Positions 1 to 64,000 of a DNA stretch of 64,000 nucleotides are shown here, piece by piece. Both the position numbers and the translations under genes were made by a program. The notes under the pieces are model-generated. The model saw nothing but the letters and a program-made list of their open reading frames with translations, ran no database searches and was not told the origin of the DNA. Position 1 is the first letter of the stretch. Each line of letters starts with the position of its first letter. Source of the DNA: Octopus bimaculoides (Eukaryota); contig NC_068984.1 in the NCBI RefSeq assembly GCF_001194135.2, forward strand, positions 130,479,744-130,543,743, written 5' to 3'.

Positions 1-2507
1 TGATCTCATAACATAAAGAGTTAGAAAAACTACTGCAAAGCATTTTGTCCAACACTAAAGATTTTTCCAATCCACTACCTGAAATCATAGTAATGTAAGA
101 CCATCTTTGTCACATAGAAGCTGAATCTTTTTGCACCTACAAAGTAATTTACAGCTAACTGAACGATTTTGTACATTTCCACTTGCATCAGATAATGAAT
201 TCAAACATAGATTTTAGAAGCCAAAATGCATTTTGCATGATCCAGACACAAACACGTTATGAAAAAGAGAAAACTGATGACATCATTTTGTCTAAAAAAG
301 AAAGCAGGATACTCCCATTCATATTTTGAATTTCTGTGTCTTTTTTTTCACTTTTCATTTTGAACCCAAGAAAGACAAACATGCTATCAAAAAATTGGTC
401 AATTCAATAAACAGACTCAATCCCTTATCACGCTCTTCTTATTGCCTATTATTGTTGTTGTGGGGTTCCTTGATTATCCCTAGGGGTCATCCTTTATCAG
501 GAGGACATCTCTATCATCCCCACTCCCTTTTTTTCTAACCTTTATATACTATGTATATTTCCCTTCATTTTCATTCTATAGTATGTATACTCACTCTTAT
601 TTATTTATTTTACCTTTTCATTATATGTAAACCCCTACACTTTATGTCTGTCTTGTACTGTCCCTTCAACCTTTGCATTGATGGCAAATAAATGAAATCA
701 TCATTATTATTATGTAATCTTATGTTTATTGCTTGCTTTCACAGAACAGTAACATAGTTCACTGGGCCTTAAGTATGGGCTGTGGTTTGCTTTTGGTGTT
801 GTTATTTTTACTGTATTAAGAGTGCACTGCATAGGACAAGTGGAGTGTCTAGTAATGCTAGTTTGTCTATGTTATAAATACTTGTTAGTCCTGGGGTTTT
901 GGTCACTTATTTGTCTCTATGCTTTTTGACTAAACCTAAAACACCTATTATCATAGAGATTGTTTCTGTCTTCAGGTTCCATGCAGTTACATAAGCTCTA
1001 TTATTGTGTGTGTGAATATGCTTGCAAGCACCTCTGTGAACAGGTGAGGGACAATAGCTTCAGACAGCCCACTTCTCTCTCTCCCTCTTTAAACATAGGC
1101 TTAGGAGCAGGGGATGCAGGGGTGCAAGTGCACCCCCTAAATTATAATTTTTTTTTGGTAGGGGTTGATGAAAATGCTTAGATTATTCTCCCGAAAAATT
1201 GGGTTTGCATCCCACTAAGCAAATTTCATTCACACACTTATGTCTTAAATATGTATATATATGTATGTATGTGTTTGGTATGTATGTATGTATGTATGTT
1301 TTGTATGTAAGTGTATGTGTGTCTGTCTATTTGTCCAACTGTATGTATATATGTACTTATGTGCACATGCATGTGCATATATATGCATTGAAAAGTAAAT
1401 AAGCAACTGAGATTCAATGACATCCTCTAAAACTATTTCCTGAAATTCTATCTTCTCTAAGATTCCAGTTCAGATTACACTAGACACATATTTATTTCAG
1501 TTATATACCCACCCATGTGTATATACTAAAGCCACAGCTGCCTGCACGAGAAGCATAATGATCAATCAAGCAAACAGTCAATACCACAACCACCACCACC
1601 ACCACTGGTGATGTGATGTGTCTCTGAAAACACACATCTCACATTGAGATATGAAATACTGCTGAAATTGGCAGGAGCATTGCATGTTGAATTCAAATTT
1701 TGGCACAAGGCCAGCAATTTCAAGGAAGCGGGTAAATCAATTATGTCAACCCCAGTGCTCAACTGGGGCTTATTTTATTGACTCCGACAGGATGAAAGGC
1801 AAAGTTGACCTTGATGGCATTTGAACTCTGAGCATTGGATGAAATGTTACTAAGCATTTTTCCCAGTGTGCTAACAATTCTGCCACCTCACTGCCCCAAG
1901 AGCTTTGTATATTAGCAATATGTGAAGTTAACTTGAAAAGGTGAGCCTAAATTGTAGCAGGTTTATAATGTGAAGAATGAGAGACTTCAATAGTTTTAAT
2001 TTCCCAACATATCTACACTCTCTGAGTGGTTGGCATTAGGAAGGGCATCCAGCTGTAGAAACTCTGCCAAATCAGATTGGAGCCTGGTGTAGCCATCTGG
2101 TTTCACCAGTCCTCAGTCAAATCGTCCAACCCATGCTAGCATGGAAAGCGGACGTTAAACGACAATGATGATATACAGGTGCAGGTGTGACTTCCCAACC
2201 ATATGGTTCTGAGTTCAGTTCCACTGCAAGGTACCTTGGGCAAGCATCTTCTATTATATATATAAATTATATATATAAATATCTTTTAAATTAATTTATG
2301 GTAACGGTAAAGGCATGCACATAAAGTTCCTATTTTATTATGCTGGCTACCATCTAATGATACTGACTAGTGAGTCAGTTTTTTTGGGGTTACATCATAG
2401 TTATACCAATATAATGTAGGATAAATATAATAATAACAATGATTCTTGCCAGCTCCTGTCGAATCATCTAAGGCATGTTAGCATGGAAGAAGGTCATTAA
2501 ATGATGA

Positions 2508-2544
<37 letters not shown>

Positions 2545-3109
2545 GCACACTAGCTGTTTGTTAATGTAACCAGATAAACATTTACATGAAGATTGTTATA
2601 AAACAAGAAATACATAATACTGTAAAATTGTAAAAATACAAAAATAAAATGTGAAAACCAGGCTATATTCGAGTTTGATTCACTAACATATTTATCTATA
2701 TGTATAGTTTGTTTATTAGTTTTTACAAATCCCAATTTTATATATATTATTCAGTACTAAAATNNNNNNNNNNNNNNNNNNNNNNNNNNNNNNNNNNNNN
2801 NNNNNNNNNNNNNNNNNNNNNNNNNNNNNNNNNNNNNNNNNNNNNNNNNNNNNNNNNNNNNNNNNNNNNNNNNNNNNNNNNNNNNNNNNNNNNNNNNNNN
2901 NNNNNNNNNNNNNNNNNNNNNNNNNNNNNNNNNNNNNNNNNNNNNNNNNNNNNNNNNNNNNNNNNNNNNNNNNNNNNNNNNNNNNNNNNNNNNNNNNNNN
3001 NNNNNNNNNNNNNNNNNNNNNNNNNNNNNNNNNNNNNNNNNNNNNNNNNNNNNNNNNNNNNNNNNNNNNNNNNNNNNNNNNNNNNNNNNNNNNNNNNNNN
3101 NNNNNNNNN

Positions 3110-3144
<35 letters not shown>

Positions 3145-4379
3145 AGAAGGGAGAGGGTGAAAAAATATTTGGATTTGTTAATGATGTTATATTGGTTTCA
3201 TTGTTGAAGCTCCTTCATGTAAATGCAACAGAGTTCACACACACACACACAAAGAAGTTCATCATGCATTTTTAAAAAAATGATGTTATATAGCAGACTA
3301 TCATTGCTACAGCAGTACTGTAGTAACACATTCTGAACAGACATAATGTGTCCTTAGAGAGACAGAAACATCAGGACACATTGACAAATTTAAATCTTAG
3401 TACACATACACACACAAAGACTATATTCAACGTGGAAAATTAAATTACTGCTATTGATGATGACAGTGATGACTATCAGAACTTAGAACTGGAACTAAAT
3501 GATATGCCTGAGCTATAATATGAAAATAATATTAGAGAAACATGAAAAGACATTGTGTAAACAAGTAGTATATGAAATTCTAATATAGATATATGGCCAT
3601 AAATATTAGAGGAGAATCTGGTTGGCTAAATTAACATAAATATTTGTTAGGCACTTCCTTTAACCACCTCAGAAAGATTAATGGTAAACTCAGCCAAGAC
3701 AGGATTTGAATTTAATACACAAAGAGATGTAACTAAAATATCGCTAAAACTATTTTGTGAGAGACTCAAGTGATTCTACCAACCCACCACCCATCTGAGT
3801 ACAATGTTGAAAGACTATACCAACATGTTGGTTACTATGCAATGCCATTGTCAGTCTGTGTGAGTAAATGTGTATTAAAAAGCAGGCATAGCAAACACTT
3901 TGCAAAAATGTGGTTTCATGTTCTGTTCCACTGTGCGACACCTTGGGTAGGTGTCTTCTACTTTAGCCCCAAACTGGCAAATGCCTTGTGAGTGAATTTG
4001 GTAGACAGAAACTGGAAGCCCATCGTAAAAACGTGTATGTGTACTTAGGAAATTAGAACAATTACTATTTCAAATTCAACTCATCTCCTTATTTGGCATT
4101 TGATTAGATTTTTTTTTCATATCTTTTGTACTGGCGGTTTTTTTTTATATACTCACCAGTCAGTGGGATATGCAATAACCTCAGCAAACTGAGGCAAGCA
4201 TAGCTATATATCAAGTAAGTGGTATTGTGCATGCGGGTAAGAGTACTAACACAGTAGAGATATTGTAGTCGCAAGGTTGTCATTATTAACTTACCATCGT
4301 AACCTCAAGCATCGTATTTCAAATATCACACACATTCACAACTGGATGTGTATGTGTACACACAAAATTGAAAGTTTAT

Positions 4380-6495
4380 TTAATTCTATTGCAACACCCT
4401 CCCTTCATTTGGGAAACATCAAACGTTATACGAACTCGCAACGTATCAACCTTTAAGTTCATCACATTTATTTTCCGAATGTCAAAAAACCACGTAAGTA
4501 AAATATATAAGAAGGGAAGTAACTGTTAAGTTGTCATCGGGAACATCAGATAGTTTTATTGCAGAGTAGCCTCCCTTGTACACAAAAAAAACTCGAGAGA
4601 AAAAGAATCATTGATTATTTTTGTATGTTTGCGTGCGTCTATGTGTAAGTGCTTGCGCGCGTATATTTTACGTGCATGTGCTGCAATTAGTAATACTTAT
4701 CAACCAAAAGCATAGCGACTTGAAATCTGTGGTGCAAACAAATAAAAAAAAAAACCCCGAAAAATACGAAAGAAACAAGCGGTAAAAAAAATTGACTCCT
4801 GAGACGCGTCACCTGTGTAAAAGTAACAAGCTTCAGATGCATTTTAAATGATTTGTTCTTATAAAGTTCGATGCAGAAAAAACAAACAAACAAACAAACA
4901 AACAAAAAATAACAAAACAAAATTAAAACAAACAAGATTGCATGCTGGGATACTTCAATGAGTGGAACACGTTATACTCAGATATGCCCGTGATGCTACA
5001 AAGCAGACGTTCAATATTAGTCCAAGAAGTGTAATGTCTTATTTGCCGTTCAACCTAAACGTGGTTGGTACTTTGACACATGCAGCAGTACTTAAGAAGA
5101 GTACAGCGGTGTATGCTTAGAGTGCACAAATGACATATACTTGTACTCACTGGAGTGACCAAAACGGTTTTGTACCTTGGTATATACTCAACTCGAAAGA
5201 TATTGCATTGAAGTACACGCTGTAGTGCACACGTGGTGCAACATGCATGCGTATTTTTTAAGAAACACTGCAGCACACGCCAATATTTGAAGAAGAATGC
5301 AATCTTTACATGCAAGCAAATGCAACAAAATTGTGTGTGCATGCATATGTGAGCACATACACTTCTGTGTGTGTTTGTATATAAGGAATATTACATAGTA
5401 CTATACACACACACACACATATACATATTATCCGTAAACAAGATTATTATTGTAGCTGGCCAAAACTTCAAAGTTACTGTCAATATTCTTGTTTAATAAT
5501 AATAATAATAAATTTGTACTCTACAAAAGACTAGAGTAACCCATCAGATGTATGTGTGTACATATATATACTGTAAATAGAAATTGCAAAAACAGTGTAT
5601 ATACTAGGCACAGTAGTAGCGAGATAGAGTGTATACAAGGAGTATTGTACATACAGTGGTGTTGTAGTGTATACATTGTGAAAATAGCAGAGATATGACA
5701 CTGTAACTATGTTTGTGTATGTATACACACATACACTCACACACAAATATATAAATATATACACACACACACACATATATGCATCTATATATACAGGTAG
5801 ATGTAAGTATGTACATACATGTACGTATATATGCATATACTCATTTATTATTTGTATTACATGACCGAACGCTAAGCGTCCTCCTTGCAAGTAAGTTTTT
5901 AAACTATATTTTTCTGACGCGACTCTATCTACCTTTGTATCTTTCTCTCTCGTTCTTCCATCTGCTGTTCTCCGCCTCTCTCCTTCTCTACTATATCTCT
6001 TTCTTTCTCCCTGTCTCTCTTTGCACACCTATATTCTACTTCCTCCCCTTTCTTCTCCCCCTACCACTCTTTCTCCTACCCTTCCCTGGTCACGTTTCTA
6101 ACTACTTATCTTTCTTTCATATCTTCGCTTTCGCGAGGCTAGCACGAACAATTCTTCGTCTCCTTTCCAGTTCGTTGCTTCACAGAGTTCAGCACATATA
6201 TTTTTTCACGTCTGGCCGTATAGCCTTCTTGTTTGTTCTCTCTGTTTCGTTTTCCTGTTTTGTTTTGTCTGTCACTGCATTCCTCCACGTTACAAATTTA
6301 ATTTGAATTAAATTTACTTTTAATTTAATTTGTGGTCCGTGGGAAGAGCCATTTTAACGATGCGTCCTGCCCTACTCTTCAAAACACATGTGTTAGAAGG
6401 GGGCAGCTGATGAAGGAGATGTTCTCTATGTGGCCTGTGTGTTTTCTGTACTCGTTTATCATTTTGTCCACGTTTTTTGCAACGTCCTGTACCCA
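4380..6495. promoter_or_regulatory. CpG-enriched, promoter-like region
   Basis: CpG is visibly much denser than in the CpG-poor surroundings, outside any recognisable repeat (4380-5300 and 5860-6495). Confidence 0.4.
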
Positions 6496-6574
6496 GATAT
6501 GCATCTATATATACAGGTAGATGTAAGTATGTACATACATGTACGTATATATGCATATACTCATTTATTATTTG

Positions 6575-6618
<44 letters not shown>

Positions 6619-9016
6619 CATTGATGTGACAGCATAGATGACAGGTTTAAATGATGTTCCAGAAAACTTTGAGAACAACACAAACCTCTAAAATTTGCAT
6701 TATTTTTTTTATCTGACCCATCATATCAAGATTGTTGTTGTTGATGATCATGATGATGCTGATGGTGCTGTTGAGGATGAGGATATCCATCAAAATCTAA
6801 GCAAGGCCAACTATCACACTTCAGGTGGGGAATAAGAAAATGTGAGAGGAAACTAGCAATGATCTACATTGGCACAAAAACCAGTTGAAATTCATAAAAC
6901 ACATTATGGTCATGTGCTGTGAAGGAGAGGGTAGTTCTGATGTTTCACATAAGGACCTTTTATGAATGCATCTTCAGAGGTGCAGGCATGGCAGTTGTGC
7001 TTAAGAAGTTTGACTTGCAGCAATATGGTTTCAGGTTCACTCCCACAGCACACCATCTTGGGCATCTGTCTTCTACTACAACAAGCCTGAGGCTAACCAA
7101 TGCTTTGTGATTGAATGTGGTGGATGGAAACTGTCTGGAAGCTCATTATGTGTGTGTGTGTACTGATGGCTTAACTGGCTGAAACTTCAAAGTCACTGTC
7201 AACAATATTCTTGATTGAGAATAAACTTGTACTCTACAAAAGTATGGAGTAGCCCTTCAGACTAATGTATACTAAACATAAAAATAAACACCAAACCATC
7301 AAGTGTCTCAGTCCCATCATCCCCTCTGTGAGTCCCAGCATCAGTAGATCGATTCTCACCACTTCATCTTGGGTCTACCCCTTCCACATGTTCCCTCTAC
7401 AATTAGAGATTGGCACCTCTTGATGCAACTATCTTCATTCATATGCATTACATGGCCATACCAGTGCAGTTTTCTCTCTTGCACACTACATCTGATGCTA
7501 TCTATACCCAGTTTTTCTCACTTCTCTTGCCTGGGTTTCAGCAACAAAGACTGCTGCTTCTTTTGGATTTTGGTTCAAAGTATAATGGTTTCAAACTTTG
7601 GCACAAGGCTGCTAATTTTATGGGGAGGGGAGATGCTAATTACATAAATCTCAGTGCTCAGCTGGTACTTATTTTATCGATTCTGAAAATATGAAAGGGA
7701 AAACCAACTGTGATGGAATTTGAACTCGGAATAGAAAGAACTGGAAGAAATGCTGCCAGCTCACCACTTCGTTTCCTCTAAATTCATTTGCTGTCTCTAT
7801 CAATCTTCAAACATATCCATCCATTAGCAACTGTTCAGCTATCTCTCTCCTTGCATTGAGCACATCTATCTTACGCCACCCTTTTCTGAAGTCACTTTCC
7901 TCAATGTTCACAACTCTTGTAGGCTCTCATACTCCTATGGCATAAAAACTGCAGAAACAGAATCCAAATTTTTATTTGATGCCATTTTAAACTTTCTGCA
8001 ACATTTAGTATTTTTACTCCTTATATATCATTGACATTTCAAACCCTCTTCACTTATTTCTTACAACTAAACCTAACCCTTATCCACACATTATGGGTTC
8101 TTTACTCATTAAATCATTTGATCATTGACCAATCAAATGAAACACACCTCACACTTTACCAGACTCCAGCCTTAAACCCTCTGGTACCAAATCAGCTAAC
8201 TTGGCTGGAGTTTTGTGAGTTTTAGCTGACTACTTTGGGCAGCAAATAGGAACCACCTATAAATCCAACAGAGAGCTAAGTTAGACCATTTTTGTTGCTC
8301 CAGGAAAATTTCTTCATGCCAAAAGGGTTAAAAAGGAATGATGAAACCTGGCTGGAGAGGTGACACATGGGTTTGAAATAGGTGCCTGGTTGCCTTTGTG
8401 GAAACTCAACCTGCATGATTCCACAATTTGAATGGTGCTGATGATTTTGAAAGGAACCTAAGACTGAATAGATCAGTTGGTCCAGTAGTCAGGGCCTATT
8501 ATCACTGAGGGGCTGGTGTGCTGTAAAGCTTCGAAACTGTACATTCTTTCTTGATGATCCCTAAAACCCACTGGTCTCTGTTTAAGTAAGCTGTTTCCAA
8601 GTCTCTTATACACACACACACATATATATACACTCAAGGGTCAGCAATGAACAGAGTACCTCCAGATATGGGTTAAAGAAATAAACAATTATACAAATAA
8701 ACAAAACAAATATAGATATAATTAATAAAAAAAAATCAAATGAATATGTCAAAAACCAAATAAAAATGTAACAAAACAAACAAGAAAAATTTTAATAATT
8801 GCAAAAAATAAAAAAGAGAAAAACCTTCAACAACAAATTATGCATAAAGCAAAGGATAAAAGCGGCTTATTGCTGTTGTTGTTGTTGTTGTTGGCGGTGA
8901 TGATAATTATGATGATGCAGTGGTTGTTATTGATGCTGTTGTTGCTATGAGGGTGAGAGGATGATTGGTGAAACATACAGTGTGGTGGTAAGATGGCACA
9001 GGGGGGAAAAACTTAC

Positions 9017-9037
9017 CTCCCGTATGAATATCTTTGT
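9017..9037 (-). CDS. ASAP: 21-nt microexon B (DKDIHTG)
   Basis: ctcttttcattttctgccctcag|ACAAAGATATTCATACGGGAG|gtaagt; phase 1-1, open; 14/21 nt identical to microexon A with the same acceptor. Confidence 0.68.
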
Positions 9038-12000
9038 CTGAGGGCAGAAAATGAAAAGAGTACAGGGTAAGATACAAAGTAAGTTATCAAAGAAATGCTA
9101 CAAGAAGAAGAAGAAGAAAAAGGCAAAAAAATTATAAAAAAAAACAGAGAAAACAACAAAAATAATTCAACCTGCAAAAATGGATGATGAATTTCATCAG
9201 TTTAACATTAGACGAAATAACAGAATGCAAATTTCAGAAGACAGACATATTTGCAATGAAACTGAAAGAGTTTTATATACGTGGAAGTCAGCCTGAACTA
9301 TGGAGAGAGAGAGACAGCCATTTACAGACAAGACTTAACGAAAGAAAAGCTATGCTGAAGAAATTTTTTTTGTCATTGCATGCAAATCTTCTATGTGATA
9401 ATGTGAAGAATTAGCCAAAACCAAAATATTAATACTATCCACTCAAACTAAATTGCCAAACCCTCATACGTTGTCTAACGACAGGAGAGTCCATCATATA
9501 TATACACACACACACATAGTGTAAGCGTGTACAAATCTATGTTTCTCAATGTAACAGAATCTGTGATAATCTATTATTATAGCTCCTTGGTATATACAAA
9601 TGTTTATTTTTGTCTGTAGTTCAAACTCTTGTTCTGTGAATTCACTAGCATAAGTTTAACATAGCTGTATTCCATTACAGGTAGAGAGATTTGAACTGAA
9701 TAGGATTGGAACCATTTCTTCCACATTGTTAATTTAATAAGTCTCAGTTGCTGGAGTGTCTAAAAATGTTTTATATTTTTACAGTATCGAGTGTGGTATG
9801 AGATCTGTTCAGTTTGGCAAGTATGTGAATCAATATTCGAAGAGCAAAAACAGAAAAAAAAAAAAAAAAAAAAAAAAAAAATTCATAAACATGTATATTC
9901 ATAGCAAAAGGAACACATATCTAGATATACCTAGCAACTTAATAATATATATATATATAACCTTTGAAAGGTATGAATTATTTAATTATGTAGCATAAAT
10001 AAATTCACAAACAGAATGAAGTTGGTACAAAAGTCTTGGCATTTCTTTCACTTCTTTGTAGTTTAGACATTTTTTTTTATTTGTATAGCATCCATTTCAA
10101 ATATATCACAATATTGTTACCTTCAAAATCATCAGTGATGGAGAGAAGATTCACATACCAATACAACTGAGGTGGAAATCAAATTTAGCATTCTAAATTC
10201 ATACAAGACCAAACAAAGTAAACAAAAGGCCATGATGACTGAGATAGTTATTTCAAAATCATATAATATTATTTATCTCTAGAATAGACAGAAAGCTTTC
10301 ATTTTGTTGGTGGTGGTGGTGGGGAGAGATAAAGATGTAAAGTTGATTAAATTAATTCCAGTATGAACTGGTCCTTATTTGCGTTAATTGAATGTGCAAT
10401 TTCTTTATATATTATGCAATGACAAAAAAAAAAAAAATTAAACAACACAAGAGGGACAAATTTTAACAAATGTTATATCAGTCTATCACTTAAAAGGAAA
10501 GGAAAGTGTTTTGATGTTTTGAACACTAGTCCTTCACCAGGAGAGATAAAAGAATGACTAAAATATAAAGGAGAAAAAGTGATAGGAAAGAAAACGTTTC
10601 GGAGGCAGGTGGGAATGTGGTTCTATGGAATGGTAATTGGGAATAGAGTGTATTTTTTTTCATGGATAATGTTCTGAAGAATACTCTAATTCTTCCACTT
10701 CACTTTCTATCTAAATCCTTAGAAACTTTTCCTTCTGACTATTTGAGGCTTCAGTATATTAAATTCTCCGTTTGTGAAGGAGAGAAATCAGAACCAGCAG
10801 TGTGTATGCTAAGAACTGAGTGATAAAGTTGCTACAATGAGGAGAACAAGAACTAACAAGACTTTTGCAACGACTCACATGCATGCATATATACATATAT
10901 ATACATACATATATACAACCTGAAAAGATTAAGGTCTGAGTAAATGAACAATGAACAGTTATTAGGAAAAAAAAAGAATTACTTCAGTTATAGTAAAACA
11001 TCTGGGTTGTTTCCTTAAGAAGAGAGAAATGGGGACAAAACAAAAAACAAAAACAAAATAAATTTCTAACTAAATAACATCCATGGCTAATTCATACAAG
11101 CATATTAACCCTTTTGAAAGCCACCTTCCCAAGACTGCCTTTGGATCTACGATACAAAATCCCCCTTGTTTTAATATTTAATATAAATCCTCTGACCATC
11201 ATTTTACATATGAAGCTTTTTGTTATGTTCCAAACGCCAGATTAATAATAATAACAAAGTTATTTTACTAAATCCCTTCAAATTCTTGTAATTAAAAAAA
11301 AAAATTCTCAAGCACATAGGCAGTGTATTTCAATCAAAATATGGCCACGAAAGGGTTAAATGTTTACAATATCAATGTAGTACAACTGTGACAGACAAGC
11401 CAACAAAAGAGAACATCTAAATTCTACAAAAACCCTTGGCCATTTCAATAAAGCTGGCTACCGAATGTCCATTAATAAATTAATAAACAGCCAATAAACA
11501 TTCCCAGATAATTTGGTGCCTATTCTCACCTGATGGTTCATGAAACTGAAGTTATGTAGAATAGAGTCTTCTGCCCCAGAAACTCAATGAAACTACTATA
11601 GCAAATTTGAACTTATGAAATCTACTCTGTCATAATGGCAGAAATATGAAAACTCATCTAGCAATACCAGCCTAAGATGGACTAGTGACTACCATAGCTT
11701 TAGTGAAATATCTTGGTAATTTCTAAAAGGTTAGGCAAGTTGTTGTATCCACAAATGTAACACAGAAAGCAGTAGATTAACGTAAAAAGGAAAATGTGTC
11801 AACATATGCAGTCAATACACACAGTTCTATATCGACTGTATTTGGCAACAGATAGTTTTCTTTATGCCAGCCAATACAAACAGCCAATGAGGGAACCACA
11901 ATGTGGTAGCTAGAAATAACAACCAAATGTCCATCAAATCACAGCCTAAAGAAGAAAACATTGGACAATATAATATCTGATATACAAAATGATGGATCGG

Positions 12001-14483
12001 CCACAGCTACAGCATTTTTTACCATAAGTCTGTTTGATCAAGAGATGATCCAGAACTAAACAACAAGAACCTAAAGCATAGACAGGCATTAGTCCTATAA
12101 ACAATTAACCTATGTATCTGTGTTGTGCTTATATGGTCAACCAGCTTATTATGTATTTGTTGTATTTACAACAATTACAGTAAGTTCGCAACAGTAGATG
12201 AGAAAGGTTAAAAGTTCAGACATCTCTTGTATCTGAATATCATAGTTTACCAGAGTTATTCTGGCAGTTCACTATAAAATTGTCCCTGATATTGAACTGG
12301 TAGTCACCTCAAATAGTCCTGACCATGTGCTACCATGCAAAATGCATGCAATTTGATAACAACATAAACATAGCAATAAAATTACAGACTGGGCAGATAA
12401 ATACAATGTGCAAATGTTGACCAGATGCATTTACATATTAATGATAAGATACAATAAAATACAACATTATTCCAACTACAAAAGACACATCACATTATTC
12501 AGTATATATTTGTGGCATCTGAATTCTCTTTGCAATTCTGCAGCTCCTAAATGGAATGGAGGTAATACTTCACATTTCTGTGAGGATCAACATGATTTGG
12601 TAGTATTGGTAATATGGGAGGCGATTGAAATTAATGACACATGTCAAAGGAGCTAACAAATTCTTCAGTTTCTCCAACAAGATTAAGTCACCAAACACAA
12701 GCCCTTACTTTTTTCACTGTTTGCAATGCAATCAGTTATGTCATGAGTTGTAGAAAGAACTTTTGTATGATAAACTTAAGGGATAAGTAGCATATTTTTT
12801 ATTAAAGATAAAACCATTCTCTGCTATCATTTCAGATGAAAGTCTGGCAAATTGTCATTCTTGAAAAGTTTGTTGAAGTTATTTTTTTTTTCAGTAATGG
12901 AATTCTTTAAGTGAACATAAATGGTCCATGGATTTAAAGGATCACCAGTGTTTTAATTGTTTAAGTTTTATCAATAATTAATTAATTAATCATGTCAGAA
13001 TGTAATAATAAATTATAAAGAACATTGTCTCAAACTGATCTGCATCATATTTGAGTTTAGTAAAAGCATCAACATGAGGGATGGTCTTTATCAGGAATGT
13101 GAATGATCTTGAAATCATACGATAATAATATGAGCATCCACCAGGTAATCTGTTGAAAAGCTCACTTGGAAATATCAAGACTCTTTGAAAAATGTTAATT
13201 ACAAATTTCGCTTAGAAACATGAAAATCATTGAAAAAATTTTAATTGTAAATATTAATGAACAATATTCAATATCAAAGATTTCTTTAAAAGAAACTGCT
13301 TCAATCTTTCTACACAATCTACCACTGTACAGGCCTTATGTTTGTTATTGTTCCAGCATTATCAATTGTATAACTAACACATGCTATGGACTTTCCTTTT
13401 CAAGACATTATTCCTACTTTTGCAAATTCAGAAGAATCAACAGTGAGAGTGGTTTCTTACTTGGCAGACAATGTTGCCTAAACAGGGTATTGCACAAGAA
13501 GTTCTTTTGTTTTGTTAAAGACCTGTTTCTGATGCAGATGTCCCAAATAGAGATAGTCCTTTTTTGCTACGAGATAAGCCTCAACTATGTCTGCAAATTT
13601 TAGTATAAACTAGTAATAATAATAATCAATCAACTCTGAACATTTTTCAATTTATTCTTTTGATTTAGTTATACTAATTCATTGAATCATAATTATTAGA
13701 TTAAACGATGGTTCAATTCCAACCTTTGAAATATTCATTTATAAGAAATCTATGTAAGATACACAAATAATGCATTTATTTGGGTTAATCAATACAGTGG
13801 CTCCTTTCTGTCTTGCAATGACTGCATTTTATTGATTCTTTAGTTTATTCTGGGCTACTACAAAAACGAGTCTGTCATTCTGATATAAAATCATGCCAAT
13901 AATTTCCTCCAATATCGACTCCATACAATGTTGGAAAAGAAAGCTGATGTTTTGAAACCCAGGAGAAGCTGATATGTATATATAAATTGCTGGAAAGGAC
14001 ACAATCTTTCATTTTGCAACTATAGTATATTACTGGTTCACAAGTCATTATCGTGTCTTATCTTGTGTTAGCAATGCAATATTTTCACTTAATAGATTTT
14101 CTAAAGAATTTAGAGCACTTACAGTGCTGGCTCTGAATTCTATAAACTTACTAGTGAAAGGCTATTTATTAAGCAAAGACAATTGCTTAATAAATATTTT
14201 CACACACTATTTCTTAGCCTTCATCTCAAACCAATTTGCCAATACACATACTTTAAATCATTTGAGAGGTAAAACTTTGCTTCTTACATATCAGTGAACA
14301 TTGTTTTAAAATGAGGATTAAAATGGGAAAATGTTCCAAGATCAAATCCTCATTCTGACTACACCGTTGCAACAAAGCTAACCATGTCTGAGATGGACAT
14401 TTTAGGTAAAATTCTTAAACAATTTAAGGGAAATGAATTTTGTAATCAGCTCACTTTTTTAATTTACCAGCTTTCTTCAACAT

Positions 14484-14743
14484 CAGTGGTTCTCAACAAT
14501 TTTTTTTACCTATGGACCCCCCTTTGATTCCTATTTTACTTGGATAGACCTTTATAGCCTTTCAATGTTTAAAAAAATCCTGTTAAATTTTTATAATTAG
14601 ATTTTAGTAGGATTTGTATTAAAAAAATTGTTAAAATATTTTGTGTATTGTAGAAGTCTAACCAATTTATTGCAGATAAATTTTAACAACAAAATCTTAT
14701 CTAGATTCCCAAGGGCCAAATGAACCCCAGTTGAGAACCACTA
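14484..14743. mobile_element. hAT/Charlie-like MITE
   Basis: TIRs CAGTGGTTCTCAAC / GTTGAGAACCACT; degenerate 8-bp TSD ttcaacat/ttctacac; truncated relative at about 54500-54600. Confidence 0.75.
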
Positions 14744-17259
14744 TTCTACACCAAAACAATTGGCAGTGAATTAATGATACCTTCATTTAGGACATGAAGA
14801 CATAATTCCCATTCCTTGAAGATTTTAAAGCTCATTTCCAACATCATATTTTGTGTGTACTGGGACTGGGTATGCTGGACATAATTTCAACTGTTTACAT
14901 TTACAGGACTGGACCTAGAAAGCTGTGGCGATTCTCAATTGCTATAATTTTAAACCTGATCTCACTCAGTTTACTTGTTGCTTAATCAACTTTCCTTGGC
15001 AAAAATCCTTACTAGTAGCATAAAATATTTCTGTATTAGAACCTAGCTGTACTACTGTTCCAATATTAAATCCTCATTCTGACTACACCATTGCAACAAA
15101 GCTAACCATGTCTGAGATGGACATTTTAGGTAAAATTCTTAAACAGTTTAAGATTCTTTATTTTCATCTGAGTACAACCGATTTCATAAATATAAATCCA
15201 TATTATAAACTCTGATTCTGGATCATTTTTGTTTGTAGAGAACCACAGCAACAAGAATATTAAATGTTAGCTGGAAATCATTAGTTGATTCTCCTGGTTT
15301 TTGCTTTAGGATCAGTTTTTAATCTGTTTAAAGTTATAATTCTCTGATTAAGTTTTGTAATTTTACATTTTCTATTGAATATTTTAAATTGAATAATCTA
15401 AATTTTCAATTGAACAATCTTAAATTATTGTATGGTTGCGTTTAAACCAATTAATGCAAGGGATTTTGAACTAGATGGGGCTTAGTGTTATCTATAGGCA
15501 GTTGTGAGCTACAGATAATTAACCATATATATCACCTTTGGCATTATCAAGACCCAGATGTTTGATTAGATTCCATCTTTATTGTTGTTAGCTGATAATT
15601 AGAGCTGTCATGTTTACGATAATTACCTAAGTCTACAGCAGTAAATTCAAAACATCAAACAGCTGTAATAACTTAGTGTCATAATTCACTAACATTATCC
15701 TCCTCGTTGTACAATATTAAAACTGTTTTTGATATCAAACTAGTAGTCACCTTAAACAGTTTTGGCCATGTGCAAGCATGCAAAACACATGCAACACCAC
15801 AACAAAATTAGCAGAACAATGATATAACAGACCTGTAGATAGACATAGTGTGCAGATACCAAATGGATATGTTTACGTATGAATAACTGAATGCTATAAC
15901 TGTAACAATATAGACTGCTCAAGTAGGGTTAACTGGGAGCTATATATAATCCTGTTTTGTAATAGGATTGACTATTACCATATATGGTATGAAACAAAAC
16001 CCCCCAAACACCAAAACTTAGGCAACACCAATAGTTCCTTCCACTGGCTTAAAATATAAACCTTCATGTATGGGTCATTGCCACAGATGGCTGGGATACT
16101 GTATAATTGTTGAGTGTTTTATAGGCAAGCAATGCTAAGCCTAAAAAGGTTTTGCAATAGAAACCTGAAGAGACAGAACTTCTGAGTTTCAGAAAGCTCA
16201 AATGTGCTACAAATGCCTACTGCTTTTTTTTTTTAATCTGTACCAACCAACATGACTGCCATTCAACATGAAATGCATATTGTGGACAGTTCCACATTTT
16301 CAGGAGTCCAAGGTGTTAAATAATAACAGTAATAACGACTCACCATTGTCGCCATGTATCGTATGCCTTTTGCAGTGCATATCTGACACTACCCTGAAAG
16401 TTTAAATGATTAAGTACAAGTCCTCTCATCAAATGAAGTTACAGCATTACTTTCGTTGAGACTTTCTCATAGTATTTTCTTGGCAGAGATATTGGGCTGG
16501 TTTGCCATTGCCTTCCCCAACTGGATGGGCATTGGCCCACAAGGAGCTCATCTGCCCTTCAGCAGGTCTTGTTTTTAGTCCTGCTGGTTATCCAGACACT
16601 ATCCTCTCATAAGAGTGGCAGGCTATTCAACTGGTGGAGCTGGTTTAGTTGCCGACCACTCAACCATGGAAGAGGAAATACTGGTTTTACATGGTACCAG
16701 TTGCAGGTCTCATCAGCCTGTGATGAGATCCCCGGCTTGACATAAACATTGTCTACTTCTACATAAAAACCTCTTTACACAGTCAACTAACATGCTAAAA
16801 ATAGCAGCTGTTTCTTCCTCGAATCACACCCTAATGTATTAAAAAATGGAATGACACATTGGAGAATGTAGTCATAAATATACAAAAAGACTGTCAATGA
16901 CAGTACAATTAATTAAAATGATAGTTGTGGTTGGAATGCTGACCTGAGGCTAAACCACAACTAACAACTATGACAACTTCTACATACAACCCTCAAGTAG
17001 AGGTAGGCCTCCAATATCCCTACGTTGGATATCTAGAAAATTTTCCCATAAAAGATATCTAAGAAAATCATCAGATCCCAATGATGTTACTGACAGTTCC
17101 TTGTAGAGTTTCTGACCAATCATAAAGACCGGCATGTTGTGGGTTTTAGTCAATGAGGATGAAGGAGAAACACACAGGATTTGAACTTTGCTGTATACAG
17201 ACGTCAATACATCCCTGGCAACTATTGGTGGTAGGTAGCCCTTAGATAATAGTGTGGAA

Positions 17260-17660
17260 AGTAATGATAATGATGTAACGGTGGTGCTGTTGCTGATGCT
17301 GGTGATGGTGCTGCTTCTGATTGTGAACACAATAGTGCAGTTGATTACGATGATGATGATGATGATGATGATAATGATGATGATAATGATAGTGGTGTTG
17401 AAAATGGTAACAATAATGATGATGATGATGATGATAGAAGAATTAATAATGATGATAATGGTGGTGGTGATGATGATGATGATGATGGTAACGCTAGTGA
17501 TAGTGGTAGCCATGCAGGTGTCAATGGCAGTAACTACTAATTAAGGTAATAGTGGAAATATTGGTTACAACGTTGACAGCGATGATGATGATGACGACGA
17601 CAATGATGACGATGATGATGATGATGATAATGGTGATGATGATGATGTTGATGATGATGA
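17260..17660 (+). repeat. (GAT/GGT)n microsatellite tract
   Basis: Direct reading; similar tracts at 38945-39090 and 59180-59580. Confidence 0.95.
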
Positions 17661-17669
17661 CAAACTTAC

Positions 17670-17690
17670 CTTTCACATGAATACCGTTCT
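17670..17690 (-). CDS. ASAP: 21-nt microexon A (ENGIHVK)
   Basis: ttttcttgattttgttttcttgccctcag|AGAACGGTATTCATGTGAAAG|gtaagt; strong sites, phase 1-1, open; paralogous to microexon B. Confidence 0.68.
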
Positions 17691-20600
17691 CTGAGGGCAA
17701 GAAAACAAAATCAAGAAAAAAAAAAAGACAAACAAATGAAGGAAAAAAAAACCCCAAAAAATATTCCTAGAATGATAGCAAAGCTGAGTTTTCCTTTTTT
17801 TTTTTTGAGATGTGGGTGGGGGAATATCTCTGATGTTTGAACTGGCAAATTACTATGACAACAACAGCAACAAAAACAAAAATAAATAAATAAAAAAAAA
17901 AGACCGAACCATACAAAACAGCAAACCGCTACCTAAACATGAACCAGCAAGAAAGGGTCAGTCAAATCTTCAACACGCTCCCTAGGGATCTTTAAAATAG
18001 GGACCACATTAGGTTAGCAGGAAAGAATCAATATATTCAGTTTCTTCCAATCTGTGTAGCAGCCAGATGTTCTTTCAGCAAACTCCTTAGTGACGTTAAT
18101 ATAAAGATTATTAGTTGTCTTTCTGTCTTTTACTTGTTTCAGTCATTGGACTGTGACCATGCTGGGGCACTGCCTTGAAGGGTGCCCCAGCATGGTCACA
18201 GTTGAACATATCAACCCCCATACATGTTTCGTACTTATTCTATTGGCCTCTTTTGCTGAGTTGCAAAGTAATGGGGATGCAAACAAACCAACACAAGCAC
18301 ACACACACATGATGGGTTTCCACAGTTTCCATCTATCAAATTTAATTAGAAGGAAGAGCACCCACTACACTCTCTGAGTGGTTGGCGGTAGGAAGGGCAT
18401 CCAGCTGTAGAAACACTGCCAAATCAGATTGGGGCCTGGTGTAGCCATCTGGTTTCACCAGTCCTCAGTCAAATCGTCCAACCCATGCTAGCATGGAAAG
18501 CGGACGTTAAACGACGATGATGATGATGATGATGATGATTGACCAGAGGCGATAGCAGAAGACATTTGCTTAAGGTGCCATGCAGTAGTACTGAACCTGA
18601 AACCACATGGTTGCACACTCTCACACACACACATCATCACCATCACATATATGACATACACTTATAAACACACAAATATACATAAATATAACCCCACCAC
18701 CCATTCACATACACATTCCAACACACATGCACACACATTTGTGTGATAATGTCCCGGAAAAAGACACTTTTTAAAACCCCCTTTTTTGGGGTACAAACTC
18801 ATCCAAGACGAATCCTGGTTCTGTGATACAAACTCCCCGTTTTAAAGTGATGTAAATTATAACTTTACTTCAAAATTTCATGTCAATTTATGTTACAAAC
18901 AAGAGCTTAATAATGACTAAGTTATTTTAATAAAGTCCTCATTATTTCAAAATTAATTGGACATAGACATTTTATTTCCCTGCTCTTTTGTCTTGCAAGT
19001 TACATTGCAATTTCACTAGAGCTTATGCCATGTAAAAAGCACCTAGTACACTCTGTAAAGTGGTTGGCATTAGAAAGGGCATCCAGCTGTAGAAACCATA
19101 CCAGAGCTGACATTGGAGCTTGATGTGGGCTTGCAGCTTGTGGGATGTGAAACCATCCTACTTATGCTAGCATGAAAAGTGGACTTTAAATTATGATGAT
19201 GATGATGACGACAACAACAAGGAATATTGTTACAAAAGGATTGAGGACATGTTCCAAGACCAAAGTTTCTGCAATGAAACACAAATGGCATCTCATCAGG
19301 TTGGGCCAAACTGGAAGATTTCACCCCACCCACCCAATCAGACCTTGTGAAGTAAGCAAGCCCTGCAGTAGAATCAGAAATCAAAAGAGATGCTTGAAGA
19401 GAAACTCTTAGCACTGAGGATGATTGCTGACCAAGTGTGCTGGAGAACTTTGCCAATGACCTCATGTGTGGAATGCTTTCATGTGTTGGAAGATAGATTC
19501 TAAACCAAATAGTGACAAGTTGCCATCACATCAACAATAGACAAAATGAAAGGAGACTATATGTTGGAAGAAAGTCTGGTCAGAAAAGAGGATACATAGA
19601 CAGAGCAATAAACATACATATATGCATACAGATACACATTCATCAGAGACAAACAATCACTTGCAAAGGAGTCTCTATATCAGTGCTCCACAACTGGTAT
19701 GCCATGGCACACTCGTGCGCAACAAGATAATGCTAGGTGTGCCACAGTGTAACCTGAGCATAACTTTTTTCCCAATACTATCAGCTACATTTTTAGTTCA
19801 GCTGTGCCACCAAATTTTGAAAAGAATATAAATGTACCACAAGTGAAAAAAGGTTGCAGAGCATTGTTCTGTGTCACTATTCAACCTGTTTAGAAATAGA
19901 AGCCAACTCTTCCTCAAATAACAGTGCTGTATACATTATGTTCTAAAAAACAAACAGACAGGATGGTCATAACTGGAATGTCTTTTACTATTGATCTGCT
20001 TGATCAGGATTAACCGGAGAGTTAATCGGAGAGACTACAAAAACAGGCTGTTTACAAATAAATGGGGAAACTAAATAGACAAGAGAAGTATAGGAATGTT
20101 AAAGCATGACCTTTCGGTCAGGTAACAATGGTCCCAACTAGTGGGTCTAATTGGCACTGTGTTGGTTATGATGACGAGGATTCCAGCTGATTCGATTAAC
20201 AGAACAGCCTGCTCATAAAATTAACATGCAAGTAGATGAGTACAGACAACACAGACATGTGTACCCTTAATGTAATTCTCAGGGAGATTCAGTGTGACAC
20301 AGAATGTGACAAAACTGGCCCTTTGAATTACAGACATAATTCATTTTTGCCAGCTGGGTGGACTGGATCAACATGAAATAGAGTGTCTTGCTCAAGGTCA
20401 CAACATGCCAACAGGAATCAAAATCAGGACTCTAAGCCAAATACGCTAACCACTAAGCCACACATCTTCACAACTAGTAGGTGGACTTATCCTAGCATAC
20501 AGGAATGAAAAAAGATGATGATAATGATAATATCAATGATGACTGCTATATTTCAAATCCCAAAGAAGGGAAATATGATGGATTTAATAATTAAGAAACA

Positions 20601-21327
20601 CAGACATAAGTTGATGAGCATTTGCATAGAATAGAAAAAAATGATGCCAGAAATGTCATGTGACAAATGTAGCAGGTAACAGAAATTCCAAGTGGTAGAA
20701 GTGCCAAGTGACAGAGGTGGAAAGTGTGTCAAAGACATTGAAAATGATGACAGCAGGGGTCACTTATAAAGCTCAGTTGTCATTGGTGAGCATTGAATAC
20801 AGACAGGAAAATTCAGGATTCAATGGTATGGTTCTTACACTAAAACTGCTCATTTACATCAACCAATGGAATGAAAAATTAATTGGGAAAGAATCAAAAG
20901 ACATTATGTGCAGGAGAGATGACTGTGCTGGTTTCGAGGACTAATATGACTGAATGATGCATGCTGGGTAAAACAGCTTTCAGAGGTGAAAGTGGAAAGA
21001 CTGCTGTTGACCAGAGAAGAATTTGAGTTTTAAATCAGAGAAGGTTGGGCCTCACAGATAATATGACATGCATGACAAATAACGCATACAACCCTTTCGC
21101 ACATGGAGAGAAAAATAATGATGATATTGGTAATAATGTAGAATATATATTTGAGTTCACACAAACACACACACACACACAAAGTAAAAAAATACATGCA
21201 AACAGTTTCTAGTTGTTTGATTAGAAATGGTATGAAACCTTTCACAACTCAGTGGTGAATAAGAAACCATGAAACATTTTGGCTGAACAAGTACCAGAAT
21301 CTTGTTCTCAGCCTTAAGAGTAAGATG

Positions 21328-21375
<48 letters not shown>

Positions 21376-23863
21376 NNNNNNNNNNNNNNNNNNNNNNNNN
21401 NNNNNNNNNNNNNNNNNNNNNNNNNNNNNNNNNNNNNNNNNNNNNNNNNNNNNNNNNNNNNNNNNNNNNNNNNNNNNNNNNNNNNNNNNNNNNNNNNNNN
21501 NNNNNNNNNNNNNNNNNNNNNNNNNNNNNNNNNNNNNNNNNNNNNNNNNNNNNNNNNNNNNNNNNNNNNNNNNNNNNNNNNNNNNNNNNNNNNNNNNNNN
21601 NNNNNNNNNNNNNNNNNNNNNNNNNNNNNNNNNNNNNNNNNNNNNNNNNNNNNNNNNNNNNNNNNNNNNNNNNNNNNNNNNNNNNNNNNNNNNNNNNNNN
21701 NNNNNNNNNNNNNNNNNNNNNNNNNNNNNNNNNNNNNNNNNNNNNNNNNNNNNNNNNNNNNNNNNNNNNNNNNNNNNNNNNNNNNNNNNNNNNNNNNNNN
21801 NNNNNNNNNNNNNNNNNNNNNNNNNNNNNNNNNNNNNNNNNNNNNNNNNNNNNNNNNNNNNNNNNNNNNNNNNNNNNNNNNNNNNNNNNNNNNNNNGAGT
21901 TTAAAGAACTAAAAATGGTTATATCTCCTCATGGAACAGTGTCCCTCATTTGGTGAAGAAGAATTTCAAAAACTAACCATCTGCAAAATACTGGAAGTAT
22001 CTTTAAAGAAAAAAAGGCATGAGTATAAAAAAAAAAAAAAAGAATCATGAAAATAAATGAAGATGGTAGAAAAATATTTCTGGAGAAGATTATGAGGAAT
22101 GATGATGCCAAGCAGAAATGGCTAACAGACAAATAAAATGTGTTACAGTGCAGAGACAGGGAGACATGTTGTGCAAAGATAAAACAGTGGATATTCTGAG
22201 ATATAAGATTATAAATAAACATGAAGGATATTCTTTTAAAACAGCTCCATAATATATGGGGTATGGCATATAGTTTAACATTGATATGTGTTGAAGATTT
22301 TTGTTTTTCTAAACTGAAACATATTGTCAATTCTACTGGATACGACATGTAATGTTATGGAGATAAAATACATATGTGAGATAATACATTCTACATTTAA
22401 ACATGTTAAAATAATATGCTATAGAATGTGGGATACAACACAGCATGTGATATCTTCTATTATACAGCTCTACAACATGTGGGATATTCTGTTACACAAC
22501 ACTATACTACATGGAGTATTCTACTTAGACACCGTTTACAATATATATATATATATATATATATAGAACATTCTAGGAAAACTACATGGGTTATTGTTAT
22601 GCAATATCTTACATAGTATATGTATTGTTGTACAACATCAAACATGTGGGATACTCTGTTAAAATACCATCAAAGCATATGAAACATTGTTATACAACAT
22701 TAAACATGTAGGACAATCTTTATTACAGTACTTACAATATAGGGATATATATATTGTTATACAATACTACAACATGTGCATGTAGGCCATTATTTCATAT
22801 ACAACACAATGAGATGAAATACTATTTTACAGGGTGAAAATAAATATGATTTGATACTTTGGAAGAAAGGAGTATAAAAGAGGGGGATATCAGAGAAAGC
22901 AGTGTTATACATAATGATAACTCACTCATAATATTTGAACTTATAACCAGCAGCTTAACTATTCATATATATATTATACATTTGGATGTATAAATGGGAG
23001 AAATTACTCAATGCATGTAGTAGAGTTTATCTATTCATTCACAACTGATGAATCAGAAACACGAATTCTTTATCAGTTTATTCATCATCTTGTCACCTAA
23101 ACGATCAAATGCACAGTGAAAGAAACTTGGGGTTGTGACTGAGCGAATCATTAATTTGAATGAAAAGGATGGGTCTAAATCATCCTGGCAGTAGGCACTC
23201 CAGTGTGTATTTGACTAACAGGGTACTCGGATCAATTTTACCTGTTAACTATTTAAAATGCTTGATGAAACGGTCTGGTTACATGATCATGGAATTGAGT
23301 AGAATAATGAGCAAATTACCATGCTATGGAAATGTACTTTGCATAATTTGAACAACATCTCTATTTATGTTCTTTTATTATATATATATATATGCACCAG
23401 TTCCAATTAGGTTTATTGTAGCCTTCTGCTCAATATTTCGGTGAGTGTATGAGTGTGAAAGTTAGAAATTGCTACCTTCATCTGACCGAAGCTCATCCTG
23501 GATAGAATACAGTAGAACAACCAACTGCTGACTGAAAGAGTCGACATGTCCCTGCACAGCCTTCATGGCTTTGAGTGAGGATATTTGAGAGTAGCTGTGG
23601 CCCATTCAAAACCAAGTTACTGCTGTACATAGTCCTTCTCCAGTAAAGACAGGGCTGGAACTTTTCACTATAAAAATGCAGTGGCATACTGTTTAGAGAT
23701 TTGCACAGGTTTCAATGTCAACTAATTATGTCAGGTAATTTCATTTCAGAGATCAAAAAGAATCATTTTGCTGCTTGAAACAGAAAAGAAGACAAAGAAA
23801 GAAATAGAGAGAGAGAGAGAGGAGAAAAAAAGGAGGATGACACAAAAGAAAGGAAATTCTTAC

Positions 23864-23903
23864 CTCTCCGATTCTGCAGGCTTTTGTAATACCACCTTGG
23901 AAC
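23864..23903 (-). CDS. ASAP: Candidate 40-nt ASAP exon (GSKVVLQKPAESE)
   Basis: Long pyrimidine tract ...ttcttgtccctgacag|...GAG|gtaaga; open from phase 1 but ends in phase 2, so it needs a compensating exon. Confidence 0.5.
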
Positions 23904-24369
23904 CTGTCAGGGACAAGAATGGTGAAAAAAAACAAACTTCAGTATTTGATTGACAGCCATATAAACACAAAGACCAAATCCCCGGTGTTGGTCCCCATCC
24001 CTATAACCCATCTACCCTGACCTCTCCACTCCCACTCTGTTCTATAACTCTGTTTGTTCCTCGTTAAGTCGATGGTGACAGAAATTCCAAACTTTGGAAC
24101 AGGACCATGAACTGGTAGAGGAAAGGCACAATCAATTTACTAGATCTCAGTAATGGATAAGAAACCATTACATCAATTCTAGAAGGATCTGAGGCAAAAA
24201 TTGAGGCAACCTCAGCAGGATTTGGGATGAGAACATGAAAAATGACATAACTAAATACTGCAAGATTGTCAGACAAGCACTCTCATGCTTCTGCCTCATG
24301 ACAACCTCATCATCCTCCTCCTCCTCATCATTATCATCGTGGTGATGGTGGTCAAGATGATGATTGCAT

Positions 24370-25273
24370 CTAACTCGGGTACCTTGAGAACAAAGGCACG
24401 TTTGATTTAATTAACCCCAGTATTTGTTTGGTACTTATTTTATCACATCAGAAAGGATGAAAGGCTAAGTCAACCATGACAGGATTTGAACATTGAAGTA
24501 TCTCCAATGTTCAACTGGCACTATATTTTGTTGGTCCCCAAGGTTCATTTTGGTGGGATTTGAACTCAGAACATAAAGCGCTAGATGAAATGCCACTCAG
24601 CATTTTATCCAATGCTCTAACAATTCTGTCAAACTTGCTGCCTTAATCCCATCCAATAATAATAATAATAATAACTATGCTGGATCATAGATATAGCATG
24701 CCCAGCTGACAACAAGGTATGCAATAAGGAAGAAAGAAAAGTTGAGAGATATGACAGGTTAGCTTGGGAAGTTAAGCAGTTGTGGTCGATGAAAAAGGTA
24801 GCAGTAGTACCAATCATTGTCGGAGCCCTGGCAACAGTGAGCAAAAATTTCGAGAAGTAAGTGGAACAAATAGGGGCTGCAATTAGGGTGGAGCACTTGC
24901 AGAAAACAGCACTGCTTGGAACCACTTGAATACTCCGGAAGGTGATTGAAAAATAAGAGGTGTCACCTTAGTTCACTGGTAGTGAACAGCTGACATTGTA
25001 GTACATCTCCAGCGTTAGAAGCTGTGCAAAGGCAATAATAATAATAATAATCTCTTCTACTGGAAGCACAAGGCCTCAAATTTGGGGGAAGGGATTAAGT
25101 CAATTACATTGACCCCCAGTGCGTAACTGGTACTTATTTAATCAATCCCGAAAGAATGAAAGGCAAAGTCAACCCGGGCGGAATTTAAACTCAGTCAGAA
25201 TGTAGCAACTGGTGAAATACCACTATGCATTTGATTCCATCCAGCGTGCTAACGATTCTGCCAGCTCGCCACC

Positions 25274-25317
<44 letters not shown>

Positions 25318-25860
25318 TTAAGGCACAAGGCCTGAAATTTGGCATGAGAACACTGGTTGATTACATCAACCCCAGTGTTTCACTGGTACTTAATTTATTG
25401 ATTCTGAAAGGATGAAAGGCAAAGTCAACCTCAGCGGAATTTGAACTCAGAACGTAGTGGCAGATGAAATACCACTAAGCATTTCGTCCAGCCTTAATAA
25501 TAATCCTTTCTATTAAAGGCACAAGGCCTGAAATTTTTAGGGGTGGGGACGAGTCGGTTACATCCACCCCAGTGTTTCGCTGATGCTTAATTTATCGATC
25601 CGAAAAGGATGCAAAGCAAAGTTGACCTCAGCGGAATGATATTAATAATAATAATAATAATGCACAAGGTCAGCAATTTTGTGGGGAAGGGGTTGATTAC
25701 ACTGACCCCAGTACTCAACCTGTACTTATTTTATCAATCCCAAAAGGATGAAAGACTAAGTCAACTCCAGCAAATGTAAAGAGCTGGAAAAAATGTTGCT
25801 AGGTATTTTGTCTGATGCTCAAACAATTCTGCCAGCTCACTGCCTTAATAATGATGATGA
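24370..25860 (-). mobile_element. Chain of about 6 tRNA-derived SINE copies of one family, separated by (TAA)n
   Basis: Repeated motif GGCGAGCTGGCAGAAT...GAGTTCAAAT...GTTGACTTTGCCTTTCATCCTTT...GTACCAGT...CTGGGG on the minus strand near 24460, 24540, 25160, 25410, 25610 and 25745. Confidence 0.85.
24674..25050 (+). mobile_element. 5'-truncated non-LTR retrotransposon, RLE-type (Dong/R4-like), degenerate
   Basis: Translates CWIIDIACPADNKVCNKEERKVERYDRLAWEVKQLWSMKKVAVVPIIVGALATVSKNFEK*VEQIGAAIRVEHLQKTALLGTT*ILRKVIEK*, which fits the C-terminal restriction-like endonuclease region; short 3'UTR and (TAA)n tail; flanked by (TAA)n. Confidence 0.82.
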
Positions 25861-26010
25861 TAGTAGTAATAGTAGTAGTAGTAGTAGTAGCAATAAGGAT
25901 AAGAACAACATTAACAATAACAGAAGAAAGACAAAGAACAGAGAAAAACTAAAAAGAAAGTCTTGGAGGTTAGGCTGAAGGAAAGAGGTGTTTAGTAATT
26001 TGAAACAGAG

Positions 26011-26067
<57 letters not shown>

Positions 26068-27112
26068 GTAGTAAGTGATGAGTGTCTTGGCTCAGTGGTT
26101 GAGCTATATTCCTGGAAATGTCAGTGAGTGTCTGTGAAGAAAAAAAAAAGCAAAAAAAAACAAACAAAGTCCAAGAAGAAAGCAGGGGGGGGGGTCCTGT
26201 AAAAATGAAAGCAGAAAGTGATATTGTTGAGTGATGCAGCATTGCATAAAAGTAAAAAAGCAAGATACACACAGCCGTAAGAGGTGCAACAGTACGTAAG
26301 GAAGCTGTACAGTTAGGAGAAGGATGCAGATGCGTAATGAAGGCATGCAAAGGAAATGGATGCAGTTGCGTATGGAATAGACATGTGATATCCTGAGATT
26401 TGAAATACATTTGTAGTCATTAAGTGCAGATAATATTTCTGTTATTTTATGGCTGCAAGTAAATTTGAGGATCTTATATCCAGAAATAACAGTTAAGGTT
26501 GCAACTATGAAGCAACAGTGATAGTAAAACTTCATGTGTGCTTGTATGTTGTTCCCTAGAATACAGTTAATACAAGGGAGATAATCATTTCTTCAGAATA
26601 TTTGGTGGGATTAGAAGTTTGAATTTGGAATAAGAAAATGCACAAATATTTATGTCTGTATGTATACATACTAATGTCTTACTAAACTTATGAAATTCAC
26701 TCTTCCCAATGCCAACAAACAACCTATCAAAATCAACAACATTCTCACCTCATAAGAAATTCTTTGAGCAACTCCACAAACAGAACCCAACAATCCAGAT
26801 TAAGAATTAAAGAATCAACCAGCTCCTATTACTGAATAAAACCCAATCCTTGGATATATATGTATGTATGATTTATACACACATACATATATATATAGTA
26901 TTAATTTATACACACATACATGTATATAGTATTAATAAAATACAGAAAACATATATGGTATTTTAAATTTTATATCAAATATCTTTTCTGATTAATAATT
27001 ATTAGTGGCAGAAGCAGTAATAATACCAAAAGGTAATATTTATCCCCACTATGTATCATACTTAATGTATATACACTGTTGATAGGCCAGTTACTGTGTC
27101 ATTTGTCCTGAG

Positions 27113-27543
27113 ATAAGTACATTTATTAAAGCAGACCAGCCTTCACTTGTTTTGTCAGAAATGAAAAGATGCCCCAGCAGGGGCCAGCAAGAGTACCAGA
27201 TGCATTTTGGCTTTTGTGCAGAGCAGGAATACCTTTACCTATGAAAGCCAAACTTAAAATTAAGTGATTAAATACTAGACAGTACAGGTGTAAAACTCTG
27301 TTATCTTTCTTTTATTTAACTCCTGTCATTTTTACTCTTAAGAAAGTCTGTCCAAAATGTTCGATACTCCACACACAATGACAATTTCACTATACATTTT
27401 CCGTTACTTAAATGCAGGTCATGTCAAAGCAGACCAATACTAATTGCCTTGGATTATGTTTTATCTGATATATTTCAGCTAATGTTGTAACTGATTTCTG
27501 ACAAAACAAGTGAAAGCTGGTCTGTTTTAATAGATGTACTTAT
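27113..27543. repeat. 50-bp inverted repeat pair (47/50) with 331-bp spacer
   Basis: 27113-27162 versus the reverse complement of 27494-27543. Confidence 0.9.
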
Positions 27544-30500
27544 ACAGCTGCCAGTATAAGTACTAGTAGATTTTCAGGACCAAATTGCAACTCTTTCACA
27601 CTTTTAGGCTCATCCAAGATATTGAAATCTGGAAATTTAGTCTTAATACCTTCAACATACCTAGCTACCAGGTTGTTATTAAGTCATGATTGATCAAGAT
27701 TAAGGATTACATATCACCGTCCTCATTCCAGCACTTAACACATTATACTAACTTACTCCTCTAAGACTGAAATGTCTGGTATTCACTCTCTACTCCTGCT
27801 TTCCTTAAATGTCTGATAACATTGGCTCAATTCTGACTTCACAATTCAGTGAATTATAGGAAATGTGTCAATCAGTGAAATCAATTAATTTAAGTAACAT
27901 GCAAATTTCCAAATTTGCAGAAGCTATCTAACTCATCCATGCTGGCATGGAATAAAAAAGAATGTGAAACAACAAAAAAGATATATTTTTCAAAATATAC
28001 AAAAACCTTCAAAGATATATATTAACGAATGCTGTATTAACTATAATTGGAATGGAGAAAGAATATTCTGATTATAAGATTGGTGAGATTTAGATGAATA
28101 TTTTAGGAGCAAAGTTCATAATGTGAAACCTTCATTAGCAAATTTCTTCATAAAAACAGGCAATATATAACAAGTAATACACGAGAAAGATATGAGTCAT
28201 GTTCATGCAATATAGCAAGCAACAAGAAAGATATGGGAAACATACAGGCAATATTGCAAGCAACATGCAGGCAATATAACAAGCAATAGAGCAAGTCACA
28301 AGTTAAATTAAATAGTGGAAAAAATATCAAGGCAGAAATTTGAATACAAAGTAAACATAGTACAAGGTTTTTCTATTCAATTAGTTTTGTCTCTATCTCT
28401 AGGTACAAAAGAGTTTAAAACAGAATATGTACCTCCAGGTACACAAGAGTTTCACATTACATGACCTACCAGAATTACAATCTGTTTTATACTTCCTGGA
28501 ACAGAAGAGTTACAATATTGTTTCTGTGAATACAAAAGTTGCTGTATAGTCTTATACTACATAATTATCAAGAGTTACACAGAATCTGTTTGTAACTCTT
28601 TGAAGACAATAGTTAATGGTAAGAAAAATGCTCAAGTTCTTTTCCTTGCTGTTGATACAGTGACCAAAGGATGTGATTTGATACAAAGACTTATTGTAAT
28701 CAATACTATAGGCCACCAAGAACTGATGTTCAACAATTGAACTATGGTAAGAGTGTAAGAGAGTAAAATGCTAACTACAAGAGAAAAGGCAGACAAAAAC
28801 TAAAAGAGGGTACAAATTTTAACACCAAAAGTGAAAAGGTGAACTGACAACTTAAATAATTTCCCTTCACCTGATTATTCGTGGCGATGTTGTTAGTGGT
28901 GGTGAGAATGGAGAAAGAATAACTCTCGCACTATCTCTATTAAAGAATTTGATGCCCAAAACTTACATAAACAGTGAAGAACATTTAGTGAGTGAGAAAT
29001 TGCTTAGCTAGTTCTGAAGAGAAATACAGTCTATGACAGAAAGAGAGTTTAATTCACTGGAAGCCATCTTACAAATGATGAAGACACCTTTGATTAATCC
29101 TCACTGCATAGGAACCAAGTATTCTCTTGGTTCTTATGCATGTGCACATAAAACATGGGAACTGAGTCAACTTATTTTTGAAAGTGGGGAACTTTCTGAA
29201 ATTCTCCACATTTCATATGACAGAGTAAACATTTTATTTTATAAATAATAAAAAGAAGTTTCAAGAACCAATTTGCATATATTACCACGTTACATCACCA
29301 GCAAAAAATTTAATCAGCACAGTGAGGATTAAGGAGGATTTCATTAAAACTCCATGGGAATTGCATATTTAAAGAAGCTTACAAAACTAAAGCTTTGACA
29401 AGGAGAAACTGTATATGATGAAAAGGTTGACAACAAATATAATTTTGACAAAGGAAAATGATTAATTTTACTGAAAGACCAGCTACAAATACTGCAGATA
29501 TTTATACAGCTTAAAAGGTTACCCAAGGAAAATAATTTGGTGGGGGTTTTTGAGAAAATATTTAAAACTATCATCATAACTTCTTTAAAATGAAACCATA
29601 TTTTAGAAGATACCTATATTAAAAACTATTGAAAATGATGATTGTAATATGATAAAAATAACAAGCCTGTTGTATGCAGTGCTCAGGTGTATTGTAATGT
29701 ATTAGTTTTAAGTAGAATGTGAATGTGATTTATATAATGATTGAACAATTTTCGTAACTGAATGTACTTCCACGTGCTAACCACATATTCATTGAATGTA
29801 AGTAGAATGATTTATCAGTAATATTGAAGTAAATGAATTTATGTACTTTGACTAGAGGCCTGACAAAAACCATGTGAAAAAAACAATCATGGCCTTTGCA
29901 GGCTCTCTCTGATTGTTGAGTCTGATGTAGTCGATGAAAGGAAGCAGGGAGGGAATTTCAAAGTGCTGCACTCTGAGAAGAAAGGGCCAGGTGAAGTGTG
30001 ACTATAATAAAGTTTGAATACTTGATGAATGTAATCAATAGTCTAGCAGTGAAACCTCACAACCATGGCATCCCCTCCCTAAAAATAAATTAGAACAGTT
30101 ACCGTTTAGTGTATTGTGGCTACAGCTAAATAAAGACATGAAGTTATTTAAATCATATGTTACCTAATACTGAGTGGTATCAGTCCAGTTAATCACAGGT
30201 GTTAACTTACAGTAGCCAAGATAACGAAGGTTGTCATTTAGTGTCGAACTGTGGTATGTGGGAATAGTTTCTTGCATTATTAACCATGAACAGTTCCATA
30301 ACTACAAAATTACAGGCCTAGCATATATAGACAGGGCCTGAATCTTGAGATCAAAAATAAAATAACTTCTAGCACTTAGCATTTTTATGCTGGTGCCATG
30401 CAGCAAAGCACCCATGCTGGTTACATGTTGAAAAGCATCCGTGCTCATGTGATGTAAATATTTCAACAATTTTTTAAATATAATTCCTAATAATATTTAA

Positions 30501-31107
30501 TTATATAAATATAATAGGATATAAACAATACTGAACACACATACCCAAGATATGCATTTTGCCAGTATGTGGGCAGGCTGCGATTTATAGGCATAAGAGA
30601 ATATATTCTCATCAATTCGCCTGGTGTTAAAACACCTGGAAGTCATAGACAAGCGAGATAACTTGCATCAGGTCTTGTTACATGAGCAGCAGACATTATT
30701 ATTTTGTCATTCTTATGACTTTTCAAGCGAGTTATTGTGCTTTTCTATGGCTTCCAGATGTTTTAACATCAGGCAAATTGATGAGAATATATTCTTTTAT
30801 GCCTATAAACCATAGCCTAGCCATGAAATGGCAAAACACATACCTTGCATGTGTGTGTTTGATATTGTTTATATCCTTCAGGCTGCTTCTCATTCATATT
30901 TGAATCATAGGGTATGTCAAAACATCAAATAGCTATGAAGATCAATCTGACTGAAACAGAAATCAAAAGGGGGGTCTATAGGTAAAAAGGGGTTGAGAAC
31001 CATCCCTATAGAGTAGCTCAATGGTTATGTTACTGTTAGATACACTATCCTGGGGTTCAGTTCTGAAATATATTGTTACAGCTATAGTATTTGTCTTTAT
31101 ATCTTAC

Positions 31108-31143
31108 CTGTGTTCGGACCTTTCTTATACAATGTAATCCTAT
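31108..31143 (-). CDS. ASAP: Candidate 36-nt ASAP exon (DRITLYKKGPNT)
   Basis: tttatagcag|...ACAG|gtaaga; phase 1-1 and open. Confidence 0.6.
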
Positions 31144-31714
31144 CTGCTATAAACATGATAAACCAAATCAATATAGTAGTAGTAGTAGTCGTAGTTACAA
31201 TAACCCACCAAGTGAAACAAACAAAACGATTTTAGTAGTAGCTTTATTAATGATAGCGTTGTTGATATAAAATAAAGAGAAATTATTTGCATTCATGCTG
31301 TATAAAACTGAAGAGAGAGTATTTCAAGATAGAAGTTGATGTACCGGTAATTGTAGAGGAAGCAGAAGAAGTAATACTATGTTCATAATAAACATGAACC
31401 ATACATTCATCTATCTATCTATCTATCTATCTAGCTATATCTATATATATTTAATATATGAATATAAATATATAGATATATATAGATACACATCTGTACA
31501 CACACACGCACACACATACTCTTTAGGTCTTGTTGGAGATCATCTCTCTCTCTTACAAGGAACAGATTGACACTGACTTTGAAGTCACTGTCAACCCTTT
31601 CCTAAATTTGAAAATCCACTTCAAATGTATTGTGTAATCATTTAATTAATGTTTGACATTCTTGATATATAACTATCTAAAAAATGGTACACACACACAC
31701 ACATTTATACAACC

Positions 31715-31771
<57 letters not shown>

Positions 31772-32154
31772 CATACATACACTCATATATGTATAATTAT
31801 ATACATTCATACACTGTATATATTCTGCAAGAGTGCTGGACGTAGTCAGATGGTTACCGGGGTTAGGGCTTTTCTATGAATAAGGCACACATTACGAACA
31901 ATGCAGCAGATGTAAAGCCAATCTTGGTAGAGTGATGGAATGTGAACGAGAGAATGAAGACGACGACGAAGAAATGTTGAAGAACACCAGCAAGAAGAGA
32001 TGAAGAGGAAGGAGAAAAAAACAAAGGAAAGAAGGAAGAATGTTTTTAAACAAAAATGAAAAAAAAACAATCAACACAAACAAAAAAAAAACTTCACAAA
32101 AACAAAATGCAGGTAGCCAGAGCAATGGTTGTCTAGACGGACTGCAATCCTTAC

Positions 32155-32448
32155 CTACAGGAACATGCATGGTATTGCGATTCTCAGGACTGGGTGGTTT
32201 GAACCGTGGAGGTGGCGGGTCTGAAGGCGTACGATAGTGACCCAAGAAAGAGGCATTGGGCTCGGACCAGTTCCTTGTATGGCCAGATGTTGGCGGTGGA
32301 ACAGGGGCTGGTGGCTTCTTTTTGGGCGGCAGTGGAGGCAGACTTGGTCCGCCTGCACCGCTGTGATTATAGCTGTAGGAAGTGGTGTGCAGCAAGGTTC
32401 CGTTGGTCTGTGAAGGTGCCGCTCCACCGATGCTATAGTGATTCAAAC
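32155..32448 (-). CDS. ASAP: ASAP proline-rich exon (LNHYSIGG...PSLPPLPPKKKPPAPVPPP...RTPSDPPPPRFKPPSPENRNTMHVPV)
   Basis: ttgcatcag|...GTAG|gtaagg; 294 nt, phase 1-1; PxxPxK/R motifs typical of the ASAP Pro-rich domain. Confidence 0.88.
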
Positions 32449-33861
32449 CTGATGCAAATAATGCTGATGAGGCAAAATAAACAACATGTCAATACAAGAA
32501 ACTTGCTTTGAGAGAGCAAATTGAGGAGATAGAGGAAGCGAGAGAGAGAAAAAGGGGTAAGGCAGGGAGGGAGGGTGGAAGGGAGATAGAGAGTGAAGGA
32601 GGGAGGGAGAAAGAAAGTGAGACAGGTAGGGACAGAGAAGGAACAATGAAATAAAAAGAGGAGGAGGAGGAGAAAAGAAAGATTGTATAATGAAAGAAAG
32701 GGAAGAGAAAAATACATAGGGAAACACACAGAATATTTACATATGTACCTTAACTTAATTTACATATTTACATCTGTACCTTAACTTAATTTTGCACTGC
32801 TGCAGTCATCAGGCAATTTTATTACTTGATGACAGTTGCAATGTGAAATGCAGAAAAGCAATCCGTGAAGACACAACTGTAAACATGTATTATTTTCACT
32901 TTACCAAGCTGTACAGAGTACTACTTGTGTTCAGGTGTAAAATAATTGTAAGCACCAAAACAGGATTTTGTCAGGGATTGATGATGGCAGTAAGTGACAA
33001 ACCATTCAGGTCCCTGGTGGACACATTAAAAACTTGTTTTTGTTAGTAACTGAGCTGACTGAGCTTAACCCATTAGATACCCAGTTGTAAACAACCTAAC
33101 CTTTTACAGATAAACAACATATTGAAATGTCATTAACAATTTTGTCTTTGGTGTCTTTTCATTGACAGATCACAGCTAATATAGGTAGTTTTGTCTGGTA
33201 ACTAGTGAGTGGTCTGGAATGATTCTATTACTTAAATGTATACACTAATATAAGCATTTTCACTTACATGTATGTTCCATTTTTTAAAATGGTTACATAC
33301 AAAACAGACCATTTGAATTATCTGTACAGCTGAAACCTATGCAATAATAGATGAAGAGTTGACATTATATTGTGTAATAAACACTGTCTATTCTACAACA
33401 CTACTGAGTTTTCTGTGTTTTTTTTCATGTTATCACACACTGATAAACATTACAGTATGTGTGTGTGTGTATACAAGCATAGCTGTGTGGGTAAGAAGCT
33501 TGTTTTGCAACCACATGGTTTCAAGTCCAGCCCCATTGTGTGGCACCTTGAGTAAGTGTCCTCTACTATAGCTTGGACCAACCAATGCTTTGTGAGCAAA
33601 TTTGGTGGACACAAACTGTGTGGAACTGTTTTTGTGTATGTGTGTCTTTGTGTTTCTCCCTCACCATTGCTTGACAACCAGCATTCCTTTTTCTTTTTAT
33701 ATCCCTGTAACTTAGCAGTTTGGCATAGAAACTGATAGAATAAGTATCAGACCTAAAAAGTAAGTACTGGGGTTGATTTGTTCAATTAAAACCCTTCAAG
33801 GCAGTGCCCCAGCATGGCCACAGTACAATGACTGAAATAAAAGATGAAAAAGATAAAAGAC

Positions 33862-33902
<41 letters not shown>

Positions 33903-36305
33903 ATCATCATCACCATTTTAGCATCCACTTTTCTATGTTTGCATGGATCAGATGCAATTTGTTGAAACAGATTTTCTACACCTGGATGGCCTTCCTGTTG
34001 CTAACCCTCATTTGGTCCCAAACAAGGTAATATTTCCTCATGGACTACGTTTAACTTAATAGCACCACCTGGAACAGCATTTTAAGGCAGGTGTTAGGAC
34101 ACCATTGCACACTCAAATAGGGAGGTGTTTGCCAAGGTGTATACAAGTTTTGGTGGTTTATCTGCTATTTCTAGGAGGAATTTGTCCAGGTAACATTCGA
34201 ATGTCATAGGATCAATCGTGTGTACTCATGCATGATGAAGCACACAAAGAAAGAGAAGAAAAATGTTTGAAATGATAAGATGATTTTTGAGAGGCTGTGA
34301 TAAAAGATATGATGAGAAAAGAGCTTGTAGTGGATAAGAGAGAGAGGGAGGGAGAGATAGGAGGAGAGAGAAGGAAGGAGAAACAGAGGGAGGGGGAGAG
34401 AGAGAGGGAGGGAGAAAGGGATGGTAAAAGAAGTGAGTGAGAGAAGAGGTCTGTGAAGCAAGTAAAACCTGAAGTTGTAAAGTTGACATTGTGATGAGTA
34501 TTTTAAGATATTCATTGATGAGTAACTCATATTTGTAATGCAGCATTTGAGTAACATATCTGTAACCCATATGAGGCATGTGACTTATTTGTAATATACA
34601 TGAGTTGTATGGCACATCTGTAACACAAGAGTCAAGTGGCAGGTCTTTGTTACGACAGCAGTTAAGAGACTGGTTTGTAACATAGGAGTTCTAGTGATGT
34701 CCATGCTGGCATGGGTTGGACGGTTTGGCCAGGGCTGGCCAGCTGGGGAGCTGCACCAGGCTCCAGTCTGATCTGGCAAGGTTTCTACAGCTGGATGCCC
34801 TTCCTAATGCCAACCAAAGTTGGGTCTTTTTATGTAGCATTGTATGAGAATTTTTACATGGCACCAGTACAAGTGCTTTTTATGTGGAACTGGCACAAAA
34901 CTCTTGTAGGCCAGTCCTCTTCACCAGGGGAAGTAGCCTTAACACTTCTGTTATGAAGTACAGGTCTTCTTGAGTACGTTTCAATATTTTGCCACCTCAC
35001 CTGAAAGGTTCAGTATGCTGATGTCATCCTAGCACCAGGGACCAAATAAGCTTATGGAAGGTCCAATTTGCATAAAGGACCTGGTCGGAGGATCCTATTC
35101 TGTAATAACATTCCACAATACCATGTGCTTCCTGTCCTCTCTGTGTACCTGCTTCTTGCCACTCTCTTTGTTAACTTGCCTCTTCCTGCCCTCTCTGTCT
35201 CTTTTCTATTTACATTCTCCTCTCCCTCCCATTCTCTGTGCATTTGCCGCTTCACCTCTCTGCATTTACTTTCACTTTCTCCAAATAACAGTCTCTGCAA
35301 TTAACAGGGTTTTTCTATATCACTGATAAAGATGCTGCAAGAGAGGAATGGGAGAGGGGTGGGGGTGGGGGTGATGAGGGGAAGGGAAACAGAAAAAGAA
35401 AAAACTGAAAAATAAGGATTACTTAGAAAAACCAAAAAAAAAAAAAAATTCAAATAATGATAATGATAAATAAAAATATATATATATACAAAAATGAAAA
35501 AAAAAAAAAAAAAAGAATTTCTAAAAATTCTGTGCCAACTACTAAAACTGCATTGTTACATTAGTCATATTGTCCTGGTAAATAATGCAGAAATGCACTT
35601 GTAAATAGTGTGATGATGCACAAAGAAATAACACAGAATCTGTGAATATTTGCAGAAAATCATTTCTAATGACATTTAGTAATGCACGAGGACTACAATA
35701 ACTACAAGAATGCACCTGAAATCTACAGTAATGTATGAGGTGTACATATCAAAATTGCATAGATACATATGTGAAACTTTGTGTTCCTGCAAAACAAAAA
35801 AATACTAAGCTATGTACTTGTAAAGTTACATAGATTCACATTTATAGCAAACAATGGTGAATTTGATGATATATATGATAATATATNNNNNNNNNNNNNN
35901 NNNNNNNNNNNNNNNNNNNNNNNNNNNNNNNNNNNNNNNNNNNNNNNNNNNNNNNNNNNNNNNNNNNNNNNNNNNNNNNNNNNNNNNNNNNNNNNNNNNN
36001 NNNNNNNNNNNNNNNNNNNNNNNNNNNNNNNNNNNNNNNNNNNNNNNNNNNNNNNNNNNNNNNNNNNNNNNNNNNNNNNNNNNNNNNNNNNNNNNNNNNN
36101 NNNNNNNNNNNNNNNNNNNNNGCGTACGAGCACTTTGGTCTCTTATATGTATATGTATATATATATACAATAATATAAATAATATATAAATATATGCATA
36201 TATCCATACATATATGTACATACCTACATCTATGGATATATGCATATATTTATATATTATTTCTATTATTATATGATCGAACACCACGCATCCTTTTCCA
36301 AGTAA

Positions 36306-36344
<39 letters not shown>

Positions 36345-37330
36345 CTATATATGTGTGTGTGTATGTAGGTATATATATCATCATCATCATCATCGTTTAA
36401 CATCCGGTATGTGTGTGTGTGTGTATATATATATGTGTGTATATATATATATATATATACCTGTATGCAGCACAGCATTGGTAACACCTGCAAAGATCAC
36501 ATATACATAATTGACACTTGCGCATTGCACTGCACCAATAAACCTTGTAAAACACTGTGGGCGTGAAAAATCAGTTAAATATATCTGCAGCTTATAAGCA
36601 ATGCACCTGCAGTGTGTTTTTTGGGGTGGGAGGGTGAGGTAAACGTTCAGGGGTGTCAGGATGGAATTAACAATTAAATAGCTACATGCTTACACAGAAC
36701 ATTAAGACTTTAAACAAATCACACATGCAAATGTATGCAGATTTTAAAACAATACAGATCTATTTTATGTTTGATTTTAAATTGGTGCCGACTGATATTA
36801 TTGATACATCTTGAACTTAGTGTTACACAAAATGTGCTGCATTGATGTGGTCAAAATATGTATATATATATATGTGTGTGTGTGTGTGTATGTATGCATG
36901 TGTGAGTATGTGTGCAATATATCTAAATGTAAGTGTTTGAGTTTTTATATGCATGAGAGGTGTAACAGTATTGCTAACAACTTGGGTTTCAAAGGCCCAC
37001 AACTCTTCAACACCTCTGTCAAAACAACCTCACAGATCTGCAAGGTGTAGATGTGGATGTGTTTAAAGAATATTTGGTCAAACTTTCATCTGAAGTGCCA
37101 GATGAACTAACTTCATGACAAGAAACACAAAGACGATCAGTTCTTCCCAATGGTCTACTTCACTAGAAAGAGTTCTGAAGAGTGGACCAAGAAAGGAGTG
37201 TGAAATAAAATGCAATCATGCTAAAGGCAGTGCCCCAGCATGACCACAGCCTGTGGCTGAAATCAGTAAAAGTAATATGAAAGAGTGTAAGTGGTGTGTG
37301 TACTTGCATATGCATGTGTGTATTTATGCA

Positions 37331-37696
37331 CATGGTTCTGGGTTCAGTCCCACTGTGTGGCACCTTGGGCAAGTGGCTTCTACTATAGCCTCGGGCCGAC
37401 CAAAGCCTTGTGAGTGGATTTGGTAGATGGAAACAGAAAGAAGCCTGTCGTATATATGTATATATATATGTATGTGTGTGTATATGTTTGTGTGTCTGTG
37501 TTTGTCCCCCCAACATCGCTTGACAACCGATGCTGGTGTGTTTACGTCCCCGTAACTTAGCGGTTCAGCATAAGAGACCTATAGAATAAGTACTAAGCTT
37601 ACAAAGAATACGTCCTGGGGTCGATTTGCTCGACTAAAGGCAGTGCTCCAGCATGGCCGCAGTCAAATGACTGAAACAAGTAAAAGAGTAAAAGAG
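37331..37696 (+). mobile_element. tRNA-derived SINE with CORE-like central block, near full length
   Basis: GGTTCAGTCCC B-box, GCACCTTGGGCAAGTG block and (GTAAAAGA)n tail; near-identical to the copy at 55723-56053. Confidence 0.85.
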
Positions 37697-38759
37697 TATA
37701 TATATATATATATATATNNNNNNNNNNNNNNNNNNNNNNNNNNNNNNNNNNNNNNNNNNNNNNNNNNNNNNNNNNNNNNNNNNNNNNNNNNNNNNNNNNN
37801 NNNNNNNNNNNNNNNNNNNNNNNNNNNNNNNNNNNNNNNNNNNNNNNNNNNNNNNNNNNNNNNNNNNNNNNNNNNNNNNNNNNNNNNNNNNNNNNNNNNN
37901 NNNNNNNNNNNNNNNNNNNNNNNNNNNNNNNNNNNNNNNNNNNNNNNNNNNNNNNNNNNNNNNNNNATATATATATATATACATACATATAATACAAGCA
38001 TATAACACTCATATCTAGTACTTGGCGTTTCCCAGCAACAGCAGATAAGATTTTAGCCAATTTCCAGCTACCGTTTCATCAGTTCTCATGTGCGTCTATT
38101 ATATGCAAGTGTTCCATCCTTGTATTGTATATTCAATTTAGTCCTCTATTTCAATATTGGTGTGTATTTGTTTCATTTTTACACATTGGCTTGTCAATAT
38201 ATATATCATTTTTAAAAAATAAAAAAAATTAAATACAGGTTCAGTCCCACTGCACAGCACCTTGGGCACATGCCTTCTACTATAGCCTGGGCTGACCAAA
38301 ACCTTGTAAGTAGATTTAGTAGACAGAAACTGAAAGAAGCTCATATATATATATATGTTGAAGACACATACTCCTCTCCTTCTGTAACAGTTTCTTTATC
38401 CAGTCTATACCTCACTCAGTTGAGGGGTCTTATCTTGTGAGAACTTGGCAACCTCACCAGTGCTGGTGCCACATAAAAAGCACCCAGTACACACTGTAAA
38501 ATGGCATTAGGAAGGGCATCTAGCAGTAGAAACTATGCTAAATGAGACATAGAATCTGGCAGAGCCCTCTTGCTTGTCTGTTCTTGTCAAACTGCCCAAT
38601 CCATGCCAGCATAGAAAAAGGAACGATGATGATGATGATATATATGCGATTCCATGACATTCTGTAATACATTGATCTCGCTATATCATAGCACATTTGA
38701 TAGCTGATATTTGTGGACGAGCTTTGTAAAGCAAACTGCAAGGTTTATACCTACATTGA

Positions 38760-38807
<48 letters not shown>

Positions 38808-39446
38808 TTAAATTTGGGTTGAGCTATGAGGAATAATTACCTTGCTTGGAAATAGGTGAGGGCTGGTGACAGAAAGCACACCCAGTCACAAAAAAATCTG
38901 CCTCAACAAATTCCATCTGACTTATGCAAGCATGGAAACTTGATGTTAAATGATGAAGATGATGATGATGATGATGGCGGTGAATGTGATGATGATGGTG
39001 GTGGTGGTGGTAATTATGACGATGATGATGGTGATGACAGTGATGATGATGATGATGGTAATGACAGTGATGATGATGATGACAATAATGATGTCCTGGG
39101 GTGTTCAGTTCTTAAAAAAGCCACAGCTGACACTTAGTGATCATTTGAATCCAAGAAATGAACCACTCCAAAAGGAGTTTAGTATGTCTTGTGTAGCATC
39201 TATAAATATTTTAGCAGAAAAATGTCAATAAACTGGACGTGAAGAAGAAACAAAAAAAAAACAAAAAAACTTTTAGGAAAGTTTTAAAGAATTTGCTGCT
39301 TTTGAAGAGATTAGCAATAAAAGAAAGTTGAATAATTGAGAAGTTTAGTAATATAAATGGGCTGGAGTGGGAGAGAGATGAAGTTATAGGTTAAGATAGC
39401 ATACAAGAATGAGACCTCATATAAAGATAAGTTGTTGAGATAAAGT

Positions 39447-39505
39447 TACATCATAGAAGATAAGATACATCATAGAAGATAAGATACATCATAGAAGATA
39501 AGATA
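39447..39505 (+). repeat. 19-bp tandem repeat x3
   Basis: TACATCATAGAAGATAAGA unit. Confidence 0.85.
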
Positions 39506-39623
39506 GAATTCAGTATTACAAGATACCATATCACTTTATTATTCATAAAATAAACTTGATGATATGTTAGAGTTAAATTTAGAATAAGATTTACAAAATA
39601 TTAAGCAGAATGATATGTATGTA

Positions 39624-39673
<50 letters not shown>

Positions 39674-39743
39674 GGAGTAAGCACATAGAATGTGCAACAA
39701 GGTGGGAAAAAGAGTACTCAAATACCAGAGGTAGAGTAATATG

Positions 39744-39868
39744 CTTTATTTAAAAGCAGCAGAAATATAACAAAAGACTGTTACTCTGAGTTTCATGTTC
39801 CTGTTCATTGGGAACGTGAAACTCAGAGTAACAGTCTTTTGTTATATTTCTGCTGCTTTTAAATAAAG
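39744..39868. repeat. 125-bp fold-back (58-bp arms, 1 mismatch, 9-nt loop), probably Penelope-like in origin
   Basis: 39744-39801 is the reverse complement of 39811-39868; the right arm runs into the N-gap. Confidence 0.9.
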
Positions 39869-41795
39869 NNNNNNNNNNNNNNNNNNNNNNNNNNNNNNNN
39901 NNNNNNNNNNNNNNNNNNNNNNNNNNNNNNNNNNNNNNNNNNNNNNNNNNNNNNNNNNNNNNNNNNNNNNNNNNNNNNNNNNNNNNNNNNNNNNNNNNNN
40001 NNNNNNNNNNNNNNNNNNNNNNNNNNNNNNNNNNNNNNNNNNNNNNNNNNNNNNNNNNNNNNNNNNNNNNNNNNNNNNNNNNNNNNNNNNNNNNNNNNNN
40101 NNNNNNNNNNNNNNNNNNNNNNNNNNNNNNNNNNNNNNNNNNNNNNNNNNNNNNNNNNNNNNNNNNNNNNNNNNNNNNNNNNNNNNNNNNNNNNNNNNNN
40201 NNNNNNNNNNNNNNNNNNNNNNNNNNNNNNNNNNNNNNNNNNNNNNNNNNNNNNNNNNNNNNNNNNNNNNNNNNNNNNNNNNNNNNNNNNNNNNNNNNNN
40301 NNNNNNNNNNNNNNNNNNNNNNNNNNNNNNNNNNNNNNNNNNNNNNNNNNNNNNNNNNNNNNNNNNNNNNNNNNNNNNNNNNNNNNNNNNNNNNNNNNNN
40401 NNNNNNNNNNNNNNNNNNNNNNNNNNNNNNNNNNNNNNNNNNNNNNNNNNNNNNNNNNNNNNNNNNNNNNNNNNNNNNNNNNNNNNNNNNNNNNNNNNNN
40501 NNNNNNNNNNNNNNNNNNNNNNNNNNNNNNNNNNNNNNNNNNNNNNNNNNNNNNNNNNNNNNNNNNNNNNNNNNNNNNNNNNNNNNNNNNNNNNNNNNNN
40601 ATATATATATATATATATATACACACACACGTGTGTCCTGGGTATGATTTTAATCTATGTTCAGTAGGGAGAGCCTGGTTCAGGAGTCCCAGTGTTTCGA
40701 GTCATGTGGAAACACCACTTAACCACTGTTTTTCCTAGCTCAGCGGTGGGTTAGCTAGTATGTTACAGAATTGCCTCCAGAGGAAAGTCGTTCATAGACA
40801 CCTCAGTCTCATCTAAGAGAGGATAGCTCCACACCAATCCTACATCCTGGTAACTACTGGGTTCAGGGCATTCATTGCACCAAATACAAGTTTGAAGGAC
40901 AAGAGAGTAGGACTAGCTCTGCACAAGCCTACTAAAATAAATCCCTACTGTTTTGCAGGGTAATTTATTGAGCATTTAAAAAAGCTAATCTCCTCCAGAA
41001 AATCTAGGAGGGACTCTGAAAGAGATATTGTACATAATCAATATGTGGCATACCCTGTGGTGCTGTGGTTGCTACAAATGTATTGACTTGTCTTTCCTTT
41101 GTGATGTATCCATGAGTGGAAAGGTAGCAAGTATACTTGGGGCAAGGCACATAACTCTGGAAACAACCCAAGTACAGCAGAGGTGAATTAAGCTACTGTC
41201 TCTGCAATACCATTGACCAACAACATAAAAGACTGCCCATGGACATGTGCTCAAGCTTGAGTGAACACAAAATATTACCCAATGCAGCATTCCAGCACTT
41301 TTATTTAAAATACTATGAGTAAGTGAATAAGTAATTATTAAGTAAAAGAATTTTAAAGAACTGTCATGTATATCCAGCTTGGTTTCTTGTCACATTTGCA
41401 TTTTTCTTAGTTTCAATATGTTTCTATTTAGAAATGTCTAGCCTTCGTTATGTATTATTTGCAATGAAGGGAGAACTTCTCAATGTTGCTTCTAGTGTCA
41501 CAAGTTCAACAGATATTTTGTAGAAGAAAATAATGTTAAAAGTATTTTTAAGGAATTGAGGTAGGTCTAGATAAAGATCTGTGATTAACTCTGTTAAGAT
41601 ATGGAACAGATAATTATTACGTAGGAGAAAGGAGATTTCTTTGATTGTGTTATTAACATCATTATAAGTTAATTTATCAGTTTATCTGTCTTCTCTCTCT
41701 TTCTCTTTCTCTCTCTCTCTCTCACACACACACATGCTGTAACAAGAAAAGATTTCTTGACAAGAGTTTTTTTTCAGTGACATTCCCCATTGCTT

Positions 41796-42085
41796 GTACC
41801 TATTTTTGCAGATTTATAATTAAATGAACTGAAGTATATAGAATAAAGCATTCTACTGAAGGCATACTAAATACAATTACAAATAAATCACTTGGATAGG
41901 ACACCAATCTATCACAAGTAACTTTTCCAGATGATCTGGTACCTATTTTCTGCAATTATAATTAAATGAACAGAAGCTTGTAGAATAAAGTCTTCTGCTA
42001 AAGGTACACTGTGATCAAAAATAAATCTCCTCTGGGATAGGACAGCAAGCTATTGCAAGTAACTTTCCCAGATGATTTGGGACCA
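41796..42085 (+). repeat. Old tandem duplication, ~142-bp unit x2
   Basis: GTACCTATTTT...AATTAAATGAAC...GGATAGGAC...AAGTAACTTT.CCAGATGAT occurs twice. Confidence 0.75.
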
Positions 42086-44273
42086 ATTCCTCTCATTAAA
42101 GCTAGAGAAAATGAAGCAAGTTGACCAGAATAGATATACCGTGACAAAGAATCCATCTTTGCTTGGATAAGTTGCTGGTCCACCACATGTAATGAACTAG
42201 TAATACCTATTACAGATAGCTTGGCAAACAGAGGAAATTTAGCATACAGTGTTTTGTATGATGGTATGCTTGTTTATGTAGGAGCTGGTGTGGCTGTGTG
42301 GTTGAGAAGCATGCTTCTCAACCAAGTGATTTTGGGTTCAGTCCCACTGCACAGCACCTTGGGTAAGTGTTTTTTTCTACTATAGCCTGAAATCGACCAA
42401 AGGCTTGTGAGTGTAGTTAGTAGGTGGAAACTGAAAGAAGCCCATCATATATATATGTAATGTATTTGTGTTTATGCTTACCCTTGTCTAGAAATCATGT
42501 GATGGTCATAAATGAGCATCATCATCATCATCAATGTAAAACATGTTTGGTCATGTTTGGAAATAGGTGAGAGTTGGTCCCAGGAAGGGCATCTGGCCAT
42601 AGAAAAGTCTGCCTCAACAAATTTTGTCTGACCCATGCAAACAATGAAAAGCAGATGTTAAATGATGATGATGTATCTCCATACCACTTCAATCCCTACC
42701 CTTTGGGATTCTTCATTAAGTGTGGCAGGTCAAAGGATAGAAACCTAACTAATGTGGACCACCTCTTCCTTACGGGAAATGAGAGCTGAAGAAAAGCAGG
42801 GATTGATCTGGAGAGAAGCAGAAAAGATAGCCTAGAATTGAGAACAGTAGGGAGAAGTTGCCAATGGCTTATATTCTATAGGGAGCATAAGGAGAGCCCT
42901 ATACTTGGTAACATGGCCTGCTTGAAATAGCAGCCAAATCCCACTCAAACTACACCCTCATATTTTAAAAAAACAGAAGGACAAAATATAGGATCTGTCC
43001 TATGAACTGTCTCTTTTCTCCACATTTGGGGTACTTCTGCTAATGTTCAAAATTGCTATTGCTAGCATCAGCATCAACATCATTGTTATTAAATTTAGCA
43101 CTGAGTTACATTTCAGGCTATAACTCCAGTTGGTCACTAAGTCTTATTTCATTGTGGTTAGAACCTCTCCTTATGTGCATATATACACATGCATACACAC
43201 ACACACACACTCATGTGACTATGTATTCATAAATGCACACACACACACACTAACATGCTTATATTATACAGGTCTGTTTTACTAGATTTTAAGTTTGCTT
43301 GATCAAGGGAGAGCTATTTCTAAACAACAATATCAACTTCAAAAGATTTGATTATTATTAATCCTAATTAAAATTGTTCTTCTACACGTCTTAGTAAAGA
43401 TCCCCTTTGGTCATGAATGACCATAGGACTGCACCTAAAAAGTTCCCTACCAAGGCACAAATCCAAGCAAGGTTGTTCATGTAAGACCAACAACTGCCCA
43501 TGCATATCAGTTTCTCCTTTCTATGCCACCAATGTTATCCAAGGGAAAGGCAAAGGCTGATACAACTTGGCATGAGTGACGCCGCAACTCGTTTCTACAG
43601 CTGAGTGAACTGGAGCAATGTTAAAATAAAGTGTGTTGCTTAAGAATACAACTCATGGCCTGGTCCAGGAATCAAGCTATCTCATGATTGTGAACCTGAT
43701 ACTCTAACCACTGAGCCATACGCTTACACCACTTATGCCTTTAAAATGTATGAAGGGACAATCACAAATCCAATAGCTTAAATATATCTTCAAGAAAAAC
43801 CTTTTTTTCATCAAAGGTTTTAAACTGTCCCCAGAGAATGTAACAGAAAATCCCTGGATGTGTAACCCCTTCAATGGGACTGTAATGATACTGTAACAGC
43901 AAGCTATGTCCAACATAAAATCTGTTGACAGTAGGTAGGAGGAAAGGCACCCCAGGTAACGCTTTTATCAGGATGGCACTTTGGAGGTCTGCTGTATAAA
44001 CCTATATAGGTTTAGGGGACCCAGGGGTGGGGGTGGGGGTGGGTGACAAACCCAAGGGTTGCACTGAGTGGCACACACTCCAGTTACACCAATGTCAGTT
44101 GATTTCAAATATTGCTTTGTTGTCAAGAGAAGAAACCAGGTTAATTATTAGTGTTGGTGAACGAAGGAGTAGCACCATGATGAGAATTGGAAGAAATAAC
44201 AGTCGGATGTTGGCAGTAAGAGTGGCAGCAGCTTCACTGTGCTGAGCCTCATGCAAGTTGCTTGCACACTTAC

Positions 44274-44318
44274 CTGACTTCAGTTTGCTACGGGATAGAT
44301 AGGATCTCAGCTTAGATT
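44274..44318 (-). CDS. ASAP: Candidate 45-nt symmetric ASAP exon (KSKLRSYLSRSKLKS)
   Basis: atcttgtag|...TCAG|gtaagt (consensus donor); phase 1-1 and open in the required frame. No homology support by eye. Confidence 0.55.
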
Positions 44319-44830
44319 CTACAAGATTCCAGAATAGGATCACATAAACAAAATTAATAAAACTAATTAAGCTATAATCATACAGTGTAATCACTAATTA
44401 ATTAGAGTATTAGAATATCAAACAAAAAAAAAAAACTAATTATTTCTATATTCATACAAAAAAAAAAAATCTTTTTCTGCAAATATTGTGAATATTTGTA
44501 AAGGAAATAATGACATGATGTCCAAAATTATTCCAAAGAATGTATACGTATTAGTTTTTAGTGATGGAATCTCAGCTTAGATTCTACAAGATTCCAGAAT
44601 AGGATCACATAATCAAAATTAATAAAACTAATTAAGCTATAATCATACAGTGTAATCACTAATTAATTAGAGTATTAGAATATCAAACAAACAAAGAAAA
44701 ATTATTTCTATATTCATAAAAAAAAAAAAATCTTTTTCTGGAAATATTGTGAATATTTGTAAAGGAAATAATGACATGATGTCCAAAATTATTCCAAAGA
44801 ATGTATACGTATTAGTTTTTAGTGATGGAA
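44304..44830. repeat. Tandem duplication, ~265-bp unit x2
   Basis: 44304-44568 versus 44569-44830, nearly identical apart from poly-A tracts. Confidence 0.92.
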
Positions 44831-45110
44831 ACAAACTTTGTAACAAATATCAATTTTCGTATCCAACTAAATTCAGTGTTTTGTTAAGAGTGCTGTAGAC
44901 TGGACTGTGATAGCTGCCCTCAGGAATCAGTTCATATCGATGTGAAGTGCTGAAGGAGGACAGATTATATTAGTAAACAAAATTTCATCAGCATTGGAAG
45001 ACGGCACTGTTGTAACAGGAGGATTATGCAGTCTACAATGTTCTTAATGACACATCTAAGTTAAGTCAGATGTGGTAATTAATATATATATATATATATA
45101 TTAGGAATTC

Positions 45111-45184
<74 letters not shown>

Positions 45185-46508
45185 AGTATCAAAAGTTTCT
45201 GTTGAAAGTCAAAAGTGAAAGAAGAGTGCTCTGTATAGTCAGAGCTGAATGTTATTATTAATGTAGTCAACTGGCACAGTCAGGTGTACCTTAGGGTTCA
45301 AAATCCATATTTTCTAGACAGTCATTTAATGCCTATGTTTCTAATCGATCTTTCATCAGTACCCAGATCAATTCTGTCCCTTTGAATCACATGATTCCAC
45401 TCTGTGGGATGGTTGGTGTTAGAAAGGGCATCCAGCTGTAGAAACCGTGTCAAAACAGACACTGAAGCCTGGTCCAGTCTCCTGCCTAACCAGCTCCTGT
45501 CAAACCGTCCAACCCATGCCAGCATGGAAAGCAGACGCTAAATGATGATGATCTCAAATTAACATCACCATCTTAATTGGGACTAATGAGAAATGTAGGC
45601 ATTAAATAATTGTCCTTAAATATAGATTTTGAAACCTAAGGTACTCTTAACTGTACTGGTAGACTATAATAATAATAATAATAATAATATTAATAACACC
45701 AATATTACATGTATCCATTTTGTATGTGAGTTTATGCATATGTGTTTGTATGCATTGCATATATGTGAGCATGTGCACACGTCTGTGTGTGAATGCATGT
45801 GTAGGTTTGTAAATTCTTATTCAGTTGTGACAATGTGTGTTGAATGTGTGAGAGTGTGCAAGACAACATTTAGAGAAGTATTAGCAGAAGCTGTCCAGAG
45901 TAAGTGGACAAGAGCTGGCTAAATTAAATGAAGAATGTCTGGTCAAATTGAAGTGTACAGGAATTGTCCCAAGTTAATAACAAGCAGCACCAATTTTGAT
46001 TAAATAGACCATAATTAGCTGAATTTAATTATCTGGACACGTCCATAATAGGTGGGGGATGGGACATAAAATAACCCTTTTTTCTTTTTTTTGTTTTCTT
46101 TTTTTTATTCACTTTTTCAACATTATTTTTATTTCACACTGAAATATTTGATGTCTTTTATTTATTTTTGTTTTTTTGTTTTTTTTTGAGAGAGAATATT
46201 CTAGATTTTCATCAGGCAGAAACAAGGTGGACATGATCACAAGAAACACTGCACAACAACAAAACAACCAACATCACCACCACAACAACAACAGCAGCAT
46301 GAACAACAATAACAACAGCAAGAACAACAAAAAACAGCAACAGCAACAACAACAGAAACAAGTAATAAAAAACCAAAAAAAAAACCAACCATAAATCATA
46401 CATAGCAAAATAGTTTGAAAATGTTTGAAATGCAAAGGGAGGAGCATGTGCGAAGGGGGCCATAAAAAAAGGGGGTCAAAGAAAACTGAAAGTGGAAACA
46501 TGGCTTAC

Positions 46509-46674
46509 TTGTCGGTTTGTTTAGAGGTGGTGGCAATGGCGGGGGCCGACTGGTCTCAAGTTCTCCCTTATCTCGATAGACAGCCTCTCGAGAAACTGAG
46601 GCTGCACTTGATGTTTCATTGATACCAATCACACTCGACGGTCTCGATCGTGGTTTCTTGTACTCCGGTACTCC
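46509..46674 (-). CDS. ASAP: ASAP exon (GVPEYKKPRSRPSSVIGINETSS...RPPPLPPPLNKPT)
   Basis: ctactatag|...|gtaagc; 166 nt, phase 0-1; the RSRPxS motif parallels RSPRPQS of ASAP1; Pro-rich SH3-ligand motif. Confidence 0.88.
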
Positions 46675-46884
46675 CTATAGTAGAAACGGTAAAAACATCA
46701 ACAAGGTGTAACGGGTATGGGACGTTCTGGCATGCCTGTTTTGGCGTTGCCTATTCGGCATCACTGATTTGATGCTGACTTATTTGACATAAGACATTTA
46801 ATGTTTCTCTTCTTGTTCCCTTCCTTCCCCCTTACACACAAACACACACTCTATATATGTGTGTGAATATATCTTCTCTTTAAA

Positions 46885-47316
46885 TTTGACGACTGGCACC
46901 CATGCCAACGTCGTCTCCTTCATTGGAAACGAAACTTGGCTTGCAAAGATCTATTGGGGCAAGCGAAAGCAAAATCATGATGGCACCTGTGCCCAGCATC
47001 ACCTTCCTGGCACTTGTGCCAGATGGCACATGTAAAGATATTCNNNNNNNNNNTGAAATTGTTGCCAGTGCCCCTGGACTGGCTCTTGTGCGGGTGGCAC
47101 ATAAAATACACCATTTTGAGCGTGGCCGTTGCCAGTACCGCCTGACTGGCATATGTGCCGGTGGCACATAAAAGCACCCACTACACTCTCGGAGTGGTTG
47201 GCATTAGGAAGGGCATCCAGCTGTAGAAACTCTGCCAAATCAGATTGGAGCCTAACCCTAACCCTAACCCTAACCCATGCTAACATGGAAAGCGGACGTT
47301 AAACGATGATGATGAT
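46885..47316 (+). mobile_element. Longer copy of the (GAT)n-tailed retroposon, with internal ~60-bp repeat units and a telomeric patch
   Basis: Internal units TTGCCAGTGCCCCTGGACTGGCTCTTGTGCGGGTGGCACAT followed by the family 3' end. Confidence 0.75.
47251..47276 (-). repeat. Interstitial telomeric repeat (TTAGGG)4
   Basis: Plus strand CC(TAACCC)4. Confidence 0.95.
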
Positions 47317-48160
47317 GTGTCTGCATAGGGGCACTCTTCTACATTATTTTGCACTTATTCCTAAGGTTAGATAAATTGGGACAATGTCAGTTTCAACAAT
47401 GATGGTTCCAGTTGATTCAATCAACAAAATAACTGGCACGATTGACATGTCAAAGGTTTATCAATGAACCAATCAACATTACAAGATTAGCCCTTCAGCA
47501 TTTAAACTGGCCATATCTGGCCTAAATATTCTACTTGTTTAATCCTAAAACTAGACAGATTTGGCTTCTCACACCTACCTTACAATGTTACTCCAAAGAT
47601 TAAACCCTCCCAATATCGAAACCTCAAGGCTACAAGACCTTGCATGATCCATTCAAAACAATGTAAATAAATAAGCATTACACTTGACAAAGAAATCTGA
47701 ATGCTAAAGGGTAAAAGAAAAATGAACCAAGAAAAATATCTCAGAATGGCCAATGGCATATATTTGAACATCATAAACAAAAACAGCTATGTCTAATAGT
47801 GTACAACATTATTTCTTGATGTATTGAGATTGTCTCTAAGGGATGTATCTCTATTATCAAATGGCATCTAAGACCAGCTCCATTTAAAAACTTGAATCTA
47901 GATGCCAAACTTTAAAATCCTTTCAGAGCCCACGACACATATTTACATATCTAATATCTCCACATATGTATGCTCAATATTGATACATGTTGTTTTATAG
48001 ACACAACTTTTATACAAACAATAACAAGGGGGGTTATATACAGATTGTCACAACAGGTAGGGTCAGCCACCAAAGATATATTGGCATTCACAACATATAA
48101 AAATACACACACACACAATAGATAGTCACCTCAGATAAATGAAATAGAAATGTTACTTAC

Positions 48161-48208
48161 ATCAATATCATCGTCACTATAACAGTCAAGCTGACATTGG
48201 GGCTCCTC
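48161..48208 (-). CDS. ASAP: ASAP acidic-linker exon (EEPQCQLDCYSDDDID)
   Basis: acattgcag|...|gtaagt; 48 nt, phase 0-0; SDDD corresponds to the acidic SDDDL segment of ASAPs. Confidence 0.85.
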
Positions 48209-50139
48209 CTGCAATGTAATATTTATTATATTGATTATAATTCACTGATGATCAATCCAATGACAACAATGGTGGTGGTGGTCATGATAATGGTAGAGGT
48301 GTGGTCATGATGGTGATGATAATGATTGAGATGTTAGTGCTAATGGTGGTGATGATAATAATGATAATGATGATGATGATTATAATAATGTAACATCTGC
48401 CAGTATTTAATCCTCAGAAGAGAAGAGGTTGGTAAAAAGCTGAAACTTGCTCTCTTCAATTTGGTCATGAATGTTGGGTAATGACCAGAAGAGTATGATC
48501 CTGAATAGAAACGGTAGAAATAGGGTTCCTCGAAAAGACCTCTAGAGTAATGTTAATCCACATGGTGCATAGCTTGGAGATCAAAGAATCTCTCCAGGTT
48601 GAGCTGCTACCATAAATACTCATGGATAGGTCACACTTTTTTTTTACCAAAAACTTTGATAAAAATCAGGGGTGAGACCAAATCCACTCAACATCACAGG
48701 AATCTGAAGTAGATAACAGCGTATCAGTAGTCCAGGTATGTACCCTGGGCCTGGGTTTTACATTTTTGTGACATCTGTTTATTAGAAAGCAGAAACTGGA
48801 AGTTTGCATGTTGGTCTTTTTGACAACATTGATTCAAATATAAGTCATATTTACATTAAAAGAGGGCCATGTAACTCCCCAGATTATAGTGCAACCTATC
48901 TGCGAGTCAACCACAAATACCAACTTTGACAACCCCAAACTAAGGGTGTGACCTATCCACAAATATATACAGTACTTCTCTGCATGGAGAGATCACAGCA
49001 CCGGTACAATGGATATGTGATTAGAATGTCACAGGAAAGAATTACAAGATGGATTCTTCAAGTAGAGCCAACTGACAGGAGACCTAGAGGTTAACCAAGA
49101 ACAAGATGGCTGGATAATGTTCATAATCTCAGTTGGTTATGCTTGCTTAGGAATTCACCCAGAAAGTGTAACAATGGTTGCTTCCGATAGGACCTTATGG
49201 AAGAAGTACCTGAGGACTCTTACTCCTACAACCTTCTCAGGAATAGCAGACAAAGAAAATGGTTAGATTGGTAATATTTGTTATCTTGTTGCCTTCCCAA
49301 ATGGAGGAGTGAGAGCTGTGTTGTTTAAAATAAGCTTCACAAATGGACATTTATACATGATGCTTATATGCAAAGACAGATTGACAGGCTGGAAATAGTA
49401 ACAGCAGTAACAATATACCCTCACCCATCCACACATCTGTTGTAGATTATTAAATAGAGAGAGAGCAGAGGTGAAGAAATTAACTAGAGAGCAATGACCA
49501 GCAATCAATTAGTGGCCATTATTCAATGACCAAGGTGCATGGCCTAGTGGATTCAAGGTCATAGCTTTGATTCCTGGACTGGACAGTGCGTTGTGTTCTT
49601 GAGCAAAACACATCATTTCACTGCCCTGTGATTACTTCAACACCTGACATGTGGCACACTGTGCACCTGTACAGGTAATCTCAATTCAATGAAGGGAGGG
49701 AGTTAAGGTACAACGCAAACATTTGATCACTACAAACAAATCATTTGTACAGTTGGTGGTCAGGCAAGAAATTTGAAAACCTCATCTGCTCAAGAACCAG
49801 GAATCAATCAGCTGTTGTTATTTAGTTGTCAACAATCTTTAAATTGCTATTCAGTTGCCAGTAATCTGTTAGTTGCTGTTATTCAATTACAAGCAACAAA
49901 TTTAGTTATTACTATTATAGAGCCTTTAGAAATCTGTCATTTGCTATTATTCAGTTTTGAATAGTCAAATAACTGGTTGCAATGTTTGTTGGAAATCTTC
50001 AATAGCAAAGATGACGACAATCTCTAATTTCAATTATTCAGTTGCCAGAAACCAAATAGCTGATGCAATATGTTAGTTGCCAATAGTCAATAGCCAAAAT
50101 ACTAGTAATCTGTAAGTTGGTATTATTCAGTTTATATGC

Positions 50140-50332
50140 AATGGAATAGTTATATTGATCAGTTTCCATCAATGGAATAGTTGCTTTAATCAGTTGCTAG
50201 CAATGAAATAGTTATTTCGGTCAGTGTCAGCAAAAAAAAATAGTTGCTTTAATTAGTTGCCAGCAATAAAATACTTGCCTTAATAAGCTGCCAGCTACAA
50301 AATAGTTGTTCTAAATCAGTTGCTAGCAATGT
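50140..50332 (+). repeat. Degenerate ~31-bp minisatellite, about 6 units
   Basis: Consensus AATGGAATAGTTGCTTTAATCAGTTGCTAGC; looser copies extend left towards 49810. Confidence 0.75.
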
Positions 50333-50667
50333 CAGTTTCACACTATAATGTGAAAGAGTCAATTCCAAACTTAATATTCTCCAACAAAAAAATTCCTGCC
50401 CGAAACATTAAACATCCCCTCTTTCTCCTGGAATTATATTTATTCCACTGGGAAAAATCATAACAACTGCACAGCAATAAACCAACAAAAGAAAGTCAAT
50501 CCAGATTCATTGCTATGATATCTAAAGAATGAGAGACAACCCCTGATAACAAAAGCAGTAGATCCAACCAAACTTACCATCAGAATCATAAAAGACAGAC
50601 AAGGGCAATTCCAACCTTCTTACCAGTCATGATATCTAGAAGAGGATGGGATTAATCCCAAACTTAC

Positions 50668-50736
50668 CACCATAAGATCCCAGTCAATGTTGACGTTTTC
50701 AAATAAATCTTTTCTGTTCTCCAAAGCAGCTTTTAT
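50668..50736 (-). CDS. ASAP: ASAP post-ankyrin exon (IKAALENRKDLFENVNIDWDLMV)
   Basis: ataatttcag|...|gtaagt; 69 nt, phase 0-0; the VxIxW pattern matches the ASAP HVEYEW region. Confidence 0.88.
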
Positions 50737-50929
50737 CTGAAATTATAGAAGTGATGGAGTTTCAGTATGGTGGTGGTGGTGGTAGTGTTGGTGGTGGTGA
50801 AGTAGTGTTGTGGTGGAGTGGTAGTGATTTGGTAGTGTGAAGTAGTGTACCGGCAGCGTGGTTGCAGTGTGATGGTATGGTGCAGTATGGGATTATATTA
50901 ATGTGGTGGTGGGATGAGAATGGAATATA

Positions 50930-51056
50930 CAGGGTGTCCACAAGGTCTGGATACATGGAGTAAATAAAATCATAACATAAACAATTAAATATAAGAAATA
51001 ATAATTTCTTAAAGGATGTGTTAATCCCCATGTACCCAGACTTTGTGGACACCCTG
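50930..51056. mobile_element. Tc1/mariner-type MITE, 127 bp
   Basis: 29-bp TIRs CAGGGTGTCCACAAGGTCTGGATACATGG (2 mismatches); TA on both sides. Confidence 0.88.
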
Positions 51057-51639
51057 TAGAATGATCAGTGAGGTGTTGTATCTTTTACTTGATTCAGTCA
51101 CTAGACAATGGATGTGCTGAGGCACCACCATGAAGGGTTAGGGTTTTAATTTAGCAAATCGACCCCAGTACTTATTTTTTAAAGTTTGGTATTTGTTATA
51201 TTGGTCTTTTTTTGCCAAACTGCTAAGTTAGAGGAACGTAAACAAAGCAACACCAGTTGCATACTTATTCATTTATTTATATATTTATTGTTGTTTATTA
51301 CAAAGTTCTATTCAGTAGTAATCATGCATAGTACCATTTCATTCTTTTTTTGAAATCATCAGCATGACATAACCTGAGGGATATTAATCTAACATTTTAT
51401 GAAGTGAGACATTCCTTATAGATGGAAAATAATTAAGAATCAGATATCAATAAGAAATGTGTTTCTTTATTTTCAGGTAGTGATCCTTGAGGTCAATTTA
51501 TGTTATGCAATTTATTTCAGGTAACATTGTGTTACACACCTAGAATTTCTAAATTTACTACATAAGCCACTTACTGTAACAGTGTTTTACATACTCTTTT
51601 TTGTCTTGAGCCCTAGAACTCACGGGGCTGATTATCCAG

Positions 51640-52290
51640 TTTCCATAGTGAATATGTGATCAAGATCACAACATTCCCTTGAATAAGAGTCTGGTCTGTT
51701 GCTGGGTTCAAAGCTAGCAATTTTGAGGGGTGGGAACAGGTTGATTAAATCAACATCAGTATTGGTCTTTATTTGATCAATCCTGAGAGGTTGAAAGGCA
51801 AAGTTAAACTCGGTGGCTTGGCAGGATTTGAACTTGGAACATAAAGCGCTGGAAGAAATTCTGCTAACCATTTTGCTTGATATGCTAATGATTCTGCCAG
51901 CTCACCACCTTAATAACAATAACTCTTTCTAATTTTGACACAAGGCTAGAAATTTTGAGGGGAGGGGAGGGGACAAGTCGATTACAATGACCCCAGTTCT
52001 TGACTGGTACCTTATTTTACTGACACGAAAGGGAAGAAAGGCAAAGCTAATCTCAGCAGAATTTGAACTCAATGTAAAGCACCTGAAGAAATGCTGCAAA
52101 GTATTTTGTCTGATATGCTAACAATTCTGCCAGCTCACTGCCTTTATTTAACAATATAGACAACAACAATAATATAGATATCATTACACATGTTTACCAA
52201 GGTGGGATATGAACTCAGAATGTAAAGAACTAGAAGTAATGCTGCTAAGCATTTTGTCTGATATGCTAACAATTTTGCCAGCTCACTACC
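51640..52290 (-). mobile_element. Three tandem copies of the same SINE family; further copies near 1660-1900, 56590-56830 and 57020-57240
   Basis: Same A-box/B-box head and GCCTTTCATCC central motif as the 24.4-25.9 kb chain. Confidence 0.75.
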
Positions 52291-52510
52291 TCGTTTTATA
52301 CACACGGGCATCATTTACTATATATATTTACTATATATATTTACTATATATATTACATCATTGGACATGCTACACAAGCCACTCCCTCTAACAGTATTGC
52401 TTTGTTACATCATTAGGTTTGCTACACAAAATATATCCCATAAAGGAGTGTCGCACACCCCGTGAAATTTATAAGAAAGATAGAAAGGAAATGCTGTGGT
52501 GATGACTGAC

Positions 52511-52697
52511 CAGTTCAGCACAAAGTTGGTGGTTATTTTCAATGGCAATGTCTAGAGGAGCTTGGCCTGCATTGTTCTCGAGTGAAGCCATGTCTGGTTT
52601 GGTACGCAGTATCAACTTTATACATTCAGATTTGTTGAGTTGAGCACATAAATGGAGAGCTGTGTTGCCATCTTTGGTTCGTTTATCCAGACTAGAA
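52511..52697 (-). CDS. ASAP: ASAP ankyrin-repeat exon (SSLDKRTKDGNTALHLCAQLNKSECIKLILRTKPD...GQAPLDIAIENNHQLCAEL)
   Basis: ctaattgcag|...|gtcagt; 187 nt, phase 2-0; GNTALH and GQAPLDIA ankyrin motifs. Confidence 0.95.
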
Positions 52698-54154
52698 CTG
52701 CAATTAGAATGAAACCATGTCAGCCTTGTCATATAACTCAATTAAAACACTCAAACACAGATGTTGTCGTCATCATCATCATCATCACTATCAACCCCAG
52801 CACATTACCGTCTTAGGTCCTATGACTCATTAGGCCACACACACACATACATACAAGAATATAAGAAACGAATAACAGCATAACCAAAACAAAATACCCT
52901 TGTTTAAAACTGACTAATGACAAATCAATGAAAGAGCCCCAATGTGTTAGCTCAGCTTGCTAGAAATACAAGCTAAATCTTCCTTAAATCTGAATAATGT
53001 AGTCTGAGACGTACACATGACAAAAAAAAAAAAAATGAGATGGTCATGACACGACCAAAATATTTAAAGAATATTAGAGATTGACCAGTTCAGATATTGT
53101 AAATGTAAAATTGGGAGTTTTACCCATACAAATGTTATAGATACGAAGTAGGGTTTTGGTGAGTTGAGATGTTCTCGATATACAACCAGGAGTGTTTTAC
53201 CATGTCTACATTATATAAATATCTAAATATTGTAAATAGAAACATGGAAACTGATTAGTTGGAAAACTGTAGGTATATAAATCAAAGACTGACAAGAGCA
53301 GTTGTACATATAGAATTAGGAATATGATTATTTCCACAGAGTAAAATATATATTAGAGAGATTAATCAGTGCAAATGTTGCTCATATAAAACTAGGAGAT
53401 TTATCTTCTAGGTATTGTGCATGTGTACCTCTCTCTCTGTCTGTCTATATATATATATATATATNNNNNNNNNNNNNNNNNNNNNNNNNNNNNNNNNNNN
53501 NNNNNNNNNNNNNNNNNNNNNNNNNNNNNNNNNNNNNNNNNNNNNNNNNNNNNNNNNNNNNNNNNNNNNNNNNNNNNNNNNNNNNNNNNNNNNNNNNNNN
53601 NNNNNNNNNNNNNNNNNNNNNNNNNNNNNNNNNNNNNNNNNNNNNNNNNNNNNNNNNNNNNNNNNNNNNNNNNNNNNNNNNNNNNNNNNNNNNNNNNNNN
53701 NNNNNNNNNNNNNNNNNNNNNNNNNNNNNNNNNNNNNNNNNNNNNNNNNNNNNNNNNNNNNNNNNNNNNNNNNNNNNNNNNNNNNNNNNNNNNNNNNNNN
53801 NNNNNNNNNNNNNNNNNNNNNNNNNNNNNNNNNNNNNNNNNNNNNNNNNNNNNNNNNNNNNNNNNNNNNNNNNNNNNNNNNNNNNNNNNNNNNNNNNNNN
53901 NNNNNNNNNNNNNNNNNNNNNNNNNNNNNNNNNNNNNNNNNNNNNNNNNNNNNNNNNNNNNNNNNNNNNNNNNNNNNNNNNNNNNNNNNNNNNNNNNNNN
54001 NNNNNNNNNNNNNNNNNNNNNNNNNNNNNNNNNNNNNNNNNNNNNNNNNNNNNNNNNNNNNNNNNNNNNNNNNNNNNNNNNNNNNNNNNNNNNNNNNNNN
54101 NNNNNNNNNNNNNNNNNNNNNNNNNNNNNNNNNNNNNNNNNNNNNNNNNNNNNN

Positions 54155-54364
54155 GATATACCCTCCAGCCTTCATTAGGTGTCTTGGGAAAATTTCGAAC
54201 CTGGGTTCTCATTCCTAAGGTATTTTTCCATGTTGTTATTATTATTACTGTTATTATTATTATTATTGTTGTTGTTGTTATTATTATTACTATAACTATT
54301 ACTGTCGTTATTATTATTATTATTGTTATTATTATTACTATAACTATTACTGTTATTATTATTA

Positions 54365-54406
<42 letters not shown>

Positions 54407-54476
54407 TCACTGCCTGGAAACGAACTCAGAATCTTGGGGTTAGTAGCCCGCACTCTTAACCACTATGCCATATGCC
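54155..54476 (-). mobile_element. Composite element: tRNA-like head, (TAA/CAA)n array, and 3' segment with a hammerhead-like motif, cut by the gap
   Basis: Head GGCATATGGCATAGTGGTTAAGAG...GAGTTCGTTTCC (54476-54403), about 170 bp of trinucleotide array, then ...AGACACCTAATGAAGGCTGGAGGGTATATC-N. Confidence 0.6.
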
Positions 54477-54779
54477 ATATGTAGTATAATACAGGCTGGT
54501 GGTTCTCAACCATTTTCACATCCCTTGGATTACTATTTTATTCTAGTGAACCCCATAGCCATTTGATTTTCAAAAACTAGTTTTATAAACACACCTTTCA
54601 AAGTTCCTATTTTGTTTTTCACATGTTTACATCTATCTTTCACTTATTTCCCCTCATTCCATTTGTGTTATTTCACCTGTCAGTATATACGCATACAAGC
54701 TACTAGCACAGGTACTATACACACATACACAACCATACATCCTGCACCAACCAAGTACACATCAGTTGCCACACACAAA

Positions 54780-55083
54780 CTGGCTCTTGTGCGGGTGACA
54801 CATGAAATGTTTCGAGCGGGCTCGATGCCAGTGCCCCTGGGCCGGCTTGCGGGTGACACATGAAATCTTTCGAGCGAGATCGTTGCCGGTGCCCCTGGGC
54901 CGGCTTGCGGGTGACACATGAGGTTTTTCGAGCGAGGTCGTTGCCGGTGCCCCCGGGCTGGCTTGTGTGCGGGCGACACATGGGGTCTTTCGAGCGGGAT
55001 CGTTGCCAGTGCCCCTGGACTGGCTCTTGTGTGGGTGACACATGAAATCTTTCGAGCGGGATCGTTGCCAGTGCCCCTGGACT
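54780..55083 (+). repeat. GC/CpG-rich minisatellite, ~58-62-bp unit, 5 visible copies, running into the gap
   Basis: Unit CTGGCTCTTGTGCGGGTGACACATGAAATCTTTCGAGCGGGATCGTTGCCAGTGCCCCTGGA with variants. Confidence 0.92.
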
Positions 55084-55722
55084 NNNNNNNNNNNNNNNNN
55101 NNNNNNNNNNNNNNNNNNNNNNNNNNNNNNNNNNNNNNNNNNNNNNNNNNNNNNNNNNNNNNNNNNNNNNNNNNNNNNNNNNNNNNNNNNNNNNNNNNNN
55201 NNNNNNNNNNNNNNNNNNNNNNNNNNNNNNNNNNNNNNNNNNNNNNNNNNNNNNNNNNNNNNNNNNNNNNNNNNNNNNNNNNNNNNNNNNNNNNNNNNNN
55301 NNNNNNNNNNNNNNNNNNNNNNNNNNNNNNNNNNNNNNNNNNNNNNNNNNNNNNNNNNNNNNNNNNNNNNNNNNNNNNNNNNNNNNNNNNNNNNNNNNNN
55401 NNNNNNNNNNNNNNNNNNNNNNNNNNNNNNNNNNNNNNNNNNNNNNNNNNNNNNNNNNNNNNNNNNNNNNNNNNNNNNNNNNNNNNNNNNNNNNNNNNNN
55501 NNNNNNNNNNNNNNNNNNNNNNNNNNNNNNNNNNNNNNNNNNNNNNNNNNNNNNNNNNNNNNNNNNNNNNNNNNNNNNNNNNNNNNNNNNNNNNNNNNNN
55601 NNNNNNNNNNNNNNNNNNNNNNNNNNNNNNNNNNNNNNNNNNNNNNNNNNNNNNNNNNNNNNNNNNNNNNNNNNNNNNNNNNNNNNNNNNNNNNNNNNNN
55701 NNNNNNNNNNNNNNNNNNNNNN

Positions 55723-56053
55723 TCTACTATAGCCTTGGGCCGACCAAAGCCTTGTGAGTGGATTTGGTAGACGGAAACTAAAAGAAGCCCGTCGTATAAA
55801 TGTATATATATATATATGTATGTGTGTGTATATGTTTGTGTGTCTGTGTTTGTCCCCCCAACATCGCTTGACAACCGGTGCTGGTGTGTTTACGTACCCG
55901 TAACTTAGCGGTTCGGCAAAAGAGACCGACAGAATAAGTACTAGGCTTACAAAGAATACGTCCTGGGGTCGATTTCTTCGACTAAAGGCGGTGCTCCAGC
56001 ATGGCCGCAGTCCAATGACTGAAACAAGTAAAGAGAGTAAAAGAGAGTAAAGA
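55723..56053 (+). mobile_element. Same CORE-like SINE family; 5' end in gap
   Basis: High identity to 37380-37696. Other copies lie near 33477-33860, 42280-42445, 38235-38345, 3900-4025, 18120-18345 (-) and 60370-60665. Confidence 0.85.
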
Positions 56054-56109
56054 GTTCTGGATACAATTAAGAAATACATGATTGCCATGATTGGAATGTC
56101 TTTGATCAC

Positions 56110-56202
56110 AGGTCTGCTAGATTAAGTTAATCCTAGGTCTGCTGGATTAAGGTAATCCTAGGTCTGCTGCATTAAGGTAATCATAGGTCTGCTGGATTAA
56201 GG
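56110..56202 (+). repeat. 25-bp tandem repeat x3.7
   Basis: AGGTCTGCTGGATTAAGGTAATCCT unit. Confidence 0.9.
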
Positions 56203-56265
56203 CCACCCAACAACAACAGCATACACACACACATACACACATTTTATATATATACATATACTTAC

Positions 56266-56446
56266 TGTATTTGGCAGGGTCGTCATCAGCTCCAATCCCT
56301 CAGCATGTACCTGCAGCAGTGCAAACACGTCCTTTGATGCAATTGCTTGTTGCAGTTCCTGTTTCAAGTCTTCCTTGTCTGTGCATGTCTGGATCACATA
56401 TTTGTGCTGTTCATATTTCGCCTTGATAAACTCTCGACGTTTGTTC
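56266..56446 (-). CDS. ASAP: ASAP ArfGAP C-terminal exon (MNKRREFIKAKYEQHKY...ALLQVHAEGLELMTTLPNT)
   Basis: ctttgaccag|...|gtaagt; 181 nt, phase 2-0; RxEFIxAKY and LLQVxAEG motifs. Confidence 0.95.
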
Positions 56447-57397
56447 CTGGTCAAAGAAGCAACAACACAAAAATAAACTGTCAAGAATTTTTCTGAGATG
56501 AAGGGGTTTGTTAAACTAATTTAAGACTCAGAAACAATGATCATCATCATCATCATCACCAACACCAGGCCTTGTGTCTACAATAGGTTTCTTTCTGCTA
56601 TAAGCACAAGATCTGAAATTTTGGTGGTGAGTGGGGGATAGTTGGTTATATTGACTACATCAACCTCAGTATTCAACTGGTACCTATTTTATCGAGCTAC
56701 AAAAGATGAAAGGTAAAGTGGAACTCAGCAGAATTTGAATTCAGAATGTAAAGACGGACGAAATGCCAGCAAGCATTTTGTCTGGTGTCTGGTGTCCTTG
56801 CGATTCAACCAACTTACTGCCTTATCTTGTAGATTTGAGATTTTGATGAAACTACAGTTACTTTTTAGAATAATGATGTAGGGTTGGTGTGTGAGGCCAA
56901 ATCTGGCCATGAACATAGAGCTGGTAGAATAGTTTTGAGCTGGATATGGCCAGTTTAAATACTAAAGGGCTAAACATGCTAATGATTCCAGCAGCTCTAA
57001 GACTAATAATAATAACACAACACCACAAGTAATTTTGAGGGGAGGAGTTCAGTCAGTTACATCAACCATGGAACATGATTGTTTTAATTGTGGATGCTGG
57101 GGAGATAAATAGTGATGACTGCTTCTAAGACAGGCATAAGGCCTAAAAACTTGGTGAGGGGGAGTCAGTTGATTCAATTGACTCCTAATACTTTATGTTA
57201 CTGACCTAAAAGATGAAAGGCAAAATTGACCTGCGAGGATTTCTTTCCTGTTCATAACATTCTATTGGTGTTGACTTACAAAGGCTCGAGAAAAACATTA
57301 ATGGCATCAATCTCACTGGTCTTGGAGGGCCTGTATAGACCATAGACACTGCACCTTTCTTGGGACCCAGCAAGTAGAAACAAAAAGATATGTAGCA

Positions 57398-57460
<63 letters not shown>

Positions 57461-57492
57461 CAGAGAGGAAGAGAGATAGAAGATGTACTTAC

Positions 57493-57587
57493 ATGCCACT
57501 TGTCGCCTTTGGTTTCAGTGAAGTGTCAAATGCTAATTTGGCTTCCATGATGTCATTGAAATTGCTGTTACCCACCGCTCTTGCTAA
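57493..57587 (-). CDS. ASAP: ASAP ArfGAP exon (LARAVGNSNFNDIMEAKLAFDTSLKPKATSG)
   Basis: ccatttcag|...|gtaagt; 95 nt, phase 0-2; GNxxFNDIMEA motif. Confidence 0.95.
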
Positions 57588-57750
57588 CTGAAATGGAGAT
57601 AGATGATCATATAAGATATGTGTGTGTATGTGTGTGTGTGTGTATGTGTGTGTGTAAAAGAAATAATTAAGATTCAGTTGAATTAGATACCTAAGTTGAG
57701 GCACCAAGTCAGTCCGGTATTATCTGCACGGCTCGAAGTAAGGTGAATAA

Positions 57751-57962
57751 AAAGCAAATAAGTAACAAGGATGTCCAGCTATTAGTGCATCATGGCCGTT
57801 TCAAGCAGCTCCATTTAATCAATCAATGCAAACATTACATCAATTTGAAATACACCGGTGTATTTCAAATTGATGTAATGTTTGCATTGATTGATTAAAT
57901 GGAGCTGCTTGAAACGGCTGTGATGCACTAATAGCTGGACATCCTTGTTACTTATTTGCTTT
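57751..57962. repeat. 212-bp loopless palindrome (106-bp arms, 2 mismatches)
   Basis: Centre TACACC|GGTGTA at 57856/57857; arms checked base by base. Confidence 0.95.
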
Positions 57963-58172
57963 ATATATATACATATATATATATATTTTGTGTGTGTATG
58001 AATACAATATTTTAGAGAGGGAGAGAGAGAGGAGGAATCAACCTTCAACCAGCGTGTAGGACTGCTGCTTTATTTACAGTCTCTTCAAAAGGATGAAGAG
58101 CAAAGCTGACCTTATGGTATTTGAACTCAGAATCATTATCTAACACCCATGTTCCATGTTGGCATGTGTGGG

Positions 58173-58206
<34 letters not shown>

Positions 58207-58209
<3 letters not shown>

Positions 58210-58386
58210 TGGCACGTAAAAGCACCCACTACACTCTCGGAGTGGGTGGCGTTAGGAAGGGCATCCAGCTGTAGAAACTCTGCCAAATCAGATTGGAGCC
58301 TGGTGTAGCCATCTGGTTCACCAGTTCTCAGTCAAATCGTCCAACCCATGCTAGCATGGAAAGCGGACGTTAAATGATGATGATGA
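58207..58386 (+). mobile_element. Young retroposon 3' portion with (GAT)n tail
   Basis: CACTACACTCTCGGAGTGG...CCAACCCATGCTAGCATGGAAAGCGGACGTTAAA(TGA)n; near-identical copies at 2016-2170, 18361-18540 and 47168-47316. Confidence 0.85.
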
Positions 58387-58416
58387 CTAGAAGGTTTGGA
58401 GGTGATGTACAGGAAT

Positions 58417-58639
58417 TATATATTAGAAAAAATAATAAGGTACTCAGATATCTGGATGGTTGTACATTTACAGATTTTTATTAATATGTCACATGTTTTT
58501 ATAAATTAGCGCTTGCATCTATTCTAGTAGATTCTCCAGGTTTAATTTTTCTTGAGAAGATTTGTCTCTTTTTAAAAGAAACATTTTAATAAAAATCTGT
58601 AAATGTACAACCATCCAGATATCTGAGTACCTTATTATT

Positions 58640-58653
<14 letters not shown>
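58417..58653. mobile_element. MITE-like element with ~68-bp perfect terminal inverted repeats, adjoining (TA)n
   Basis: 58417-58484 is the reverse complement of 58586-58653; about 100-bp spacer. Confidence 0.85.
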
Positions 58654-58683
<30 letters not shown>

Positions 58684-59016
58684 TGTGTGTGTGTGTGTGT
58701 GTGTGTGTGTGCTTGTATCTTGTGTTTGTTCCCCACTGCACCTCTTTACAACCAATGTTGATTTGTTTATGTTCCTGTAATGAAGCAGTTTGACCAAAAG
58801 GACTGATAAAATAATTATGAGACTTTTAAAAAACAGAACATAAGCACTGGGGACAATTTGTTTAACAAACTAAAACCCTTTCAAGCAGTACCCCAACAAG
58901 GGGTGCCACCCAATGACCAAAACAAATAAAAGAAGATACAGGAAAATGCCATAGCTTGCTATAACCAATAACTTGAGGTACCTGAGAGAAATACGTGACA
59001 GCAAAGAGGTACATAC

Positions 59017-59150
59017 CAGCAGCTGGGATGTACCAAGTTCATCTATGACAATACTTTGTGTCCTACTGATGTGGACACCAACCTCACGATGAATACCACA
59101 GCACTCCAGACAGATCAAGATACCCAAGTTGGTGGACAACCACTCTGGAT
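59017..59150 (-). CDS. ASAP: ASAP ArfGAP catalytic exon ([45 protein letters not shown])
   Basis: ctttgcag|...|gtatgt; 134 nt, phase 1-0; completes CxxC-x16-CxxC-x4-R including the arginine finger. Confidence 0.97.
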
Positions 59151-59651
59151 CTGCAAAGAAAGAAATAGGTAGATATGGTATTGTAAGTGGTGGTGGTGGT
59201 GGTGGTGGTGGTGGTGATGGTGGTGGTGGTGGTGAAACTGATCACTGATGGTAGTGTTAAGGGCGGTAGCAGAGGTAGTGATTGTAGTAGTGGTGTTTGG
59301 GTCATAGTGACGGTGGTGCTGATGGTGGTAATGATTGTGGGAGGGGCATGTTGGTGGTAAAGTAGCAATGGCAATGTGGTGGTGGTGGTGGTGGTAATGA
59401 TGATGATGATGAAGAAGGTAATGACGATAATTATGATGATGATGGCAATGATGATGATGACGATGATGATGATGATGGCGATGATGATGATGATGGCGAT
59501 GATGATGATGATGGCGATGATGATGATGATGACGACAGCAGTTATTACAACAATAATAAGTTTGATTATAGTGATGACAGCAAGCTAATGTTGCCCAGGA
59601 AACCACATCAAGAAACTTTGAAAAAAAAAAAAAAAAAAAAAGAGAAAATAC

Positions 59652-59821
59652 CTGGTGCTCCACAATCGCAGCATGTCTTGTTGCCAGGCAACTGCTTCAC
59701 TCGTTCAATGATGCTACATGTCAGTTCACGGACACTCTGATTTATTGAGGTGGAATTGCTGTTGTCTTGGAATGCTTTCAGTAACACTTCCTCCTTGGCA
59801 TTGTTTAGTACCGAGATCCAT
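59652..59821 (-). CDS. ASAP: ASAP exon, PH end and first half of ArfGAP zinc finger (WISVLNNAKEEVLLKAF...LPGNKTCCDCGAP)
   Basis: ccgttacag|...CCAG|gtattt; 170 nt, phase 2-1. Confidence 0.95.
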
Positions 59822-60107
59822 CTGTAACGGCAGAATACATGTCAGATGATGAACTTCATAGAAACTTTTACAATAAAACTTATTGGGCAACCATAATGGT
59901 AAATCTGATAATCTTAGTTTCAAATTTTGAAATTGGTACGTTAACCACCACATGTATCCCCAGTGGATCATAGCAAACTTCACACAATTGCCATATGCAT
60001 CACCGATGGTACAGATGCACCACCAGTGGTACAATATTTTATTCTGTATCTTTGACATGGTTTTGAGGATATTTAAATAACATGAGTGCAAAATATTAAA
60101 TAACAGA

Positions 60108-60252
60108 CAAGGGGGTGCTGAAAAGTTCCTGGCTTTAAGGGTATTGTGAAAGGCCTGGTTGGAGGTTTAAGCTTCCGAGTTCTTTTACAGGGTTTAGAAA
60201 AACCGAAGGACCACTGCAATAAGTGTCTGAATCTTTTCAGCACCCCCTCATA
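60108..60252 (+). mobile_element. Internally deleted mariner-like element
   Basis: TIRs AGGGGGTGCTGAAAAG / CTTTTCAGCACCCCCT; right end followed by TA. Confidence 0.7.
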
Positions 60253-60836
60253 AGTGCTAAATATTAAAGTTAATCATGAAATATTAGTGTTAAACTTCTC
60301 TCATAAATTCAGTATTAAACTTAGAAATAAACTGTATGATGAGATCTTCAGAAGTAGATTTGGAATGGTTGTGTCGTTAAGAACCTTGCTTTGCAGCCAC
60401 ATGGTTCCAGGTTCAGTCTCATTGTGCAGCACTTTGGGAAAATGCCCTTTACTATACCCTGGGCCAACTAGAAATTGTGTGGAAGTACATCACATGTATG
60501 TGTGTACGTATATATATATATACACACACATAATGACAGGCTTCTTTCAGTTTCCATTCACCAAATCCAATCACAAGGGTTTGGTTGGCCCAGGGCTATA
60601 GTAGAAGGCCTTTGCCCAAGGAACTGTGCACTGGAACTGAACTCAAGATTACAGGCTTGGGAAGCAAACTTCAAACTTCTCAAACATCCATTTCCTCCTG
60701 CACTTGTAATTTTTTCTTTTTTAAATCAAAAAAATATATGCACTGAAATTAAGGACTTGCTTTACTCTACTCTAAAGAAAGACCCTATTGTTTTGTAAAG
60801 TTTTGATGTGAAGCAAATTAGTAAGGTAGAACTCAC

Positions 60837-60885
60837 TCTTCCATTTCTTTCTCATCATCTGCTTGGAAATGGTAAGTTCGATTTT
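60837..60885 (-). CDS. ASAP: ASAP PH exon (KNRTYHFQADDEKEME)
   Basis: tatttttcag|...|gtgagt; 49 nt, phase 1-2; NRTYHFQA motif. Confidence 0.95.
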
Positions 60886-61453
60886 CTGAAAAATACAACA
60901 ACAGTGTATTGGATAAACTTTGACAAATATAAAATGAACGAGAGACTTACAGAGAACAAAGATGTTTCTACTTTTGATGAGCAATAGTTTTCATCATCAT
61001 CATCAACAACAACTATCCTCTTTGTGGACGTATGTTTCTGGTTTGATAAACATCATCAGAACAACAATTGTTTAACCTTATCTCCAGAAGTCAAGCAACT
61101 TAGACTTATACAAAACAGAGTAGAATACATTTTATAGTCTGGGTAATTTGCATAATTTAAACAAAAACTGCTCGAAGTGGCCAATTGTATGTATTTGAAC
61201 AACATAGGAAAATACAGGTATATCAAATACCATACAACATTAATTCTTGATTTATTAAAATTATCTCCACCTCTAGAGGATGTGCCATAATTACCAAATG
61301 GAAATTAAGACCAACTCTGCTTAAGAAGGGGAGATAATCTCAAGGTTCAAGAATCAGAACTGGCCACTCAGAGTTATTTCTCCTAGCTCAATTCTGTTTA
61401 AATTAAGTAAGGGTTACATTGATGAATGGAAAAGAGCAAAACAGAAAACTTAC

Positions 61454-61505
61454 TTGAACTAGATATCAAATCAAAATATTTCTTGCCAGGATCATCTGGT
61501 ACTAA
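61454..61505 (-). CDS. ASAP: ASAP PH exon (LVPDDPGKKYFDLISSS)
   Basis: ttattttcag|...|gtaagt; 52 nt, phase 0-1; KKxFDLIS motif. Confidence 0.93.
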
Positions 61506-62126
61506 CTGAAAATAAAAGAAAGCAAACATCATGAGAAAATGTCCAGTAAAACCAATCTGTTTTATTGACATTGTTAATAATTTTGTGAAGGGGAAAACAT
61601 TAAAAATATATAAAAATAAAATTATCAGATTGATTTTCTTAATTAAATTTTATTTATTTCAACCAAGTTAGTCCATATAAATATATTTATGTTTGTAAGT
61701 CATCATAGCCAGGCAGCCTTGCAAGGAAAACACACACACAGATACTCACTCACAGACAGGTAGATAGATGGGTGTACAAACACACAACATAAAATTTATA
61801 TTTATTTGTTACAAACAGATTGACTCAGAATTGCGTAACTTAACCCTTTAGTGTTCAGATTACTCAGTCAAAAGTAATGCCTAATCTTTCAAATTGTTTT
61901 GAATTAATCATGCATTATCTCATAGCTTTCAGATTTCAATGATGTGATTGTTTATTTTTAGAATGACATTTCAGGGCAGTTGTGAAAGGCCAGATCTGGT
62001 CACTTTGAATACAAAACAGGTAGAATATTTAGGCCGGATATGACCAGTTTGAATGTTAAAGGGTGAACGTTTCACAGTAATTAGAAATACGCTACTCAGT
62101 TAACTGCTTCTGAAGAGGTGTGTGTG

Positions 62127-62187
<61 letters not shown>

Positions 62188-62207
62188 GAGAGAGAATAAA
62201 TACTTAC

Positions 62208-62255
62208 TTTTACTTGGCAGGTGAGCAGATTCAATTTTACAGGGTCTTTACTTTC
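62208..62255 (-). CDS. ASAP: ASAP PH exon (ESKDPVKLNLLTCQVK)
   Basis: tatttcag|...|gtaagt; 48 nt, phase 0-0; KLNLLTCQVK is an ASAP hallmark. Confidence 0.95.
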
Positions 62256-62924
62256 CTGAAATACAAGAATAACATCAATAAATAGAAACTCAATAACAAC
62301 AATAATGTTTCCTCACATTCATCCAAAGCTTTACATATCCTCAGGAAGTACATTATTGATTGAATCAACACCAATACATAACTGATACTTTTATTAAACA
62401 ACAATAATGAAAAGCCATCTTTTAGTCAATATCAAATCACTCCATGATCTGACCACCTTCCACATGGCCTAGTGGTAAAAGTGTTACACTCACAATCATA
62501 AGACAATGGTTTCAAATCCCAGATCGGGTAGTCCGTGGTGTTCTTGAACAAAACACTTCATTTCAAGTTGTTCAGTTTACTCAACCCTAAACGAGTTCCA
62601 GGAATATCTGGGACACCAACATCCTGTTCATGGGGAATGTTGTAATTTCAGTAAATTTAGTGCTATAGAAAACCAGGGCTTTGATTCCCAGATTGAGTGG
62701 CACATAATATTCTTGAGTATAACACTCCATTTCATGTTGCACTCAATTTTTTTCAGCCATAAATGAGTTCCAGCAATTGATGGAAAGTTATCATTGATGC
62801 ATGATTACTAGAAATAAAAACCAATGAAGGAGCTTCTACATGGTCATTCAGCCTGCTAGAAATAATAGTCAAATGTCATTCTTTGACCTGGGACCAGACT
62901 GTAATAACTGATAATAAAGGTAAA

Positions 62925-63265
62925 AGTAAAAGCCCCTTTGGTCATGACTGACCATGGGATTGCACCTAGAAAGTTATCCTCCAAGGCACAAGTCCAGGCA
63001 GGGTTGTTTATGGAAGACCAGCAGTCACCCATGCATACCAGCCTCCCCTCTCCACACCACCGATGTTATCCAAGGGAAAGGCAAAGGCCGATACAACTTG
63101 GCATGAGTGACATCGCAACTCATTTCTAAAGCTGAGTGAACTGGAGCAATGTGAAATAAAGTGTCTTGCTCAAGAACACAACACACACTCCGGTCCGGGA
63201 ACTGAACTCACTACCTTATGACTGTGAGCCCCGATGCTCTAACCACTCAGCCATGCACCTTCACC
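62925..63265 (-). mobile_element. Third tRNA-headed SINE family; second copy at about 43395-43730
   Basis: Minus-strand head GTGAAGGTGCATGGCTGAGTGGTTAGAGCA...GAGTTCAGTTCC; collinear with 43395-43730; partial copies at 20110-20470, 49520-49640 and 62455-62600. Confidence 0.75.
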
Positions 63266-63389
63266 TAACTGATAATAAACAATTATAAATTAATTACTTC
63301 CTAAACACACACAAAGACTCTCTCCTTTCACTTGTCTCCAGAAAATCCTGAAGTTCTAACATGCAGAATGATTAAATAAATGAATAAAT

Positions 63390-63453
<64 letters not shown>

Positions 63454-63494
63454 ATAATAATAGTAGTAGTAGTAGTAGTAGTAGTAGTACTTAC

Positions 63495-63671
63495 ATCTTG
63501 ATGACTGATGGACATAGTTCCATCTTTGATGTTACACCTTCTCTTCTGCCACACTCTTCTCATTCGCCCCTCACTCTTTTTCAGCAGGTAACCTGTTTTC
63601 TGACTACCATGGCTTTTGTTGCCCTGAAGTTGGTGAAGGCTGTATCCTGACACTGAACTGCATGACGAAGG
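63495..63671 (-). CDS. ASAP: ASAP exon, start of PH domain (PSSCSSVSGYSLHQLQGNKSHGSQKTGYLLKKSEGRMRRVWQKRRCNIKDGTMSISHQD)
   Basis: Acceptor ttaaccag, donor GAT|gtaagt; 177 nt, phase 0-0; ASAP-type YSxHQLQGNK and GYLLKKSxG...VWQxR motifs. The 5' boundary is less certain than the 3'. Confidence 0.93.
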
Positions 63672-64000
63672 CTGGTTAACACAATGAAAAGCACACATAA
63701 ACATATACACACATATATATATATATGATATATTGTATATCGAAATAGCAATGATGTTTAACTGTGGTATAAGGGCCAGTTTTTTTGTTTTTTTTGTATT
63801 GGAGTTTTGTAGGGATGAGGGTGCTTGTGGGAGGTGTGATGTGTGAGTGGATGGGGTTGTGAAGTGTTGGGATTGTGAGGGACGGGTGGGGTTCTGAAGG
63901 GGTGGGAGTTATTTGAGGAATGTGTGAAGCAGGTTGTTAGAAGTGGTAGTTGCATGGAGTGGGGTGGGGTTCGTGGGGGGAGTAAGGGTGTGAGAGGAGG

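What the first reader, a model, noticed from the sequence alone, without database searches (positions are those of the whole stretch)
9017..17690. Two paralogous 21-nt microexons in the ASAP C-terminal region, 8.6 kb apart
Seen: 17670-17690 and 9017-9037 have the same length (21 nt) and phase (1-1), the same acceptor (TTTTC[T]TGCCCTCAG) and donor (AG|GTAAGTTT), and 14/21 identical exon bases. They encode ENGIHVK and DKDIHTG (shared IH). The flanking introns are otherwise unrelated. Established: 3-27-nt symmetric microexons with a UGC just upstream of the 3' splice site are the bilaterian neural microexon class, driven by eMIC-domain SRRM proteins. Both carry UGC within 10 nt of the AG. Inference: an old microexon duplication giving a tissue-regulated cassette pair (A, B, both or neither) between the Pro-rich region and the presumed SH3 domain. 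At 8.6 kb apart, any mutual exclusion could not be steric.
Basis: partly seen in the sequence, partly recalled or inferred. Interest (0 to 1): 0.8.

Follow-up and report, generated by a model that had tools for sequence, protein, structure and literature searches.

The report
Twin 21-base microexons in octopus-like ASAP
Two near-identical 21-base units in a long intron of a cephalopod ASAP (Arf-GAP) gene have all the sequence hallmarks of real, frame-preserving microexons that arose by duplication, but whether they are spliced in, and in which tissues, could not be tested here.

Summary
On the minus strand, 17690..17670 (AGAACGGTATTCATGTGAAAG) and 9037..9017 (ACAAAGATATTCATACGGGAG) share 14/21 bases, an acceptor TTTTC(T)TGCCCTCAG and a donor AG|GTAAGTTT. 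Both are open in the phase-1 frame left by the upstream Pro-rich exon (32463..32155). This is far beyond chance. They are the only strong-acceptor/strong-donor pairs 3-60 nt apart on either strand of the 64 kb window (shuffle mean 0.03). They also rank first and second among all phase-compatible exon candidates downstream of the Pro-rich exon. The host gene is an ASAP-family member (PH-ArfGAP-ANK; best PDB matches ASAP2, ASAP3 and ASAP1). Paralogy is supported: exon-body identity has an empirical P of about 7e-4, the acceptor 9-mers are identical, and all 7 differences lie in the exon body with none in 22 splice-signal positions (P=0.004). The sites fit the published eMIC-type layout (UGC at -9..-7, the richest pyrimidine tracts in the gene, 60-76 nt AG-exclusion zones, consensus donors). 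UGC alone is not specific in this gene. Inclusion, alternative use, neural specificity and conservation remain untested, because no cephalopod transcript or orthologous intron was reachable. The SH3 exon is not in the window. The known vertebrate ASAP1/2 microexon lies elsewhere, in the BAR-PH linker.

The parts
17670..17690 (-). Candidate microexon A, 21 nt, phase 1-1. AGAACGGTATTCATGTGAAAG encodes (E)NGIHVK, with the first codon completed by the G of the upstream exon.
   Evidence: Acceptor score 8 and donor score 7.6, both above every constitutive exon of the gene. It ranks 2nd of all phase-compatible candidates.
17691..17705 (-). Acceptor core of A, TTTTCTTGCCCTCAG, with UGC at -9..-7. It sits in a tract that is 86% pyrimidine (-40..-4), with a 76-nt AG-exclusion zone reaching to about 17766.
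17662..17669 (-). Donor of A, AAG|GTAAGTTT. It is close to the U1 consensus.
9017..9037 (-). Candidate microexon B, 21 nt, phase 1-1. ACAAAGATATTCATACGGGAG encodes (D)KDIHTG.
   Evidence: Acceptor score 10 and donor score 7.6. It ranks 1st of all phase-compatible candidates.
9038..9051 (-). Acceptor core of B, TTTTCTGCCCTCAG, with UGC at -9..-7. The tract is 81% pyrimidine, the AG-exclusion zone is 60 nt, and there are CTTAC branch-point candidates at -31 and -43.
9009..9016 (-). Donor of B, GAG|GTAAGTTT. It is identical to the donor of A over +1..+8.
32155..32463 (-). Upstream constitutive Pro-rich exon (309 nt, phase 1-1), ending ...HVPV + G. It sets the reading phase for A and B.
   Evidence: (boundaries conserved in L001 from another cephalopod).
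17520..17669 (-). YCAY-rich (CAT/ATC)n tract immediately downstream of A: 21 YCAY in 150 nt, the 99th percentile of the window. It may be a regulatory cluster, a relic of the duplicated unit, or an ordinary microsatellite.
8867..9016 (-). YCAY-rich stretch immediately downstream of B: 12 YCAY in 150 nt, the 97.5th percentile.

Best explanation
The two 21-mers are genuine exons of the ASAP gene. Each adds seven residues (ENGIHVK and/or DKDIHTG) to the disordered stretch that follows the Pro-rich region. They are paralogues derived from one ancestral microexon by an intragenic duplication. Since then the neighbouring intron sequence has diverged beyond alignment. Both copies have kept identical splice signals, the same length, the same phase and an open frame.

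Each unit is 21 nt, enters in phase 1 and ends in G. So any combination (neither, A, B, A+B) stays in frame and leaves the next codon unchanged. The most likely mode of use is as independent cassette microexons. A 21-nt exon is too short for ordinary exon definition. Recognition would therefore rest on the near-consensus 5' splice site, the long pyrimidine tract set back from the AG, and a UGC element between branch point and AG. That layout is the one bound by eMIC-domain SRRM proteins, and it predicts neuron-enriched inclusion.

Shown: the sequence anatomy, its statistical exceptionality, host-gene identity and the fit to the published cis layout.
Inferred: that the exons are spliced in, that they arose by duplication, that they are used as cassettes, and that inclusion is neural and SRRM-dependent.
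For: - Only two strong 3'ss/5'ss pairs 3-60 nt apart exist in 128 kb of searched strand. Both lie on the coding strand, in the correct intron, are 21 nt long and are open in the required phase (shuffle mean 0.03).
- Phase 1 with a terminal G is confirmed at the upstream exon.
- Host gene: PH+ArfGap+Ank, with ASAP2/3/1 as the best solved-structure matches.
- Paralogy: 14/21 identity has an empirical P of 7e-4. The last 9 acceptor nt are identical, which happens in 5 of 595 pairs of equally strong acceptor-like sites, 3 of them from a repeat. Only these 2 of 35 such sites have TGC at -9..-7.
- Selection signature: 7/21 differences in the exon body against 0/22 in the splice signals, Fisher P=0.0036, while the flanks are unalignable.
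- The core is not part of a dispersed repeat.
- The cis layout matches published eMIC-exon features: UGC near the 3'ss, a long Py tract, a long AG-exclusion zone, and a consensus-like 5'ss in mammals (PMC8797185; bioRxiv 10.1101/2024.09.17.613571).
- ASAP1 and ASAP2 are established hosts of neural eMIC-dependent microexons in vertebrates (PMC12626424 supplement).
Against: - There is no transcript evidence of any kind and no orthologous intron from another cephalopod. All searches came back empty.
- UGC also lies within 13 nt of the AG at three constitutive acceptors of the same gene, so it does not discriminate here.
- The splice sites are so strong that constitutive inclusion is a real alternative.
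- All 7 exon differences are non-synonymous and only I-H is shared, so there is no sign of peptide-level constraint between the copies.
- The next downstream exon and the SH3 exon are not in the window, and two assembly gaps (21376-21896, 2764-3109) could hide further exons.
- The splice scores come from a simple home-made scoring scheme, not a trained model.
Confidence: 0.55

Rival explanations
1. They are real exons but constitutive. They would be two tiny obligatory exons that subdivide an intron of more than 32 kb, included in every ASAP transcript with no tissue regulation.
For: Both have the strongest acceptor and donor scores in the gene. Consensus donors and very rich Py tracts favour efficient recognition without a tissue-specific activator. 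UGC is not specific in this gene.
Against: Exons this short are usually poorly defined without an activator. The long AG-exclusion zones and the UGC between branch point and AG fit the regulated class. Mammalian regulated microexons also have consensus-like 5'ss, so strong donors do not separate the two readings.
Confidence: 0.2
2. They are pseudo-exons. The sequences resemble exons by chance or are relics of a dead duplication, and they are never spliced into ASAP mRNA.
For: No expression or conservation evidence could be obtained. Long introns contain many decoy sites.
Against: Shuffles give 0.03 such pairs per window against 2 observed. Both are on the gene strand, in frame, open, of equal length and top-ranked. 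Differences between the copies avoid the splice signals, which is unexpected for decaying relics whose flanks have already diverged beyond alignment.
Confidence: 0.07
3. They are real microexons but not paralogues. Two independently exonised sequences converged on the same splice-signal and enhancer consensus.
For: Acceptor and donor similarity partly reflects consensus. All exon differences are non-synonymous and only two residues are shared. Convergence is hard to exclude for such short sequences, as PMC8553928 notes.
Against: The exon interior still matches at 11/18 positions outside the consensus bases (P=0.0025), with a contiguous TATTCAT at the same offset. Length and phase are identical, as is the unusual TGCCCTCAG 9-mer. 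Only these 2 of 35 strong acceptor-like sites have TGC at -9..-7.
Confidence: 0.1
4. They form a mutually exclusive pair (A or B, never both), like classical tandem-duplicated exon substitution events.
For: They are homologous exons of the same length and phase in one intron, which is the usual origin of mutually exclusive exons (PMC9741552).
Against: None of the known enforcing mechanisms applies. The separation is 8.6 kb, so there is no steric block. Both are multiples of 3, so joint inclusion stays in frame and gives no NMD penalty. No shared selector sequence or complementary docking site was found within 600 nt of either exon.
Confidence: 0.08

Closest known systems
eMIC/SRRM3/4-dependent neural microexons of bilaterians
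   Same: Length of 27 nt or less, a multiple of 3, and an open frame. UGC between branch point and AG, close to the 3'ss. Long, strong pyrimidine tract, long AG-exclusion zone and consensus-like 5'ss. Location in a linker next to protein-interaction regions of a membrane-traffic/GTPase-regulator gene.
   Different: Neural inclusion, SRRM dependence and deep conservation are the functional hallmarks, and none could be tested. The pyrimidine tract runs almost up to the UGC, and no clear alternating UCUC element is present.
Vertebrate ASAP1/ASAP2 neural microexon (HsaEX0006155, HsaEX0006174; zebrafish DreEX0015055/15073/15082)
   Same: Same gene family. A neural, eMIC-responsive microexon in a disordered linker (PMC12626424 supplement).
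   Different: The vertebrate exon is 9 nt and lies in the BAR-PH linker: its RT-PCR primers encode EKKQLTA and QGGYSMH, just upstream of the exon homologous to window 63671-63495. The units here are 21 nt, paired, and lie after the Pro-rich region. If real, they are an independent acquisition in the same family. That would echo the reported lack of shared microexons between fly and mouse orthologues.
Paired neuronal mini-exon cassettes such as agrin z8/z11 and PTPdelta meA/meB (recalled from memory, not checked here)
   Same: Two adjacent very short cassette exons whose combinations (none, one, the other, both) give a small isoform series in a neuronal protein.
   Different: Those pairs are not reported to be sequence paralogues of each other and differ in length. 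Here the two exons have the same length and are clearly related in sequence.
Tandem-duplicated exon substitution (mutually exclusive exons)
   Same: Origin by intragenic exon duplication; same length and phase.
   Different: The exons are microexon-sized, 8.6 kb apart, and compatible with joint inclusion. No mechanism enforcing exclusivity was detected.

Membership tests
eMIC/SRRM-dependent neural microexons | Exon length 3-27 nt, frame-preserving | tested here: met
   Both are 21 nt, phase 1-1 and open.
eMIC/SRRM-dependent neural microexons | UGC motif between branch point and AG, close to the 3'ss | tested here: met
   UGC lies at -9..-7 in both. Specificity is low: UGC also lies within 13 nt at 3 of 9 constitutive acceptors. 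The literature reports it in 74-79% of SRRM3/4 targets and says it is not strictly required.
eMIC/SRRM-dependent neural microexons | Long/strong pyrimidine tract and branch point set back from the AG (long AG-exclusion zone) | tested here: met
   Pyrimidine content is 0.86 and 0.81, the highest of 11 acceptors. AG-exclusion zones are 76 and 60 nt. yUnAy candidates lie at -21/-47 (A) and -31/-43 (B).
eMIC/SRRM-dependent neural microexons | Consensus-like 5' splice site (mammalian type) | tested here: met
   AAG|GTAAGT and GAG|GTAAGT, the highest donor scores in the window. Drosophila eMIC exons have weak 5'ss instead.
eMIC/SRRM-dependent neural microexons | Neuron-enriched inclusion | not testable with these tools
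   No cephalopod RNA-derived sequence was reachable.
eMIC/SRRM-dependent neural microexons | Inclusion depends on an eMIC-domain SRRM protein | not testable with these tools
   Needs a minigene or knock-down experiment.
eMIC/SRRM-dependent neural microexons | Conservation of the exon and flanking intron in related species | tested here: inconclusive
   A degenerate pattern found 0 hits in metagenome, genome and viral collections, and no read-through ORF is in the protein collection. These collections essentially lack cephalopod DNA. The only relative (L001) covers the Pro-rich exon only.
ASAP family Arf-GAP (host gene) | PH - ArfGAP - ankyrin core | tested here: met
   Pfam PH, ArfGap (E=8e-35) and Ank. 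Best PDB hits are ASAP2/PAPbeta 1dcq (3e-63), ASAP3 2b0o/3lvq, and ASAP1 PH 5c6r/2da0.
ASAP family Arf-GAP (host gene) | Pro-rich region after the ANK repeats | tested here: met
   Exons at about 46.6 kb and 32463-32155. The homologous exon was recovered from other animals.
ASAP family Arf-GAP (host gene) | C-terminal SH3 domain | tested here: inconclusive
   No SH3 exon was found in the window by tblastn, using a query validated against PDB 8ze8/2ed1. It must lie beyond window position 1.
ASAP family Arf-GAP (host gene) | N-terminal BAR domain | not tested
   It would lie upstream of the PH exon, outside the window.
Orthologue of the vertebrate ASAP1/2 microexon | Position in the BAR-PH linker; 9 nt | tested here: not met
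   The vertebrate exon maps between EKKQLTA and QGGYSMH. The units here lie 14-23 kb downstream of the Pro-rich exon and are 21 nt.
Mutually exclusive tandem-duplicated exons | Homologous neighbouring exons of equal length and phase | tested here: met
Mutually exclusive tandem-duplicated exons | A mechanism enforcing exclusivity (steric, frame/NMD, or docking-selector RNA pairing) | tested here: not met
   The intron is 8.6 kb. Both exons are multiples of 3. The only non-trivial shared 10-mers are the splice sites themselves, and no complementary docking site exists.
Recursive-splicing (RS) sites/exons | The 3'ss is followed immediately by a regenerated 5'ss (AG|GTRAGT) | tested here: not met
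   The junctions read CAG|AGAACG and CAG|ACAAAG.

The most novel reading that the evidence does not exclude
A microexon was born by intragenic duplication of an existing microexon. This gave cephalopod neurons a four-state (0, 7, 7' or 14 residue) combinatorial insert in the ASAP linker after the Pro-rich region. It was acquired independently of the vertebrate ASAP1/2 microexon in the BAR-PH linker. That would make it a case of parallel recruitment of the same gene family into neural microexon programmes in two large-brained lineages.
Probability: 0.3. Interest if true: 0.55.

Novelty: new member of a known kind. Interest (0 to 1): 0.4.

Why it matters
How microexons originate is still poorly documented. 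A pair of clearly related microexons in one intron would be a concrete example of origin by duplication. The paralogue comparison itself shows which positions are constrained: the splice signals and the length and phase are kept, while the peptide is not. ASAP proteins link Arf GTPase control to actin and adhesion partners through their Pro-rich and SH3 regions. A short regulated insert between those regions is a plausible way to tune such interactions in neurons. It would also add a cephalopod case to the evidence that microexon programmes target the same gene families in parallel in different lineages. If RNA data show that the exons are constitutive, or already present in existing gene models, the finding is an ordinary annotation detail.

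Tried and rejected
1. Exact look-ups of three read-through ORFs from the window in public assemblies found none on record.
2. A codon-degenerate DNA pattern covering both microexons plus splice sites gave 0 hits in metagenome, prokaryote-genome and viral contig collections. These collections hold no cephalopod copy.
3. A protein word search with the read-through contexts of both sites found no candidate.
4. A full HMMER scan with the Pro-rich exon recovered that exon from one cephalopod-like and four more distant animals. None extended into the C-terminal linker.
5. A chimeric query (microexon peptides plus ASAP1 SH3) returned 152 SH3 ORFs, nearly all vertebrate, and none held ENGIH- or DKDIH-like words. 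Three invertebrate-looking loci (L002-L004) have a phase-0 last exon and share no repeats with the window, so they were uninformative.
6. The idea that 'IHTG' in B matches vertebrate '...PRKINTGKNK...' was rejected. The spliced fish/tetrapod ORF P0007 confirms the vertebrate sequence. But the vertebrate intron is in phase 0 with the Gly in the last exon (L005), whereas the octopus IHTG lies wholly inside the microexon and is followed by a phase-1 junction.
7. Transposon or dispersed-repeat origin of the core was rejected.
8. Docking/selector pairing for mutual exclusion was not found.
9. The recursive-splice-site reading was rejected, because no 5'ss is regenerated.
10. A Nova-like YCAY cluster downstream of both exons is statistically enriched. 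I down-weighted it because similar (ATC)n tracts occur at other places in the gene.
11. A literature search for cephalopod microexon tables found no usable exon-level data.

Full report
OBSERVATION. The gene runs on the minus strand. Read in that orientation, site A is ttttcttgccctcag|AGAACGGTATTCATGTGAAAG|gtaagtttgt (exon 17690..17670). Site B is ttttctgccctcag|ACAAAGATATTCATACGGGAG|gtaagttttt (exon 9037..9017). The two 21-mers share 14 bases, including a contiguous TATTCAT at the same offset. The acceptors differ by one T indel. The donors are identical over +1..+8. A 620-nt alignment around each site shows that the similarity stops after a core of about 45 nt; beyond it only poly-T and (ATC)n tracts align.

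HOST GENE AND READING PHASE. tblastn with a recalled mouse ASAP1 sequence, used only as a lead, placed a series of exons on the minus strand from 63.7 kb down to 32.2 kb. A composite of the frame-consistent exons gives Pfam PH, ArfGap (E=8e-35) and Ank. Its best solved-structure matches are ASAP2/PAPbeta (1dcq, 3e-63), ASAP3 (2b0o, 3lvq) and the ASAP1 PH domain (5c6r, 2da0). The last recognisable exon is a 309-nt Pro-rich exon, 32463..32155. Its boundaries are conserved in the one related sequence I could retrieve, L001, a 1.6-kb Logan contig from a distant cephalopod-like genome with about 74% DNA identity in the exon and unalignable introns. That exon ends ...CCT GTA G|gtaagg, so it is in phase 1 with a carried G. 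Both 21-mers are open in exactly that phase: G+AG AAC GGT ATT CAT GTG AAA gives ENGIHVK, and G+AC AAA GAT ATT CAT ACG GGA gives DKDIHTG. Each ends with a G that starts the next codon. Skipping or including either unit, in any combination, therefore keeps the frame and leaves the following codon unchanged. No SH3 exon is in the window. The SH3 query was later validated against PDB ASAP1 SH3 entries. 'Between the Pro-rich region and the SH3 domain' is therefore a reasonable inference, not an observation.

IS IT MORE THAN CHANCE?
- Of 385 AG-N21-GT 21-mers on both strands, only these two have CAG preceded by at least 13/17 pyrimidines and followed by GTRAGT.
- With a simple acceptor/donor scoring, and allowing any exon length from 3 to 60 nt on either strand, they are the only strong pairs in the window. 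One hundred dinucleotide-preserving shuffles give a mean of 0.03 pairs and never two. They remain clear outliers as thresholds are relaxed.
- Among all candidates downstream of the Pro-rich exon that are open in phase 1, they rank first and second. Their acceptor and donor scores exceed those of the gene's own homology-supported exons.
- Two such units on the coding strand, in the right intron, in the right phase and of identical length, are very unlikely to be decoys.

ARE THEY PARALOGUES?
- Exon-body identity of 14/21 or more occurs in 7e-4 of 73,920 random pairs of AG-N21-GT 21-mers from the window. Leaving out the three consensus positions, 11/18 still gives P=0.0025.
- Among 35 equally strong acceptor-like sites in the window, identity over the last 9 nt occurs in 5 of 595 pairs, three of which come from one dispersed repeat. 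Only these two sites have TGC at -9..-7.
- No third copy exists at 3 or fewer mismatches, and the core belongs to no repeat family.
- All seven substitutions between the copies lie in the exon body (7/21). None lies in the 22 aligned splice-signal positions (Fisher P=0.0036), while the surrounding intron is unalignable. This is the pattern expected if both copies have been kept spliceable for a long time.
- All seven substitutions are non-synonymous and only Ile-His is shared. The constraint visible between the copies is therefore on splicing, length and phase, not on the peptide.
- Convergence cannot be excluded for sequences this short, but common origin is the simpler reading.

HOW IT MOST LIKELY WORKS. 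A 21-nt exon cannot be defined in the usual way. Published work describes the compensating layout of SRRM3/4 (eMIC)-dependent microexons as follows: a UGC close to the 3'ss between branch point and AG, long pyrimidine tracts, long AG-exclusion zones and strong branch points, and in mammals consensus-like 5'ss (PMC8797185; bioRxiv 10.1101/2024.09.17.613571). Both sites fit this layout.
- UGC lies at -9..-7.
- Pyrimidine content over -40..-4 is 0.86 and 0.81, the highest of eleven acceptors in the gene.
- AG-exclusion zones are 76 and 60 nt.
- yUnAy branch-point candidates lie 21-47 nt upstream.
- The donors are AAG|GTAAGT and GAG|GTAAGT.
One caveat: UGC also lies within 13 nt of the AG at three constitutive acceptors of this gene, so that motif carries little weight alone.
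I looked for the only known long-range mechanism of mutual exclusion, selector and docking RNA pairing, and found none. The only non-trivial 10-mers shared near both exons are the splice sites themselves. The junctions do not regenerate a 5'ss, so these are not recursive splice sites. The best-supported model is two independent cassette microexons, with neural, SRRM-type activation predicted but untested. The main rival is constitutive inclusion, which the very strong splice sites make plausible.

COMPARISON WITH KNOWN CASES. ASAP1 and ASAP2 are established hosts of a neural, eMIC-responsive microexon in vertebrates: HsaEX0006155 and HsaEX0006174, and zebrafish asap1a, asap1b and asap2a (PMC12626424 supplement). 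That exon is 9 nt. From the RT-PCR primers, which encode EKKQLTA and QGGYSMH, it lies in the BAR-PH linker, just upstream of the exon homologous to window 63671-63495. The units here are not its orthologues. If real, they are an independent acquisition in the same family. That would be in line with the report that fly and mouse microexons fall in some of the same genes but are not conserved (summarised in PMC9741552). I found no paper describing paralogous microexon pairs and no published exon-level cephalopod microexon data. A resemblance between 'IHTG' in B and vertebrate 'KINTG' before the SH3 domain was checked and rejected. P0007 confirms the vertebrate sequence, but the vertebrate intron is in phase 0 and at a different codon (L005).

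WHAT COULD NOT BE DONE. The collections available are essentially prokaryotic and metagenomic. Three protein searches, one full HMMER scan, three DNA pattern scans and eight contig look-ups produced no cephalopod transcript and no orthologous copy of the intron. Inclusion, tissue pattern, SRRM dependence and conservation therefore remain open. The splice scoring is my own simple scheme. The conclusions rest on rank and on shuffle controls, not on absolute values.

VERDICT. The reading 'two paralogous, frame-neutral 21-nt exons of ASAP' is well supported by sequence statistics; I put real exons at about 0.8 and common origin at about 0.7. 'Alternative, neural, eMIC-driven cassette pair' is a reasonable prediction that fits the cis layout but is untested; the full statement gets about 0.55. 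It is a new member of a known kind, of moderate interest. It is cheaply testable by counting three junction k-mers in existing octopus RNA-seq data.

Noticed in passing
window 17520-17669 and 8867-9016 (minus strand): The 150 nt of intron immediately downstream of both candidate microexons is rich in YCAY, the Nova/Pasilla-type motif: 21 and 12 copies, against a window mean of 3.2 (99th and 97.5th percentiles). Much of it is (ATC/CAT)n, which also occurs at about 38.9 kb, 48.3 kb and 59.4 kb.
   Followed up: partly
window 32449-32464 (minus strand): The Pro-rich exon has two in-frame CAG acceptors 15 nt apart. The upstream one (TTTTGCCTCATCAG|CA, exon start 32463) is conserved in L001. The downstream one (exon start 32448) is not. 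A possible alternative 3' splice site would remove 5 residues.
   Followed up: partly
window 2764-3109, 21376-21896, 35887-36121, 37718-37966, 39869-40600, 47044-47053, 53465-54154, 55084-55722: There are eight runs of N (assembly gaps), mostly flanked by (TA)n or (GA)n microsatellites. Two lie in the intron space around the microexons and could hide further exons or a third copy. One or two probably hide an ANK exon between 56266 and 52697.
   Followed up: no
window 2013-2172, 18365-18524, 19049-19211, 38486-38650, 45396-45563, 47181-47340, 58229-58395: A dispersed SINE-like repeat family occurs in the introns (repeat finder families D10, D14, D17). The copies at 2013 and 18365 are 97% identical. 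Other families include D11/D13 (about 90 nt, 7-10 copies), D16, and a 233-nt pair at 37452 and 55800 (94%).
   Followed up: no
window 38458-38493 (minus strand): A 36-nt, phase-compatible, open exon-like unit lies between the two Pro exons (acceptor score 7, donor score 6.3). Its acceptor comes from a copy of the dispersed repeat D17, so it is probably a decoy or an exonised repeat.
   Followed up: partly
window 60837-62255 (minus strand): My exon model loses the frame between the second and third PH-domain exons. A small exon, or a different boundary encoding roughly the equivalent of mouse 'PNAEDKKSFDLIS', is unresolved.
   Followed up: no
window 32156-32461 (minus strand); P0001-P0005: The Pro-rich exon carries a motif conserved across distant animals (PPLPPKKKPP...GH.RN.SEP...H.RTPSDPPP). 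A full HMMER scan recovered it in five unrelated assemblies.
   Followed up: partly
L002 (acceptor at 269/270), L003 (2089/2090), L004 (315/316), L005 (about 263/264): In a vertebrate ASAP1 locus and three invertebrate-looking ASAP loci, the last exon (linker plus SH3) begins in phase 0. The octopus microexons leave phase 1. If this gene shares that phase-0 boundary, at least one further exon must lie between microexon B and the SH3 exon.
   Followed up: partly
window 63672-64000 (minus strand): The 330 nt upstream of the first PH exon is where a counterpart of the vertebrate 9-nt ASAP1/2 microexon could start to appear. It shows no exon-like unit, only a C/A-rich low-complexity tract. Any counterpart lies outside the window.
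   Followed up: partly
window 54779-55080: A tandem array of five units of about 60 nt (74-94% identical) abuts an assembly gap inside the ANK-region intron.
   Followed up: no

What the first reader, a model, noticed from the sequence alone, without database searches (positions are those of the whole stretch)
47241..47290. Telomeric (TTAGGG)4 patch replaces 43 bp inside a SINE copy: likely telomerase-assisted break repair
Seen: intact copies (2016-2170, 18361-18540) read ...GATTGGRGCC-[43 nt TGGTGTAGCC...ATCGTCC]-AACCCATGC. Here the 43 nt are replaced by 19 nt TAACCCTAACCCTAACCCT, in register with the SINE's own AACCC on one side and CC on the other. On the minus strand the SINE end ...GCATGGGTT is extended by AGGGTT x3 plus A and rejoined through GG. 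Established: TTAGGG is the molluscan telomere repeat, and short in-phase interstitial telomeric insertions with a deletion at the junction are the footprint of telomerase acting at double-strand breaks. Inference: such an event was fixed in this intron, and the sibling copies give an internal pre-break reference.
Basis: partly seen in the sequence, partly recalled or inferred. Interest (0 to 1): 0.72.

Follow-up and report, generated by a model that had tools for sequence, protein, structure and literature searches.

The report
Telomere-repeat scar inside an octopus SINE
One copy of a common octopus mobile element, sitting in an intron, has 42 of its bases replaced by three perfect telomere repeats. 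This is the signature already described in mammals for a chromosome break patched with telomere sequence, so it is a tidy but probably ordinary example seen in a new animal group.

Summary
Window 47251-47276 is a perfect 26-nt CC(TAACCC)4 run and the only telomeric array in the window (0.03 expected by chance).

It lies inside one young SINE copy (47170-47317). Measured against 26 other copies (7 in the window, 19 in five Octopus vulgaris loci), 42 nt of SINE are missing and 18 nt, exactly three hexamers, are new. No other copy has the patch or an intermediate.

On the minus strand the patch starts at ...GCATGGGTT. That is the only 3' end in the 160-nt element with 4 or more bases in telomere register. 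It rejoins through a 3-nt AGG microhomology.

This matches the short interstitial telomeric sequences of primates, rodents and horse, where "insertion plus deletion" is the commonest class and in-register bases are the argument for telomerase.

The host gene is an ASAP-like ArfGAP on the minus strand, and the site is intronic.

I could not reach raw reads, the rest of the genome or the orthologous locus. Uniqueness, fixation and the timing of the event therefore remain untested, and telomerase is inferred, not shown.

Verdict: a new member of a known kind, of modest interest.

The parts
47251..47276 (-). Whole telomere-phase run, 26 nt. It reads CC(TAACCC)4 on the + strand and (GGGTTA)4GG on the minus strand, which is the sense strand of the host gene.
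   Evidence: period 6, 4.3 copies, 100% matches; the only such array in the window.
47254..47271 (-). The 18 nt (three hexamers) that have no counterpart in any other SINE copy. This is the newly synthesised or inserted DNA.
   Evidence: Alignments.
47272..47276 (-). The SINE's own AACCC (GGGTT on the minus strand). Proposed 3' primer end, with 5 nt in telomere register.
   Evidence: Conserved as CCAACCCATGC in nearly all of the other 26 copies. It is the only 3' end in the 160-nt element with 4 or more in-register bases.
47251..47253 (-). The SINE's own CCT (AGG on the minus strand). This is the 3-nt microhomology at the rejoining junction.
   Evidence: Intact copies read GAGCCT|GGTG.
47170..47253 (+). 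Left arm of the SINE core, collinear with positions 1-84 of the intact core.
   Evidence: blastn 92.9% to the 18354 copy; 1 mismatch in 73 against the 2013 copy.
47272..47317 (+). Right arm of the same SINE plus its (GAT)n tail (47305-47317).
   Evidence: blastn 95.7%; 2-4 mismatches in 45-46 nt against the young copies.
47054..47169 (+). 5' part of the same element, made of diverged units of about 58 nt (GTTGCCAGTRCCSCTGRCTGG...GGTGGCACATAAAA). It continues beyond the 10-N gap to about 46975.
   Evidence: Read directly. The same unit forms a 58-nt x 4.9 array at 54786-55080.
47044..47053 (.). 10-N scaffold gap about 200 nt upstream of the patch. It matters for assembly reliability.
2013..2172 (+). 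Intact sibling copy used as the pre-event reference. The segment missing in the target corresponds to 2086-2127.
18354..18524 (+). Intact sibling copy. The segment missing in the target corresponds to 18438-18479.
58218..58386 (+).
50653..50736 (-). Nearest confirmed upstream exon of the host ASAP-like ArfGAP gene. The patch lies in the intron that follows it.
   Evidence: tblastn of ASAP homologues; gene identity.
32150..32485 (-). Next homologue-confirmed downstream exon (proline-rich region). A possible unconfirmed exon lies at about 46399-46674.
   Evidence: P0041, 70% identity; ORF listings.

Best explanation
This is a short interstitial telomeric sequence left by repair of a DNA break inside a SINE copy that was already in place.

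**Proposed steps (all inferred from the anatomy)**
1. A break fell within the 42-nt segment GGTGTAGCC...ATCGTCC.
2. The minus-strand 3' end was trimmed back to ...GCATGGGTT-3'. Its last five bases pair with the telomerase RNA template.
3. Telomerase added AGGGTT three times, plus AGG.
4. The new G-rich tail annealed through AGG to the CCT of the other end (...GGAGCCT). The flap was removed and the gap was filled and ligated, as in microhomology-mediated end joining.

**Result**
42 nt of SINE were lost and 18 nt of perfect telomere repeat gained. The site is in an intron of an ASAP-like gene. The scar is most likely neutral.

**Shown:** the anatomy, the rarity, the position at the seed, and the absence of the patch from 26 other copies.
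**Inferred:** the break, the enzyme and the order of events.
For: - The array is perfect and unique, far beyond chance.
- Both arms are collinear parts of one young SINE copy, with 1/73 and 3/45 mismatches to the 2013 copy.
- All 26 other copies keep the 42-nt segment and the CCAACCCATGC box or a close variant of it. They come from about 166 kb of two octopus assemblies. None has two or more telomeric units or any intermediate.
- The inserted DNA is exactly three hexamers. It is in register with 5 ancestral nt on the G-strand 3' side and 3 nt on the other side.
- GGGTT is the only one of 160 possible minus-strand 3' ends in the element with 4 or more in-register bases.
- TTAGGG is the telomere motif shown experimentally in an octopod.
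- In mammals, ITS insertion with a flanking deletion is the commonest class: 50-52% of loci in PMC2246262 and 30% in PMC7215372.
- In PMC2246262, loci with 4 or more in-register bases make up about 17-20% against 0.39% or less expected. ITSs inside repeats were analysed there against the repeat consensus, as done here.
Against: - There is no orthologous or allelic pre-event sequence. The 'ancestor' is inferred from paralogous copies.
- Only 26 other copies were sampled from a very large family, so a rare patched subfamily is not excluded (0/26 bounds the frequency only below roughly 11%).
- No telomerase-RNA-derived bases flank the repeats, and those would be the specific mark of telomerase.
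- Other telomere-templated routes, or template switching during the SINE's own reverse transcription, would give the identical product.
- Read support is untested, and the site is about 200 nt from a scaffold gap.
- The telomere motif and germ-line telomerase activity of this particular species were not verified.
Confidence: 0.5

Rival explanations
1. The patch arose during retrotransposition, or was inherited from a patched source copy. While the SINE RNA was being reverse-transcribed, the nascent cDNA end ...GCATGGGTT-3' switched to a CCCUAA-containing template (telomerase RNA, or telomerase itself took over). It then returned to the SINE RNA 42 nt further on through AGG/CCU. Alternatively, a master copy already carried the patch.
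For: The first-strand cDNA of a + oriented SINE is the minus strand, so its growing 3' end passes through exactly the same GGGTT primer (sequence logic). The skipped 42 nt contain an inverted repeat, CTGGTG...CACCAG. The copy is young. Nothing at the locus dates the patch relative to the insertion.
Against: It needs two precise template switches. 0 of 26 other copies share the patch. The hairpin in the skipped segment is no more stable than in shuffled sequence (z = -0.6).
Confidence: 0.15
2. Break repair without telomerase. Either an extrachromosomal telomeric DNA fragment was captured, or a repair polymerase copied telomeric DNA or telomeric RNA (for example extension of the + strand end ...GCCT on a UUAGGG transcript). 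Microhomology joins then formed at both ends.
For: The product would be identical. Microhomology at both junctions (5 nt and 3 nt) is what microhomology-mediated joining uses. PMC2246262 names fragment capture as the earlier alternative. Templated insertions at breaks are documented (PMC5110952, listed).
Against: An 18-nt insert of exactly whole hexamers is very short for fragment capture. The mammalian data favour telomerase, from the excess of in-register bases and the TERC-ITS loci. There is no direct evidence either way here.
Confidence: 0.12
3. Assembly or gap-closing artefact. The patch is not in the animal's DNA.
For: This is a draft scaffold with eight N runs. One is a 10-N gap about 200 nt away, and the site is inside a high-copy repeat.
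Against: The new DNA is only 18 nt (26 nt in phase). Any assembly k-mer longer than about 27 nt that crosses it must carry SINE sequence on both sides, so it cannot be built from pure telomere reads (inference). Both arms are collinear, in the right order and from the same subfamily. The patch lies inside a 6.4-kb gap-free contig.
Confidence: 0.07
4. A simple 42-nt deletion created CCTAACCC. Polymerase slippage then expanded it into a hexanucleotide microsatellite that happens to equal the telomere repeat.
For: A clean deletion would leave CCTAACCC, which is 8 nt in telomere phase (sequence logic).
Against: The starting point would hold only 1.3 units, below what slippage needs. It requires two adjacent independent events and an outcome identical to the host telomere motif. 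None of the 26 copies shows a duplicated AACCC(T) unit. PMC2246262 argues that ITS birth is distinct from microsatellite birth.
Confidence: 0.05

Closest known systems
Short interstitial telomeric sequences inserted at double-strand breaks in primates, rodents and horse (Nergadze et al. 2007, PMC2246262; Santagostino et al. 2020, PMC7215372)
   Same: A few exact telomeric hexamers at an internal, non-subtelomeric site. Flanks are collinear with an ITS-less reference. A short flanking deletion is present, which is the commonest class. Ancestral bases at the G-strand 3' side are in register. Loci inside repeats are judged against the repeat consensus.
   Different: The host is a cephalopod mollusc; my literature searches found sequence-level work of this kind only for vertebrates. 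The reference is paralogous copies only, with no orthologous empty locus. At 4.3 units the array is at the lower limit of their screen.
TERC-ITS loci (Sola et al. 2021, PMC8537989)
   Same: Telomeric repeats added in one step at a break site.
   Different: Those loci carry bases retrotranscribed from non-template parts of telomerase RNA, which proves telomerase involvement. No extra bases are present here, as both junctions are seamless.
De novo telomere addition, also called chromosome healing or neotelomere formation (bioRxiv 10.1101/2022.10.31.514589; references in PMC2246262)
   Same: Telomerase priming on a broken 3' end that has 1-5 nt of homology to the repeat.
   Different: Healing leaves a terminal telomere and loses the distal fragment. 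Here only three units were added and the two ends were rejoined.
Templated sequence insertions at repaired breaks (PMC5110952)
   Same: A short templated insert plus a deletion with junction microhomology.
   Different: Those templates are ordinary genomic or RNA sequence. Here the insert is pure telomere repeat in whole units.

Membership tests
Short ITS inserted at a DNA break (Nergadze/Giulotto class) | [quoted passage not shown] | tested here: met
   47251-47276, 4.3 units, 100% matches. The criterion is quoted.
Short ITS inserted at a DNA break (Nergadze/Giulotto class) | The unit is the telomere repeat of the host lineage | tested here: met
   By literature only. TTAGGG is the only experimentally determined cephalopod motif (the octopod Amphioctopus areolatus; PMC13218726). 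It was not verified for the window's own species, and no chromosome end is present in the window.
Short ITS inserted at a DNA break (Nergadze/Giulotto class) | An ITS-less reference shows one-step insertion with collinear flanks | tested here: met
   Met by proxy: 26 paralogous SINE copies, the approach used for ITSs inside repeats in PMC2246262.
Short ITS inserted at a DNA break (Nergadze/Giulotto class) | Ancestral bases at the G-strand 3' side are in register with the insert | tested here: met
   5 nt (GGGTT), the only site of 4 or more nt in the 160-nt element.
Short ITS inserted at a DNA break (Nergadze/Giulotto class) | Single-locus event, not a retrotransposed subfamily trait | tested here: inconclusive
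   0 of 26 other copies in about 166 kb. No genome-wide scan was possible. Scans of metagenome, viral and prokaryote collections held no octopus SINE.
TERC-ITS | Non-template telomerase-RNA sequence adjoining the repeats | tested here: not met
   Both junctions pass directly into SINE sequence, with no extra bases.
Fusion-type or subtelomeric ITS | Long, degenerate or head-to-head arrays at former chromosome ends | tested here: not met
   26 nt, perfect, one orientation, inside a SINE in an intron.
Slippage-born microsatellite | A proto-repeat of two or more units in the ancestral sequence, or intermediate lengths among relatives | tested here: not met
   The ancestral sequence has AACCC once, and none of the 26 copies shows an intermediate.
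SINE (short retroposon) | Many dispersed copies with a simple-repeat 3' tail and a polymerase III (tRNA-like) head | tested here: inconclusive
   Dispersed copies and a (GAT)n tail are shown. No tRNA-like head was detected by ARAGORN or Rfam. Resemblance of the core to the Nin-DC/Deu domain is from memory only and was not tested.

The most novel reading that the evidence does not exclude
The SINE's conserved GGGTT box (CCAACCCATGC, present or nearly so in all 27 copies seen) may act as a preferred telomerase seed. If so, octopus genomes, which carry this SINE in very high copy number, would hold many independent patches. These would start at the same base but differ in repeat number and far junction. 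That would be a natural multi-copy reporter, and the first sequence-level evidence that telomerase takes part in germ-line break repair outside vertebrates.
Probability: 0.2. Interest if true: 0.55.

Novelty: new member of a known kind. Interest (0 to 1): 0.33.

Why it matters
If confirmed, the telomere-repeat break-repair footprint would extend beyond the vertebrate genomes where the papers I found describe it, to a lophotrochozoan. That suggests the pathway is old and widespread.

The multi-copy SINE supplies an internal pre-event reference. It also offers a cheap genome-wide assay: count patches that begin at the GGGTT box.

For the locus itself the consequence is probably nil. The one caveat is that the patch places (UUAGGG)-type repeats, a minimal G-quadruplex motif, in the sense pre-mRNA of an ASAP-like gene's intron.

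Tried and rejected
1. **Orthologous locus in a sister species.** Two protein searches with the host gene's exons returned ASAP homologues, all shorter than 700 aa, and no cephalopod genomic model. The O. vulgaris ASAP locus therefore could not be fetched.
2. **Independent assemblies of the same locus.** Exact look-ups of the two possible ORF products that cross the patch found nothing on record.
3. **Junction scan of metagenome contigs**. It gave 19 hits. All are unrelated GC-rich marine-eukaryote telomere-like tracts with no SINE flank. The 20-nt pattern was too telomere-heavy to be specific.
4. **SINE core scans.** The 20-mer is absent from viral contigs and prokaryote genome contigs, so no extra copies came from contamination.
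5. **Hairpin idea.** The deleted segment holds the inverted repeat CTGGTG...CACCAG, but its fold is no better than shuffles (z = -0.6 and -0.35). I dropped it as a cause of breakage.
6. **tRNA or Rfam identity of the SINE head.** Nothing was found.
7. **Slippage origin.** No intermediates were found.
8. **First SINE-ORF protein search**. It found only five annotated O. vulgaris ORFs, none with the VRVRVR stretch that the patch encodes. Their loci supplied the 19 extra copies.

Full report
**1. Observation**

Window 47241-47290 reads CAGATTGGAGCC(TAACCC)4ATGCTAACATGG.
- Exact (CCCTAA)3 lies at 47256-47273, and it is the only array of two or more telomeric units on either strand of the window.
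- Tandem Repeats Finder reports 47251-47276, period 6, 4.3 copies, 100% matches.
- A telomeric 18-mer with up to three mismatches is expected 0.03 times per window in dinucleotide shuffles. All three matches lie at this one locus.
- A perfect 26-nt run has a chance expectation near 1.6e-10.

The window is a draft scaffold with eight N runs. One 10-N gap (47044-47053) lies about 200 nt upstream. The patch itself sits in a gap-free 6.4-kb contig.

**2. The element around it**

blastn with the copy at 18354 finds eight copies of one SINE core in the window.
- Young copies, 94-97% alike: 2013-2172, 18354-18524 and 58218-58386.
- The target: 47170-47317.
- Older copies: near 19035, 34700 (minus strand), 38476 and 45398.

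Translated SINE ORFs hit only 'hypothetical predicted proteins' of Octopus vulgaris. The host is therefore an octopod.

The five O. vulgaris loci fetched through those proteins (GCA_951406725.2) add 19 more full or near-full cores.

In a 27-copy alignment every other copy keeps the ~42-nt segment (GGTG[C/T]AGCC...CGTCC). All keep the following CCAACCCATGC box or a close variant of it. Only the target has telomeric sequence, and no copy has a duplicated AACCC(T) unit.

**3. Exact anatomy**

- Intact copies: GAGCCT | GGTGTAGCCATCTGGTTTCACCAGTCCTCAGTCAAATCGTCC | AACCCATGC.
- Target: GAGCCT | AACCCTAACCCTAACCCT | AACCCATGC.

So 42 nt are lost and 18 nt, exactly three hexamers at 47254-47271, are new. 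CCT (47251-47253) and AACCC (47272-47276) are ancestral SINE bases that happen to be in telomere phase.

The two arms are collinear parts of one young copy, with 1/73 and 3/45 mismatches to the 2013 copy.

On the minus strand the locus reads GCATGGGTT + (AGGGTT)3 + AGG|CTCC. That gives five in-register bases on the G-strand 3' side and a 3-nt AGG overlap at the rejoin.

I scored every possible minus-strand 3' end of the intact 160-nt element. Only ...GCATGGGT (4 nt) and ...GCATGGGTT (5 nt) have four or more bases in telomere register. The patch therefore begins at the single best telomerase seed in the element, which argues for a homology-guided process rather than blunt capture.

**4. Genomic context**

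A concatenated-exon search identifies the gene on the minus strand as an ASAP-type ArfGAP, with PH, ArfGAP, ANK and proline-rich parts.

tblastn of the homologues maps these exons:
- 63638-63489
- 62273-62202
- 61511-61455
- 60901-60836
- 59823-59653
- 59154-59011
- 57599-57492
- 56460-56242
- 52699-52502
- 50736-50653
- 32485-32150

The SINE lies in the intron after the 50.65-kb exon and is antisense to the gene. The G-rich strand is therefore the sense strand. A proline-rich ORF at 46399-46674 may be a further exon, but no homologue confirmed it.

**5. Mechanism**

The best reading is a break within the 42-nt segment, followed by these steps:
- The minus-strand 3' end was trimmed back to GGGTT.
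- Telomerase extended it by three units plus AGG.
- The tail annealed through AGG/CCT to the other end, and the gap was filled and ligated.

The anatomy is shown. The break, the enzyme and the order of events are inferred.

This matches what PMC2246262 and PMC7215372 describe for mammals:
- ITS insertion with a flanking deletion is the commonest class, at 50-52% and 30% of loci respectively.
- One to eight in-register bases occur far more often than chance. Loci with four or more make up about 17-20%, against 0.39% or less expected.
- ITSs inside repeats were analysed against the repeat consensus, as done here.

TTAGGG is the only experimentally determined cephalopod telomere motif, found in the octopod Amphioctopus areolatus (PMC13218726).

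**6. Rivals**

- **(a) Event during retrotransposition.** The first-strand cDNA made during this SINE's own retrotransposition is the minus strand. Its growing end passes through the same GGGTT primer. The patch could therefore have arisen during insertion by template switching, or been inherited from a patched master copy. Nothing at the locus dates the patch, and 0/26 bounds the frequency of a patched subfamily only below roughly 11%.
- **(b) Repair without telomerase.** Fragment capture, or copying of telomeric DNA or RNA by a repair polymerase, gives the same product. No telomerase-RNA-derived bases, the specific mark in PMC8537989, are present.
- **(c) Assembly artefact.** This is unlikely, because any k-mer longer than about 27 nt that crosses the patch must carry SINE sequence on both sides. 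Reads were not available to confirm it.
- **(d) Deletion followed by slippage.** This would need expansion from 1.3 units, and it has no intermediates.

**7. What could not be done**

Protein searches returned no cephalopod ASAP gene model, and every hit was under 700 aa.
- Exact look-ups of ORFs crossing the patch found nothing.
- The metagenome junction scan returned only unrelated marine-eukaryote tracts.
- The SINE core is absent from the viral and prokaryote collections.
- A hairpin in the deleted segment is no better than shuffles.
- Rfam and ARAGORN found nothing in the window.

**8. Verdict**

The feature is a new member of a known kind: a short ITS break-repair scar, here in a mollusc, where my literature searches found no sequence-level precedent. 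Interest is modest.

It would rise if a genome-wide scan showed recurrent patches seeded at the SINE's GGGTT box.

Noticed in passing
window 54786-55080 (and 46975-47169): A 58-nt unit (…GTTGCCAGTGCCCCTGGGCTGG…GGTGACACATGAAA…) forms a 4.9-copy tandem array that runs into an N gap. Diverged copies of the same unit make up the 5' part of the patched SINE. The family therefore seems to carry a variable-number tandem repeat in its head, which is probably why the assembly breaks there.
   Followed up: partly
window 32150-63638, minus strand: Eleven exons of an ASAP-type ArfGAP gene (PH, ArfGAP, ANK and proline-rich parts) are spread over more than 31 kb. One ANK-region exon expected from the homologues is missing and may lie in the N gaps at 53465-54154 or 55084-55722.
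   Followed up: partly
window 47256-47276, minus strand: The patch creates GGGTTAGGGTTAGGGTTAGGG, a minimal telomeric G-quadruplex motif. It is one of only two G4-pattern matches on the gene's sense strand in the window, and it also adds three UAGGGU motifs to the pre-mRNA. A possible effect on splicing was not tested.
   Followed up: no
L004 3704-4539 (O. vulgaris OX597840.1): Six SINE 3' halves sit head-to-tail at a regular 137-bp spacing, so part of the SINE has been amplified into a small tandem array.
   Followed up: no
L002 15202-15347 (O. vulgaris OX597822.1): Two SINE 3' halves lie in inverted orientation and overlap at about 15266-15270, forming a palindromic arrangement.
   Followed up: no
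L013, L017, L024 (marine metagenome contigs): GC-rich marine-eukaryote contigs carry head-to-head telomeric tracts, (TTAGGG)n-TTGGGGCC-(TAACCC)n. Several other contigs share identical flanks next to long CCCTAA arrays. All are unrelated to the octopus locus.
   Followed up: no
window 17343-17661, 59447-59533, 38924-38976: Long (GAT/ATG)n microsatellites have the same unit as the SINE tail, and some have no recognisable SINE body next to them.
   Followed up: no
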